Of a stretch of DNA of 52,623 bases, positions 1-52,623 are shown piece by piece (position 1 is the first letter of the stretch; every line of letters begins with the position of its first letter). Both the position numbers and the translations under genes were made by a program. The DNA is from a virus (Duplodnaviria; Caudoviricetes): positions 1 through 52,623 of IMG/VR virus record IMGVR_UViG_3300042923_001758; one strand, given 5' to 3'. The notes under the pieces are model-generated. The model did not search any database, was not told where the DNA came from, and saw nothing but the letters and a program-made list of their open reading frames with translations.

Positions 1-303
1 TTAGTATCTTTCTCTTGCATAGTAGAATAATTTTTCTATAATTTCTGTTATGCCGTAGCGAGCGTCTACGAATGTGATAAATTCTCCATAATTTGTATAG
101 GCTATAAATGCAGGAGTATCTGCTAAATTATCTATATAAATCCTAAAAGGCTTTTCTTCTTCTAAATATTCGAGGTATCCCCAATTGATAAGTATTTCGC
201 TTTCGCTAATATTGCTTATGCTCCAATCCCAATTTTCGTCCTTGCTGCTTAATTCCTTAATAATTTCCTCAACCTCTGACTTATACTCCATTAAATTAAA
301 CAT
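1..303 (-). CDS. Small acidic hypothetical protein downstream of ardA-like gene
   Basis: 100 aa ORF with GGAGG-like RBS; Glu/Asp and aromatic rich; no recognised family. Confidence 0.7.
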   Translation of the reverse strand: MFNLMEYKSEVEEIIKELSSKDENWDWSISNISESEILINWGYLEYLEEEKPFRIYIDNLADTPAFIAYTNYGEFITFVDARYGITEIIEKLFYYARERY

Positions 304-410
304 CTTCTAGCCCTCCGTGTTGTTCTTTTTGTGTAATCCTGTGACTTATTATATAGGTTATCAAAATGTTTTAGTATGGCGAGAGGCTTTCGCCCCTTCG
401 CCTATCCCCG

Positions 411-896
411 TTATCTAGGGAAATTTATTATTACTTTATCAGCTAACTCTATAAAGTTTACACCGTCGCACTCCATATCGTTTAAGTATCTGCTGTAATC
501 GAAATATCTTACAATATCGTCAGGGATAGTATCAAAGAAACAAGTTTCGTCTAAGTAGATAGAAACCGCATCCTCTTTATCTAGGTTGGTACCGTGTACC
601 ATATAGATCATATCATTAGATACCATTTCGATTGCTTCCTCTAGTGAGTACCCGCCTTGTTTAGCGATCTGGAGGACTAACTCGCTTTCGTATTCGTCGA
701 GCTCCTCGATTTTCTCGATAGCCTCTCGGATTTGGTATATGTAGCTGAATTTAATTTCTTCATAGTCAACCACGAGTATTTCGTCGTCTGCGTTCTTTTG
801 AATTTCTTCAATCGCGCTATCTAAATCCTCAGTACTTCCGATAGTGAACCATTTAAAATCATACTTTGAGATATTTTCTAAACATACATTAAACAT
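411..896 (-). CDS. ardA: ArdA-like antirestriction protein (DNA mimic)
   Basis: Very acidic 161 aa; C-terminal 'IPDDIVRYFDYSRYLNDMECDG' matches the ArdA-type 'IP..L..YFDYE.Y.RDL...G' signature. Confidence 0.75.
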   Translation of the reverse strand: MFNVCLENISKYDFKWFTIGSTEDLDSAIEEIQKNADDEILVVDYEEIKFSYIYQIREAIEKIEELDEYESELVLQIAKQGGYSLEEAIEMVSNDMIYMVHGTNLDKEDAVSIYLDETCFFDTIPDDIVRYFDYSRYLNDMECDGVNFIELADKVIINFPR

Positions 897-944
897 TTTG
901 ATAACCTCCGTAGTTGTGTAGTTTTATGTCGTCCTTACTCTTTT

Positions 945-981
945 ATTATATACCGATATCCGTAATACTTCAATACGTATT
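945..981 (-). promoter_or_regulatory. sigmaA promoter of ardA (TTGAAG-17-TATAAT) overlapped by two tandem 18-bp operators
   Basis: Minus strand TTGAAG TATTACGGATATCGGTA TATAAT; operators TATACCGATATCCGTAAT (949-966) and AATACTTCAATACGTATT (964-981). Confidence 0.7.
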
Positions 982-1060
982 AACAATATTTTTACAGTAA
1001 GTATTGGTATAATAAACACCCGTATAAAATATTATTAATCTTGCTTCTAATATCTTCTTA

Positions 1061-1534
1061 TCAAATAACACCTATGCGAATGAACTCAAGGAGCTTATTC
1101 CCTAGCGCTCTTGACATTCCTTTATTAAATACACATCTTACTATAGTTATCTCGTTAATTGTATCGTCATCAAAATGTTTAATACCGTCCCACGATAATT
1201 TAAAGATATTCTGTGCCTCTATCTCAATTTCGTTGTTTACTACAGCAATTCCGAACGTTCCGTGCTCCCGATATCTGACGAGAGGTACCGCATAAAACGG
1301 GTCTTGACCACTTTTTGCATTGCGATTCTCGTTCTTTGTTAGCGGGATAACTTTTATTTTATCTGCTCTCCCTACTTCTTCATATTCTCCAACTACCATA
1401 GCAGGACGTATCCCCTTAATATTCCATACATTCGTATCGTATGCCCCGAGGTCTACGCCGATAATATCTCCATGACTTATTTTGATTTGTTCCTTTTTTA
1501 ACCTATCAAATATAGTTACTATATCCATTCTCAT
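1061..1534 (-). CDS. PemK/MazF-like endoribonuclease-fold protein, no adjacent antitoxin
   Basis: 'GDIIGVDLG...KGIRPAMVV...KVIPLT' follows the MazF pattern GD(I/V)xxVxL...RPxxVV...VxP(L/I)T. Confidence 0.6.
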   Translation of the reverse strand: MRMDIVTIFDRLKKEQIKISHGDIIGVDLGAYDTNVWNIKGIRPAMVVGEYEEVGRADKIKVIPLTKNENRNAKSGQDPFYAVPLVRYREHGTFGIAVVNNEIEIEAQNIFKLSWDGIKHFDDDTINEITIVRCVFNKGMSRALGNKLLEFIRIGVI

Positions 1535-1564
1535 TTTATAAGCGTCTCCTCAAGTCTGTTTTTG

Positions 1565-1595
1565 AGTATTTAGTAAAATAAACTTGATTTGTTAC
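1565..1595 (-). promoter_or_regulatory. Phage-specific promoter copy 1 (GTAAC-N15-TACTAAATA)
   Basis: Minus strand GTAACAAATCAAGTTTATTTTACTAAATACT, just after a terminator and just upstream of the MazF-like gene. Confidence 0.75.
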
Positions 1596-1628
1596 GTAGA
1601 AAAAGCGTCCCTAAATGGAACGCCATGT

Positions 1629-2021
1629 TTATTCGTCTATCTGTCTTGTTTTAGTTTTATGAGTCGAGCCCATATTATGAGTATATTTTAAAGAAAAAAA
1701 TTCTATTTTATCAGCCGGGAGCGGTGTCTCGTGTTTATCCCTAAATCTTATTTGAGTAGTGGACAGTACAGGGTATTCTTTCTTTTTTGATTTGAGTCTG
1801 TCTTTATCTCTAAAGTCGTCACCTAGAATAATATTAGATAGCCTAGTGAGTACGTAAGATTTTGGATATTCTCCTACTGCCTCAAAATACTCCTCTAAAA
1901 GCATATTGATAATCTTATTAAGATCAGCTATAGATATGCCGCGGTTATTCTCTAGGCTTTCTATAATAGTGTCTAGTTTTTCATTAATTGCTTGATAATC
2001 CAGCCCGATAAATCTGTTCAT
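1629..2021 (-). CDS. Hypothetical phage protein, partner of sigma-region-4 protein
   Basis: 130 aa ORF with RBS, 12 bp downstream of 2034..2336. Confidence 0.7.
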   Translation of the reverse strand: MNRFIGLDYQAINEKLDTIIESLENNRGISIADLNKIINMLLEEYFEAVGEYPKSYVLTRLSNIILGDDFRDKDRLKSKKKEYPVLSTTQIRFRDKHETPLPADKIEFFSLKYTHNMGSTHKTKTRQIDE

Positions 2022-2033
2022 TATATACCCCTC

Positions 2034-2336
2034 CTATAGTTGTCTGCTAATGTTGTCCTCTATCTTTTTATCAATGTTAGATAGCTGAAAACTTACCCCC
2101 TGCTGCGTAATATTAAGCGCGTTTGCTACCTCTGTCTGCGTATAGCCTTTTAGATAATATAGGTCTAAAATGCCTGTCTGTCTGCCCGAAAAACCGCACT
2201 CGTTTATAAATTTATCTAAATCGAGGAGTATATCCGCTATACCCGAGAAATTACAGCTATTTATCATAACCGCTTTAAGTTTTTCGTAGCTCATTAATAA
2301 GGATTTAACACGCTCTACTGTATTCATTTTATGCAT
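2034..2336 (-). CDS. Sigma70 region-4-like HTH protein (candidate late regulator)
   Basis: 'FSGRQTGILDLYYLKGYTQTEVANALNITQQGVS' is a sigma-r4 HTH; no region 2. Confidence 0.75.
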   Translation of the reverse strand: MHKMNTVERVKSLLMSYEKLKAVMINSCNFSGIADILLDLDKFINECGFSGRQTGILDLYYLKGYTQTEVANALNITQQGVSFQLSNIDKKIEDNISRQL

Positions 2337-2880
2337 GATAATTTGCCTCCGCTCTGACGAGATATAAAACGCTTTCTATCTTTTGATAAAGCTCCTCTAA
2401 TGTGCCATTATTCGAAATTTGATAATCATAGAGCATGGCCTCCGCTTGCTCTTCGGTCTCGTGCTCTAAGTCCGCAGGATTAAAAATGTCCCCGTTCTCT
2501 ACTATTCTTTTAATCTGATCTTCACGGGTAACAGCTACTTTTACCACAATATAGCCATTATCTTTTAAATAAGTATACTCATTGAGTTGTCTTGTATCGG
2601 TAATAATAACATTTCCATATTGATTTTCTTTAAGATAATCGCTTATACTGCGGTCTGTGTAGTTAATCCATACGTTCGGCTCAAAGCTCCTGAAATATTG
2701 GCCTATTCCTTGATACATAGCCCGAGGTTTTCCCTCTGCTACTTTCTCAGGGAAATACTCATTTAAAATATTTCTGATACCCTCAGCAAAAGCAAAACGT
2801 CTAAATCCATAGTTTTCAATTAAATAATTACCAACCGTATCTTTACCACTCCTCATTTTTCCAACTAGTGCAATTTTCAT
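2329..2880 (-). CDS. Deoxynucleoside monophosphate kinase / DPCK-like P-loop kinase
   Basis: N-terminal 'GKMRSGKDT', 'ITDTR..NE', 'HETE', 'NNGTLEELY'. Confidence 0.85.
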   Translation of the reverse strand: MKIALVGKMRSGKDTVGNYLIENYGFRRFAFAEGIRNILNEYFPEKVAEGKPRAMYQGIGQYFRSFEPNVWINYTDRSISDYLKENQYGNVIITDTRQLNEYTYLKDNGYIVVKVAVTREDQIKRIVENGDIFNPADLEHETEEQAEAMLYDYQISNNGTLEELYQKIESVLYLVRAEANYHA

Positions 2881-2938
2881 CTTGAAACCTCCTAAACACT
2901 TGATTTTATGGGGCTTTGAGGTTTTCTCTCACTCCCTC

Positions 2939-2972
2939 AAGTAATTAGTAAAAAAAGTTGACTTTGTTACAT
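2939..2972 (-). promoter_or_regulatory. Phage-specific promoter copy 2, overlapping the divergent repressor promoter
   Basis: Minus strand ATGTAACAAAGTCAACTTTTTTTACTAATTACTT (15-nt spacer). Confidence 0.75.
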
Positions 2973-3003
2973 GGGCTATGTACAATATACTTATAAGCGT
3001 AAT
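2958..3003 (+). promoter_or_regulatory. sigmaA promoter of XRE repressor (TTGACT-17-TACAAT) with operator at the start site
   Basis: TTGACT 2958-2963, TACAAT 2981-2986, operator TATACTTATAAGCGTAAT 2986-3003. Confidence 0.75.
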
Positions 3004-3045
3004 TCGTTTCAAAGAATTACTACAAACTAACACGGAGGACACATA

Positions 3046-3468
3046 ATGGGCGAAATTGAAATATATAAAAAAGAAGATGGTTATAAGGGGTTGGTTCTTT
3101 CAGCATTAAGCGATGGCGGTAGACGTGTTTTAGACATGGCTACGGAAATAAGAATTACATGCAATTTGGACGAGCACCTTAAAGCGCTAGGTCTTACTCA
3201 AGCTGAACTCGCGCAGATAACAGGCATGAGGCAAGCGACCATCTCAGAGCTGGTTACTAAACGTAAAGCAAATGTTTCTATAGCTCATATGCTCGTTTTA
3301 ATGCTTATTCTCAAAATACCTAAATTCTCAGATATGTTCGAGATGACTTTCGACGAAGAAACAGTAGAACAAATGGCTAAAGATCGTAAGGCATGGGAGA
3401 AAAGCAAAAAGATACCCGAAGAAATGGCTGACCTTATGGTGGAAAATGTATTACGTAAAGTTAGATAA
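3046..3468 (+). CDS. XRE/Cro-C1 HTH regulator, probable prophage repressor
   Basis: 'LGLTQAELAQITGMRQATISELV' HTH; lone plus-strand gene in the early region with a sigmaA promoter and an operator. Confidence 0.8.
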   Translation: MGEIEIYKKEDGYKGLVLSALSDGGRRVLDMATEIRITCNLDEHLKALGLTQAELAQITGMRQATISELVTKRKANVSIAHMLVLMLILKIPKFSDMFEMTFDEETVEQMAKDRKAWEKSKKIPEEMADLMVENVLRKVR

Positions 3469-3500
3469 AAAATACCCGCTGATTAGGCGGGCTTTTCTTT
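3467..3500. terminator. Bidirectional intrinsic terminator
   Basis: A-run, CCCGCT GATT AGGCGGG hairpin, T-run, between convergent genes. Confidence 0.7.
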
Positions 3501-4051
3501 TATATACAATGACACTCTTCACAAGGAGTCTCACAGTCACAAGGGACGAACTCCTTTTCTGTGAGCGTCATTTCAGCGATTAATATATTATTATTGAAAT
3601 ATCTTAAAAGTTGCTTGCTCTCCTCTGATTTAATCGCATATCTTACACCCTTAATATCTCCGCCCGATACCGCGTCAATCTCGGTGATCTCGTCATCAGC
3701 ATATTCTGACGAGATAGGTTCCGTAGGTAGTTCTATCTCCTCACCCTTTGCGAGCTTATGATAAACTTCGTCATAAAACGGCTGATCCTCGTTATCCTGC
3801 GCCCTTTCGATAGTGCCGTCCTCATTAGCGCTTACTACAACAATAAAAGGCTCAATATTTCCGTTATGCTCTACCGTCATGCGAACGGGTTCGCTGTATC
3901 CCTCAACCATAAAAGCCGTTTCAAATATGACTTGACTCAATTTTATGCTGCCTGTTCTTTGCCCCATCTTATTAAGTGTATCTATTAAAATGCTCTCAAT
4001 TATTTTACTGATTCCCTCTATTTTAATCTCACCGTTAATCTGTATTCTCAT
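3500..4051 (-). CDS. Acidic hypothetical protein with Cys-rich C-terminus
   Basis: 183 aa; ends CDCETPCEECHCI. Confidence 0.7.
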   Translation of the reverse strand: MRIQINGEIKIEGISKIIESILIDTLNKMGQRTGSIKLSQVIFETAFMVEGYSEPVRMTVEHNGNIEPFIVVVSANEDGTIERAQDNEDQPFYDEVYHKLAKGEEIELPTEPISSEYADDEITEIDAVSGGDIKGVRYAIKSEESKQLLRYFNNNILIAEMTLTEKEFVPCDCETPCEECHCI

Positions 4052-4056
4052 TATGA

Positions 4057-4332
4057 CTACCTCCGTCTATTGTTGGTGTTTTTATACTTGCATTTTCTTG
4101 ATTGCTTTCTAAAGGAGCTAAACTCCTCGGGAGTTGTAATCCTACGCATAGCCTCTATAAAATAAGGCTCATAGGGTATGACCTTTTGATAGTATAGTTT
4201 GATCATCAGCCGAGTGCCGTCCATATGCTTAAAATGTGAATGATACGTATAGGGTTTATTTTTACGGACTAAAGTAAAACCTCTGCCTTGAAGTATTCTG
4301 AATTCCCCATCCTCGAAAATACTTGAGCTCAT
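4057..4332 (-). CDS. Basic hypothetical phage protein
   Basis: 91 aa ORF in operon with RBS. Confidence 0.65.
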   Translation of the reverse strand: MSSSIFEDGEFRILQGRGFTLVRKNKPYTYHSHFKHMDGTRLMIKLYYQKVIPYEPYFIEAMRRITTPEEFSSFRKQSRKCKYKNTNNRRR

Positions 4333-4356
4333 AGCTCCGCCCCCTCTATAGAGTTT

Positions 4357-5028
4357 TTATATTATCTCTTTTTTAAGTGGTCTTATTCCGCAGGATTTCG
4401 CCTCGTCGCAGTATCCGAGGCTTACGCATTTAGGGGTCATATGATAAGCGATATAATCCCATCCTTGACCATCCTCCCTATTATCAAGCTCACTAAGCGC
4501 CTGTTTAATGTCTTTTATTAACTGTCTGACCTCATGATAAGCTCTTGAGCATAGTCTTAAATGTGCTAAATGTATAAGCGCTCTAGCGTTAATCTTAAAT
4601 GCGATTTTTGTAGTATGACCGAGCGGTAATATATTCGCTGTATCCTCTTGAGGAATATCGAGAGCAGCAAGTATTTTATAGGTCTCCTTGACCTGCTCCA
4701 TAAGCTCGGTATAAGCCTTTAATGCCTCGGAATTATTCGAGATTTTAGGCGGTATAAAATAGTCCATATTTTCATAATTGATATATCTTGTAGAGGCTTG
4801 CAGCCTACTTGTTCCGATAATATGAGTATAAATCTCACGGATAGCCCGAGCGGAGTATCCGTCAAGCTCTAACACAACGTCTACGAACTCAAAAGTCCTC
4901 GTATGGTTAGCCATTAGACAATGTTTAGCGATCCCCGCCGACGGTTCCGAGTCCCAACAAATAGCTGCTACCTCTCCGACTAACTCTAAAGGGTTCTTTG
5001 TATAGTCTAAAATTCTTACTCTACCCAT
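4357..5028 (-). CDS. thyX: FAD-dependent thymidylate synthase
   Basis: 'H.RTFEF', 'SRLQASTRY', 'NARAL', 'RLCSRAYHEVR' ThyX motifs; the RHR motif is replaced by THI. Confidence 0.9.
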   Translation of the reverse strand: MGRVRILDYTKNPLELVGEVAAICWDSEPSAGIAKHCLMANHTRTFEFVDVVLELDGYSARAIREIYTHIIGTSRLQASTRYINYENMDYFIPPKISNNSEALKAYTELMEQVKETYKILAALDIPQEDTANILPLGHTTKIAFKINARALIHLAHLRLCSRAYHEVRQLIKDIKQALSELDNREDGQGWDYIAYHMTPKCVSLGYCDEAKSCGIRPLKKEII

Positions 5029-5497
5029 TAATCACGTCCTCCTTTTCGTTGCTTGAGCCAAAACCGCCCGATCTATGCTTGTGGATAACGGAGTCATTGT
5101 CAGCCGTAAGGTATTTCACAAATATGCCCTGCACTATTCGCTCGCCCTCCTGTATAACTACCATCCTGTCGCTCGTATTGCATAGCGCTATTCCGATATT
5201 GCCGTCGTTGTCCTCATTTCCATAGTAAGAGGAGTCAATTACTCCGACTTGATTTACGAGCTTTAATCCTTTTTTAGTCGCGATCGAGCTTCTAACGTAT
5301 AGATTTAAAACCTCGTCGCGCAGCATATAGGCTTTTATATTAGTCCATATAATCACTGTTTGATTTGGTTTAAAAAGTACGTCTATAGGAGAATAAAAAT
5401 CGTAACCCGCGCTCCTGTCGTCTGCTCTTTTTGGGAGCATTCCGTCTTTCTCGTAATGTAAAGCCTCAATAGTAACGTGTTTAAATCCTCTTTTCAT
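5021..5497 (-). CDS. dut: Trimeric dUTPase
   Basis: 'SAGYDF', 'RSS', 'GVIDSSYY', 'GERIVQG', 'RSGGFGSS'. Confidence 0.95.
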   Translation of the reverse strand: MKRGFKHVTIEALHYEKDGMLPKRADDRSAGYDFYSPIDVLFKPNQTVIIWTNIKAYMLRDEVLNLYVRSSIATKKGLKLVNQVGVIDSSYYGNEDNDGNIGIALCNTSDRMVVIQEGERIVQGIFVKYLTADNDSVIHKHRSGGFGSSNEKEDVING

Positions 5498-5539
5498 GTT
5501 GTGCCTCCTAAAATGTTTTTGTTTGGAGCAGTCTCGCTC

Positions 5540-5572
5540 AAGTATTTAGTAAAGTTTTTAGGAGTTGTTACA
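5540..5572 (-). promoter_or_regulatory. Phage-specific promoter copy 3 (dut-thyX operon)
   Basis: Minus strand TGTAACAACTCCTAAAAACTTTACTAAATACTT. Confidence 0.75.
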
Positions 5573-5605
5573 CGTAAAATAAAAAAAGAGAGGAATAAAT
5601 CCCCT

Positions 5606-7648
5606 CTATCTAATAGGACACGCTCCGCCGGCACATTCTGACGTTTCAAGTTCGTGTTCCTCTCCATGCTCATATTTAGTTAAAAGACTCGCATTAAAAG
5701 ATACCATGCTGTTAATTCTATCTTTGTACTCCTCTTTTGATATTGTCTCATAAGGTAATAGAGGATAATAACTATCCTCAAGAGATAAGAAAGTAATACC
5801 GATTACGCTATCCCAATTTTGATATACCCATGCCTCCACGTCCTCCCATTCATTAGCTCTAACTGATACTGTGATACTGGCGTTATGATCTACGTAGCAC
5901 TCCATAAACATTTTATAAATTTCTAGTTGCTCGATAGCTGATACGTCGTATTTAGTTTTACCGTCAGGAGCTTTAACAGGGAACTCGATAACTAGCGTCG
6001 TCGCAGTCTCTATCGTCTGCCCGTTCTCGGGATGAACTGGATAGCCAAGCTCTTTACATACTTTTACTAGTGCGTCGTCTGCGTTTATTCTGATACGGCG
6101 AACATAATAAGGCGCATGACTAAAATGTAGCCCGCTTGATACTGTGGGGAGTAGCGAGAGAGTTCCCTCGGGTTTTATGGTTGTAATAAGCAGCGATTTA
6201 TTTAATCCTAACTCCTCCGCTATCCTATCCGCTGACAATCTCGCCACGTCTCGAAGCTCACGTAGCAGAGCTCTTTGTTCTTTGTTAGATAATCCGAGAG
6301 CATTAATCCCGTCTTGATAGCCTGTTAAAGATACCCCTAGCAGTCTGTCTCTTTTTAGCTGCTTATCCCATTCGGGAAGCTCAAGCTCTACAAGAGTCAT
6401 CCTATAGGACGCTCTCGCATTAAGATATTGAGCATTTAAAAGCTTCTTTCTGTCGAGTTCTCCATCCTTAACGAATGCCATAAGGTTAAGCGTTACAAGA
6501 TTACAAGTTTGTCTATCATCAAGAAGCACCTCTCCACATGGGTTCGTACCTTTAAAATTAGGATTCCTACGTTCTGCCTCACGACCATTATAAAAAGCAG
6601 GCTCACCGCTAAACCTCATTTGCTCAAACTGCCAAGACCAAAATTTACGTTTAGGCTTTTCAAAATGAATAATAGTATTGTTAGATAGTGTCCTATGGAT
6701 AATATCAAGATTAGGAACCCAATTCCCCATGGAGTCCTGCGAGTAAAGGCCATTTTTTGCTTTTATACATTCCTCGTCATTAGCGTCAATTAACCCGATT
6801 TCTGCGGAGCGTCTAACGCCTCCCACTACGACATTCTCTGCGATAATATTCGCAAAATCTAGCATATCTATAGCTCGTACTTTTCCGTAATCTTCCCTCC
6901 CGAGTCTTGTTTTTAATACCTTATCAAACTTTAAAAACATATTTTTTAAGCTATCGTGTCCCGACGCTGTCCCTCCGAACCGCGCTAATCTTTCACCTCT
7001 AGGTCTAACGCTATCGTAGTCTATAACAATCTCTAAAACATGTCTGTATTCTGATCTTGTAATAATGTCAAAGAATAATTTTAGAGCTTGAGTCCATCCC
7101 TCTTTAGAGTCCCCTACATGAATAATTGCTTGAGCGTTTTTGTGCGTAAATGTAAGCGCTGTCGCCTCTAATCTTTCCGATTTTTGTTTTGCGCTGTATG
7201 CTTTATGAGTGAGCACTACATATCTAATTTTAGGGAGATATTTTACGTCCTTCTCAAGAGCCCTAAATCCTGCGCCTGTTCCTACCATGAGCGCATAGAA
7301 TAACTCTTTTAATTTATCGAATGAGTCTAGGACTACTAAACTACAGTTGAAGTTTGCAAGTGCATGGTCGTTGACCGCAGGCGTTCCGCCTATCCAAAAA
7401 GTACGACCGCTTAAGAATGTACGTAGATTGTATATATTATCGAAAAGCTCCTCTGCCTCGGATATCGTTGTGTTTGGATCTAAACTGCAATTATATTCAA
7501 CCGCTCTTTGTACAGTCTCAAGCCATGTTTCGCGTCTACCTTTTTCTGCCAACCATCTGCTATAAGTACGATAATACACAAAGCTACCGAGCGGAGCCAT
7601 AACCTCACTATTTTTGTATCTGCTTAAAAATTCCTTTGTAAGTAACAT
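5606..7648 (-). CDS. nrdJ: Class II (adenosylcobalamin-dependent) monomeric ribonucleotide reductase
   Basis: 'RTYSR', 'NFNCS', 'VVVGGVRRSA', 'GTNPCGE', 'TIKPEGT', C-terminal 'CAGGACPIR'. Confidence 0.92.
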   Translation of the reverse strand: MLLTKEFLSRYKNSEVMAPLGSFVYYRTYSRWLAEKGRRETWLETVQRAVEYNCSLDPNTTISEAEELFDNIYNLRTFLSGRTFWIGGTPAVNDHALANFNCSLVVLDSFDKLKELFYALMVGTGAGFRALEKDVKYLPKIRYVVLTHKAYSAKQKSERLEATALTFTHKNAQAIIHVGDSKEGWTQALKLFFDIITRSEYRHVLEIVIDYDSVRPRGERLARFGGTASGHDSLKNMFLKFDKVLKTRLGREDYGKVRAIDMLDFANIIAENVVVGGVRRSAEIGLIDANDEECIKAKNGLYSQDSMGNWVPNLDIIHRTLSNNTIIHFEKPKRKFWSWQFEQMRFSGEPAFYNGREAERRNPNFKGTNPCGEVLLDDRQTCNLVTLNLMAFVKDGELDRKKLLNAQYLNARASYRMTLVELELPEWDKQLKRDRLLGVSLTGYQDGINALGLSNKEQRALLRELRDVARLSADRIAEELGLNKSLLITTIKPEGTLSLLPTVSSGLHFSHAPYYVRRIRINADDALVKVCKELGYPVHPENGQTIETATTLVIEFPVKAPDGKTKYDVSAIEQLEIYKMFMECYVDHNASITVSVRANEWEDVEAWVYQNWDSVIGITFLSLEDSYYPLLPYETISKEEYKDRINSMVSFNASLLTKYEHGEEHELETSECAGGACPIR

Positions 7649-7690
7649 TGACTTACCTCCTGTGTGTTTAAGTCTGAGACATTAGCCTCA

Positions 7691-7722
7691 CTTATTTAGT
7701 AAAAAAACTGGAGGTTGTTACA
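7691..7722 (-). promoter_or_regulatory. Phage-specific promoter copy 4 (nrdJ)
   Basis: Minus strand TGTAACAACCTCCAGTTTTTTTACTAAATAAG. Confidence 0.75.
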
Positions 7723-7833
7723 CAAAAAATTATTTTTTTGCAGTGAATAAGTATCTGCTTGTTTATGGATAGGCTAAAAAAAGTAATTGTAGAAAGGGTA
7801 TACTACTTTGATAGGCTTCCTAATAAAACTTTC

Positions 7834-7884
7834 TATATAAAAAGCGAGAGTTTTTATGCTCCCGCTTTTTATACTACTTTTTTT
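7834..7884. terminator. Bidirectional intrinsic terminator
   Basis: TATAAAAAGCGAGAG...CTCCCGCTTTTTATA inverted repeat with A/T runs. Confidence 0.7.
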
Positions 7885-8092
7885 TATCACACTCTTTTAC
7901 GTGAAATAAACAATGCCTAGCTATAGCGGCGTTTTGTAATCGTTACCATAATCATGTGCTCCTCTGAAGGGGATAAATCACGCCAGTTACCGTGTGTCTA
8001 TTATGAAGATATAGTTTTCAAATGCAAAAAACAATGGCATATGTTAGTAATAAACTTGAGATATATTGAAAAGTATAGTGCTTATTAAACTA

Positions 8093-8629
8093 TCAATTTT
8101 CAAGTAGGAATTCTAATGTATTAAGTGTATCAATCCCAGCTATTCTAGCGCGAAAATATTCATCTAACAATCTAATTCGCAGTATATTAGGAGAAGTAGT
8201 CGTTAACACACTTAAAGAATATAAGCCATTTTTAACAAGATTCAGAGAGTTTAAAAGAAGTAACACCTGTACATTTTGATCACCAATAAGTGCAACTGTT
8301 CCCAGATAATCCGAAATATTTGAATTAAGTTCTTCTATTCTCCTATTAATAACTCCAATAGTATTTCTAAGCCTTTGTTCAAATTCAGGAGGATTAACTT
8401 GAGCAAATTGTGCTATATCGTATACTTGGCTCTGTATTGTTCTTATTTCATTAATGAATTGCCGAATAATTCTTGTATGTTCAGCAGGAGTGGGATAAAC
8501 AGGATCAGTAGGTTCAGCTACTTGGGGAGTTATTGGTGGAGAAGTGGCACTTATTGGCACTGAACCAAATATCACGGCAGTAGATAAAATAATAGATACT
8601 AATGTTTTGGATTTAACTAGATATTTCAT
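8093..8629 (-). CDS. Secreted hypothetical protein (AT-rich moron)
   Basis: Start at 8629 after GAGGTG; signal-like 'MKYLVKSKTLVSIILSTAVIFGSVPISA', Pro/Thr linker, helical domain. Confidence 0.7.
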   Translation of the reverse strand: MKYLVKSKTLVSIILSTAVIFGSVPISATSPPITPQVAEPTDPVYPTPAEHTRIIRQFINEIRTIQSQVYDIAQFAQVNPPEFEQRLRNTIGVINRRIEELNSNISDYLGTVALIGDQNVQVLLLLNSLNLVKNGLYSLSVLTTTSPNILRIRLLDEYFRARIAGIDTLNTLEFLLEN

Positions 8630-8824
8630 TTCGCACCTCAAATTATCTGTAGAATTTGATATACCTAAAGTATTCATTACAGTAAATATTATTGCCCTCT
8701 TACAATTATTATATTAAAAATCTTTAGTAAGCCTTACTCTATCCAACCCAATAGAATAGATACCATTCATACTTTAATTTGCTATTTCAGAATCTATTGC
8801 TATAAAATCAAATTCCATTAAGTT

Positions 8825-9316
8825 TTATGCAGCTTTTTTAATTATCCCTTTTTGCATGAGATAAACGATGCCTACAGCCACAGCATCGCTCTCGTCGTCG
8901 TTGGCGTAGTTCTGTTCCCCTACATAAGCATAGAGTTCGTCTGCTACTGCATCTTTGCTCGAAAATCCGTAGCCCGCGAGTATCTTTTTAATCGTTGTCG
9001 GTGGTATCTCCTCGACCGTAAGTCCCGTCTCTTTATGAGCGAGTAAGTCCGATATTCCTACGACTTTAAATAGTGTTTGTGTCGTTTGCGCGTACCTTGA
9101 AAAACCTTTCTCTCTCACAATCTCCGTAATAGGGTACGTCTTGAGTATCCGATTAAGCTCATCATATATAAAGGAAAGTCGCTCCCCGTGAGGAGCTTTT
9201 GACCTCTTTTTATTGTTAACGTGTGATTTGCAAACTAACTTTACTTTTCCTTTGTTGTCATACTCCAATACCGCAAAAGCGGGAGAGGACAGCGATAAGT
9301 CCATAGATAAAACCAT
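8825..9316 (-). CDS. ruvC: RuvC-like Holliday junction resolvase
   Basis: 'MDLSLSSPAF', 'VREKG', 'IPPTTIKK', 'DESDAVAV'; start moved to 9316 after AGGGGG RBS. Confidence 0.85.
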   Translation of the reverse strand: MVLSMDLSLSSPAFAVLEYDNKGKVKLVCKSHVNNKKRSKAPHGERLSFIYDELNRILKTYPITEIVREKGFSRYAQTTQTLFKVVGISDLLAHKETGLTVEEIPPTTIKKILAGYGFSSKDAVADELYAYVGEQNYANDDESDAVAVGIVYLMQKGIIKKAA

Positions 9317-9330
9317 CTTAACCCCCCTCT

Positions 9331-9531
9331 CTATTGATGTCTTTTGGCTTTTAATATCTGCTTGAGCGCCCACCTAAACAAAATAATTGCTAGAAAACAC
9401 GTCCCGAAACCTATAGCGTAACCAAACGCATGCAGTACCAACATTAACAAAAAAGGTACTATAACCGTAGGAAATAGATAAATAACAAGTAGTATTAAAA
9501 CTGCAATTACTGTAATCATAACGTTCCTCAT
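9331..9531 (-). CDS. Small membrane protein
   Basis: 66 aa, almost wholly hydrophobic; GAGGAGG RBS before ATG at 9531. Confidence 0.6.
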   Translation of the reverse strand: MRNVMITVIAVLILLVIYLFPTVIVPFLLMLVLHAFGYAIGFGTCFLAIILFRWALKQILKAKRHQ

Positions 9532-10448
9532 TATGCGATATCCTCCTCTTGTTTGCTGCATACCGTTTTATAAGGACAAAATAGGCATTTATCAAAATCT
9601 CCCGCAGGAGTTTCATTCTCTTTTACGGCCTTTGCAATCTTACTAAATTTGTTAAGCAGCGCATTTCTATCATCCTCTGTTACCTTAAGGTAAAATGTTC
9701 TAAAGTCGAGTTTTGCGTCTGCCCCTTTGTTCCAGTTATCTTTTGCTAATGACTCATACATGAGAATAAACTCGTCCATTCCAAATAGGATTGAATAGGC
9801 GACACATTGTTCTTTGTGGGAATCCTGTGCGTCTTTCATTTTAAAGTTTCCTACTGCTCCGATAGTGGTAGACTTTGTTTTAAACTCAAAGCCAACTTTA
9901 GAACCATCTTTCGTATACCATAGAACCCCGTCCATCATCCCCAGTAAAGCGAACTCTATCCCGTTATGCTTTAGCGTCTTGCAAGTTTGGAGGTTCTTTT
10001 CCCACGCTGGGAGACCGTTATTCATCCTTGCAACCTTAAAGCTCGGATCTTTTAAAAGATATTCTGCGTATAGTAAATCAGTCTGTACCGCCTCATGAAT
10101 TGCGCTCGCGTTTCTAGTCCAACGTCTTTGAAACGGGTACATAGTTTGTATATCTTGGGGGGCTTTAATTGCTTTATAATAGAGTTCTCTTTCACATTTA
10201 GAGGCACCCGATGGACTAAATCTAACCAACCCTTTTGGCACGTCAGCCCATACACCAATCTGTGAAACCTCATACTCTTTCTGTCTTAAAAGTAACTCCT
10301 CTATATTTTTTACAGGGTAATAGTCTATCTCGTGAAGTTGGCTAAAATGTTTATATATCGCTCCCGATAATTCAAAACCTCTAACGTCAATATCTCCTAA
10401 TACTTGAGCCTTGAGAGCTTTTGCCCCCTCTTTATTAACTAAACTCAT
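9531..10448 (-). CDS. PD-(D/E)XK Cas4-like exonuclease
   Basis: 'FSPSGASKCERELYY', 'GMMDG...EFKT', 'Q..AY', C-terminal 'CLFCPYKTVC'. Confidence 0.8.
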   Translation of the reverse strand: MSLVNKEGAKALKAQVLGDIDVRGFELSGAIYKHFSQLHEIDYYPVKNIEELLLRQKEYEVSQIGVWADVPKGLVRFSPSGASKCERELYYKAIKAPQDIQTMYPFQRRWTRNASAIHEAVQTDLLYAEYLLKDPSFKVARMNNGLPAWEKNLQTCKTLKHNGIEFALLGMMDGVLWYTKDGSKVGFEFKTKSTTIGAVGNFKMKDAQDSHKEQCVAYSILFGMDEFILMYESLAKDNWNKGADAKLDFRTFYLKVTEDDRNALLNKFSKIAKAVKENETPAGDFDKCLFCPYKTVCSKQEEDIA

Positions 10449-10486
10449 GATAATGTCTCCTCTCGGGTTCTGTTTTAAGTGTCAAT

Positions 10487-12784
10487 TTATGCTACAAGCT
10501 CGAACGCCCTACGTCCTGCTCCATTTTCTAACCATGTTCTTTTAGGAATACCCTCGCCCCATCTTATAGACACCTCAGTATCAACTTTATAAGGAACCTC
10601 AAGCGGGATAGTGTTCATCATTATGTGCTCGATTTCTGCTATCTCCTCCGCTGCTACAGTCTCGGGAACCTCTATCAAAATTTCATCGTGTACTGTAGCG
10701 AGTAGTTTCCACTCGTCACCCTTTTTCTCTAACCATTCACAAACGCCAATCATAGCGAGTTTCATAATGTCAGCGCTTGAACCCTGTATAACGGCGTTTA
10801 CACTCTGTCTTGCGACTCTGTTATAATCCTTTGCGATATCCCCATACTCACGCTTTAGCGCAAACGGTAGTTTAGTTTTCCATACCGAGCCCTCTAGCAC
10901 TTTGCCAAGTGCTTTTTCTACCTTTTCCGATACTGCCCTATACCTCTGTACCGTGTTTTTATGGCCTATAAATCTACGTTTACGCCCGTAAAGCGTTTCT
11001 ACATAACCAATATTGTCCGCCATTTTGTTAGTAGTGTCGATGAATTCTTTAACCTTTGGATAGGACTCGTAAAAGTCAGCGATAAATTCATCCGCCTCCT
11101 CTACAGTAATATCAAGCTGCCCTGCAAGGGTAAAGTTAGAGGTTCCATACATTACGGCGAGTAATCCTGTTTTCATCATCTTTCTATATTTGCTACCGTC
11201 TCCGCACTCCTCAATGGGCTTTTTAAATACCTTGCTCGCTAGGGTAGCATAAAGGTCTTTCCCGTCCTTGTACGGATAGCGGAGCTCCTCGTCTCCTGAT
11301 ATATGAGCAAGTACCCTCGGCTCAATCTGCGAGTAATCAATACCGATTATGAGTTTACCGTCAGGAGCTATGATAATCTTCCGAGCGTCATAAGGTAAGT
11401 TTTGGAGGTTCGGTTCACGACTTGCAAAGCGCCCCGTAACTGTTGCCGTTTGGTTAAATTGACCGTGGAGTCTGCGGTCTCTTTTGTGTACCTTTAACGG
11501 TAAAGGGTCTATATAGGTTGATAGAAGTTTGTTAAGCTCTCGATATTTGAGGAGAGTTGCTATTCCATTATGTTTTGTTTTAAGGATTTCTAGCGTGTCT
11601 GCGTCTACGCTCCTTTTATTGGATACGTCGGGGAGACCGAGCTCGTCGTAGAGCTTTTCTGCTAACTGCTGATTACTGTTAATATTGATACTCCCGAAAT
11701 AATAAAGGAGTTTAGACTCTAATTCTCTTACCTCTTTTGTTAACTTATCTCCGTAAGTTTTGGCGTAGTTTTGGTCTATCAAAAATCCGTTCTTTTCCAT
11801 TTCAATACATACGTTAGTTATCTTTTGCTCAATGTCAAAGTAGAGTCTTTTTAACTGCGGAACCCGATGCATCTGGTCGAGCTGCCATTTATAAAACTGA
11901 TAACATAGGTGTGTATCTTTACATGCGTAAATGTGCCCTATATCTAGCGGAGTTCCCTCAAACCCTCCGCGACCGAAAAGTTCTTCGTAAGTTGACGACT
12001 TATCATCAAAGCCGAAGTGCTTACCATATTTTGTGGCGAGCTTTTTAAGTGCGTAGCTCATTTCGTTCTCGTTAAGCAGCGTCATTCCGACCATAGTATC
12101 AAAGTGAATACCTCGAAGAATTACGCCATCATTACGCAGGATATGAGCGTCAAACTTTGCATTGTGGAGGATTTTTTTTAATCTCCTATTCTCAAGGTGA
12201 GACTTGATTTTCTTGAATACAAAACCTTTCGAGAGTTGCTTCTCTCCTGTTGTGTGTCCATAAGGGATATAACAATGCACATCTGCTTTTGGCAGCGTCA
12301 TGGACATTCCAACGGTGTAATCATTGTCGAAGTTAACACCTGTTGTTTCCGTATCGAAGCCGATTTCATCCTCATAATTTAATAGGTTAAGAATTTCGCA
12401 AAAATCCTGCTCCTCTACAATTAAGCGGTAGTTATCGGGCTTTTCTGCTATCATTTTCGCGATAGTTGCCTCTTTGCGTAACTCTCGGAGCGTAGCGTAT
12501 AGCTTTAGAGCATGAGTCTTTGTGAACTTATCAAGCGACTCGACATAGGTTCCCATTTCTCCTTTTTCTACCGCCTCTTTGACCGCGATCAATCTCTCAC
12601 TGTCTAGGTCTGATAGCTTAGTTTTTAAAATGGCTTTCTTTTCTGTTCCTGTATGGCTCTTGTAACCCTTTTCCCATATCTCGCCCCAAGTGGGAATATA
12701 CTTTGCAGCTTTCCTTTGTGCGTCTTTGACTCTTTGTTCTTTTTCCCTTTCGTCCTCCTGTGGCAAATTAATCTTAATTTCCAT
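10487..12784 (-). CDS. polA: Family A DNA polymerase with 3'-5' exonuclease
   Basis: 'DTETTG', 'HNAKFD', 'TGRFAS.EPNLQN', 'DYSQIEPR', 'YG', 'NAVIQGSSAD', 'VHDE'; start at 12784 after AAGGAG. Confidence 0.93.
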   Translation of the reverse strand: MEIKINLPQEDEREKEQRVKDAQRKAAKYIPTWGEIWEKGYKSHTGTEKKAILKTKLSDLDSERLIAVKEAVEKGEMGTYVESLDKFTKTHALKLYATLRELRKEATIAKMIAEKPDNYRLIVEEQDFCEILNLLNYEDEIGFDTETTGVNFDNDYTVGMSMTLPKADVHCYIPYGHTTGEKQLSKGFVFKKIKSHLENRRLKKILHNAKFDAHILRNDGVILRGIHFDTMVGMTLLNENEMSYALKKLATKYGKHFGFDDKSSTYEELFGRGGFEGTPLDIGHIYACKDTHLCYQFYKWQLDQMHRVPQLKRLYFDIEQKITNVCIEMEKNGFLIDQNYAKTYGDKLTKEVRELESKLLYYFGSININSNQQLAEKLYDELGLPDVSNKRSVDADTLEILKTKHNGIATLLKYRELNKLLSTYIDPLPLKVHKRDRRLHGQFNQTATVTGRFASREPNLQNLPYDARKIIIAPDGKLIIGIDYSQIEPRVLAHISGDEELRYPYKDGKDLYATLASKVFKKPIEECGDGSKYRKMMKTGLLAVMYGTSNFTLAGQLDITVEEADEFIADFYESYPKVKEFIDTTNKMADNIGYVETLYGRKRRFIGHKNTVQRYRAVSEKVEKALGKVLEGSVWKTKLPFALKREYGDIAKDYNRVARQSVNAVIQGSSADIMKLAMIGVCEWLEKKGDEWKLLATVHDEILIEVPETVAAEEIAEIEHIMMNTIPLEVPYKVDTEVSIRWGEGIPKRTWLENGAGRRAFELVA

Positions 12785-12800
12785 TGATTCAGCTCCTTTC

Positions 12801-12835
12801 AAGTATTTAGTAAAACTTGATAGGGTTTGTTACAT
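12801..12835 (-). promoter_or_regulatory. Phage-specific promoter copy 5 (polA operon)
   Basis: Minus strand ATGTAACAAACCCTATCAAGTTTTACTAAATACTT (16-nt spacer). Confidence 0.75.
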
Positions 12836-12940
12836 AAATTAAGAGAAAAAGTTTTAAATAAGCAAGCGCAAAAAAAATAGAGCCCTTTTTAAGAGCTCCT
12901 CAATACGTTATTTGTGATTTAAGTTATTACTATATAATAA

Positions 12941-13642
12941 TTAAATTACGCTGATATCCTCGTCCTCGGTATCAATCGGCGTTCCGTTATCCTCTGCTGC
13001 CGAGTCGCTAATCATTACATCAAAGAACTGTGCTACTGGAAAGCCCGCATCTTTTAAACTCTTTACTTGTCCCTCGTAGTCACGAGCTTGTAAAACTGCC
13101 TCATAGAATGAAACCTCTACCTCCTGACCATCGAACTTTTCAAAGCTCACTCTATCCTCGTCAGTTACCTTTTTCTCAGGAACTACTTTAAGAGAATAGG
13201 CCGTAGCTGTTTTTGTACCCTTACGACTGAATGTGAATACTGCCTCGCTAAAATCGTAGTCACTTGCGAGCTCCTCGATTTCTGCAATTAATGAGGTCGC
13301 TTGATTTTTTGATGCGTCGAATACCCTTAACTCTCCGCTCTTTAAATCCGAAAACGCGAATAAATAACGCTTTTTAGCATATATTCTCTCGAACTCCTCT
13401 ATTCCGCTTTTGCTTGCCTCACATAGAGCGCATTTCTTACCCTCGGGAGCAATACAAGGCTGCGTATAAATGCCGAGGTTAAAATCTCCGTGCGCCTTAT
13501 ACTCTACGTAATCCTCTGCTGATAATAGTCTCACTTTAATTGAGTCTCCATCCTTGAGTTTAAGGAACACGTTTTTAAGGTCAACCTTTTTTGTCTCTGC
13601 TGATTTTCTCGCATCCTTACCTTTTGCTGTAATAATTGACAT
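12941..13642 (-). CDS. Phage single-stranded DNA-binding protein (gp32-like)
   Basis: 'LKLKDGDSIKVRLL', H/C zinc ligands, 'RKGTKT.T.Y', acidic C-terminal tail. Confidence 0.7.
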   Translation of the reverse strand: MSIITAKGKDARKSAETKKVDLKNVFLKLKDGDSIKVRLLSAEDYVEYKAHGDFNLGIYTQPCIAPEGKKCALCEASKSGIEEFERIYAKKRYLFAFSDLKSGELRVFDASKNQATSLIAEIEELASDYDFSEAVFTFSRKGTKTATAYSLKVVPEKKVTDEDRVSFEKFDGQEVEVSFYEAVLQARDYEGQVKSLKDAGFPVAQFFDVMISDSAAEDNGTPIDTEDEDISVI

Positions 13643-13716
13643 ATTATCATTCTCCTTAAGTTATATTTAGGGTGTCTTTTAATGTCCTAACCTTTTTTGG
13701 ACTATATAGGCAGCGG

Positions 13717-14382
13717 TTATACCGCGAATCCCCTTTCGTTAAGGAACTTTGAAAACAAGTCTTTTGCTCTTGAAACTCTTGTTCTTACGGTTCCGTAGCT
13801 TTCTGTTACATCTACATAAATGCTCAAGTATGCCTCTTTTTTAGCTTCTTTATCGTTGCTGTGCGTAAAGGTAGCCACAACTACCTCATACTCTCTCGGA
13901 TACTCTTTTTTAAACTCCGCAAGGATTACGTTTAAGAGATTGCTTTTGAGCTCTCTTTCAATGTTTAATTCAACGTCGGAGGACTTGTCCTCTATTAAAT
14001 CACCCATAAAGCCGCCCTCCTCACCGTCAAGCTCAAGATAAAGAGATAAATAGCCGTTTGTTGGAGAGTGTTTCTTGCTGCCTTGCTTTCTTATGATGTT
14101 ATTAGTATCAAGTTTCGCTACGCCATAGTACCAATTATTAAAGTTGCCTTTGCCCGCTTCGTATGAGTCTATAGCTTTTAAGAGTGACTCGAAAGATATT
14201 ATGCTTTCGATCTCGAAAGTATCTATAGAAAAGGCTCTCTGTTTATGCGTTACAACCTCTCGTAATACTCCGAGTACAATAGGTCTTACAATATTTACTA
14301 TCTCTGTGAATACTGCGTCGCTCTTTGTTGCTTTAAAGTCCTCTACCATTTGGTTCAATTGGATAATTTTAATCGCTGTCAT
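13717..14382 (-). CDS. Phage-encoded sigma70-family factor (SigH/ComX/ECF-like)
   Basis: Region 2-like 'ESLLKAIDSYEAGKGNFNNWYYGVAK...IIRK' and region 4-like 'YGTVRTRVSRAK'; start 14382 after AAGGGGGA. Confidence 0.75.
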   Translation of the reverse strand: MTAIKIIQLNQMVEDFKATKSDAVFTEIVNIVRPIVLGVLREVVTHKQRAFSIDTFEIESIISFESLLKAIDSYEAGKGNFNNWYYGVAKLDTNNIIRKQGSKKHSPTNGYLSLYLELDGEEGGFMGDLIEDKSSDVELNIERELKSNLLNVILAEFKKEYPREYEVVVATFTHSNDKEAKKEAYLSIYVDVTESYGTVRTRVSRAKDLFSKFLNERGFAV

Positions 14383-14410
14383 AATTTTTAAATCCCCCTT
14401 TGATTTGCTC

Positions 14411-14445
14411 AAGTATTTAGTAAAGCGACCCCCTGTTTGTTACAT
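14411..14445 (-). promoter_or_regulatory. Phage-specific promoter copy 6 (sigma gene itself)
   Basis: Minus strand ATGTAACAAACAGGGGGTCGCTTTACTAAATACTT. Confidence 0.75.
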
Positions 14446-14501
14446 GGGTTTTGCTGTCACTTTTTGACATAACTAAATACAAGAGATTCAAAGGAAGGTA
14501 C

Positions 14502-14533
14502 AAAAAAAGCTCCTCAATCCGAAGATAAGGAGC
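14502..14533 (-). terminator. Intrinsic terminator between structured RNA and sigma gene
   Basis: Minus strand GCTCCTTATCTTCGGATTGAGGAGC followed by T7. Confidence 0.75.
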
Positions 14534-14950
14534 ATAGCGCTTTTGTTAATTCCTACCAAACAACTAGGAATTAAACTTAAAAAAATACCCGAATGAGTAG
14601 GTAGTCCCCGTTAAAAGACCGCTATTCGTTCAGGAGCGCCGTTTGTTGAATACTGGCATAGTTTTTCGATATTTCTATCGAATGAAATAGACATAAGTAC
14701 GGGGAATATTTTAAATCTTTTTTGCTCTGTACTTGATGTCTAATGCCGATTTTGTATTCTCCCTATTTGAAGTCTTATATTCAGTTATGTACTATAGGGA
14801 TTTAAAAATTTCGTCTGTGCTCTATATTGTTTTAGAACACGAAACGGCTTGACTTTATTAGGTTTTCTAAATAATATGTTGTATGATTTTCTTTTATACT
14901 CAAAAGCGTATCAATGAACGTTCTCTTATACTAACACATTTCTTTTATAC
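14502..14950 (-). ncRNA. Candidate large structured non-coding/leader RNA
   Basis: No ORF; nested helices, G-U pairs favouring the minus strand, two possible pseudoknots, 3' terminators (see findings). Confidence 0.55.
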
Positions 14951-15009
14951 GGACTATAGTATAATAGAATGTAATTTATACCATAATACGTTATACTCTT
15001 AAGCGTAAT
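14895..15009 (-). promoter_or_regulatory. Operator cluster (4 sites) over extended -10 sigmaA-type promoter(s)
   Basis: Sites at 14895-14912, 14946-14963, 14977-14994 and 14992-15009; minus-strand TGGTATAAA extended -10 near 14975-14983. Confidence 0.65.
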
Positions 15010-15076
15010 GCCTTTATAGTAAAAATGCTTTATTTCGCTAGAAATTCGGGCATAAAAAAAGAGGAGATTAGGCTCT

Positions 15077-16039
15077 TTAACAGCTTAATCTCCAAAGAAA
15101 ATGATGGATGGAACTTGTGTTTTTTACTACCTCTGATATCTGTTCGGGAGGGATTTCGTTTACGTCTTTATACTGGGGAGGAATTAAAAGCTCTTTAAGC
15201 TCCGCGACTCCTGCGAAACGCTCCGCTATCTGTCGTTTAAATTTCTGTCCTACTGTGTCGTTATCTGTTGCAATTACTAATTGCTCAATCGGTGAGTCGT
15301 AGATTAATTTGTGCTGCACGTCCGTGATATTTGCTCCCCCGAACGCTATCGCGGGTATCCCGTGAGACCAAAGATAAAGCGCGTCTATTTCTGCTTCGAC
15401 TACGTATACCTCATTGTAGTTTCCTCGGTAAATAAAGTTTAATCCGTAGACGTGACTTTTCAGTGCTTGCCCTCCGCTCATATACCAAAATCTTTTATCA
15501 CTCACGCTACGATATTTTATATTTATGACCTTTCCTTTAACGTCCATCCATGGTAGAGTTATCGCTTTCGATCCCCTGTCAAAACCTATTTTAAAAGCTT
15601 TTTGCACTTTTTCGGATATGCCTCTCCCTTCTAAATATCCATGTCTAAATTGATACTTCTTAAGCTCATCAAATGGTACTATGATTGGCTCTGGTTTATC
15701 TATCTCAATAGATAAAGTCAGTTTAAGTGCATCTGTATCCGCTAATATCTCTCCGTACTTTTCAACTAGATAATCCTCAACCTCCTCAAAGGATACATTC
15801 ATAAAGTAGGATAGCAGTCTTGTAAAATTACCCTTTTTCCAACGATCGTCCGTAGAGCCCGAGTCTATCCACATTCCATCCTCAAGATTAACCGCAAAAC
15901 TCGGACGACGCTCATCTCTAAATGGACTACAGGCGAGAAGTTTCCCACCTCTTTCTGATACTCTTTTAAGTGAGTCAACATATGGAGTGAGCTCCTCTAA
16001 ATAGTTAATGTCTAGCTCTTGTCCTTTTATCTTATACAT
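15077..16039 (-). CDS. dnaG: DNA primase (zinc-finger + TOPRIM)
   Basis: 'CSPFRDERRPSF', 'VVEAEIDAL', 'IATDNDTVG', 'KDVNE'. Confidence 0.88.
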   Translation of the reverse strand: MYKIKGQELDINYLEELTPYVDSLKRVSERGGKLLACSPFRDERRPSFAVNLEDGMWIDSGSTDDRWKKGNFTRLLSYFMNVSFEEVEDYLVEKYGEILADTDALKLTLSIEIDKPEPIIVPFDELKKYQFRHGYLEGRGISEKVQKAFKIGFDRGSKAITLPWMDVKGKVINIKYRSVSDKRFWYMSGGQALKSHVYGLNFIYRGNYNEVYVVEAEIDALYLWSHGIPAIAFGGANITDVQHKLIYDSPIEQLVIATDNDTVGQKFKRQIAERFAGVAELKELLIPPQYKDVNEIPPEQISEVVKNTSSIHHFLWRLSC

Positions 16040-17328
16040 TAGAAATACTCTACCTCCCCTACAGCCTTACTTGTAGCTCTACTTTCTAAAATGTATCCTC
16101 TATTAAAATCACAATGCATCTCTAATTGTTTTCCTACGTGTGGCTCTCTACATTTAGCAAGTAGCAGCGCCCCCACTCCGTCGTGTTGGTCGAAAGTTAA
16201 GACTGTAGACGCGTCCTGTATTACCGCAATCGTCTCGGAGTATTGGTCAATACGTGGGGGAGTAACAATTCTTACGCCTGTTTCGTCCTCTGCTCTATTT
16301 TCCTTTTCTGCGCTAGTTGGCGTTTGATGAATAACGAGCCCTGCGACCTTGTGTCTCCCAAAAATTTGACGCAGCATACGGGAAGTATTAGCCATGTTGT
16401 TTCGGTTTCCGTCAGTTCCCTTATGTGTCATAAGGTTAAACCCGTCGATAATAACCATCTTTACATTAGGATTTGCTTGTAAATCTGACTCAATAACGCC
16501 TACGGTTAAGCCCTGTGGTAAATCCTCCATACACTTCACTATATAAGGAAATTTCTCATTCTCTGCCTTAAACTCCCCAAGGTATTTAAAATATTCCTCC
16601 TCGTTATTAAGCGTACCTCTGCGGATTGCAACGTTGTTAAAATGCCCGTTCAGCGTGTCTAGCCTAAATATCTGCTGTGACTTTGATAACTCGGGTGAGT
16701 AGTGAAGTACCCCGAAGTTATTACGCCAAGCTTCGACCGCTATCTGTGAGCCTATCCATGACTTACCCCTGTTCGTGTAGGCTTGCAGGAGAATATAGTC
16801 CCCAATCTCAAAACCTCCTCCGAGCCATTCGGTTAAGCTCGGATAAGGAGTCGGTATATACTGTCCTGTTCGTATCTCTTTGCTCTCCTCGTACCATTCT
16901 CGGCGCTCCTGTCCGTTCGTTGCGTAGTTGGTTCCTGTAGAGCTCGACGCGTTCGCCACGTCTTTAATTCTTACTGACTCCTCCGCCAGCCAATTAATAA
17001 ATTCGGTTCCGTTTAGAGTCTCGAACTTCTGCCCCGCCTGTTTTTGTAATAATTCGTATGCTTGACGTTTCGCTGTATTGGCCTTTAAGCTCTTACAAAG
17101 ATAGGGGAATGTATCGAATACCTCGGGCATATAGTCAAAGTCCTTATACTCAGCTACTACAGTCCTATAGTCGGGAGTTTCTCCGTACTGTCTGATATAT
17201 TCATTGATGAACTTATAAGCTTCTTTAAGGCTATAGAAGTCGTTCTCCTGTACGTTGTGCTTATTGAGTACGTACCCGTTACGCTCCTCTAATACCTTTG
17301 ATAATAATTTCTTTTCAATCAAGCTCAT
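16039..17328 (-). CDS. dnaB: DnaB-like replicative helicase
   Basis: Walker A 'AYTNRGKS', 'SPEL', Walker B 'MVIIDG', 'KCR'. Confidence 0.85.
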   Translation of the reverse strand: MSLIEKKLLSKVLEERNGYVLNKHNVQENDFYSLKEAYKFINEYIRQYGETPDYRTVVAEYKDFDYMPEVFDTFPYLCKSLKANTAKRQAYELLQKQAGQKFETLNGTEFINWLAEESVRIKDVANASSSTGTNYATNGQERREWYEESKEIRTGQYIPTPYPSLTEWLGGGFEIGDYILLQAYTNRGKSWIGSQIAVEAWRNNFGVLHYSPELSKSQQIFRLDTLNGHFNNVAIRRGTLNNEEEYFKYLGEFKAENEKFPYIVKCMEDLPQGLTVGVIESDLQANPNVKMVIIDGFNLMTHKGTDGNRNNMANTSRMLRQIFGRHKVAGLVIHQTPTSAEKENRAEDETGVRIVTPPRIDQYSETIAVIQDASTVLTFDQHDGVGALLLAKCREPHVGKQLEMHCDFNRGYILESRATSKAVGEVEYF

Positions 17329-18098
17329 TAGAATAATCCTCCCTTTCTTTTGTCTGCTCCGACTAGCTCCACAGGCACCGCCATACCCTCTATACGGCTT
17401 GCTATTCTATCTCCTAACATGTCTACAAGTGCCTCTATAGTGATATTTGACGTGTATAAAGTTGTAAGCCCATTAGTTGCTCTCGTGTCAATTATCTCGT
17501 AAAGTTCGTTAAGATACGCCTCTGTACCACCCCTTACTGCGATATCATCGAGTATAAGCAGGTCTACGCTAGTCATAGATTTTTTGTATCTTGAAAACTT
17601 ATAGCTTGCTTTTTCCTTTACAGTAAAATCACCCTTAAATTGATCGTTGTAGATATTCTGATACTCGCTCGCTCTCATAAATAGCGCAGGATTAGAGTTT
17701 ATGCGGTTCTCCCCACTTACATGGAGTTTGACGCGCCATATTACAAACTCATTTAATAACGTAATTGCGGTTGTTGTCTTGCCAGTTCCTGTTCCGAACT
17801 TGTTCGCCTCTGTCGGTACTGAAAAGAGATAGAGTCCTACGTTTCTATCGAGAATAAACTCGCCCATGCTCTCGGCGTACTTCTTGATACGCTTATAAAC
17901 TTGCGGGTTATCTTTATCTATAGGAAGATTTTCGAGCCTACAATCGTCATACTTTTTCGGTACGTTCCTAGTGCGCCAAAATCCACCATCCCCGTTTAGT
18001 CCATGCATATAGGTGTAGTACGTACAAAGGGGATTGCAGCGCTCCTCATTCCCGTACTGCTTGCATTTAGAACTAAATATGCAATTATTTATAGACAT
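17328..18098 (-). CDS. DnaC/IstB-like helicase loader ATPase
   Basis: 'GTGTGKTT', 'LLILDDI', 'TLYTSN', 'RIASRI'. Confidence 0.88.
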   Translation of the reverse strand: MSINNCIFSSKCKQYGNEERCNPLCTYYTYMHGLNGDGGFWRTRNVPKKYDDCRLENLPIDKDNPQVYKRIKKYAESMGEFILDRNVGLYLFSVPTEANKFGTGTGKTTTAITLLNEFVIWRVKLHVSGENRINSNPALFMRASEYQNIYNDQFKGDFTVKEKASYKFSRYKKSMTSVDLLILDDIAVRGGTEAYLNELYEIIDTRATNGLTTLYTSNITIEALVDMLGDRIASRIEGMAVPVELVGADKRKGGLF

Positions 18099-18114
18099 TT
18101 TTTAATCCTCCCCT

Positions 18115-18849
18115 TTATTCTCCGAATAAGCGCTTTAATTTGTCGCTAGTCGCCCTTTGAGCCTTATCTCTTTGCACGTTGTGCTGCTTAATTGTGGCTA
18201 CCTCTTTGCGTCTTTGAGCCACTACCTCCGCTGCTCTTTTAGCGAGCCAATTCGAGAGCATAGTAATTGACGGTCTAGGGTATTCACGTTTAGCCCATAA
18301 TTTCGAGTAGTCCTTAATTGAGACCTCTATAATCTCTGCGAGCTCGTCGTCCGAGAATTTCCCGATTAACCCTTTCTTAATGACTGCTATATCACGGCTC
18401 CAATTAATGACATAGCTTATGCTGAACTCCTCTTGATAAAGTCTAGCGAATAGTTTTGCGATATCTTTAGCTGTGAGCTTGTTCTGGTTAATCTCCTCTA
18501 TAAATACCTCTACATTTACGGTCTTACTTTCACCAATTGAGATATCCGTTAAAAAAATATCATTAACCTTAATTATTTCCCTCTGCTTTCCGTCCACTAG
18601 AGCAATAACTCTTTTTAATAACGGCTCACCGTTGTAATTAATGGTCTCTAATGATTTAATATCTGATCCCGTAGTTTTGCGGGTTCTGCCTGTTATCTCT
18701 GCAAGTCTTGTAATAGTCATCTTTGCAATCCCGTTATCATCTGAATTTGCTACGGTGTGAAGCAAGGTAAAGACTGCTCCGTTTGGTACTTTATCAAATA
18801 CTCCTAGTTTCACTATCTTACTAAATGCGTTGTTTGCCTTAACTGCCAT
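18115..18849 (-). CDS. Probable phage replication initiator (N-terminal winged HTH)
   Basis: 'MTITRLAEITGRTRKTT' HTH; directly upstream of loader, helicase and primase. Confidence 0.65.
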   Translation of the reverse strand: MAVKANNAFSKIVKLGVFDKVPNGAVFTLLHTVANSDDNGIAKMTITRLAEITGRTRKTTGSDIKSLETINYNGEPLLKRVIALVDGKQREIIKVNDIFLTDISIGESKTVNVEVFIEEINQNKLTAKDIAKLFARLYQEEFSISYVINWSRDIAVIKKGLIGKFSDDELAEIIEVSIKDYSKLWAKREYPRPSITMLSNWLAKRAAEVVAQRRKEVATIKQHNVQRDKAQRATSDKLKRLFGE

Positions 18850-18949
18850 GTTGTAACCTCCTTAAAGTCAAACGATTAAGACCTACATAACTCGTCAATT
18901 CCTCAACTGCCGTTGAGATAATTAACTCGTTTTTTGCTAGTGCCTTTCG

Positions 18950-18981
18950 AGTATTTAGTAAGCTAATGTCTATTTGTTACA
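18950..18981 (-). promoter_or_regulatory. Phage-specific promoter copy 7 (replication operon)
   Basis: Minus strand TGTAACAAATAGACATTAGCTTACTAAATACT. Confidence 0.75.
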
Positions 18982-19204
18982 CGAAAGCCGTAGAAAAAAT
19001 AAGAAAAATATGTATAAACCTTGATATGACTAGGTTATAGAGCTTAAAAACTTTTTAGAGTTACTTGTCCACTCCCCGATTTTTTACCCCTTTTGCCCCG
19101 ATAATTTCGCATGAGTAATTTTAAAGAAGTGACTACTGCGCCCCCACAATCCTAAAAAAGAGCACAAAAAAAGAGCCCTAGAAATAGGACTCCGACGAAT
19201 AGGA

Positions 19205-19636
19205 TTAAATTTTTGCAATATGAGATATAAAAAACCATGAGATAACTAATAAAATACCCATAATAACCAAAAGTATCTTAATAATATATTTTGCTCTATT
19301 AAACCTTTTTCGCGCGTGGTGCTTTCCCGTTAAACATAGTGCAAGGAGCGATATAATAAGATCTACCGCCTCGGCGTAAGTCTGCGGAGGTCTTATCATG
19401 ATACGTGCGCTCTCCTTGTCTCCCTCGCCCTGCTTGTAGCGTACGGCGTAAAAGTGATCGTGATATTCCTCGGGTAGTTCCTCGAAGTTTTTAAGTCGCC
19501 TCGCAAGGCACAATATAATAATGATGATACCAATAAATGCCCCCCCAAATGCTACGACTATATCTTCAAGCATTACATAGGTTCCATATCCGAATACATC
19601 TATCATCCAATCAAAAAACCTGTCCGTAAAATCCAT
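19205..19636 (-). CDS. Membrane protein (2-3 TM segments)
   Basis: Hydrophobic segments near both termini; coupled to upstream XRE gene. Confidence 0.7.
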   Translation of the reverse strand: MDFTDRFFDWMIDVFGYGTYVMLEDIVVAFGGAFIGIIIIILCLARRLKNFEELPEEYHDHFYAVRYKQGEGDKESARIMIRPPQTYAEAVDLIISLLALCLTGKHHARKRFNRAKYIIKILLVIMGILLVISWFFISHIAKI

Positions 19637-19651
19637 TACGATAGTCGCCTC

Positions 19652-20014
19652 CTACCTTTCCTCTATATGCCTATATAGATTGTAGAGTTTGTCATACATT
19701 TCCTGCTTTCTGTCCTCGTTCAATTTGCTCCTCTGTACCTCCCCTATCGTTTTCTTAAGTGTTTTACCCTCTAGTGCCGCCCCTGTGAGTATCGGTTCTT
19801 TACCAAAACAAGAGAATAACTCCTCATCAGGTATATCCAAAAAGTTTGATATTTGTCTTATAGTATAATCGCTAGGGACTTTCAATCCTTGCTCTATTTC
19901 CAATAAATATATAGCTGATAGGTTTATTTGTTTTGCCATCTGTCTTACAGTAAAGTTTTTAAGCTCGCGATTTTTAGTTATAATTCCTTCCCTTTTAGCT
20001 CCATTTTTCTCCAT
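19652..20014 (-). CDS. XRE-family HTH regulator
   Basis: 'RELKNFTVRQMAKQINLSAIYLLEIEQGLKVPS'. Confidence 0.85.
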   Translation of the reverse strand: MEKNGAKREGIITKNRELKNFTVRQMAKQINLSAIYLLEIEQGLKVPSDYTIRQISNFLDIPDEELFSCFGKEPILTGAALEGKTLKKTIGEVQRSKLNEDRKQEMYDKLYNLYRHIEER

Positions 20015-20222
20015 TTTACGTTATTCCCTCCATCTCCCATTTTAAATTAGAGATTAACAATAGTATGAGTTTTTCCAATCTTATTATACCAAAACCCCTT
20101 AATCACAAATAATTCATTGTACAACATTAAATATAACTCATCAATACTTTATACTCAAAAACGCATTAGACAAAGCAATCACAGCTTTATTTACCGTTCA
20201 CTAGAAAAAAAAAGAAGGGCGA

Positions 20223-21299
20223 TTATTTCACCCCTTTTAAAATCTTTGCTATAGCTGAGTATAAATTCTCCAATAATTGACGCTCCTCATTGGTTAAATC
20301 TAGTTTTATGGGTACCTGTATGATTTTCTCAATGACCTTTTCTACCACTTTCAACTCACTTGACTCCATACCCTTAACTTGCGGTGCGCGAGCTGACATA
20401 TAAAGAGCCTTACCGTTATCGTCAAATACCGAATAGCCTAAGTGCTTATCTGCGAGCTCTTTTGCGCTCTCTAGAACTTTATAAGCGCCTATCTGCGTAC
20501 TAGCGTCAGCCCATATTTTACGGACTCTATAGAATGTCTCTTCTTGGCTTATTGGCTGCGGTGCAGATTTTGGAGCCTCTACGGGTTTAGTCCATGTAAT
20601 ATTTACATAGTCCCTGTGAACGTAGCCCGTACCGCCGTTATATTTAACAACTAAAAAATCGTCCTGCCTGCCTGTGATATCTATACTTGTACCATTTTCA
20701 AGCTGTCCCTTTATAGAATATGAGGTACTAGCTCCTGCCCTAACGTTTAGGGTAGTCGTTGTTACTGTTCCCCTTTGTATAATATCAGCAGTCGGCGTGG
20801 TACTCGCTGCGGTTTTTGATGCTCCTGCTAACTTGACCTTAAACTCGTTCCATTTAGACCATGTTCCGCCGTTCATGGTCTGCGGGCAGTTCTTACGGCT
20901 TGCGTCGTAGTGTCTTACAACGCGTTCTACCGGTATGCCGTAGCTTTTCATTAAGTGGGCGATAAGCTCTATCGTATTTTGTACGGTCTTGCTGTAGTTA
21001 CCGTCGGAGTTAATACACATTTCAATACCGATTGAATTGCGGTTAGTTATGCCGTACTTTCCTCCTCCGTCTCCACAATGCCACGCCCCGTCTGTAACCT
21101 TAACTATCTGCATAATAGTGCTGTCGTCAACAAAATAATGAGCGCTTGCGTTCCTGTTTCCTCCGTTAAAGTATTTATAATGAGCCTCGGCGTTTGCCTT
21201 TGCTGTGCTGTTGCCTGTGTCGTGTATTACGATATAGCTCGGTTTGTTAACATTGGCTGTAAAGTTATATTTAACGAGCTTTTGAGTTATTGCTATCAT
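20223..21299 (-). CDS. Endolysin: N-acetylmuramoyl-L-alanine amidase (Amidase_2) with SH3b domain
   Basis: 'IVIHDTGN', 'SAHYFVDD', 'AWHCG', 'SIGIEMC', 'RHYDASRKNCP', 'LNVRAG'. Confidence 0.93.
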   Translation of the reverse strand: MIAITQKLVKYNFTANVNKPSYIVIHDTGNSTAKANAEAHYKYFNGGNRNASAHYFVDDSTIMQIVKVTDGAWHCGDGGGKYGITNRNSIGIEMCINSDGNYSKTVQNTIELIAHLMKSYGIPVERVVRHYDASRKNCPQTMNGGTWSKWNEFKVKLAGASKTAASTTPTADIIQRGTVTTTTLNVRAGASTSYSIKGQLENGTSIDITGRQDDFLVVKYNGGTGYVHRDYVNITWTKPVEAPKSAPQPISQEETFYRVRKIWADASTQIGAYKVLESAKELADKHLGYSVFDDNGKALYMSARAPQVKGMESSELKVVEKVIEKIIQVPIKLDLTNEERQLLENLYSAIAKILKGVK

Positions 21300-21370
21300 C
21301 CTATTTCCCCCTCATTTTTTAGTAAATTAAAAGAGCTACGCGTCAACGCAGCTCTTTTCGGTTTTATAGT

Positions 21371-21601
21371 TTAGCCTCTTATTTCATCGTGGAATATTGT
21401 TGCTTGCTCACTTGCGCCGTCTTGTGCTTGTGGCGTATCTAGTGCCGTAGATTTAGCAAAGTAGTAAGAGATAACAGATACTACGACATACTCTACGAGT
21501 TTAGTCTCGATCTTACCCATAACCGCAAGAACGATAAAAAGTAACGTAACCGCTAAAGATATCATTTTTCGTACTTCTAATAACGAACTAAATTTCTCCA
21601 T
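21371..21601 (-). CDS. Holin
   Basis: 76 aa with two TM helices ('VISYYF'), directly upstream of the endolysin. Confidence 0.75.
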   Translation of the reverse strand: MEKFSSLLEVRKMISLAVTLLFIVLAVMGKIETKLVEYVVVSVISYYFAKSTALDTPQAQDGASEQATIFHDEIRG

Positions 21602-21875
21602 GATATTTGCCTCCCTCTAGTGTGATAACCTTTTCTTTAAGCTCTAAAATTTCTACTTTTAACATTTTGTTTTCCTCTACAAGCTCTCTTATTTCATCCT
21701 TAAGGCTACAAACCTCATTCTTGTAAAGAGTAACTAGCTCTTTTAATCTGCCATCTACGTACTCCTCTCGCTTTATAGCATAATCTTTGCTGGCGTTAGC
21801 TTTAGCAATAAAATACGTTATGACGCTTGTACCAATTGAGCCTATAAGTCCTATCAAAGCGGTACTGTTTTCCAC
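21588..21875 (-). CDS. Holin-associated protein (N-terminal TM + coiled coil)
   Basis: 95 aa, overlaps the holin start. Confidence 0.65.
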   Translation of the reverse strand: MENSTALIGLIGSIGTSVITYFIAKANASKDYAIKREEYVDGRLKELVTLYKNEVCSLKDEIRELVEENKMLKVEILELKEKVITLEGGKYHGEI

Positions 21876-22030
21876 ATTCCAAACCCCCTTAATCGTTGTA
21901 TATAACGACTACTCGGATTTAGCCTTCGACTCTCTGACCGTTATTTTGGAACCTCCTAACACATGATATAGGATGCATAAATGGTCATTTGAGTTAAATA
22001 AAGAGCTAAAATAAGCAGCCATTAGCTCCT

Positions 22031-22066
22031 CTATAAACTAGGTACAAATCAGAGTATAAATACTAC
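22031..22066 (-). promoter_or_regulatory. Candidate late promoter of lysis cassette (degenerate)
   Basis: Minus strand GTAGTATT-N17-CTAGTTTATAG, followed by GAGCTAA/TTAGCTC hairpin and T-rich tract. Confidence 0.45.
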
Positions 22067-22140
22067 CTTTTTAATACCTATTTGATAACTTTTAAATAAA
22101 AATAAAAAAGAGAGCCTCTAAAAGCACTCTCTTAATATTT

Positions 22141-22521
22141 TTAAGGCATATCCCACGGAACCGAGTCGAGACTTTCGAGCGTCTTTGCTCCGATAATCTG
22201 TGCTCGCATAGTATTAAAATTTCTCTTAATATCTGCCTCTTTTCTCTCGGGCTCTAACTCCCCAAGGTTCGCGTAAACATGCTCAATTTTAGAGTTTCTG
22301 CCTCGGAGCAGGGACTTAATACGATAACCCTTAAGCGAATTTAAAACCTCTTCCTCTGTATATTTATCTTTAAGCTGCTCGGTCGCAATATACCTAATCT
22401 TAACCCCTGATAAGGAACCTCCCGCCCAAGTTAAGTCTGTATTATTATTGACGCTTATATCTCCCATAAGCTCGATATGCTTATAGGGTGTAAAGTCGGC
22501 GTTTAAAAGTACGATATACAC
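22141..22521 (-). CDS. Tail-associated hypothetical protein (possible fibre chaperone)
   Basis: 126 aa following the host-specificity protein; ends 'LDSVPW'. Confidence 0.6.
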   Translation of the reverse strand: MYIVLLNADFTPYKHIELMGDISVNNNTDLTWAGGSLSGVKIRYIATEQLKDKYTEEEVLNSLKGYRIKSLLRGRNSKIEHVYANLGELEPERKEADIKRNFNTMRAQIIGAKTLESLDSVPWDMP

Positions 22522-22533
22522 TCTTATCCCTCC

Positions 22534-25500
22534 TTATTTTTCGTAGGTGATTTCTAGCCTTGCCGTACTGTAGCAACGTGAATAATCGCTGTCGCTGCGT
22601 GAGGACGTATACAGCATAATACCTTTAGCCCATCCGCTATCGAACTGTGGTAAGCTGTTCGTTAAATCTACCCATGCGCCCGCTCCCCTTAAGAGTCCAA
22701 TAGTAGCGTGTCCTCTTGTGGTGTCGATTGTAGGCGTTCCGCTCGGCTGCCATCCGTGAGGGTGCGGTCTTACATAATGTGTAACTGCTGAGCTTGTTCC
22801 ATGAGAAGAGTTAACCCTCTGAATATACGCTCTTACCTTCTTAATCTTTGCTCCCTGAGCTTTAAGATTTGCGAAGTAGTCCCCAAAGAACCAATATCCC
22901 GCACGTAGTCCACTCGTTCCCCATTCAGACTGGAATACGTCCAAGTCAGTCGTCCACCATTTATTAGAGTCTATTTGCCACGATTTACTTGAGGCAGAGG
23001 TTATCGTTTCGACGTACTCTTTAACGACGGGAGCTACGGTTCCATTACCGAATATAATTCCTGCTTTTCCTGCGGGAATTGTTCCCGAATAAACGACTTG
23101 ACCTCCGAAGTTGGTAAAAGTATTTGATACCGTGCCATTAGGAATAGTGCTAAATATGGAGATAATAGAGGATGAATAGGCATAGATGCCGTAATCCATG
23201 CTTGAACCGTTCCCCCTACAGTTAAAAGCGTCTACTTGACTACCGTAAGCGCTGATAATGCCCGCAATATCCGCGTTATTTGTCTCGCAATAATCTACTT
23301 TACCCGTAGAACGTGAGAAGTAAATTCCATAAGGTATCGCATTCGGTGAAGGAGTAAGACAAACTAGAGTAGTATCAACCGCATAGACATATTTAGAGTT
23401 AATAACAAAGAGCGGCGATTCACTATTCATTGAGTTTTCAACCCTCAAATGATAGAGTGAAATATCAACGTTGCAACTCTGCAATTTCATATACCCATTG
23501 ATTACGCTCCTATAATCGTAATAGCTCCCGTTCTCTATCTCGGGAGTATCTGTTACATAATAGGCCTTTCCAATCTCGCTAGGTCTTGAGTCAAAAAAGG
23601 TATAGGTATTTGTCGAGCTGCCATTCACTAGATACGCCCTCTTTTTGTAGTAGGTACGACCGCCTGTGAAATAATTAATTGACTTGATACCGTATACGTC
23701 AACGTCAGCGCCTAAGTCTACACAAGCCCACTTATCCCCGCTACCCAAGTCGAACATGTTCGTGGCTAACTTATCGCCGTTATTAATTCGAGCAACATCG
23801 AGCGTCCCTGTTCCTGTCGTGGCGTTCGTTGTTCTTGCCTTGTTAAGCGCAATATTATTACCCGCCCTATCGTAAGCCTCGACCTCGACGATATGATAAC
23901 CTGCATTCACATTATTACCACCCTCGCAACGGAAATAAAGATATCTGCCCTTTGGAGGAGTCTCTCCAATAATCTTAATATTACCGCTGCCATTGAATCC
24001 GCTGACTAAAACCGAGCCTGTATAAACCCCGCGAGCTACGAAAATCTCGACCGTATGCTCTATATATTTAGGGAGCCTGTTAATGGCCTCCTGTATAGTA
24101 CGCAGCGGAGCTGTAGCCGTTCCATCATTAGAGTCATCTCCTAGCATAGATACATATATTTTAATTTTTTGGTCTGTAGTGTCAAAGTTAGGCATATAAG
24201 GATTAGTTACCCCGACAAGATTTGCAGGAGGTAATCCATATTTTTTACCATAAACCGTGTCCGCTTTAACCTCGGAGTATTCGGTACTATCGGCTGATAG
24301 AGTAATCACCGCTTGACCGTCGGAGTCTCTTATCTCTAGCTTACCGTGTCTTTGCTCTCCGCTTATAGTTGATACCTTCCCAAGTATAAGATTTCCCCCG
24401 TAAACTCTGTCCGCTATCATTGTTCCGCCCGTGATAGCGTCAGCGAAGATTTCACCGTCCTTGATAAAAGTATTTGATTTCCATTTTCCGAGCTGCTCGT
24501 CCCATTTAGCGACTGCAAATTTACCGCCTTTAATAATAACTGCGCTCCTAGGATTTCCCACACTAGGCTTATCATATACGTAAAGACCGTCGGTCTCTGT
24601 GAGGTATACGTAGCCTTGAGATCCGTTCATATCTACGTTGTTGATGTCCTTAACCTGCTCATACCATCCCGAACCGTAAGCGTCGCGTCTGCTATCCGTA
24701 TAGTCCGTTACATACTCCCCGAGCTCTAATTTAACGCCTGTCGTCGTAAATTCCCCCGTACAATTATCAAGCCCGATAACTACGATAAGTCGCGTTACTA
24801 TTGCAGCGTCGGGATGGGTAATGCGCATAGTATGACTTACCCTCTGCCATAATGAGGAACCCGAAAATCCTACGCCTGTATCAAATACGGTATAGGTTTG
24901 ACCCTGTGCGTCTACGTAATCCCACTCTACATAGAGGCGTAACTTTTCCCATGAGTTAGTATTCTCTATTACATTGTCGTATTTAATGAATGCTGATAGT
25001 GTGACATATTGGTCTTTAAATTGGTTAGGACTCTCTATATTCTGATAGATTTTATACTGACTGCTTTCGCCTGTACTGGACATTTTAAAAGCTCTGTCAA
25101 ACCCTGCGAGGTTTGTTACTGGTACTACGGAGTTATTACCTCCTATAATGTTCCAATATCTTGAGCTCTCTTTAAACTGCGTATTTAGTGCATAGTTTCT
25201 GCCTCCGATAATCCCAAGCTCTACGACTGCCTCTTGAGGAGGTAATCTGTCGATTTTATCATTAAGCGTCTCTATATCTTTTGATAAATCAGTCTGTATG
25301 ATTGACGGTTTAAAGTTGCCGAGAGTCAGCGTCATTTTCTGCGGGTCTGATAAAGACTTCTGTAACTCTATAACCCTTGCATAAAGTGATAATGCGGGAT
25401 TAAAAGTCTTATCTTTAATCGCTACTGTATCGCCTATAACTACCTTTTCATGAGATATCTTTGTAAGAGCTCCAAAGTCGATCGCCTCTACCTCATAAGT

Positions 25501-26397
25501 AACTCTTGGTGATTTATAGAGATTAAGGTAATTTTGAGCTTGAGCTTTAAGAGCGTTTGGCTCGTCGATATCATCAAAAATTACAGTTAAGACGCGGTGC
25601 CTTTTGGTTTCGTCTGCGTTTGTTCTCCCCCAATTACTTCGAGCTGTCTCGTCACCCACAAAAAGTACGTTATTATTAACGCTTGCTATCGTTAATCGAG
25701 ATTTAGGTTTACTCGTATCTGTAGTTTCTTCAGCTTTACCCAAAGGTAGAATGGCGGTCTTTAAATTATCAGTGTTAACTGTGCGCTTTATGCTACGCAA
25801 GTCCTTTGTATATTCTAATCTCTTGCCCAAACTGCACCCTCTTTTAGTGAACTTAATCTCGCGTTTTGTGATAGCATTTCCTATCACCGTGATATTAAAT
25901 TTAAGGTCGCATTTTACAAGAGTCACTATCTGATTAATGGCCTCAAGAACTGTCTTAAATTGGATATCCTCAAGGATTATAAGGTCGTTTAAATCGGTAT
26001 CGACTGTGCCTGTCCATCTAGTACCACTTAAAATTGTATCAATCCAAGTTTGAGCAGACTTTTTCTCTCCCCCTGCTCCCGTCTCTACGATATCGTCGAT
26101 AAGCTCCGTAAATGAGTGCTCGCAGTATACGTTTTTTACATGCCTGTCTGCGTGAGCCTCCTCAATATCTTTAATTACGAATAATTGCCACTCTCCTAGA
26201 ACGTCCTTAAACATGACATAGTTTTCCTCTGTTATATGGGTACTGTCCGCGTGATCTGCGGGTACCTCAAACTCAAAGATATAAGCTCCATTTAACTTCT
26301 CTACGTAGTTGTCATTATAAAAAGGACAAGCGCTAGGAGAGGCATTATCTAGTATAGTAAGTAATTTCTCACTTGATTTATCTAGTATATAAAGCAT
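22534..26397 (-). CDS. Tal/baseplate hub fused to host-specificity domains
   Basis: N-terminal phage minor structural/endopeptidase-like region, 'GGRNYALN...KLELGEY.TDY' carbohydrate-binding-like module, 'GDDSNDGT.TAPLRTIQEAI' and beta-helix-like repeats. Confidence 0.85.
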   Translation of the reverse strand: MLYILDKSSEKLLTILDNASPSACPFYNDNYVEKLNGAYIFEFEVPADHADSTHITEENYVMFKDVLGEWQLFVIKDIEEAHADRHVKNVYCEHSFTELIDDIVETGAGGEKKSAQTWIDTILSGTRWTGTVDTDLNDLIILEDIQFKTVLEAINQIVTLVKCDLKFNITVIGNAITKREIKFTKRGCSLGKRLEYTKDLRSIKRTVNTDNLKTAILPLGKAEETTDTSKPKSRLTIASVNNNVLFVGDETARSNWGRTNADETKRHRVLTVIFDDIDEPNALKAQAQNYLNLYKSPRVTYEVEAIDFGALTKISHEKVVIGDTVAIKDKTFNPALSLYARVIELQKSLSDPQKMTLTLGNFKPSIIQTDLSKDIETLNDKIDRLPPQEAVVELGIIGGRNYALNTQFKESSRYWNIIGGNNSVVPVTNLAGFDRAFKMSSTGESSQYKIYQNIESPNQFKDQYVTLSAFIKYDNVIENTNSWEKLRLYVEWDYVDAQGQTYTVFDTGVGFSGSSLWQRVSHTMRITHPDAAIVTRLIVVIGLDNCTGEFTTTGVKLELGEYVTDYTDSRRDAYGSGWYEQVKDINNVDMNGSQGYVYLTETDGLYVYDKPSVGNPRSAVIIKGGKFAVAKWDEQLGKWKSNTFIKDGEIFADAITGGTMIADRVYGGNLILGKVSTISGEQRHGKLEIRDSDGQAVITLSADSTEYSEVKADTVYGKKYGLPPANLVGVTNPYMPNFDTTDQKIKIYVSMLGDDSNDGTATAPLRTIQEAINRLPKYIEHTVEIFVARGVYTGSVLVSGFNGSGNIKIIGETPPKGRYLYFRCEGGNNVNAGYHIVEVEAYDRAGNNIALNKARTTNATTGTGTLDVARINNGDKLATNMFDLGSGDKWACVDLGADVDVYGIKSINYFTGGRTYYKKRAYLVNGSSTNTYTFFDSRPSEIGKAYYVTDTPEIENGSYYDYRSVINGYMKLQSCNVDISLYHLRVENSMNSESPLFVINSKYVYAVDTTLVCLTPSPNAIPYGIYFSRSTGKVDYCETNNADIAGIISAYGSQVDAFNCRGNGSSMDYGIYAYSSSIISIFSTIPNGTVSNTFTNFGGQVVYSGTIPAGKAGIIFGNGTVAPVVKEYVETITSASSKSWQIDSNKWWTTDLDVFQSEWGTSGLRAGYWFFGDYFANLKAQGAKIKKVRAYIQRVNSSHGTSSAVTHYVRPHPHGWQPSGTPTIDTTRGHATIGLLRGAGAWVDLTNSLPQFDSGWAKGIMLYTSSRSDSDYSRCYSTARLEITYEK

Positions 26398-26420
26398 AAA
26401 ACGCCCCCTCCTTGAACTTG

Positions 26421-27173
26421 TTAGATATAAGCCTCTCTGAACGTAAACTCTAGGCTTGAAATAGCACTAGCAGGAACGACCGAAAAGCTGTTACTTTTAT
26501 ACTTTGTAAGATAGAGCCACTCACTAGAAAGGTCGATCTTATCCATAGATAGCGCTCCGTCAATCTTAACCTTTTTCCCCTCATTATCTATCTCTATAAC
26601 TGTACCCGCAGGGAACGACCCTACTAACTTGATACTATCGCCTGTTACTACGTCGTCAATCCTCGGATCTGTAACTCCTTCCGCAAGTGTAAACTTTACC
26701 AGCGGGTAAAATGGAGCTGTTCCGCTGTATCCTACCGTAAAGGATGGATCTGAGAAATTATTTTTATAGAGCGCTGCCGAATATGAGTGCGGGGCTGCGA
26801 GCATAAAATCGATCACGCCCTCCCCTACACTTATAAGGTCACTAATCGGTACCTCATTACTAATTATTGCGTAAAAAAGTTTTGACGGATTATCGTCAAG
26901 TATGAGTTCTCCTGCTCCGAACCCTTTTAAATCTGTTCCGCGCAGCCACTCCGCGAGCTCCTCTGCAAGAACCATAGGCGAGCGGTTATCTATTTTCACG
27001 ATAGCAACCTCAAGGGAGATAAATCTCTCCCCGAGCGTTGTACCGCTATAAATTACCCCTGCTCTTTGAGGTACATTAGTAGTCATTAAGTTTATTTTTG
27101 GTAGTGCTGAAAAATTGACGCTCTTAACCTTAATAAAGGATGGGAGCGCTGCTCCTCTATAACTAATCGCCAT
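26421..27173 (-). CDS. Distal tail protein (Dit)
   Basis: Between TMP and Tal; 'LAEWL', 'ELILDDNP', 'F...PHSYS'. Confidence 0.8.
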   Translation of the reverse strand: MAISYRGAALPSFIKVKSVNFSALPKINLMTTNVPQRAGVIYSGTTLGERFISLEVAIVKIDNRSPMVLAEELAEWLRGTDLKGFGAGELILDDNPSKLFYAIISNEVPISDLISVGEGVIDFMLAAPHSYSAALYKNNFSDPSFTVGYSGTAPFYPLVKFTLAEGVTDPRIDDVVTGDSIKLVGSFPAGTVIEIDNEGKKVKIDGALSMDKIDLSSEWLYLTKYKSNSFSVVPASAISSLEFTFREAYI

Positions 27174-27176
27174 ATC

Positions 27177-29069
27177 TTAAGCCCCTCCTTTTGCTCTGCG
27201 TTCTCTTTGCTGTAATCTATATAATTTCTCGGCTACCTTATTAACGTCTGCCTCCTCACGGACTACAAGACTATCAACATGTACTGTCAAGTTACCGCCT
27301 CCCTCACGCGGCATATAGCGCGCCACAGCCTCCGCGAAAGGTGCCATCTTACGACGGTTTTGTAATGGTACGATACCCTCAGCTCCTGCCTCTCCCGCGC
27401 CTATAAGAGTTGAATTATCCAAAATACCCCCGCTCGCATTCCATTGTACGTTAACTTTTGGAAGCCCTTTACTCGCCCACTCTGTAGGATTAAGCGAACC
27501 CGAGTAACTAAATCTAGGAAGTCTTACGCTAGTAAACATACTAGAAAAAGCACTCCTAATTTTGCTCGTGATACCACTTACTGTATCCCATATACCGCGT
27601 ACCTTTGAGATAATACCGTTAATAACGCCTGACACTATCGAGCTGATCCCGTTCCATACACTTGAAAAGGTACTCTTAATGCCGTTAAGAACCTCCCCTG
27701 TCTTGCTCCTAATGTTCGTTATAGCACTCACCATACCATTAATAACGGGCTTGATTACACTGTTATAAATCCAATTCCAAGCTGCTTGAAAAACGGCCTT
27801 TACGGCGTTGATTATCGTAGTTACTACCGAGAGATAAAGCTTGATATATGCTATAATAAGATTAATTACGGGCTTAATAGCGTTGTTATAAACCCAATCC
27901 CATGCGGACTTACAAGCCTTTGCTATCTTGTCCCACACCTTAAGCATGAACACTTTAACCTCGTCCCAATTTTTAATTAAGAGATAACCAATAGCGATTA
28001 ACGCCCCGATTGCAAGGATAATAAGCGTGATTGGAGAAGTAAGGAATGCCATAACTGTTCCGAAAGTTGCTGACGCTGTAGTCGCTATAGTTGTCCATGA
28101 TGTGAATAGCTTTTCTGAAATAGCAGCCCATTTCATTTGTACGGCGAAAATACCTATAGCGATACTAAGAGTTCCAAGCATTATCCCGATAGCAGTAATC
28201 ACGTCTTTGTGTTCATTAAAAAATTGGCTTGAGTGCTTAACAAGTTTTACAACGTCCCCAAAGCCTCTCGCGAGTCCCTCGAGTGCAGGGATACCTTTTT
28301 CCTTAAAAGTATCTAAAAGATCTTTTGCGATTGGCAAAAGAACCTTGCCAATATTCTCCTGTATCTCCTCAACGCGAGCCTTCACAGCTTTGAGAGTATT
28401 CGCGTAACCATCTGCGGAACGTTCAGCATCTCCCTGTGCATTGGCAGTCTGCTTTACCATAACCTTATACCTAACTTGCGCCTTTGTTGCCTCGTCAAGC
28501 TCGTTCCATTTCTTTTTAATCCCCATTTCGTGCATAGCCTCGGCAAGTGTCGCCTCATTAATAGCAATACCGAGCTTTTTAGCTGCGTCGTGTTCACCGA
28601 GAAGTGCCGACTGCATAGCAGCTATGGCCTCGTCATCCTGCAAGTTATTAAAACTCGCAAGGTCATAGCCGAGCGTTACTACCGATTGAGATAGCGCGCC
28701 CGCTCCTTTCTCTGACATACCAAAGCCGATTAAAAGGTCGCCCATGTTAGATACTGCGCCTTTAATTTCGTTCTTGTTACGCCCGATTGCTTTCCCCAGT
28801 CCTTTCGCCCACTCGTCAATCTGTTTTCCTGTGGACTTAAATACAATGTTGAATTTATTCTCCATTTCCTCAACGCCGCTCGCCATTGTTAGGCAGCTTA
28901 CGCCGAAGTCTTTAATTTTATCTAGCGCGAAAGCTCCCGCCACGATCCCGCCGATTTTCTTTAATGAGGAAGTTAGTCCCTCCGTTGAGCCCTTTACTTG
29001 TGACATTCCTTTTTTGAGGCCGCCAGTATCTAGATCGACTTTAACCGCCACCTCTGACAAATACGCCAT
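27177..29069 (-). CDS. Tail tape measure protein (short, 630 aa)
   Basis: Ala/Gly-rich helical repeats, W-periodic C-terminal region, 'GAGEAGAEGIVPL'. Confidence 0.9.
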   Translation of the reverse strand: MAYLSEVAVKVDLDTGGLKKGMSQVKGSTEGLTSSLKKIGGIVAGAFALDKIKDFGVSCLTMASGVEEMENKFNIVFKSTGKQIDEWAKGLGKAIGRNKNEIKGAVSNMGDLLIGFGMSEKGAGALSQSVVTLGYDLASFNNLQDDEAIAAMQSALLGEHDAAKKLGIAINEATLAEAMHEMGIKKKWNELDEATKAQVRYKVMVKQTANAQGDAERSADGYANTLKAVKARVEEIQENIGKVLLPIAKDLLDTFKEKGIPALEGLARGFGDVVKLVKHSSQFFNEHKDVITAIGIMLGTLSIAIGIFAVQMKWAAISEKLFTSWTTIATTASATFGTVMAFLTSPITLIILAIGALIAIGYLLIKNWDEVKVFMLKVWDKIAKACKSAWDWVYNNAIKPVINLIIAYIKLYLSVVTTIINAVKAVFQAAWNWIYNSVIKPVINGMVSAITNIRSKTGEVLNGIKSTFSSVWNGISSIVSGVINGIISKVRGIWDTVSGITSKIRSAFSSMFTSVRLPRFSYSGSLNPTEWASKGLPKVNVQWNASGGILDNSTLIGAGEAGAEGIVPLQNRRKMAPFAEAVARYMPREGGGNLTVHVDSLVVREEADVNKVAEKLYRLQQRERRAKGGA

Positions 29070-29114
29070 TTTTAGCCCCCCCTTTATAGTAAAAAAGCCG
29101 ATAGGTTTAGCTTC

Positions 29115-29464
29115 CTATCGGTCTGTAAGTTTAAATATGTCTTTTAATCTATCTTGTTCTGCCTCATGCTGTTCAATAGTCATTTTGGTTGCCTCTTTAG
29201 CGTTGCCTTGACTATCTAAGGCGTACTTGCTTGTGTAGAGCTTGTCGGGCTTTATAGGACGTTTATAGTTGCCCGAGCTATTCATTATTAGGGAAGTAAA
29301 CCACGAAGTCCGTACCATTTCTAAATCAAGTAAATCGTCCTGTACCTCAAGAGTCGCCTCTATCATATCCGCGAACTCATGTAAGGTTAGGTTGAATAAA
29401 ACGTCGGGAGTGAGCTTTAATAAACCGTACCCGTATTTTTTTATCTCGCTCCAACCTAAAGTGA
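29115..29464 (-). CDS. Tail assembly chaperone, C-terminal (-1 frameshift) part
   Basis: The frame of ORF 29115..29366 is open back to the slippery site: VVTLGWSEIKKYGYGLLKLTPDVLFNLTLHEFADMIEA... Confidence 0.75.
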
Positions 29465-29749
29465 CTACTTTTTTCCCTTATCTCCGAACGCTTTAGCGAT
29501 TGCATCCGTTACCTCTTGTAAATTATCCATATCTACCATATCGCCGATCATTTCGAGAGTAAGATCCTTATCCTCATGAACTAACCCCGCCCATAAAATT
29601 GATCGTATGTCAGAAATTTTCGCATTGTCTTGTAGGCTCTGGACGTTAACTCCAATTTCCTCAAGTTTTACAAGAGAATTAAGGTTGAATTTTAATACTC
29701 TCTCTTTATCTAAGGTGATTTTGATTTCTCCTCTTTGTTTGTTAGCCAT
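29465..29749 (-). CDS. Tail assembly chaperone
   Basis: Between major tail and TMP; 'LKFNLNSL...ILWAGL'; ends in GGGAAAAAAG. Confidence 0.8.
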   Translation of the reverse strand: MANKQRGEIKITLDKERVLKFNLNSLVKLEEIGVNVQSLQDNAKISDIRSILWAGLVHEDKDLTLEMIGDMVDMDNLQEVTDAIAKAFGDKGKK

Positions 29750-29785
29750 ATTGACTTCCCCCTTTAGTTTTTAGTAGTTTTATAA

Positions 29786-30217
29786 TTACGCCTCTATACC
29801 TTTAGCCCTATTTAAAGGAGACGCTCCCGCGACTGATAGCGAATATGTCACGCAGTTGTCCTGTGGCATTTCGATAGGGAAGTCTGTTATAAATCCCTCA
29901 CCGCTTAATGTGTAGCCGTTTGCGTCGTCTGTTGCTCCGACTCTTACCTCCACCTTTACTTTTTTGTTATCCTCGAATGCTGTTTCGATTGCCTCAATTC
30001 CTGCGTCTCCAAGAATTACAAAACCGTCAAAGTCGATAGACCATTCTTTAAGACTTGTTACGATTTCAACCCATCCGCCACTCTGTTTGTTAGTAACGTC
30101 TATAGTTGACGCTGATCTATTCATAGTTGCACCTGTCTGACCGCCTACTACCATATAAACTCCTGTTGTCGTTTCAACCTTTACAAGTACGTCTACTCCT
30201 GCAACTTTATTAGACAT
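29786..30217 (-). CDS. Major tail protein (TP901-1-like)
   Basis: 'GVDVLV', 'GGQTGATMNRS..TIDVT.K', 'KEWSIDFDG', 'TYSLS..G'. Confidence 0.85.
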   Translation of the reverse strand: MSNKVAGVDVLVKVETTTGVYMVVGGQTGATMNRSASTIDVTNKQSGGWVEIVTSLKEWSIDFDGFVILGDAGIEAIETAFEDNKKVKVEVRVGATDDANGYTLSGEGFITDFPIEMPQDNCVTYSLSVAGASPLNRAKGIEA

Positions 30218-30242
30218 TTTCAAATTCCCCCTTATCGTGTGT

Positions 30243-30599
30243 TTAGCCTATGAGTAACCTTACATTTATTGAAAATAGAGAGCGGTTATTCTCGTCCGTC
30301 CCTACATATTGAGGTTCTGACTGCTGCGCCTCTGATAGAACGAGCTGCTTATCTCCTATCATGCTATTAGTGCGTCTATCAAGAAACGTGATTAGGTTTC
30401 CCGCTAATCTCTCCGCCTCTTGTGCTTGCAGAGCTCTTACGTAAATCTGTACATAAGCGGAGGATACCGTCCCTCTCGGCGCTGTACCTCCCGTTATCTC
30501 CGCGATTATGCAAGTATCGGGAGCGTCCGTAGGAAATTTCAGCGGGTAAACTCTCGCTGCTGTATTTGCTTTTAAGAACCTTACAAAATCCATTAACAC
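30243..30599 (-). CDS. Tail terminator / head-tail joining protein
   Basis: Position; 'QIYVRA', 'PQYVGTDENNRSLFSIN'. Confidence 0.7.
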   Translation of the reverse strand: MLMDFVRFLKANTAARVYPLKFPTDAPDTCIIAEITGGTAPRGTVSSAYVQIYVRALQAQEAERLAGNLITFLDRRTNSMIGDKQLVLSEAQQSEPQYVGTDENNRSLFSINVRLLIG

Positions 30600-30611
30600 G
30601 ACTTTCCCCTC

Positions 30612-31034
30612 CTACTTGCCTCTAAATTTGTCCGTTACCTTTTTAATCACTTTGCTCACATGCTCCGTATAGGCTCTATGCTCGCCATCTATAACACGTG
30701 TTAAGAATTTGTTACCCACCTTATAGCTCTTGCCCGACATACCTCTGACCGAGCCTTTTTGTAGCGAGCTTTTACCGAGCTTGTACGTTCCCTCGTGCAT
30801 ATATGAGGCGTAATTAAAACCGTTCTCTTTGACGATATACTTTACCGTTCCCGCGTATCTGCCCCCAACTTTTTTAACCTCTTTGTCATAGCTGCCCTGC
30901 AAAACCCCTCTATCTATTGGTGCAGCTCCCGAAGAAGTACGAGCAAGGTCGTTTACTACGTCCTGCATAGCGGATTGTAGTGCTCTGTCGAGCTCTGCTA
31001 GGAACTGTTTAGAGTTGTCCTTGTGCTTACTCAT
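30612..31034 (-). CDS. HK97 gp10-like neck protein
   Basis: 'APIDRGVLQGS', 'YASYMHEG', 'KFL'. Confidence 0.75.
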   Translation of the reverse strand: MSKHKDNSKQFLAELDRALQSAMQDVVNDLARTSSGAAPIDRGVLQGSYDKEVKKVGGRYAGTVKYIVKENGFNYASYMHEGTYKLGKSSLQKGSVRGMSGKSYKVGNKFLTRVIDGEHRAYTEHVSKVIKKVTDKFRGK

Positions 31035-31037
31035 GCC

Positions 31038-31367
31038 CTAAACCTCCAATACTGTAAAAAGTACGTTTCCGCCTAAGTCCTCGCGTAGTATAATATTGAG
31101 CGGTTTAAGTGCTCGGATATTACCGAGCCTGTCCGTAAATTTAACGGTATCAGAATAGGAGACATTAACTAGCCCCTGTAAAATCACTTTTGCCGAGATG
31201 ACTATTTCATTACCCTTTGCTCCGCTTATTACTTGATTACGGATTGAGTAGTCAATACGCGCTTTATACTCTATCTCCGTGCCGTTTGATGTGTGCTCTC
31301 CCCATTCATCAAGTCCCGAATTACTGATAATAGTTACTAGGTTATTCATAGGGATAAAGCCCATCAT
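31038..31367 (-). CDS. Head closure protein
   Basis: Position; 'LDEWGE', beta-rich. Confidence 0.65.
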   Translation of the reverse strand: MMGFIPMNNLVTIISNSGLDEWGEHTSNGTEIEYKARIDYSIRNQVISGAKGNEIVISAKVILQGLVNVSYSDTVKFTDRLGNIRALKPLNIILREDLGGNVLFTVLEV

Positions 31368-31786
31368 TAGCGCCCCCTCCTTATGCCCGTTCTGTTAGTA
31401 TCTAATAGAGTTAAACCGTAAGAGCCGACTCGTCTTTTGATAAGAGCTCTCGGGTCTTTAGGATTAATTCCTTTTGACTTTAGGATTAAAGGAGCGATTG
31501 TCCTTTCGATATCCTCAAGCTGAACCGATATGCCCTCGACACTTAAGGAACTGACTCCCTGCTCGGAGCGTTCTACCATATCGTCTAGTTTTAACATCCA
31601 AAGCGCTTGATTTGCGATATCTTCCGTAGGAACCTCGCTAGAGTAATAATCTGAAAGTAATATTTTGAGTAGTCTATCCGCGTTATTAACTGTCTTTATG
31701 CGAGTGGCACTGTCCGCGTTATCCCATGCCTCCGAACGAAGAATATTCTCTGTGATATATTGAGAAACGTCGTTTACGTTAATCAT
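31367..31786 (-). CDS. Head-tail adaptor
   Basis: Position; 'QGVSSLSVEGISV'. Confidence 0.65.
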   Translation of the reverse strand: MINVNDVSQYITENILRSEAWDNADSATRIKTVNNADRLLKILLSDYYSSEVPTEDIANQALWMLKLDDMVERSEQGVSSLSVEGISVQLEDIERTIAPLILKSKGINPKDPRALIKRRVGSYGLTLLDTNRTGIRRGR

Positions 31787-32012
31787 TTTTTAGCGCCCCC
31801 ATTTTAGAGGTTGACTTTTTAGAAGGAGTCTTTTTCGGAGTTTCCTTACCATCTACGTTCCCCCCTGTTATTTCCTCTATTTTATAACCGAGCTCCTCGG
31901 CGATCCGCTTACCAAGCACTAAGTCCTCGAAAGTACCCACGCCGTTATAAAACCTTATCCCTGCTCTAAACCCGTTAAAGTTAGGGTTAGAAACCTTTAT
32001 TTTTATTGCCAT
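31779..32012 (-). CDS. Small head-associated hypothetical protein
   Basis: 77 aa after MCP; 'GIRFYNGVG', Lys-rich tail. Confidence 0.65.
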   Translation of the reverse strand: MAIKIKVSNPNFNGFRAGIRFYNGVGTFEDLVLGKRIAEELGYKIEEITGGNVDGKETPKKTPSKKSTSKMGALKND

Positions 32013-32041
32013 CCGTAGACCTCCTCTCCGTTTTGGTTAAT

Positions 32042-32073
32042 AAAAAAGGGACGGGAGAAAAGCTCCCCTCCCT
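32042..32073 (-). terminator. Terminator after major capsid gene
   Basis: Minus strand AGGGAGGGGAGCTTTTCTCCCGTCCCTTTTTT. Confidence 0.7.
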
Positions 32074-32088
32074 ATCTAAAGAGTCTTA

Positions 32089-32961
32089 TTAAGCAGCTAC
32101 AATACCGTTTAATACTGCTGCTGTTTTAGGATTGAATACCGCCATACCGCAGTACCATTCGATACGTGTTCTTAATACAGGCATAGAGTCGATTTCGCCG
32201 AGGTCTCTAACTGAAAGAGAACCATTTTCGAGACCACAAACCGCGTCAAGAACGCCTGTTTTAACCGCATAGATTTTGCCTGCTGGTAAGATTGAGTCGT
32301 CAATAACTCTGATTTGAGCTCCTCCGTATCCTGAGACTGGTCTACCGAACGCGTCTTGTCCTTGTTCGATATAATGTTGACTACTCTGTAATAATTTTGT
32401 TACTAAACGCCTTGTAGCTTTACCCATGAATAAGAACTCTGCTCCGCCGTCTACTGCGTCGATAAGAGCGTTTAAATCATCAAGAAGTAATTTCCCGCCC
32501 GCGTCTTGCACGCTGATTTCTTGAGCTGTTCCTGCAAGTCTAACCTTAAGACCGTCGAACTCATTAGCTTGTCCTTCCAATGAATTATCTCCATTGAAGA
32601 ATTTATCTGCGTAAGTGTTAGCGACTGCTTTCGCTTTTAATTGCACTTGAATAGCTCTAATGTCGTTTACATTTGAACGAGTTTGAACAATAAATTTATC
32701 TACGTCAACGTCTCCACCAAGAATAACGAGCCCCTCTACTTTTTGTTCTGCTGCTCCTGCTCCTGCTGTGTAACCGCTGTTTACTGCTCTAAATTCAACG
32801 TTTGGAAGTGCTGTTTCAACGTTGTATTTGTAAGCGTTGCCCTCTATTGTCATAAAAGGAAGAACCTCGATAACCGCGTTTTCTTTAGCCATTGTTTCGA
32901 TAACGCCAGCTTGTAACATATCTGTTGAATACTTGCTTGCCTCTAATAATGTTAATGACAT
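32089..32961 (-). CDS. Major capsid protein
   Basis: 'LTLLEA', 'LPF..IEGNAYKYN.E..LP.V.FRAVN', 'EFDGL..RL', 'RTRIEWYCG.AV'. Confidence 0.9.
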   Translation of the reverse strand: MSLTLLEASKYSTDMLQAGVIETMAKENAVIEVLPFMTIEGNAYKYNVETALPNVEFRAVNSGYTAGAGAAEQKVEGLVILGGDVDVDKFIVQTRSNVNDIRAIQVQLKAKAVANTYADKFFNGDNSLEGQANEFDGLKVRLAGTAQEISVQDAGGKLLLDDLNALIDAVDGGAEFLFMGKATRRLVTKLLQSSQHYIEQGQDAFGRPVSGYGGAQIRVIDDSILPAGKIYAVKTGVLDAVCGLENGSLSVRDLGEIDSMPVLRTRIEWYCGMAVFNPKTAAVLNGIVAA

Positions 32962-32990
32962 TTTAAAGTCCCCCTGTTTGGATTAGTTTT

Positions 32991-33593
32991 TTATTGTTTT
33001 TTCTTCGTGGAGTTGAAAGCGAATAATAATTTTTCTTTAGCTGATAGAGCGTTAACGTCGATATTAGGAGCCCCAAAATTCATTGGCTTTCCGATTTCTA
33101 CTGTTCCAGTAGCTTTCTTAAATAGCCCTTTTGACTCTGCTTTATTAATCCACGCCAATTTCTCCTCCGCCGACATCCCATCGGGTATTAACTCCTTGAA
33201 CTCGTCGGGAACGTCTTTTAATTTATTTTCAATGAGCTCATTAACTACTGTTTCTAGGTGTTTTGCGCGTTCCTCCGCTTGTGTTGACTTTGATTTGTAG
33301 CCGTCGATTTCTTTTGAAGTCTCTTTATAGAGCTTCTCAAACTCTCCGAGCTCCTCGGCTTTTTTCTTTTCCGTCTCTTGTTTGACCTTTTCAAACTCGG
33401 CTACTTTGTCCGCTAAATCCTTATACTTTTTATTGATTTCATCAAAGCGGGTTTTAGGTATCATAATCTCTTGAACCTTACTTTCGTTTAGTTCTCCGTC
33501 TGTTGGCGTTCCGTCACCCGCAGCCTTTAAATCAACGCTTGGACTCATTTCCTCCGCCATTTCGTACATGAATGTATTAAAAGTCTCGTTCAT
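32991..33593 (-). CDS. Capsid scaffolding protein
   Basis: 'IPKTRFDEIN' plus coiled coil, directly upstream of MCP. Confidence 0.8.
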   Translation of the reverse strand: MNETFNTFMYEMAEEMSPSVDLKAAGDGTPTDGELNESKVQEIMIPKTRFDEINKKYKDLADKVAEFEKVKQETEKKKAEELGEFEKLYKETSKEIDGYKSKSTQAEERAKHLETVVNELIENKLKDVPDEFKELIPDGMSAEEKLAWINKAESKGLFKKATGTVEIGKPMNFGAPNIDVNALSAKEKLLFAFNSTKKKQ

Positions 33594-33673
33594 TGAATGT
33601 CCTCCTTGTTCGTTTTTTACGAGCTACGCCTCGCAGGATTTAAAAAACCTATAGATTGGTGGTCTATAGGTCT

Positions 33674-33711
33674 CCCATATATAAGGTCGTAAACTATCCC
33701 CGTAATACAAG
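33674..33711 (-). promoter_or_regulatory. Candidate late promoter (scaffold/MCP operon)
   Basis: Minus strand CTTGTATT-N18-CTTATATATGG, followed by ACCTATAGA/TCTATAGGT hairpin and T-run. Confidence 0.6.
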
Positions 33712-33808
33712 TTGGAGTATAAAAAACTTTAGAAAATAAAAAAATCCCAAGCCTTTACGCTCGGGATAATTCGTTTTTTAGTTTCAAATTTTTCTTTAAA
33801 GTATTTAC

Positions 33809-33916
33809 CTACTCAAGATCTAATACAGGTAATTCCCACATACAGCTAAACGGCCACGTTTCAAAATCTGAACTCTCTATATAGTACATGCAGTCGATAC
33901 AATTTCCATCACACAT
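33809..33916 (-). CDS. Unannotated 35-aa Cys-rich acidic peptide
   Basis: MCDGNCIDCMYYIESSDFETWPFSCMWELPVLDLE; GGAGG 11 nt upstream; terminator downstream at about 33738-33768. Confidence 0.5.
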   Translation of the reverse strand: MCDGNCIDCMYYIESSDFETWPFSCMWELPVLDLE

Positions 33917-33958
33917 AAAATACCATGCCTCCTTTTTTTGGAAGTATGGCCTAGAGTA

Positions 33959-34876
33959 TTAATTTCTATTCTCAAAATAGCCTCTAGCCTGTTCATCTTT
34001 TTCTCGTACAGATTTAGGCAAGAACTCAACGTCTCTAAATGAGTGCACGATATGCCTACAATTAGGATGGAATATCTCGCCTGTAGCTTTTACTTGTTCG
34101 TAAGTCGGGTATCCTTTAGTCCCACCATTAAGCGAGATAATCATACCCTCGTACTTTCCGCATGAGTCGTCAGCGTTATGCGTTGATATTATCGCTAGGT
34201 CGTAACCGCTCTCTTGTGCTTCATATCGCAAACCCTCTGTATGTGCTTGAACGAGTTTAGTACGAACTACCATATCACTATAATTGGAGAGCTGCCACTT
34301 ACGCCCCGCCTTATCTATGATACCAACAAAGCCCTGTTCTTTAAGAGATTTCGAGAGCCCTTTCGAGGATAGCTCTGCCTCAATTATTTTTCCTATAGTC
34401 CTGCGACCATCCTCTCTTAATGCGCCGTACTGGATGGACTTTCCGACTGTATCTCTTACGAGCTTTTTTAAATGCCTTGAGGTATTTTGCGTTGCAAAAA
34501 GGAGGTCGTCGTAAGTATCTGATATTAGAGCCTCAATCTTGTTTACTTTAAAAGATGAGGAGGCAATATTTTTAACCGCCTCACTTAAACTTGCATAAGC
34601 TCCGATACTCGCTAGGTGGTACGCCTGTCCATTTATAAAGGAGTCGGTTAAGCTCTCCTTAATATCTCCCTGTATCATTTTCTCAAGCTCTCCTAGTCTA
34701 GCCTCTATCCTACGGAGTATATAAATCTCCTCCTTTATAGAAGGGTTGTTGGGGTCTAATATAAGCGCCGATATGAGGTAATTATATAAATCTTTATAGC
34801 CCACTCTAAAATGCTCTAGGATTTTATTTACGTCTCTTTTATAGTTTGGTTCGGGGATCAATCTCATATTAGCCAT
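33959..34876 (-). CDS. Phage minor capsid / head morphogenesis protein
   Basis: 'DKAGRKWQL..Y..MVVRT', 'ISTH....C..YEG', 'FHPNCRH'. Confidence 0.85.
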   Translation of the reverse strand: MANMRLIPEPNYKRDVNKILEHFRVGYKDLYNYLISALILDPNNPSIKEEIYILRRIEARLGELEKMIQGDIKESLTDSFINGQAYHLASIGAYASLSEAVKNIASSSFKVNKIEALISDTYDDLLFATQNTSRHLKKLVRDTVGKSIQYGALREDGRRTIGKIIEAELSSKGLSKSLKEQGFVGIIDKAGRKWQLSNYSDMVVRTKLVQAHTEGLRYEAQESGYDLAIISTHNADDSCGKYEGMIISLNGGTKGYPTYEQVKATGEIFHPNCRHIVHSFRDVEFLPKSVREKDEQARGYFENRN

Positions 34877-34888
34877 TTATAACCCTCC

Positions 34889-36451
34889 TTACATTTTCAT
34901 ATTGTCAAGGATTTCTCCCATTCTTTTGAACTTTTCATCTGTCGGATCTTGTGCTGCTGCCTCTGCTGCGATTGTCTCTCCCTGTTCCGCTACGTCGGCG
35001 GTAATCTCCTCATTAAAGATTGACGGGTCTGCAAACATTCCCGCTGCCTCCTGCTCCTCTTTAATACGCTCGATTTCATTATCGGCTTGCTCCTCTGTGA
35101 GCCCGTCCATAATCATAAGAGCTGTCTTTTGACTCATAGTCTGCGAGCCTTTTGTTCTAATCGCCATAATATTAGCTGTCTCTAGCTCGTCTTTTGGGAG
35201 TCCGTCGCCAAAGCGTAGGACAGGGATAGTTATTTCATAATCGGAACGACCGCCTACATTATGCTCTAATAGTTGCGCCACAATAAAGACCTGCTTAAGA
35301 GCTTTTTCGTAATACTGTCTTTTTCTATTGATTTTAGAAAGTAAGCTGTTCATTCTCCACTTTATAGCAAGCCCCGAGGAGCCACTTGTTCCGCTGTCCC
35401 CCTTACCGAGTGCCACTGTGGGGATTTCCGCCATCATAAAAAGCAGCTCTACTAATTTATCAAGTTCTGTAAATGCCTCCTGTAATTGTCCATTCCATGT
35501 TATATACTCAGGCATTACGTCATCCTTACCCATAATCTCAAATACTTTATTAACTGCTACTCTAAAAGTAGGATTTCCATCCTCGTCAGAACCTAATAAC
35601 CCACTAGGAACGGCGAGAGCAGGATCGCTATGCTTATCTAATATCTGTGATATCTGACTGATACGGTTATTGATTTCATCAAATATTGACTTATGCTCTG
35701 AAAGATCGTCTACCCCTTGCCAAGAGTCATCTAGTGAATAGTTTGGAACATGCACAATTAAAGGCATTGGAACGCCTGTTAAAACCGTAGTAAAAGACCC
35801 CTCTACAATTCCCGTAATAGTGAAAGAATCTACGTTACCCTGTGTGTCTGTGGAGATTGGCCTTATAGTATAGCGACCGTATTCGATATGCCCTGAGTAG
35901 TGGCTTTCAACGTCTAACACATATTTACCCCTATCAACTTGAATAGGTACGGCGATATGAAAAGCCTCTATCTTATTCGCGTCGTAAAGGTTAGGCTCGG
36001 GATAAACGTATTCAGCGTTTTGGTTTTCAATAATCGCCCTAAATGGGTCTAGCTCTTCGGGTAGCGCTCCGCCGTAATTTTGCCCCCAACGTATTTTATA
36101 AAACGCGTCTCCTCTGTAGGCGTTAGATAGTGAGCTCTCATAGTTTGTGATATTGAGGTCGTTATCTTTTACGATCCTATCTATCGCTTTTTGCTCGGGT
36201 GAGTCGTCTCTTTTACCCGCTGATACTTGCGCCGACTCTCCATAAAGGAAGTCAGCTGACTTTTTGCAGATAATTGATGGTAAATTGATAGAGACATATA
36301 AAAGATCTGACTCTTTACCCTGTACCTGCTTGTAAATCTCATGGTGCTTGCCAAGGAATAGCTTTTTATTCTCTTTATATCTCGCTACCCTGTCGCTATG
36401 TCCGTCCTGTGTAGGCGGGAAAAATTCACCTAGTTGGAAATATTTACTCAT
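34889..36451 (-). CDS. Portal protein (SPP1/A118-like)
   Basis: After TerL; 'YITWNG', 'SGLAIK', 'EIERIKEE', acidic tail. Confidence 0.88.
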   Translation of the reverse strand: MSKYFQLGEFFPPTQDGHSDRVARYKENKKLFLGKHHEIYKQVQGKESDLLYVSINLPSIICKKSADFLYGESAQVSAGKRDDSPEQKAIDRIVKDNDLNITNYESSLSNAYRGDAFYKIRWGQNYGGALPEELDPFRAIIENQNAEYVYPEPNLYDANKIEAFHIAVPIQVDRGKYVLDVESHYSGHIEYGRYTIRPISTDTQGNVDSFTITGIVEGSFTTVLTGVPMPLIVHVPNYSLDDSWQGVDDLSEHKSIFDEINNRISQISQILDKHSDPALAVPSGLLGSDEDGNPTFRVAVNKVFEIMGKDDVMPEYITWNGQLQEAFTELDKLVELLFMMAEIPTVALGKGDSGTSGSSGLAIKWRMNSLLSKINRKRQYYEKALKQVFIVAQLLEHNVGGRSDYEITIPVLRFGDGLPKDELETANIMAIRTKGSQTMSQKTALMIMDGLTEEQADNEIERIKEEQEAAGMFADPSIFNEEITADVAEQGETIAAEAAAQDPTDEKFKRMGEILDNMKM

Positions 36452-36462
36452 AGATTACCCTC

Positions 36463-38175
36463 CTACATTCCATGTGGTTTTTTATAAAACACTCTGCGAT
36501 TATTAGCTCCCGCAAGCTCTACAACCGAGGCCAACGCATCGGGTAAGTCGTCGTGATCGTGTGCGGGGAATTGCTCTAGCATTTCTCGCATTAAGCGCTG
36601 ACTGTATTTAAGCCTTAAAACTCCGTTCTCGAATAAAGGTTCTAGCTGCTCAATACGCACCTCTTTTTTACCTTTTGGGTTGACTGCTTTAACTCTTGAG
36701 TGATAGATACCTCGTTTTGTGAGTTTGTCTCGTAGCTGACGAAACATATCGTATTGCGCCTGTACGGTCTCAACTCCTACTGTCCTCGGTTTGTACTGAG
36801 TAACCTTTTCTACTGCTACCTCTAGCGCCTCGTGCATTGGACACTTTTTCGCCCAAGCGTCAAGGACATATATAATCCCCGTTCTCTTATCACGCCCTAT
36901 CGTGACAATCGCGTTATAGTCTGAGCGGTTATTCTTACCGATTGCAATATCCCAAAAAGTATAGATATCAAGAGGTAAAAGTCTGTTAAATTGGTCATAA
37001 AGGTCTTTATCATCAAAGAATGAAAAGAACGACGGTTTAAATATTGCATTCTCGTCATCTATAGGCTTGTTAAGAAACTCGGAACCAAAGGCGCGAGTAC
37101 CGATATTAACTTTTTCCATTATTAATTTATAGTAAGGGAATCTACTCTCCCAAAGCGTCCGCACTCCCTTGTCCATCTGCTCTTTATGCTCGTCATAAAA
37201 AGCGATAGCCTCCTCCATTCGTCCGCTGTTCTCCTGCTCCCTGTATATCTCCTCGAACCTCTGCCAAAGCTCCTCATTATCGGGCTCTTGCACAATAGCC
37301 GAGTGAATACGCCCCTCAAAATCTGCTCTTGATAGAACCCCTGGAAGTAGCCCTTGACCGTGTACGAGCGTTCCCATGTAAATGATTGCAGTACGGCTCG
37401 GATCTCCAATCGGGATAATAACGGAGTTGAACCAATGGAGGTTTTTATCTCGGAGCTCTTTGGTGTTTGTGTTCTTTGAACTCTCAAGGTCGTCAAGGAT
37501 AATTAAATCAGGTCTAAAAGCTCCATGACGCGCGCCTCGTAGTTGCTTACCGATAGAGGCTCCCTGTACTCTTGTATTGGTTAGGGTAACGAACCCCTCT
37601 TGATTGTCTTTTAAATTCTCCCTTTTATTTGAGGAGAGAAAGTCGCCGAAATCCTTGCGCAGCTTTATATTAAACTTAAGTTGGTCTGATACCCACTCTA
37701 CGAACTTGCGAGACATAGACTCCGTTTCTGAAACGATAAGAATATATTTTCGGAGCTTAAAAATGATTTGGTGTACTGGAAAGACGTTTGATAAATATGC
37801 CGATTTTGCATGACCTCTAGGTACCGACCATGCGATACGTTTAGTCGGCTCTTCTGTAGAAAGAATGTTCAAGATACTACATAGCTCGCCGTGAAACTCG
37901 GGCGCGTCGCTTAGATGTGTTCCTATGGGAATGAGGTTATTTTCGTTTTCAGGATTACGCTCATCTGAAAAGTATTCATAAGTGAAGAATAAAACGTCGT
38001 ATTCGGAGCGCTTGATTCTGTACTGTTTTGTATAGGCTCTAATACCGTCCATAGCGTGAGTCTTTTCCTCGGGGGTTGCTGCCTCTTTGTACTTCTCTTT
38101 AAGACGCTTGATAATGCACTCCAGCTTTTCTATATCTGCCTTGTCCTGCTGTAGGTTTTTAAAATCTACACTCAC
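36463..38175 (-). CDS. terL: Terminase large subunit
   Basis: 'PRGHAKS', 'RPDLIILDDLE', 'WDIA', 'DYNAIV', 'HDDLPDAL'. Confidence 0.93.
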   Translation of the reverse strand: MSVDFKNLQQDKADIEKLECIIKRLKEKYKEAATPEEKTHAMDGIRAYTKQYRIKRSEYDVLFFTYEYFSDERNPENENNLIPIGTHLSDAPEFHGELCSILNILSTEEPTKRIAWSVPRGHAKSAYLSNVFPVHQIIFKLRKYILIVSETESMSRKFVEWVSDQLKFNIKLRKDFGDFLSSNKRENLKDNQEGFVTLTNTRVQGASIGKQLRGARHGAFRPDLIILDDLESSKNTNTKELRDKNLHWFNSVIIPIGDPSRTAIIYMGTLVHGQGLLPGVLSRADFEGRIHSAIVQEPDNEELWQRFEEIYREQENSGRMEEAIAFYDEHKEQMDKGVRTLWESRFPYYKLIMEKVNIGTRAFGSEFLNKPIDDENAIFKPSFFSFFDDKDLYDQFNRLLPLDIYTFWDIAIGKNNRSDYNAIVTIGRDKRTGIIYVLDAWAKKCPMHEALEVAVEKVTQYKPRTVGVETVQAQYDMFRQLRDKLTKRGIYHSRVKAVNPKGKKEVRIEQLEPLFENGVLRLKYSQRLMREMLEQFPAHDHDDLPDALASVVELAGANNRRVFYKKPHGM

Positions 38176-38220
38176 AGTTTACCTCCCATCTATAACCTAA
38201 AATAAAAGGTAGTCCGAACT

Positions 38221-38258
38221 ACCTATATACAAGTTAGAAAAGCGACTCTAAATACAAG
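38221..38258 (-). promoter_or_regulatory. Candidate late promoter (terL operon)
   Basis: Minus strand CTTGTATT-N17-CTTGTATATAG, followed by AGGTAGT-TCGG-ACTACCT hairpin and TTTATTTT. Confidence 0.6.
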
Positions 38259-38396
38259 CGATTGCGCCAAAATAGAACCTATGGCTCATAAGTGCGTAGC
38301 TTATAGGGAGCGGTAAAAAGCGTAAAAAACCCTCGCAGATTATTCTGCGAGGTTAAGAAATAAGAGTTGATCGAATTTTAAACAAAAAAAGAGAGG

Positions 38397-38972
38397 CTAC
38401 AAAGCAACCTCTCTCGTTAATTCACGTCTATTTATTTCTCTATATAATGGAGCCTTTGTTACTCCTGTCTTTCGTGTTATCTCTGATACGGTATATCTAC
38501 CACTCGCCCAAAGCTCGACAGCTAAGTCCATCCTATCATTATTTACAGGGGGTCTCCCCATCCTAACACCCTTTTGTTTAGCGATGGCTAGTCCCTCTTT
38601 TGTACGCTCTACTATAATCTCTCGCTCAAACTGCGCTAGAACCGCCAGCATACCGAACATTAACCGCCCACTCGGGGTTGTTGTATCTATATTTTCCTTA
38701 AGACTAATAAGCTGTACTTCACGCTTCTTAAACTCCTCACATACTGCTATTAGTTGAGAGGTAGAACGTGAGAGACGAGTTAACTCTGCTACTACTACGA
38801 TATCTCCTTGAGAAAGCTCGTTCATCATTTTATTAAATTCAGGGCGATTTGTTTTACCTCCGCTCACTTTTTCAAAATAAATCTTATCAACTTCAAATTT
38901 ATTAAGTATTTCAGTTTGTCTGCCGAGTTTCTGGTCTATTGTTGACACTCTTGCATATCCTATTTTTGCCAT
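38397..38972 (-). CDS. Small serine resolvase/invertase
   Basis: 'IGYARVST.DQ', 'RLSRS', 'ERTKEGL', 'GRP', C-terminal HTH. Confidence 0.93.
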   Translation of the reverse strand: MAKIGYARVSTIDQKLGRQTEILNKFEVDKIYFEKVSGGKTNRPEFNKMMNELSQGDIVVVAELTRLSRSTSQLIAVCEEFKKREVQLISLKENIDTTTPSGRLMFGMLAVLAQFEREIIVERTKEGLAIAKQKGVRMGRPPVNNDRMDLAVELWASGRYTVSEITRKTGVTKAPLYREINRRELTREVAL

Positions 38973-38990
38973 GTTACCATCTCCTATCTC

Positions 38991-39023
38991 TATACTTAAA
39001 GTTGTATTACGTATATAAGTATA
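38991..39023. promoter_or_regulatory. Tandem 18-bp operators upstream of resolvase
   Basis: TATACTTAAAGTTGTATT (38991-39008) and ATTACGTATATAAGTATA (39006-39023); same 15-bp offset as at ardA. Confidence 0.55.
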
Positions 39024-39242
39024 TAATAATATAAAAGCTCTAAAATTTCAACAAAATTCGTCAAGACTTTAAATTATTACTTCTGCTGTCTTTCAAATAT
39101 TCTACCTGATACTATTAAAGTGTGTTATAATAAAAAATATTTCAAAATGCGTATAGTTCAAATAAATTAAAATGTTGTGGTAAATAAAACAAGAGTTCTA
39201 CTAATCAGATAAATAAAATATGTACTAATAAAAGAGGTAAAA

Positions 39243-40286
39243 ATGATGCATAAGAATAAAAAGACAAATAATCTGACGAAATTTATGCTTGTTATAATAG
39301 CTGCTATTCTTATATACCTAATAATTATGTGTGGTGTATTGATATTTGTATTAAATTCTTCAAATAGTAGAGAAGAAACAAACATTTCTATAAATGAATC
39401 AAAGACTTCTATACCAATAAATAATAAAGATAAAAATATTAGAGGTAATACAACAGGCAACATCCGAAATTCTGGACTAGCTGCTATTCAAGGAGACTGG
39501 ATTTATTATTCGAATTCTTCTGATGGAGCATCTATATATAAAATCAAGACTGATGGTACTCAAAAAATAAAATTAAATGATGTCCCAAGTACAAACATAA
39601 ATATAGTTGGTGATTGGGTTTATTATAAAAGCTTTAGTTCATCAACTATAGAAAAAATGAAAATTGATGGTAGTGAAAATACACAATTAAATGTAAAAGT
39701 AGACTCATACATAAATGTTGTAGGTGATTGGATTTATTATAATAATTTTGATGATGACCAAACATGTATATATAAAATCAAAACTGATGGTACTCAAAAA
39801 ACAAAATTAAATAATGAAACCAGCTATGATATTAATATAGTAGATGATTGGATTTATTATTCATCTGCTTCTGATGGCGATTCCTTATATAAAATCAAGA
39901 CTGATGGTACTCAAAGAAAAAAATTAAATAATTCCAAAAACCTAGGTATTGTTGTATACAACGATTGGATTTATTATGCAAATTATTCTGACTGGGGAAC
40001 CATATATAAAATTAGAATAGACGGTACTGATGAAACGCCCTTAAATACGCAGCTAAATACAGAAGCAAGTGCATACTTAAATGTTTCAGATGATTGGATT
40101 TATTATCAAAATCCTAATGATAACTTTTCCGTTTATAAAATAAAAATAGATGGTAGTGAGAATACAAAATTAAATAATACATATAGTGAGTCTATAAATA
40201 TAGTAGGTGATTGGATTTATTATAGAGATGAAAAAACTCTTTATAAGATGAAAATTGATGGAAGTGAAATCAGTAATGTCGATTAA
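39243..40286 (+). CDS. DUF5050-like beta-propeller surface protein with N-terminal membrane anchor
   Basis: Seven about-40-aa repeats 'DWIYY....IYKIK.DG....KLN' after a TM helix; 'GNT.GNI.NSG'. Confidence 0.85.
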   Translation: MMHKNKKTNNLTKFMLVIIAAILIYLIIMCGVLIFVLNSSNSREETNISINESKTSIPINNKDKNIRGNTTGNIRNSGLAAIQGDWIYYSNSSDGASIYKIKTDGTQKIKLNDVPSTNINIVGDWVYYKSFSSSTIEKMKIDGSENTQLNVKVDSYINVVGDWIYYNNFDDDQTCIYKIKTDGTQKTKLNNETSYDINIVDDWIYYSSASDGDSLYKIKTDGTQRKKLNNSKNLGIVVYNDWIYYANYSDWGTIYKIRIDGTDETPLNTQLNTEASAYLNVSDDWIYYQNPNDNFSVYKIKIDGSENTKLNNTYSESINIVGDWIYYRDEKTLYKMKIDGSEISNVD

Positions 40287-40400
40287 TAGTATTAGTCTCA
40301 TTTAAAGAGAGTGTAAAATAATCTTTTTAAATTGCTTTCTATAATAATTAATTGTGTGGCAGAAAGGCAACAGTATGGCGTTTCTGACTTAGCTACAATA

Positions 40401-40474
40401 TAGTATGCATAAAAGCACATGTCAAAGCCCCTCTCATCAGAGGTTGCCCTTGACATGTGCTTTTATGCATACTA
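40401..40474. repeat. Perfect 25-bp inverted repeat
   Basis: TAGTATGCATAAAAGCACATGTCAA (40401-40425) / TTGACATGTGCTTTTATGCATACTA (40450-40474). Confidence 0.9.
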
Positions 40475-40557
40475 AAGAAGAAGCCTTCCCTCAAACATAA
40501 TACTAAGTTCTCCGTATAATTCTGCTCCAGTTATAAAGTAAATTTTTTAGGCTCTCC

Positions 40558-40596
40558 CTAAATTCTTTGAATATCTTTCGTATGATTATCAGCTAT
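40558..40596 (-). pseudogene. Possible remnant of vsr (very short patch repair endonuclease)
   Basis: (ATA)ADNHTKDIQRI* directly after the R-M operon resembles the Vsr N-terminus MADNHT. Confidence 0.3.
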
Positions 40597-40612
40597 ATTC
40601 GTACTCTATCAA

Positions 40613-42490
40613 TTAAACGTTGTAATAAATAATATTGCCCGGAAGTTTAATATTGGGAATCCAAATCTTCTTACCATCCCAGCCTTTGTTTCCTGTTACT
40701 TTATACATAGTCAACACTACCTCATTAGGATAAGTATCACCAAGTTTTCTATCGTTTGGTGATAATAGAGTTCCCGTTCCTTTTGCTATGTCCCTATTTC
40801 TGCGGACGATTAACCTGCCTTGAGCTAAAGGATTTTCAGCAATGAATGTATTTATAAACCCTACAAAAGCCGAAATACTCCAATCATCCATCTCAGAACT
40901 GGTTTGTTCTAATAACCGCATAATAAGCTTTAAGCTTACTAAATATGATTCTTCAGAAAATGCCACTAACAACTGATCAAGCAAATCTACATCTTTATTG
41001 ATAGGATAAAAAGGAAAATAGTTTACACCTCCTGAAAATACGTCAACTGATTTTTTATCAAGTACGTTTTTTCGTGTTGGCTTTAATCCTGTAGGATAAT
41101 AAATCTTGATATCACAATTTTTGCTTTGTTTTTTAATCTGAGCTATTATACTATTGTTTGTTGTATTAATATCCGAAAATAGTTTATAAAGTATCGGAGG
41201 CATAAACACACGCATTAAAGCATGGTCTCTGTCATAACCAAACATACGGGCGTGCTGCCACATTGTATCAGCTTGAGGATTTTTTGCAACTCTGCAGTAA
41301 TAAATTGTCTGCAGTTGTGGGAACGTGACCCCCCTCCCTAGACTGTTTCCTCCAATTATAATATTTATATCATTTTCATATTTAACATTTTCATCGTAAG
41401 GAGTAAATGAATTAATTACTAAAACCTTCACCATATCATTTTCAAGCTGATTACATATGAAAGCAAATATATTGTTAAAAGGTTGAATATTTGTCTTTGT
41501 TGCTTTAAGATTTTCATACACAAGTCTAAAAGCATCAGCTGTTTCTGGTTCCTCATATGTTATAGAAATTTCATTAAGATAATCCCCAATTTTTTCAGCA
41601 AACTTACTATGCTGATCAGTACGAACACTAGGATGAATTAAAAAATTAGAAACTTTTCCTCCTTCTAAAAAAATGTGCGCAGATGTTATCAAATGCATCA
41701 TAAGTGCATTTTTTAATCCATTCTCTGGAAATTCATCATCTATTAATAGTTCATCTGCCTCATCATTGTCTGTAAAAATAAGGTATGGAGTTTGTTCATT
41801 ACCAAAGAAAAAGTTCCCACCCAAGTATCCTTGACCGGGTTCAAAGTAATATGTAAAATACGGTTTCCATCCGCTTTGAGCAGTCTGAAGCAGAATAGCT
41901 TGAGGAGTACCCGTGACTTGCATATATATACTACTAGAAGTCGTCCGTTTAATTTCATCCAATAACTTATTTATAGTGCTTCGCTTTTTTTGATTTACCA
42001 TTGTATTTAAACTGGCAGCGTCTGCTTCATCATCCACAATGAATAAGGGATTACCCGCACAAAAATTAGTTGAAGATATGTTATTTTTCCATTGTTTTAG
42101 TATCCTGCCATTTTTCTTTAATACAACAACTACAGGTTTTCGCAAGTTATTATTCACAAAAGATAAGTAATCATTTTCATCGCAAATGCAAAACTCACTT
42201 AGATCTTTCTGAGCTCTTCTAAAAGTCTGCTGTTGTAGCAAAATATTATCCGTTGTTAATAATAGAAAAATGCCGAATCCTTCATCAGCTGCAGCACTCA
42301 TAAGACCAAACATATGACTGGTTTTACCACTTTGAACGTCCCCAACTAAAAGACTAACAACGTGATCTTTAAAAGTAAAATTAGAAACATACTCTGGTAT
42401 AATATCTTTTACAGTTTTATTTATTGCATCTGCAAGCTGCTGATTACCTCGTTTAACTATTCTATCCAAATAACAGTTTAAATAATTCAT
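40613..42490 (-). CDS. SF2 helicase-like ATPase with Z1 domain (H.CglI / N.NgoAVII-like subunit)
   Basis: 'GDVQSGKT', 'IVDDEAD.ASLN', 'TGTPQA', 'GGNSLGRGVT', 'DTMWQHARMFGY'; ATG overlaps REase stop. Confidence 0.85.
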   Translation of the reverse strand: MNYLNCYLDRIVKRGNQQLADAINKTVKDIIPEYVSNFTFKDHVVSLLVGDVQSGKTSHMFGLMSAAADEGFGIFLLLTTDNILLQQQTFRRAQKDLSEFCICDENDYLSFVNNNLRKPVVVVLKKNGRILKQWKNNISSTNFCAGNPLFIVDDEADAASLNTMVNQKKRSTINKLLDEIKRTTSSSIYMQVTGTPQAILLQTAQSGWKPYFTYYFEPGQGYLGGNFFFGNEQTPYLIFTDNDEADELLIDDEFPENGLKNALMMHLITSAHIFLEGGKVSNFLIHPSVRTDQHSKFAEKIGDYLNEISITYEEPETADAFRLVYENLKATKTNIQPFNNIFAFICNQLENDMVKVLVINSFTPYDENVKYENDINIIIGGNSLGRGVTFPQLQTIYYCRVAKNPQADTMWQHARMFGYDRDHALMRVFMPPILYKLFSDINTTNNSIIAQIKKQSKNCDIKIYYPTGLKPTRKNVLDKKSVDVFSGGVNYFPFYPINKDVDLLDQLLVAFSEESYLVSLKLIMRLLEQTSSEMDDWSISAFVGFINTFIAENPLAQGRLIVRRNRDIAKGTGTLLSPNDRKLGDTYPNEVVLTMYKVTGNKGWDGKKIWIPNIKLPGNIIYYNV

Positions 42491-43545
42491 TTTGTCACCC
42501 CAAAATCCAAATACCATAAGTTAGGTATTGTTGTTTTTGTAAAAGTGAATGTATCACGTCCATATCGTCTCAGAGTTTCCTGTGTTACAGGTTCTCCAAC
42601 AGATAGTGCCCCTGCATTTTCCAATCTCCCCTTTAGCCATTTTCCCAATATTTTAAGATCACTCTCAGACCGAAAATTTTTACTGTAGTCTCCACTGATT
42701 TTACACTTAAATTTCCACCCATCATCTGTAATTACATCAAATAATGCTTCATCTGTCTTACTTTTGGGATAATGCATTTGATCTGTTATAGGCTTTGGTA
42801 CAATCAACTCAACTTCATACCAATGGCGTGGCTTAACAAGTCCGTTTTTACCAACACGTCCTCGCCCGAAAAATGCATTGAGATTGCTCTGAGGAGATAC
42901 TTCTGCACCTTTAATTGGAATATTAAAACATATCTCCGTTTGACTTGAAAGACATTGAGCCAATACTTTCGTATCAACTTTTTCAACATGTTCATGATTC
43001 TCAAGCAAAGGATTTTCTTTCTTAAATTGATCAATATCTAAAGCTGCAATATTTTCAGTTGACGTACGGTTAAGCTCATGAATAAACTTCTGCATTTGCT
43101 GTGCGTAATCTGCATCATCTATTAAAACTGAGGCTTCATATGTCCTGCTGTTACTTTCCACAATACTACTCAAATTGTTTGAACCAATTATACCCGCAAA
43201 AGATCCTTTAGCATCTCCATAAGAATACATTTTTCCGTGGAAACGAAAAGGAGTTACCAGTCGAACTTCCCCACATCCATTAGCCATAAGAAAATTGTTG
43301 AGGTCAATCGCAGTTTTGTATTCAACCGCTGTAAACTTATCCAGATAATGCATACCAATGGTAAGATTCATTCTTTCAATGTTATTCAATTCAACAGCTT
43401 TTTTTAGCTCTATTAGTGCCTCTGATGTTATATAACCAACAGCAATATCTAATTGGCTTGTACGCGGAAGCAGAGAATAAAAAGCATCAGAAAATCTTGA
43501 CATTTTCGTTCGCATCGGCGGATAGTTTGAGAATAATAGTTCCAT
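42487..43545 (-). CDS. PLD-family restriction endonuclease (NgoFVII/NgoAVII/CglI-like)
   Basis: 'IAVGY', 'FHGKMY', 'GSNNLS' PLD motifs with C-terminal recognition domain 'RHWYEVEL...KNFRS..DL..LG.WLKG.L'. Confidence 0.85.
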   Translation of the reverse strand: MELLFSNYPPMRTKMSRFSDAFYSLLPRTSQLDIAVGYITSEALIELKKAVELNNIERMNLTIGMHYLDKFTAVEYKTAIDLNNFLMANGCGEVRLVTPFRFHGKMYSYGDAKGSFAGIIGSNNLSSIVESNSRTYEASVLIDDADYAQQMQKFIHELNRTSTENIAALDIDQFKKENPLLENHEHVEKVDTKVLAQCLSSQTEICFNIPIKGAEVSPQSNLNAFFGRGRVGKNGLVKPRHWYEVELIVPKPITDQMHYPKSKTDEALFDVITDDGWKFKCKISGDYSKNFRSESDLKILGKWLKGRLENAGALSVGEPVTQETLRRYGRDTFTFTKTTIPNLWYLDFGVTK

Positions 43546-43557
43546 ACTGACATCTCC

Positions 43558-44667
43558 TTATACCATTTCTTTTGTAACAAAATCCAAACGTTCTTTCACT
43601 GACAGCTTAGATAATTTTTCATAGACTTCGTATAAATCAACTTTTTCATAATCACCAGTAAATAAAGGCTTCAATCTTCTGGCAACTACCCTAACTCCCT
43701 CTGGCGGAACTGCATTGCCAATCTGTCTGCGAACTTCTGCAATGCTCCCTATGAATTTAAAATCATCTGGAAAAGATTGAAGACGAGCCCTCTCTCTATT
43801 CGTTAAAGGTCTAGGCTCTGGATAGTGATAACCCCATGTACCGCCACCTCCTGCGGCAATTATTGTTTTAGCTGGTTCGTCCAATTTAATTCTTCTATAT
43901 ACATGACTAATCATTCCTTTTACGTAAAGCGGATGATCTTTAGGGATATCTGTAAAATTTCCGCCCTCTGGTATTAACTCCAGCATTCTTTTTGTTTTAT
44001 CCATACAATTAATGTGCTCATTATTATATTTTACATTTTTAACTCCTTGTAAGGCTTCTCCTGCAGTTACATATGGAAGCGATGTATTGGGTCCATGTGT
44101 TGGCTTGGGATGAATAAAATTAAATCCTGTATCTATTCGCACCCCTACAATTAATAATCGTTCCCTGAATTGTGGAACTCCATATTCAGCAAAATTGTAT
44201 AGATGTGGTTTTACAACATACCCAGGTGCAATACTTTCAAAATCTTTAATAATGGTTTCAATGGCTTTTCTTTTGTTTGCAGTTAAGAGTCCCTTTACGT
44301 TTTCGGCAACAAACGCCTTAGGTCGCTTTGCATCAACAAATTCAAGAAAATGTCGATATAATCCTCCTCTTTTACCACTTAAGCCCGGCTGTTTCCAAAT
44401 TATCGAAAAATCCTGACACGGAAAACCGCCCAATATTATATCACCATCAGGGATAGTCTTGTCGTCGTATGGGTTTATTTCAGTTATATCTCCAAAGCGA
44501 ATTACATCACCAAAGTGCTCTTTGAATGATGCAACAGCCCATTCTGAAAAGTCATTTGCCCATATAGTATTATAGCCTTCTAAATGAAAGCCCAAGTCCA
44601 AACCTCCGCATCCTGAGAAAACGGACACGACGTTCGGCGAATAATTTTGTTTAATTTCGGTTTTCAT
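43558..44667 (-). CDS. DNA (cytosine-5) methyltransferase
   Basis: 'FSGCGG', 'GGFPCQDFS', 'ENVKG', 'QFRER', 'RERARLQSFPD', 'QIGNAVPP'. Confidence 0.95.
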   Translation of the reverse strand: MKTEIKQNYSPNVVSVFSGCGGLDLGFHLEGYNTIWANDFSEWAVASFKEHFGDVIRFGDITEINPYDDKTIPDGDIILGGFPCQDFSIIWKQPGLSGKRGGLYRHFLEFVDAKRPKAFVAENVKGLLTANKRKAIETIIKDFESIAPGYVVKPHLYNFAEYGVPQFRERLLIVGVRIDTGFNFIHPKPTHGPNTSLPYVTAGEALQGVKNVKYNNEHINCMDKTKRMLELIPEGGNFTDIPKDHPLYVKGMISHVYRRIKLDEPAKTIIAAGGGGTWGYHYPEPRPLTNRERARLQSFPDDFKFIGSIAEVRRQIGNAVPPEGVRVVARRLKPLFTGDYEKVDLYEVYEKLSKLSVKERLDFVTKEMV

Positions 44668-44743
44668 AGTAATAACTCCTCTTTAGTTCTAGATTAGCCT
44701 CGGATTATATTTTAATTGCATTATTAATATAATTAGGCAATTA

Positions 44744-44956
44744 TTATTTATTGCGGACAAGTAGTTCATTAACGTCACAGTCAAATAGGAAACAAATTTT
44801 CTCTATCGTATCAAAGTCAATACGAGTAGCCTTGTCATTGTACAGGTTGGAAATAGTATTCCTCGACAAGCCTGTTTTTTCATGAACATCTTTTATTTTA
44901 TACCGATTTTTTCCCATCAAAGTTGATAGGTTACTCTTTATAGTCAAATCCGTCAC
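44744..44956 (-). CDS. XRE HTH regulator (controller-like) of the R-M operon
   Basis: 'KIKDVHEKTGLSRNTISNLYNDKATRIDFDTIEKIC'. Confidence 0.85.
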   Translation of the reverse strand: MTDLTIKSNLSTLMGKNRYKIKDVHEKTGLSRNTISNLYNDKATRIDFDTIEKICFLFDCDVNELLVRNK

Positions 44957-45825
44957 CTCGTATATCCTAAATTCAGTTCATTATACTACAAATATTAATC
45001 ACCGTATACTAGATTTTGTGCATAAAAATTAAAAGCAACTTTATTAATAATTTAATTTCCCCCTTATGCTGTGCGAATCACAAGCATATCTGAAAATTTA
45101 TAGAAAGCTATTTTCTAGCTAATACCATACTTTTTAACTTCTCATTTATCCTTTTAAAATAATGTTTACAATATAAAAAAAGTTTGGGATATACGTTCTC
45201 TCACTAACTGCCTTTTCTGCGACCTATTTGTTCATTGTTCTCATTGTAATCCTTCATAAACTTATGAACCTCCCGCACTTTTCATAAATCATGACTCTTA
45301 TTTTCTTTCACACAACAGGAATTAGCGCTCACCCAAATGAATACATCCCACAAACCGCACATATCGCTCCAATATATTTGCAGCCTCTGTTCTTATTTAC
45401 CTTTCATCCGTGTTGCCTTAATTCTTCTGTACGCCTCACTGGATTATACTCATACATGATTACTTTACTCTTCCTGCTGTTTCATCTAAATTATCATTTG
45501 AGTATTTAGTACGTTAAATCTCCTAAAAAATTTTTTATTACTTTTGCTCCATACGTACTAACAATTATCAAGATACCCCCAGCTACATATCATTGTTTAT
45601 CTGTTCCTCTCGCTAAGTTTCGACTAAAAAAATATCTTGTATATTTTTGATTGACTTGCAGTAGGGCGTGAGCCCCCCCTATCCCCCATACTCCCCCTCA
45701 TAGCTTTATTCGCATCAAAAGATTACCGAGTTTAGATACCCATTTTAGGGACTCTATAGACATTGATTTTGCGTACTAACCTATGGTGTCCCTAATATCA
45801 CGGTTTTAGGGACGATATGTATAAA

Positions 45826-45872
45826 TAAAAAAAGAGGATACCCATAGTCTTGCGATAACTACGGATACCCTC
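45826..45872 (-). terminator. Terminator after terS
   Basis: Minus strand GAGGGTATCCGTAGT...ACTATGGGTATCCTC followed by T7. Confidence 0.75.
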
Positions 45873-45897
45873 ACTATTCAGTACTGCTTTTAACTTA

Positions 45898-46320
45898 CTA
45901 AATATCCTCGCCTAATAAATCGCGGTATTCCTCGTCTAAATCCTCTATAGTCCGCTCTCTAATCTCTACGCTCTCCTCTACTACCTGTTTGAGCTTACCT
46001 TGATTCTTGAGGAATAAATCAAGAGCCTTAAGTTTGTCGTGAGTTTTACCATTTACAATAATGCCTCTTATCTGATTATAAGCCTCGGAGATAAAGGCTC
46101 TTTGTACTTGCTCTGCTCTCTCCTCCATATGGTCTATAAAATGGTCATTATCTGTACGCCATAGATAAAGCGTCTTTGTATCTACATCTATTTCCTCTGC
46201 TATCTGCTCGTAAGTAAGACCATTCACATCACGAGAGACGATTAGCTCCACGGCTTTTCTCTGTCTCATATCGAGCATATCACGGGGATTGACTTTCTTT
46301 GGTCTGCCTCGTTTAGCCAC
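45898..46320 (-). CDS. terS: Terminase small subunit (HTH)
   Basis: 'KRGRPKK', 'RQRKAVEL', 'TYEQIAEEIDVDTKTLYLWR', 'KALDLFLK..GKL'; GTG start after GAGGGGG. Confidence 0.75.
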   Translation of the reverse strand: MAKRGRPKKVNPRDMLDMRQRKAVELIVSRDVNGLTYEQIAEEIDVDTKTLYLWRTDNDHFIDHMEERAEQVQRAFISEAYNQIRGIIVNGKTHDKLKALDLFLKNQGKLKQVVEESVEIRERTIEDLDEEYRDLLGEDI

Positions 46321-46465
46321 TAACAAAACCCCCTCTATGAATTATTTTTCTCGGCATGTACGTCGGGCATTTCGCGGAATTTATCTTAATCACATATCAA
46401 GCATTCAGCGAGCCTCAGCGTGGGGGCATGACACTCGAAATGGAGCCGTTTGGAGCTCTCTATAG

Positions 46466-46890
46466 CTTATCGCTACCTATCGCTTTTTACTCCTAATTTA
46501 CGGCTATTTATTAACGCCCGATACGTCTTATTTAATGAGTAATTCTACGGCTATATACTACGTATATCTAACGCTTTATTTAACGTCTATTTAACGGTCT
46601 GATTTAGCACTTTATTATCGCTATATTACCGTAATATTTAACGTCCTATTTAACGATATCACGCTCTATAGTCGTACAATAATTCCCTAATTAAACGCTC
46701 CTACGTACTGCGCTATACTAACGCTATCTAATCGTTATTTAATACGGTATTTACTGTTATTAAATAGATTAGAGTGTTATTATTTATAAGCGTAATAATT
46801 ACCCTCTTGATTTATCAAAGGGTATATTACGGCTTAACTCTTATATCTAACTAAGATCTTTTATCTTTAATACGTTTATCTAACGTTTTA
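46466..46890. repeat. Degenerate 11-12 bp tandem repeat array (TATYTAACG)
   Basis: Exact TATYTAACG at 46565, 46577, 46588, 46635, 46647 and 46877, plus many variants. Confidence 0.7.
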
Positions 46891-46910
46891 AGCTCTATCC
46901 CTTATCCCTT

Positions 46911-46946
46911 ACACTTATAAGACGCACAAGGGCTTTAAAAGACAAG
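46911..46946 (-). promoter_or_regulatory. Candidate late promoter (terS)
   Basis: Minus strand CTTGTCTT-N17-CTTATAAG. Confidence 0.55.
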
Positions 46947-47193
46947 TATTTTATAGATGTAATTTTAACCATACCCTTAAAGCCTTGATACTGTTAGGTT
47001 TTCATAAAACGACTCTACTTGTACCTTTTTCCGAGCAAACCTGTAAATTACTCACCTTTGGTATAAAAATTAGCGTGTAAATTACTCTCCAACGCAGAAA
47101 TTCCCACAATCCTAAGCCTGTGGGAACATAAATCATACTTTTCTATTTTCACCATAATTTCAACATGTATGGAGATGCTAACAGAAATATATA

Positions 47194-47343
47194 TTAGCCT
47201 TTACTTTTGTTTTTAATTGTATCTATTATAATTGGGGCTGCCACCATAACAGCTAAAGTGCCTATCTGTTTGATGATCTTACCAATCACATTACAAACTT
47301 TAACATACTTATAATTATTCTCATCTTTTTTTTCTTTATCCAC
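47194..47343 (-). CDS. Small amphipathic/hydrophobic peptide (49 aa)
   Basis: AGGAGG then GTG at 47343: MDKEKKDENNYKYVKVCNVIGKIIKQIGTLAVMVAAPIIIDTIKNKSKG. Confidence 0.55.
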   Translation of the reverse strand: MDKEKKDENNYKYVKVCNVIGKIIKQIGTLAVMVAAPIIIDTIKNKSKG

Positions 47344-47356
47344 AATGAACGCCTCC

Positions 47357-48319
47357 TTACAAAATTTCCTCTCCAGTAAACTCCATTTCAATATTTTTAA
47401 GAGAATCAAAAGTTCTATATTCTTTTATCGTATCTATAGCATCTTTATATATATTAAAAGTAAAAGCATCTTTTTCGCCAAGCCACTTATTTATTTCTCT
47501 TTCAATAAATAAATTATTAATATCTACTTTTATTAGTGTATCCGTTATATCTTTGATATTAATATGTTCTCCTAATAAATCAAAGGCCATTATTTGATAG
47601 TAAGTAGCTTCTAAAATTACCTGCATATTTTTTTGCACTATAACTGCGTGAGCATTCATCTTCTCGAAATCCAAAGCTCCTATTAATGAATAAATTAATT
47701 TTATAAACTCCGTTTTTGGTACCTCTTGGAATTCACTAAAATACCCAAGTGTTTCATTAATTATTTTTCTTCTTCCTTGGTTCAAGTCGTTGATTGCACT
47801 ACTTAAAAGTTGTTGTCTTGCATTTTCATTCTTAACTAAAAATGCTTGCTGTATAGTATCTTGAGCCCCTTCAATTATACTAATCCTATCATTATGTTGT
47901 CCCTTTAAGATCAATTCAACTTTTTTATCAACTTGCTCTAATTGTTCAGAAAACTCCTGGAGTTTATTTTGCAATAACATATCATTAAATATAGGGTATG
48001 TTTCTTTAGGCATGGGAACTAAACGGGCTTGTTTTCTAATCCTTCCTTGTGCATCTTTTAAAGATGGCAAAATTTTACCATCTTTATCTGCCCATAAGGA
48101 TAATCCCTCTCCAGTAACTTCAAATACAGCTTTATACTCTTGTTTGCTTGTCAATTGTTTCTTCATTTGTTGTATCTGTGGTAGATAAGATACCACCTCG
48201 AGAATCCTGCCTCTTCGCTCTTTAAATGTTTGTGTATACCTTTTTTCAATATCTTGAGTATTAATGTTTCTTATAACTGGCTTATAATCTGCTTTTATTA
48301 CTTGTATTTCTTCATCCAC
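47357..48319 (-). CDS. Helical/coiled-coil hypothetical protein, candidate defence gene
   Basis: 320 aa; 'LQEFSEQLEQVDKKVELILKGQHNDRI'; AT-rich cassette. Confidence 0.7.
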   Translation of the reverse strand: MDEEIQVIKADYKPVIRNINTQDIEKRYTQTFKERRGRILEVVSYLPQIQQMKKQLTSKQEYKAVFEVTGEGLSLWADKDGKILPSLKDAQGRIRKQARLVPMPKETYPIFNDMLLQNKLQEFSEQLEQVDKKVELILKGQHNDRISIIEGAQDTIQQAFLVKNENARQQLLSSAINDLNQGRRKIINETLGYFSEFQEVPKTEFIKLIYSLIGALDFEKMNAHAVIVQKNMQVILEATYYQIMAFDLLGEHINIKDITDTLIKVDINNLFIEREINKWLGEKDAFTFNIYKDAIDTIKEYRTFDSLKNIEMEFTGEEIL

Positions 48320-48435
48320 TGTATCTTGCTCCCTAAACTATGTCTATTTGTCTAATAAAAAGAGGCTATAATTGACTCAGATATAATTACAAGAAAATCT
48401 CACTTCAAATAAATATATATCCCTTAAATATATGT

Positions 48436-50379
48436 CTATTTAAAATATTGATTGTACTTTTTCTGTATATATTCAAAGCCCTGCATTTTATCTTCCATTC
48501 GATAAGATAATTTTTCTCTTAAAAAGTTATATTTCATTTTGTTAGCTAATATTAAATCGCTCCATCTCAAAACACTTATTACTATATTTCCATCTTTTGA
48601 TTCGTAATAATCACCTTGGTTTTTTTGGTTAGATTCTTGCAATTTGAAGCTAATGAATTCATCATAGTCTTTTGCTATTAAGATAAACCTCCATTTCGTT
48701 TTTTCTTTTGGAAACAACTTGTTTCCTGCGATTTTATAAGCATAATCCTCAATCTGATCTAACTCTACTTTTGAAAGTGTACATGAAGGTCGTTTTAACT
48801 CTATAACCAAGTTTTCTACTGTTTCTTCACGATTGGGATACTGTTGCCATAAACAAATGTCAGGAATACGAGTTAAATCTTCAATTGCTTCCTTTGGAAT
48901 ATCTGGAATCAAATCCTCTCTCCCTAACGCCTTTATATATTCTTTTAAAACATTTTTAAGGGAAACATCATCAACGCCGTAGGTATACTTTTCTCCAAAA
49001 ACCCATAACTCATTTAACAATATTTTATGAAATTGAGTACGTTCTTTAATCGGCTTGCTTATACTCTTGTCATATACCATATTCTCTAATCCATTTAAAA
49101 ATAATAATCTGTCAGATATTACTTTGGATGTATTAATTATAGCCGGTAAGGTTGTAAAACTTAATAACTCAACTAATTCATCTTGTTGTTCCTTTGATAA
49201 AGAAAATACTTCTGTTAAAATTTTAGTGACATTATCAGGACTACTTTTTAGAGCTTCTTTTATAAGCCTATAAGTTAATTTTTTTGACTCTTTATTAGCA
49301 CTTTTTATTTTAGGTGAGTACCTATTTATTTCTACAGCCAAAATATCAAAAATTTGCCTTTCTACTTTATCTATTTGGTCTTTCGGTTCACCCTCATAAG
49401 GATAGACTTGCTCGTTTTTTAAAACCTTAATTTGCTCAGTTGCTGTACGCGAAATTTCTTCTCTCATATATTCATTTATAAGTTCATTTACTTTTTCTAT
49501 AATTTCTCCATATCCGGGATTTAAAAGGGTTAGTGTATTACTCTTATGCAATTCATCAAAATACGCAGACATTATATAGGTAGAAATAGGGATAGCTTTA
49601 GAACAATTTAACGGCATTTCATCATAGACTACTCCACTTTCTCCGCATATATAAAGCTTTCGTTCAAAGGAAGAGTTCCATTGTATAATAAGTGCTTTAC
49701 AATAGTACTTTTTTTGCATGTAATCATATTCAATAATCTTTTCTTGCTTTTTCTCAATGTGATCATCTGGATTCAATATATTTTGATTATAATTTATAAC
49801 CAGCTCCTTATAAGCTAATAAATAAGGAGCAAATGTTGCAAGTAGATCTTGTTTTATCTCTTCTTCTTTTAATAAAACATTCGCTTTCTTTGCATCTACA
49901 TTTTCGATTCTAACAATTACTCCTGTTTCAGCTGAACTACTTTTAGCAGCAGTGGTTAAATCAAATTTCTTTAAATCATTAGAGCCACATAAGATATCAA
50001 ATTCTAATATCTCACCATTTGATGTATATTTACTATGCCATGTTATCTTATCTCCCAACGAAAAACCTTTATATCTACCTTGACCTAATTTACCGTGATA
50101 GATTCTCCCTTTAGGACTTGTTTGTGCATATGATTTTTGTGATTTTCCCAGGTTCCCAAATAAATTTTCAACATTATCATAGTCAATTCCATGACCGTTA
50201 TCTTCAACCCAAATACGTTCTATTGAATCTAACTCATTCACATCATATTTAATATTTATTTTGCTTGCATCTGCATCACAAGAGTTCCACACTAACTCCT
50301 TTAAAGCTTTCTTTGGGGCTTCTTGTGCGATTCTTGAAACAAGTTCTGGCGTTAGTTTAACTTCTATGCTCTTTCCCAT
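48436..50379 (-). CDS. GHKL (Hsp90/MutL/MORC-like) ATPase fused to C-terminal PD-(D/E)XK nuclease-like domain
   Basis: 'ELVWNSCDADA', 'VEDNGHG', 'GKLGQGR', 'TGV.V'; C-terminal 'IPDICL...VIELKRP...QIEDY'. Confidence 0.8.
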   Translation of the reverse strand: MGKSIEVKLTPELVSRIAQEAPKKALKELVWNSCDADASKINIKYDVNELDSIERIWVEDNGHGIDYDNVENLFGNLGKSQKSYAQTSPKGRIYHGKLGQGRYKGFSLGDKITWHSKYTSNGEILEFDILCGSNDLKKFDLTTAAKSSSAETGVIVRIENVDAKKANVLLKEEEIKQDLLATFAPYLLAYKELVINYNQNILNPDDHIEKKQEKIIEYDYMQKKYYCKALIIQWNSSFERKLYICGESGVVYDEMPLNCSKAIPISTYIMSAYFDELHKSNTLTLLNPGYGEIIEKVNELINEYMREEISRTATEQIKVLKNEQVYPYEGEPKDQIDKVERQIFDILAVEINRYSPKIKSANKESKKLTYRLIKEALKSSPDNVTKILTEVFSLSKEQQDELVELLSFTTLPAIINTSKVISDRLLFLNGLENMVYDKSISKPIKERTQFHKILLNELWVFGEKYTYGVDDVSLKNVLKEYIKALGREDLIPDIPKEAIEDLTRIPDICLWQQYPNREETVENLVIELKRPSCTLSKVELDQIEDYAYKIAGNKLFPKEKTKWRFILIAKDYDEFISFKLQESNQKNQGDYYESKDGNIVISVLRWSDLILANKMKYNFLREKLSYRMEDKMQGFEYIQKKYNQYFK

Positions 50380-50712
50380 CCTCTCACCCCTAACAGTTAA
50401 AAAATTAGGGCATAATAATATTATTATACCCTCTATCTATTTATTTAATTCTAATACATTTGAATATTCCATGCAATTATTTTTATCTTTATATTTCATT
50501 ATTACCTCGTTTTAAAATTCAATAAAGGCATTTTTTCTAATAATTTCTACCTTATCACTAATACATTAAATATTTTAATATAAAAAACTCTAGCAATTTA
50601 TTTTTTAATGTATTTACGTACAAACTTGATTATTTCAATAATCTAATACTCTCCTACCCATAGATCTGCTCAAATATAGCACACTATAACTTAATATTTA
50701 AATTTTATTTTC

Positions 50713-50746
50713 ATGTAACAATTAACCTCTCCTTTTACTAAATCCT
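50713..50746 (+). promoter_or_regulatory. Phage-specific promoter copy 8 (small gene plus integrase)
   Basis: Plus strand ATGTAACAATTAACCTCTCCTTTTACTAAATCCT. Confidence 0.7.
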
Positions 50747-50783
50747 TGTGTGATTAAATATATAATTTAGAGGGGACGTTGAA

Positions 50784-50978
50784 ATGATCAAATATGAGTT
50801 TAAGAATAATAAATTAATACACATTGCAAATATCAGTTATGAGAACGCAGACGAATTAATAACAGAATTACTACTATTAAAAATGCTGAAAACTAAAGAA
50901 TTAATTACTCAAAGCGAATATGATAAAACTATAACTTTACTGAAAAGAGAAAAAACACTTAACATAAAAATAAATTGA
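50784..50978 (+). CDS. Small SHOCT-like protein, candidate recombination directionality factor
   Basis: 'LKMLKTKELITQSEYDK'; AGAGGGG RBS; directly upstream of the integrase. Confidence 0.6.
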   Translation: MIKYEFKNNKLIHIANISYENADELITELLLLKMLKTKELITQSEYDKTITLLKREKTLNIKIN

Positions 50979-51003
50979 CTCTCGTTATATGTATTAGTAA
51001 AAT
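50975..51003 (+). promoter_or_regulatory. sigmaA promoter of integrase (TTGACT-17-TAAAAT)
   Basis: TTGACT 50975-50980, TAAAAT 50998-51003. Confidence 0.7.
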
Positions 51004-51045
51004 AATGGTATAGGACACAAACTGAAGCTAGAAAGGACTAGAATT

Positions 51046-52623
51046 ATGAACGTAGTATATTATGCAAGGGTATCCACGGAAGAAGAAGGGCAGCTTAATG
51101 CACTCAAAGCACAGATAGAAATGATTGAAGAACACATCGACTCACAGCCTGATTGGTATTTAGTAGATCGTTACGTAGACGAGGGCAAAAGCGCCACTAC
51201 GACCAAAGGCCGATTTGAGTATAATAGATTATATGAGGATTTATCAACTGATAAATTCGATATAGTTATCATTAAAGATGAAACAAGATTAAATCGAAAT
51301 CCTCTAAACTGGTATCAATTTATTGATAGACTTGTAACAAATGAGAAAAAATTATTCTTCTTAAGTGATAAGACCTTCTATAAGTCTGATAACGAATTAC
51401 TCATGGGAATGAAAGCAATAGTGGCGAGACAATACTCTAGAGATCTATCCGTTAAGATTAATAATTCGCAAAAACAGCGTATGAAAAAAGGTCGGGTAAT
51501 AACTAATGGACGAATGTGGGGATATGATCAAATTGATGGGCAGTTAGTTATAAACGAAAAAGAGGCTGAAATTGTTAGGTACGTTTTCCAGCGTTGCGTT
51601 GACGGTTTAGGTACTAGAAAAATTATACAAGAATTAGAGGCAAAAGGCATAAAGAACTTAAATGGTAATATGTTCTCCGCCACTACCTTAAAGAGAATGA
51701 TAAAGAACGAGAAATATAAAGGTGTACTTGTTTGTGGCAAAAGGCATAAAGATTTTGATACAAAAAAAGTGTCCACTGTCCCCGAAAGTGAATGGGTTAT
51801 CCATGATGAAGGTGTTCCTGCTATTATATCAGAAGAATTATGGCAGCAAGCAAATAACGCACATGCTAGCCGTAGAGCAAAGCATAGCACAACACATGGA
51901 CATATTACGTCAGAAAAGATAGCGGGCTATTATAGGGGTTCTCATACGTACAGTGGGCTCATTGAATGTGGCAAGTGTGGACGTTCGTATTGGCATCAGA
52001 TATATTCCACAAGTAAACGTGAGGCATGGCAGTGTAGCGGATATCGTACATTCGGTAAAAATTCGGAGTTTGGCTGCGATAATCCTCATGTTTTTGATGA
52101 AACTCTTGATAATATAGTTAAAGAAGCTATAATCTTCTTTCTAAAAAATAAAGAGACAAATATTCAAAAAGTTATTGCCCTCTTAAATCAGACCTTAGAA
52201 AATGATAATTTTGACAATGACATAAGTAGATTAAACCGTGAATATATTAAAATAGATGCTAAAAAAGATAAGCTAATTGATTTATTTTCAGAAGGATTAC
52301 TAAGCAAAGAAGAATTTAGAAGAAAAAAAGAAAGTTTGGATAATGAATCCCTTTCAATTACAAACCTTATAGCGGAGTATGAAAATAAGAATAAAAATTT
52401 AAAGGATAAAAAGCAGCGGCTTTTAAAGATCCAAAATTTAGCTCAAATACAGATAAGAAATAAAGATGAAATTACTGATGAAATGATTAAGGATTCAGTA
52501 AACAAAATAATCGTTCATAACAATGAGGAGATTACCGTAATTTTAAACGGTAATTTCCAAATTCAATCACAAAAAATAATCAATGATAAGTATACATATG
52601 CAGACGTGGCCACTACTAGATAG
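51046..52623 (+). CDS. Large serine recombinase (prophage integrase)
   Basis: 'YARVST', 'DETRLNRN', recombinase domain, zinc ribbon 'CGKCG...WQC...C', coiled coil. Confidence 0.95.
   Translation: MNVVYYARVSTEEEGQLNALKAQIEMIEEHIDSQPDWYLVDRYVDEGKSATTTKGRFEYNRLYEDLSTDKFDIVIIKDETRLNRNPLNWYQFIDRLVTNEKKLFFLSDKTFYKSDNELLMGMKAIVARQYSRDLSVKINNSQKQRMKKGRVITNGRMWGYDQIDGQLVINEKEAEIVRYVFQRCVDGLGTRKIIQELEAKGIKNLNGNMFSATTLKRMIKNEKYKGVLVCGKRHKDFDTKKVSTVPESEWVIHDEGVPAIISEELWQQANNAHASRRAKHSTTHGHITSEKIAGYYRGSHTYSGLIECGKCGRSYWHQIYSTSKREAWQCSGYRTFGKNSEFGCDNPHVFDETLDNIVKEAIIFFLKNKETNIQKVIALLNQTLENDNFDNDISRLNREYIKIDAKKDKLIDLFSEGLLSKEEFRRKKESLDNESLSITNLIAEYENKNKNLKDKKQRLLKIQNLAQIQIRNKDEITDEMIKDSVNKIIVHNNEEITVILNGNFQIQSQKIINDKYTYADVATTR

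Follow-up and report, generated by a model that had tools for sequence, protein, structure and literature searches.

Organization of the Primase-Sigma Gap

The sequence analyzed here, referred to as the window, is a Caudoviricetes prophage sequence, IMG/VR record IMGVR_UViG_3300042923_001758 (positions 1–52,623; 52,623 nt). A gap of 664 nt separates its primase gene from a sigma-like gene. The gap is located in the replication module, with the primase on one side and SSB-like and polymerase genes on the other, and the genes that flank it are all on the minus strand:

15077–16039, minus strand: DnaG-type primase with Toprim domain and zinc ribbon, lying upstream of the gap
13717–14382, minus strand: sigma-like ORF of 221 aa, starting at ATG 14382 (the ORF listing extends to TTG 14412)

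The gap holds no minus-strand ORF of at least 30 aa, which bears out its initial annotation as ORF-free, non-coding DNA; minus-strand ORFs of 21–28 aa in the gap have no visible Shine-Dalgarno (SD) sequence and were judged non-coding.

The sigma-like ORF matches the Sigma70_r2 model with E 0.04 and 14.2 bits, below the cut-off of 24, and has no PHROG family and no PDB relative. It is linked by phmmer to syntenic homologues (E 2.6e-9 and 1.6e-6); of nine syntenic ORFs, two pass the r2 cut-off (L024 and L061), three score below it and four have no sigma match, and the syntenic gene of Bacillus phage PK2 is annotated as a sigma factor. By this transitive homology, the downstream gene that had been called a phage sigma gene is probably sigma-like. 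Its closest protein relatives are P0003/P0006 (on a 43-kb contig), P0004, P0007, and P0008; for the 43-kb contig, identity is 76% in the sigma-like protein and 77% in the primase. Searches of viral, genome, and metagenome contigs with the protein by itself, or with alignment A1, turned up no locus, nor did tblastn give a match in phages; the primase alone found no locus in viral contigs.

Candidate Promoter and Operator-Like Motifs

The primase-proximal part of the gap carries a candidate promoter and two kinds of repeated motif, one of which recurs elsewhere in the window:

14975–14983, minus strand: candidate extended −10 promoter TGgTATAAA, read from the sequence
14992–15007, plus strand: 16-nt motif TATACTNNNAAGCGTA, copy 1, 11 nt upstream of the candidate −10 in the minus-strand reading
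14895–14910: TATACTNNNAAGCGTA, copy 2, inside the half-site cluster
2986–3001: TATACTNNNAAGCGTA, copy 3, in the promoter of the Xre-type HTH gene at 3046–3468
14889–14969: cluster of five 11-nt half-sites TTCTYTTATAC (forward at 14889, 14921, and 14940; reverse at 14908 and 14959)

The candidate extended −10 element would start an RNA near 14967 and is of the same type as the TGgTATAAT that precedes, near 20.09 kb, a Cro-like HTH gene at 19652–20014; a promoter consensus scan proposed instead TTGATA-17-GAAAAT at 14914–14886. The 16-nt motif has three exact copies in the window, as against none in any of 100 shuffles. Its third copy overlaps the −10/+1 region of the Xre-type HTH gene, the only one of this phage on the plus strand, and a near copy with two mismatches lies upstream of the TGgTATAAT promoter of the Cro-like HTH gene. 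The half-sites make up two palindromic sites of ~30 bp, 51 bp apart, and one extra half-site; within the window, a cluster of five is found only in the primase-sigma gap.

Taken as predicted sites, these motifs have the character of a temperate-phage operator set, being repeated at several promoters that include a regulator's own. The claim that operators lie over the promoter appears to hold at this level, since repeated motifs span the promoter region and one of them recurs exactly at the Xre-type HTH promoter, which supports operator gating. The further claim that this is the main early transcript is doubtful, because the Cro-like HTH gene is preceded, near 20.09 kb, by an early promoter of like type that is stronger.

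Terminators

Three hairpins followed by U-rich runs are predicted on the minus strand, the strand of the flanking genes, with a further hairpin between the last two:

15053–15093, minus strand: primase-operon intrinsic terminator, stem 15093–15063 then UCUUUUUUUA (−14.5 kcal/mol, z −2.59)
14579–14634, minus strand: terminator T1, interrupted stem 14634–14588 then UAUUUUUUU (−14.8 kcal/mol, z −1.06)
14546–14574, minus strand: 10-bp hairpin between T1 and T2 (z −3.28)
14502–14533, minus strand: terminator T2, stem 14533–14509 then UUUUUUU (−12.8 kcal/mol, z −2.46)

The primase-operon terminator overlaps the primase stop codon. It, T1, and T2 each combine a hairpin with at least seven U-rich bases, as expected of intrinsic terminators, and the terminator-like hairpins described earlier (T1 and T2) lie at the positions given for them; T1 alone is a weak, interrupted hairpin, with a z of only −1.06. 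A stricter terminator scan of 13500–16000 listed none.

Predicted Multibranch RNA Domain

Between the half-site cluster and T1 lies a segment with a high potential for RNA structure:

14638–14848, minus strand: multibranch RNA domain P1–P7 (predicted fold; z −6.62, 0 of 200 shuffles as good)
14638–14644 / 14842–14848: closing helix P1, GCCGTTT / AAACGGC, read from the sequence
14840–14817, minus strand: hairpin P2 (predicted fold)
14800–14760, minus strand: hairpin P3, TCCCTAT / ATAGGGA (predicted fold)
14648–14653 / 14754–14759: helix GAATAC / GTATTC, read from the sequence
14655–14659 / 14743–14747: helix GGCAT / ATGCC, read from the sequence
14742–14688, minus strand: long hairpin P6, TAGACATAAGTAC / GTACTTGATGTCTA (14688–14700 / 14729–14742), with a 28-nt loop
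14682–14665, minus strand: hairpin P7, TTCGAT / ATCGAA (predicted fold)

All of the helices, hairpins, and terminators that had been listed for the gap, and both complements of the big loop, are present in the sequence, and the minimum free energy (MFE) fold of 14636–14850 on the minus strand gives exactly the helices of the proposed multibranch domain. In this predicted fold, P4/P5 enclose a three-way junction from which hairpin P7 and the long hairpin P6 branch. The 215-nt core has an MFE of −51.3 kcal/mol, where shuffles average −27.5, and folds better than all 200 minus-strand shuffles. The 366-nt unit gives a weaker value (z −5.29), as does the whole span 14502–15009, at z −4.70 for the minus strand and −5.74 for the plus strand. 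For comparison, three intergenic regions elsewhere in this phage reach z −1.87, −2.61, and −3.03. Helices P1–P7 recur in the folds of longer spans, in which an alternative to P1 is also possible.

The core also folds well as the plus strand (z −5.87) and under single-stranded DNA parameters (z −4.19); structure alone therefore proves no RNA and fixes no strand. The minus strand had been preferred for an asymmetry in G-U pairs, a criterion that turns out to be uninformative: the minus fold has 11 such pairs and the plus fold 8, at about equal energies. The proposed pseudoknots fare similarly. Both long-range complements of the big P6 loop exist in the sequence, one of them ACGGGGA in the apical part of T1, yet in unbiased tests they are at chance level, with 110 of 1000 shuffles as good for the loop against all upstream sequence and 88 of 1000 for all downstream sequence; targeted tests (10 of 1000 and 27 of 1000 shuffles as good) used pairs chosen post hoc. 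The loop-T1 pairing is accordingly unsupported as a switch helix between terminator and antiterminator.

The RNA, whose family had not been recognized at first sight, matches no described one: a check of the whole window against the 4227 covariance models of Rfam 15 at gathering thresholds gave no match, among riboswitch and T-box aptamer models or others, and a search of 14300–15200 with E up to 10 gave four matches, all with E of at least 6.3 and 14.8–18.8 bits, where the gathering scores are 55–117. A limited literature search brought up no account of a structured RNA preceding the sigma gene of a phage.

Leader of the Sigma-Like Gene and Predicted Long-Range Pairing

The leader of the sigma-like gene is itself predicted to be structured, and part of it is complementary to the loop of P3:

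14383–14501, minus strand: leader of the sigma-like gene, 118 nt (−33.1 kcal/mol, z −5.06, 0 of 200 shuffles)
14773–14790, minus strand: segment A, in the P3 loop, complementary to leader segment B

In the predicted leader fold, an anti-SD CCUUCCUUUGA (14498–14488) pairs with the SD region (14402–14392), leaving the SD with an unpaired probability of 0.17, and segment B (14484–14467) pairs locally with segment C (14421–14408). Segments A and B can form 18 uninterrupted pairs (16 Watson-Crick and two G-U), the longest helix in the 731-nt RNA, where a helix of at least 18 bp was reached in 1 of 150 shuffles; the pairing energy is −23.3 kcal/mol (0 of 500 shuffles as good), and the computed pair probability in the read-through RNA is 0.99. 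Release of the SD by A:B pairing, after the manner of DsrA, was not seen in silico: masking segment B leaves the SD paired (unpaired probability 0.17 to 0.18), so that no simple translational switch emerges. The domain could also pair over 15 bp with the SD and spacer (−17.9 kcal/mol; 4 of 500 shuffles as good), though not specifically: for 2 of 34 other genes, the start region pairs with it equally well or better.

Natural Variants and Relatives

Contigs of 151 nt from three other metagenome runs, belonging to two further studies, are at least 95% identical to the element over the part that they cover, 14549–14830. Four variant sites are seen in them, none of which breaks a helix, a number too small for statistical support. 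T14694C occurs in two runs, each belonging to a different study; read on the minus strand, it replaces an A-U pair of P6 by G-U, whereas the plus-strand reading acquires a C-A mismatch. G14704A retains the proposed loop-T1 pairing as G-U, and T14662A and an extra T after 14717 both fall in unpaired parts. A look-up of RNA sequencing runs listed none that contains the stretch.

The element is single-copy in its own genome, and searches for homologues elsewhere were negative within their respective scopes. The 664-nt gap had no match in a phage collection by distant DNA search, in which 5.5 kb of the flanking genes gave just weak polymerase matches; BLAST of 46 genomes of the same family returned a single, spurious match of 43 nt; and a 20-mer taken from the core where it varies least had no match in viral, genome, or metagenome contigs. 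A covariance model built from the single sequence and its structure (R1) found no homologue among 92 related loci (best E 0.83) and no match in 150 genomes of the order. Matches of ~40–50 nt to P3 by blastn or by the model (in L067–L072 and L029–L032) were not significant and were dropped.

The gene order is conserved in distant relatives, running from helicase loader, helicase, and primase through a gap to a sigma-like gene. PK2 and the IMG/VR and genome loci L007–L095 share the primase-gap-sigma arrangement, and 52 of 87 related loci have at least 300 nt to the next same-strand ORF (of at least 70 aa). Many of these gaps contain a terminator of their own upstream of the sigma-like gene, a hairpin with a U-run being present in 14 of 18 relatives (by a crude finder, and with three of the 18 near-identical), and several contain operator-like repeats, AATTACGAAAT-like in PK2 and TTACAG-N4-CTGTAA palindromes in others. 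The gaps of PK2 and L007–L095 nevertheless have no sequence or covariance-model similarity to the RNA described here, and what precedes the terminator in them is short (~100 nt in the L018 group). Although relatives' gaps reach z −4 to −8, they do so largely through operator palindromes and terminators, and the 374-nt gap of PK2, the closest named phage, is unstructured (z −0.87). The fold has so far been seen only in this phage lineage, and distant relatives are without it.

Interpretation of the Locus

The domain is plausibly a lineage-specific structured leader or non-coding RNA (ncRNA), the function of which we infer. Our preferred reading, which we hold tentatively and at somewhat less than even confidence, is that the gap is a minus-strand unit made up of an operator-set promoter, a folded RNA, and a T1/T2 gate before the sigma-like gene. 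A promoter among repeated sites for a presumed binding protein would give rise to a folded RNA of ~390–465 nt, in which a 5′ region would be followed by the 210-nt domain P1–P7, T1, the 10-bp hairpin, and T2, and which would end by default at T1 or T2. Expression of the sigma-like gene, and probably of the SSB-like and DNA polymerase genes that follow, would need polymerase to pass T1/T2 in response to some trigger. Neither reading of the sequence nor a promoter scan reveals a sigma-A-type promoter from T2 to the sigma start codon, and the sigma-like gene would thus depend on read-through, which would make the unit a gate, whether attenuator or antitermination leader. In the read-through RNA, the P3 loop would pair over 18 bp with the sigma leader and the ribosome-binding site (RBS) would be buried by the local anti-SD; we propose that this pairing couples the folded domain physically to sigma expression. 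A more ambitious version, which we regard as distinctly improbable, makes the 210-nt domain a new class of conditional RNA gate that would sense a cue (a protein, a metabolite, or a physical signal), set passage of T1/T2, refold with the leader through the 18-bp helix, and so set translation.

A stand-alone regulatory ncRNA, acting in trans and insulated from the sigma gene by the tandem terminators, is an unlikely rival. Its target could be the sigma mRNA with its leader and RBS, reached through the P3 loop (and possibly the J2/3 segment) and repressed or processed, or it could be something else. Tandem terminators directly after a compact fold would suit such an RNA, as would the 18-bp complement to the sigma leader and the 15-bp complement to the SD and spacer; moreover, operators that in relatives follow the internal terminator and precede the sigma gene suggest a separate sigma promoter there. 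In the present phage, however, the stretch from T2 to the start codon shows no sigma-A-like promoter, and the SD complement is not specific, some other gene starts pairing equally well.

It is rather improbable that the fold has no dedicated function, being a patchwork of operators, promoter, and terminators in which inverted repeats and AT-rich sequence fold by accident or as decayed remnants. The failure to find a homologue in 92 loci and 150 genomes is in keeping with that account, as are pseudoknots at chance level, the origin of relatives' z values mainly in operator palindromes and terminators, and pairing that does not distinguish the strands. Against it, the core (14638–14848) contains neither the repeated motifs nor the terminators and yet has the strongest z of all (−6.62); its helices are nested and are not local palindromes; it is preserved in contigs of three other runs with no helix-breaking change; and its 18-bp link to the leader is significant.

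Least probable is that the gap is a replication origin, or encodes an origin-associated primer or activator transcript, with the 11-mers as initiator iterons and the inverted repeats as single-stranded DNA structures or a structured origin RNA: five copies of the 11-mer in both orientations, a GC content of 0.35 against ~0.40 in the adjoining kilobases, good folding of both strands and under DNA parameters, the place of the gap between primase and SSB-like and polymerase genes, and the recurrence of a large gap at this position in over half of the related loci speak for it, as does the origin of lactococcal phage c2, which needs a structured non-coding transcript, but the 16-nt motif is common to an HTH-gene promoter and the early-promoter region, which suits a repressor regulon and not a set of iterons, the nested helices span 200 nt with oriented terminators after them, T14694C retains pairing only in a minus-strand RNA, the cumulative GC skew makes no turn at the gap, and the organizer's gene, which in phages with a DnaD-like or O-like organizer usually contains or adjoins the origin, is near 18115–18849, away from the gap.

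Comparison with Known Systems

As a proposed gate on the sigma-like gene, the locus resembles the late-gene gate of lambdoid phages (PR′, tR′; lambda 6S RNA), in which a promoter is closely followed by a terminator before a block of phage genes. The default product of the lambda PR′/tR′ gate is a short ncRNA, and the downstream genes need read-through. StxS of Shiga-toxin phages is described as a short terminated RNA of this type (PMC7547250). The present locus differs from the lambdoid gate in that no Q-like antiterminator was identified, the RNA is far larger and multibranched, there are two terminators and repressor-type sites at the promoter, and what would be gated is the gene for a sigma-like factor, in a siphophage of Gram-positive type.

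HK022 putL/putR and the Bacillus EAR element are folded RNAs between a promoter and downstream terminators. The layout here is the same, but it is the layout alone that agrees: those RNAs have defined folds of ~70–120 nt, as against a domain of 210 nt, and EAR is a family in Rfam, none of whose families matches here. A constitutive antiterminator placed directly before its own terminators would, moreover, render them pointless, unless its action were conditional.

In the rpoS leader, the RBS of a sigma mRNA is buried by a leader arm, and a complementary RNA, DsrA, pairs with the leader. The sigma-like mRNA would likewise have a buried RBS and a segment complementary to its leader; the complement here, however, lies on the same transcript or upstream on the same strand, and masking of the leader arm does not expose the SD in silico. 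Firmicutes riboswitch and T-box leaders share with this locus a fold of 200–300 nt, an intrinsic terminator, and a regulated gene, and possibly a contact between loop and terminator, but here no Rfam model matches, there is no ligand candidate, and the loop-T1 pairing, at chance level, touches the apical and not the basal part of the terminator. ROOL and GOLLD are large structured ncRNAs in Firmicutes prophages; the RNA described here is smaller, matches neither in Rfam, and has its place beside a regulatory gene, not with tRNA clusters.

Significance

Phage sigma factors reprogram the host RNA polymerase, and the timing of their synthesis is known for very few phages. In this group of siphophages, of Bacillus, Paenibacillus, and Clostridium type, a long non-coding operator/terminator region regularly stands before the sigma-like gene, and in the present lineage it has grown into a large compact predicted fold with an 18-bp pairing to the sigma leader. 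Even if the fold were not functional, the locus would still offer a clean operator regulon in which three promoters share a 16-mer, together with a candidate repressor gene. If it is functional, it would constitute a new structured RNA family for Rfam and a new RNA checkpoint between the replication genes and sigma-dependent transcription; and if the conditional gate proved true, a single cis-acting RNA would time the switch to transcription directed by the phage sigma factor.

Genetic setting of the gap

The window is a prophage-like region within a 3.44-Mb, 39-contig assembly, and its minus strand carries almost all of its genes. The gap analyzed here is the non-coding stretch between a primase gene and a sigma-like ORF.

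Genes around the gap, in minus-strand reading order
17328-18098, minus, DnaC-like helicase loader
16039-17328, minus, DnaB-like helicase
15077-16039, minus, DnaG-type primase, directly before the gap
664 nt, minus, gap between primase and sigma-like ORF
13717-14382 or 14412, minus, sigma-like ORF (221-231 aa), directly after the gap
12941-13642, minus, SSB-like protein gene
10487-12802, minus, family A DNA polymerase gene

The sigma-like ORF alone scores 14.2 bits against Pfam Sigma70_r2 (E 0.04; cut-off 24), has no PHROG family and no PDB relative, and has only three protein matches, itself included, among 5.8 billion clusters. Same-position ORFs in 15 related primase-sigma loci match it (phmmer, E 5.6e-11 to 4.2e-4); nine syntenic ORFs were scanned, of which two clear the Sigma70_r2 cut-off (L024, 30.7 bits; L061, 30.9 bits), three fall below it and four have no sigma hit; and the Bacillus phage PK2 gene at this position carries a sigma-factor annotation. 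Because of the phmmer links, the passing syntenic ORFs and the PK2 annotation, "sigma-like" appears a reasonable label for this ORF, though it is divergent.

Elsewhere in the window, a small-terminase-like gene (45898-46326) lies ~7 kb apart from the packaging and structural genes. The ~7-kb stretch beside it (within 38397-46326) carries a DNA invertase (38397-38972), two unassigned large ORFs, a DNA methyltransferase (43558-44667) and, inside a patch of just 25% GC, a plus-strand DUF5050 protein (39243-40286); it looks like an inserted island.

Anatomy of the predicted transcription unit

Predicted elements of the gap
15093-15063 plus U-run, minus, primase terminator, a clean intrinsic terminator inside which the primase gene ends
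14992 and 14895, two copies of the exact 16-mer TATACTNNNAAGCGTA
14983-14975, minus, candidate extended -10 TGgTATAAA, 11 nt downstream of the 16-mer copy at 14992
14889, 14921 and 14940 forward, 14908 and 14959 reverse, five copies of the 11-mer TTCTYTTATAC
14914-14886, minus, alternative candidate promoter TTGATA-17-GAAAAT (consensus scan)
14848-14638, minus, multibranch RNA domain of helices P1-P7
14634-14588 plus UAUUUUUUU, minus, terminator T1, four bases beyond the domain
between T1 and T2, minus, 10-bp hairpin
14533-14509 plus UUUUUUU, minus, terminator T2
after T2, minus, sigma leader of 118 nt (-33.1 kcal/mol, z -5.06, 0/200 shuffles)

The 11-mer copies are arranged as two ~30-bp palindromic sites, 51 bp apart, and one half-site. 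Immediately 3' of T2, CCUUCCUUUGA pairs with the Shine-Dalgarno (SD) region, and the unpaired probability of the SD is therefore only 0.17. Sequence reading and a consensus scan revealed no sigma-A-type promoter from T2 to the start codon. On the plus strand, a promoter-like TTGACT-17-TAATAT (14849-14877) abuts the domain, is directed at the primase gene and may serve for antisense or divergent transcription.

Fold of the core domain

All helices and hairpins proposed in the initial annotation were found where it had placed them (sequence and repeat check), and the minus-strand fold of the core returned its exact multibranch domain.

Folding energies relative to shuffled sequences
14636-14850 (core), minus, RNA parameters, z -6.62, 0/200 shuffles as good
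14636-14850 (core), plus, RNA parameters, z -5.87
14636-14850 (core), minus, DNA parameters, z -4.19
14495-14860, minus, RNA parameters, z -5.29
14502-15009, minus and plus, RNA parameters, z -4.70 and -5.74
three other intergenic regions of the same phage, minus, RNA parameters, z -1.87, -2.61 and -3.03

The closing helix P1 has a competing arrangement in which CGUUU/AGACG lengthens P2, and GGCGCU and AGCGCU pair around T1. The proposal that G-U pairing identifies the minus strand as the RNA did not hold: G-U pairs do not discriminate (11 in the minus fold vs 8 in the plus fold), and each strand loses ~24 kcal/mol in adopting the structure of the other. Both pseudoknot partners proposed for the 28-nt loop of the long hairpin P6 exist, as inverted repeats I8 and I13, but unbiased shuffle tests put the pairings at chance level (110/1000 shuffles equal the loop against all upstream sequence, 88/1000 against all downstream); with the target picked post hoc, 10 and 27 of 1000 loop shuffles were as good.

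The whole stretch occurs in one run, which may be where this DNA came from, and another three metagenome runs, belonging to two further studies, cover it in part; the variant contigs (151 nt, at least 95% identity; DNA runs, depths 2-2.8) jointly cover 14549-14830.

Natural variants in the domain
T14694C, two runs from different studies, P6 A-U to G-U on minus, C-A mismatch on plus
G14704A, same two runs as T14694C, in the P6 loop
T14662A, one run, in the junction
extra T after 14717, three runs, in the loop

None of the four breaks a helix, four sites being too few for statistics. G14704A turns the candidate loop-T1 pair into G-U on the minus strand, if that pairing is real. T14694C, the sole stem change, favours a minus-strand RNA.

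Candidate operators and regulators

Exactly three perfect copies of the 16-mer occur in 52.6 kb, and none in 100 shuffles. The third (2986-3001) coincides in part with the -10/+1 of a strong TTGACT-17-TACAAT promoter; this promoter precedes an Xre/Cro-C1-type HTH gene (3046-3468), the sole plus-strand gene inside the phage. A near copy (20150-20165) has two mismatches and identical flanking bases. It is found upstream of a TGgTATAAT extended -10 that precedes a second HTH gene (HTH_3; 19652-20014, minus), directly after the endolysin gene. This distribution has the pattern of a repressor regulon, and the protein encoded at 3046-3468 is a candidate autoregulated repressor of a regulon including the gap. 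The recurrence of the 16-mer at the HTH gene promoter thus lends real support to the proposed operator gating. The gap had also been taken to yield the main early transcript; the regulon pattern suggests instead that the main early promoter is the one near 20.09 kb, probably within 19652-20222. The gap copy at 14895-14910 lies just downstream of the plus-strand TTGACT-17-TAATAT, a layout as at the HTH gene's promoter.

Predicted pairing between domain and sigma leader

The P3 loop (segment A; 14790-14773) and leader segment B (14484-14467) can form 18 uninterrupted pairs (16 Watson-Crick and 2 G-U), more than any other two segments of the 731-nt minus-strand RNA; 1/150 dinucleotide shuffles reached this length. 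A duplex test between the leader arm and the RNA upstream of it gave -23.3 kcal/mol, with 0/500 shuffles as good; in the read-through RNA the helix has a predicted probability of 0.99 and displaces the P3 stem as well as the local helix between leader segments B and C. Masking segment B in silico gave no SD exposure (unpaired probability 0.17 to 0.18). A 15-bp complement between J2/3-P3 (J2/3, a junction segment) and the SD/spacer (-17.9 kcal/mol; 4/500 shuffles as good) is matched or exceeded by the start regions of 2/34 other genes. Given these two cautions, the coupling is real as complementarity and putative as regulation. The inverted repeat CTCTTGTATTTAGT / ACTAAATACTTGAG (14408-14485; 12/14 complementary, 50 nt apart) shortly precedes the sigma ribosome-binding site. 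One of its arms doubles as the P3-loop partner, so that three segments compete for one leader arm.

Comparison with related loci

No homologue of the RNA was found in a phage collection, 46 genomes of the family, or a 20-mer scan of viral, genome and metagenome contigs; a covariance model of the core gave a best E of 0.83 in 92 related loci and no hit in 150 genomes of the order. Related loci were collected through primase alignment A2 (11 genome and 78 viral loci, primase identity up to 52%), and Clostridium phage FA67, Bacillus phage PK2 and Paenibacillus phage Tripp were added. Gene order is retained, and the next same-strand ORF of at least 70 aa lies at least 300 nt, and up to 1.7 kb, from the primase in 52/87 measurable loci, a count that ignores shorter and opposite-strand ORFs and includes several near-duplicates. 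This distance is 0.8-1.7 kb in L009, L019, L029-L031, L041, L042 and L049.

The relatives' gaps form many unrelated sequence families, that of the window being a singleton. Among 22 representative gaps, seven reach z -4 or lower (20 shuffles each), and the strongly folded ones contain three or four TTACAG-N4-CTGTAA-type palindromic operators and internal terminators; a crude finder located an internal hairpin-plus-U-run in 14/18. In the PK2 gap, AATTACGAAAT-like motifs recur but the fold is unremarkable (z -0.87). In L007, L018, L020-L022, L024, L045, L046 and L061, three or four TTACAG-N4-CTGTAA-type operators flank an internal terminator, and in L045 and L046 two internal terminator-like hairpins stand in tandem. 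The loci therefore conserve, in kind, a layout in which operators and a short transcribed segment are followed by one or more terminators and the sigma-like gene; the large fold is so far specific to the window's lineage.

Interpretation

The data are most simply read as an operator-controlled, twice-terminated RNA that would gate the sigma-like gene. An operator-controlled promoter in the gap would give a compact RNA of ~390-465 nt that stops by default at two terminators, and the terminated RNA would form a gate before the sigma-like gene, tied to its leader through the 18-bp helix. We infer this from the sequence and from how intrinsic terminators, extended -10 promoters and repressor operators are known to behave. 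Two versions are plausible: the RNA may act in cis, mainly as a conditional read-through leader, or it may be a stand-alone product and pair with the sigma mRNA. The gap may also have an origin-related role, and an accidental fold is possible.

The gap matches no Rfam family, and a limited search of literature listings found no account of a structured RNA ahead of a phage sigma gene. Terminated leaders that gate phage regulatory genes are of a known kind; new in this candidate element are its fold, the gene it would gate and the pairing of loop and leader.
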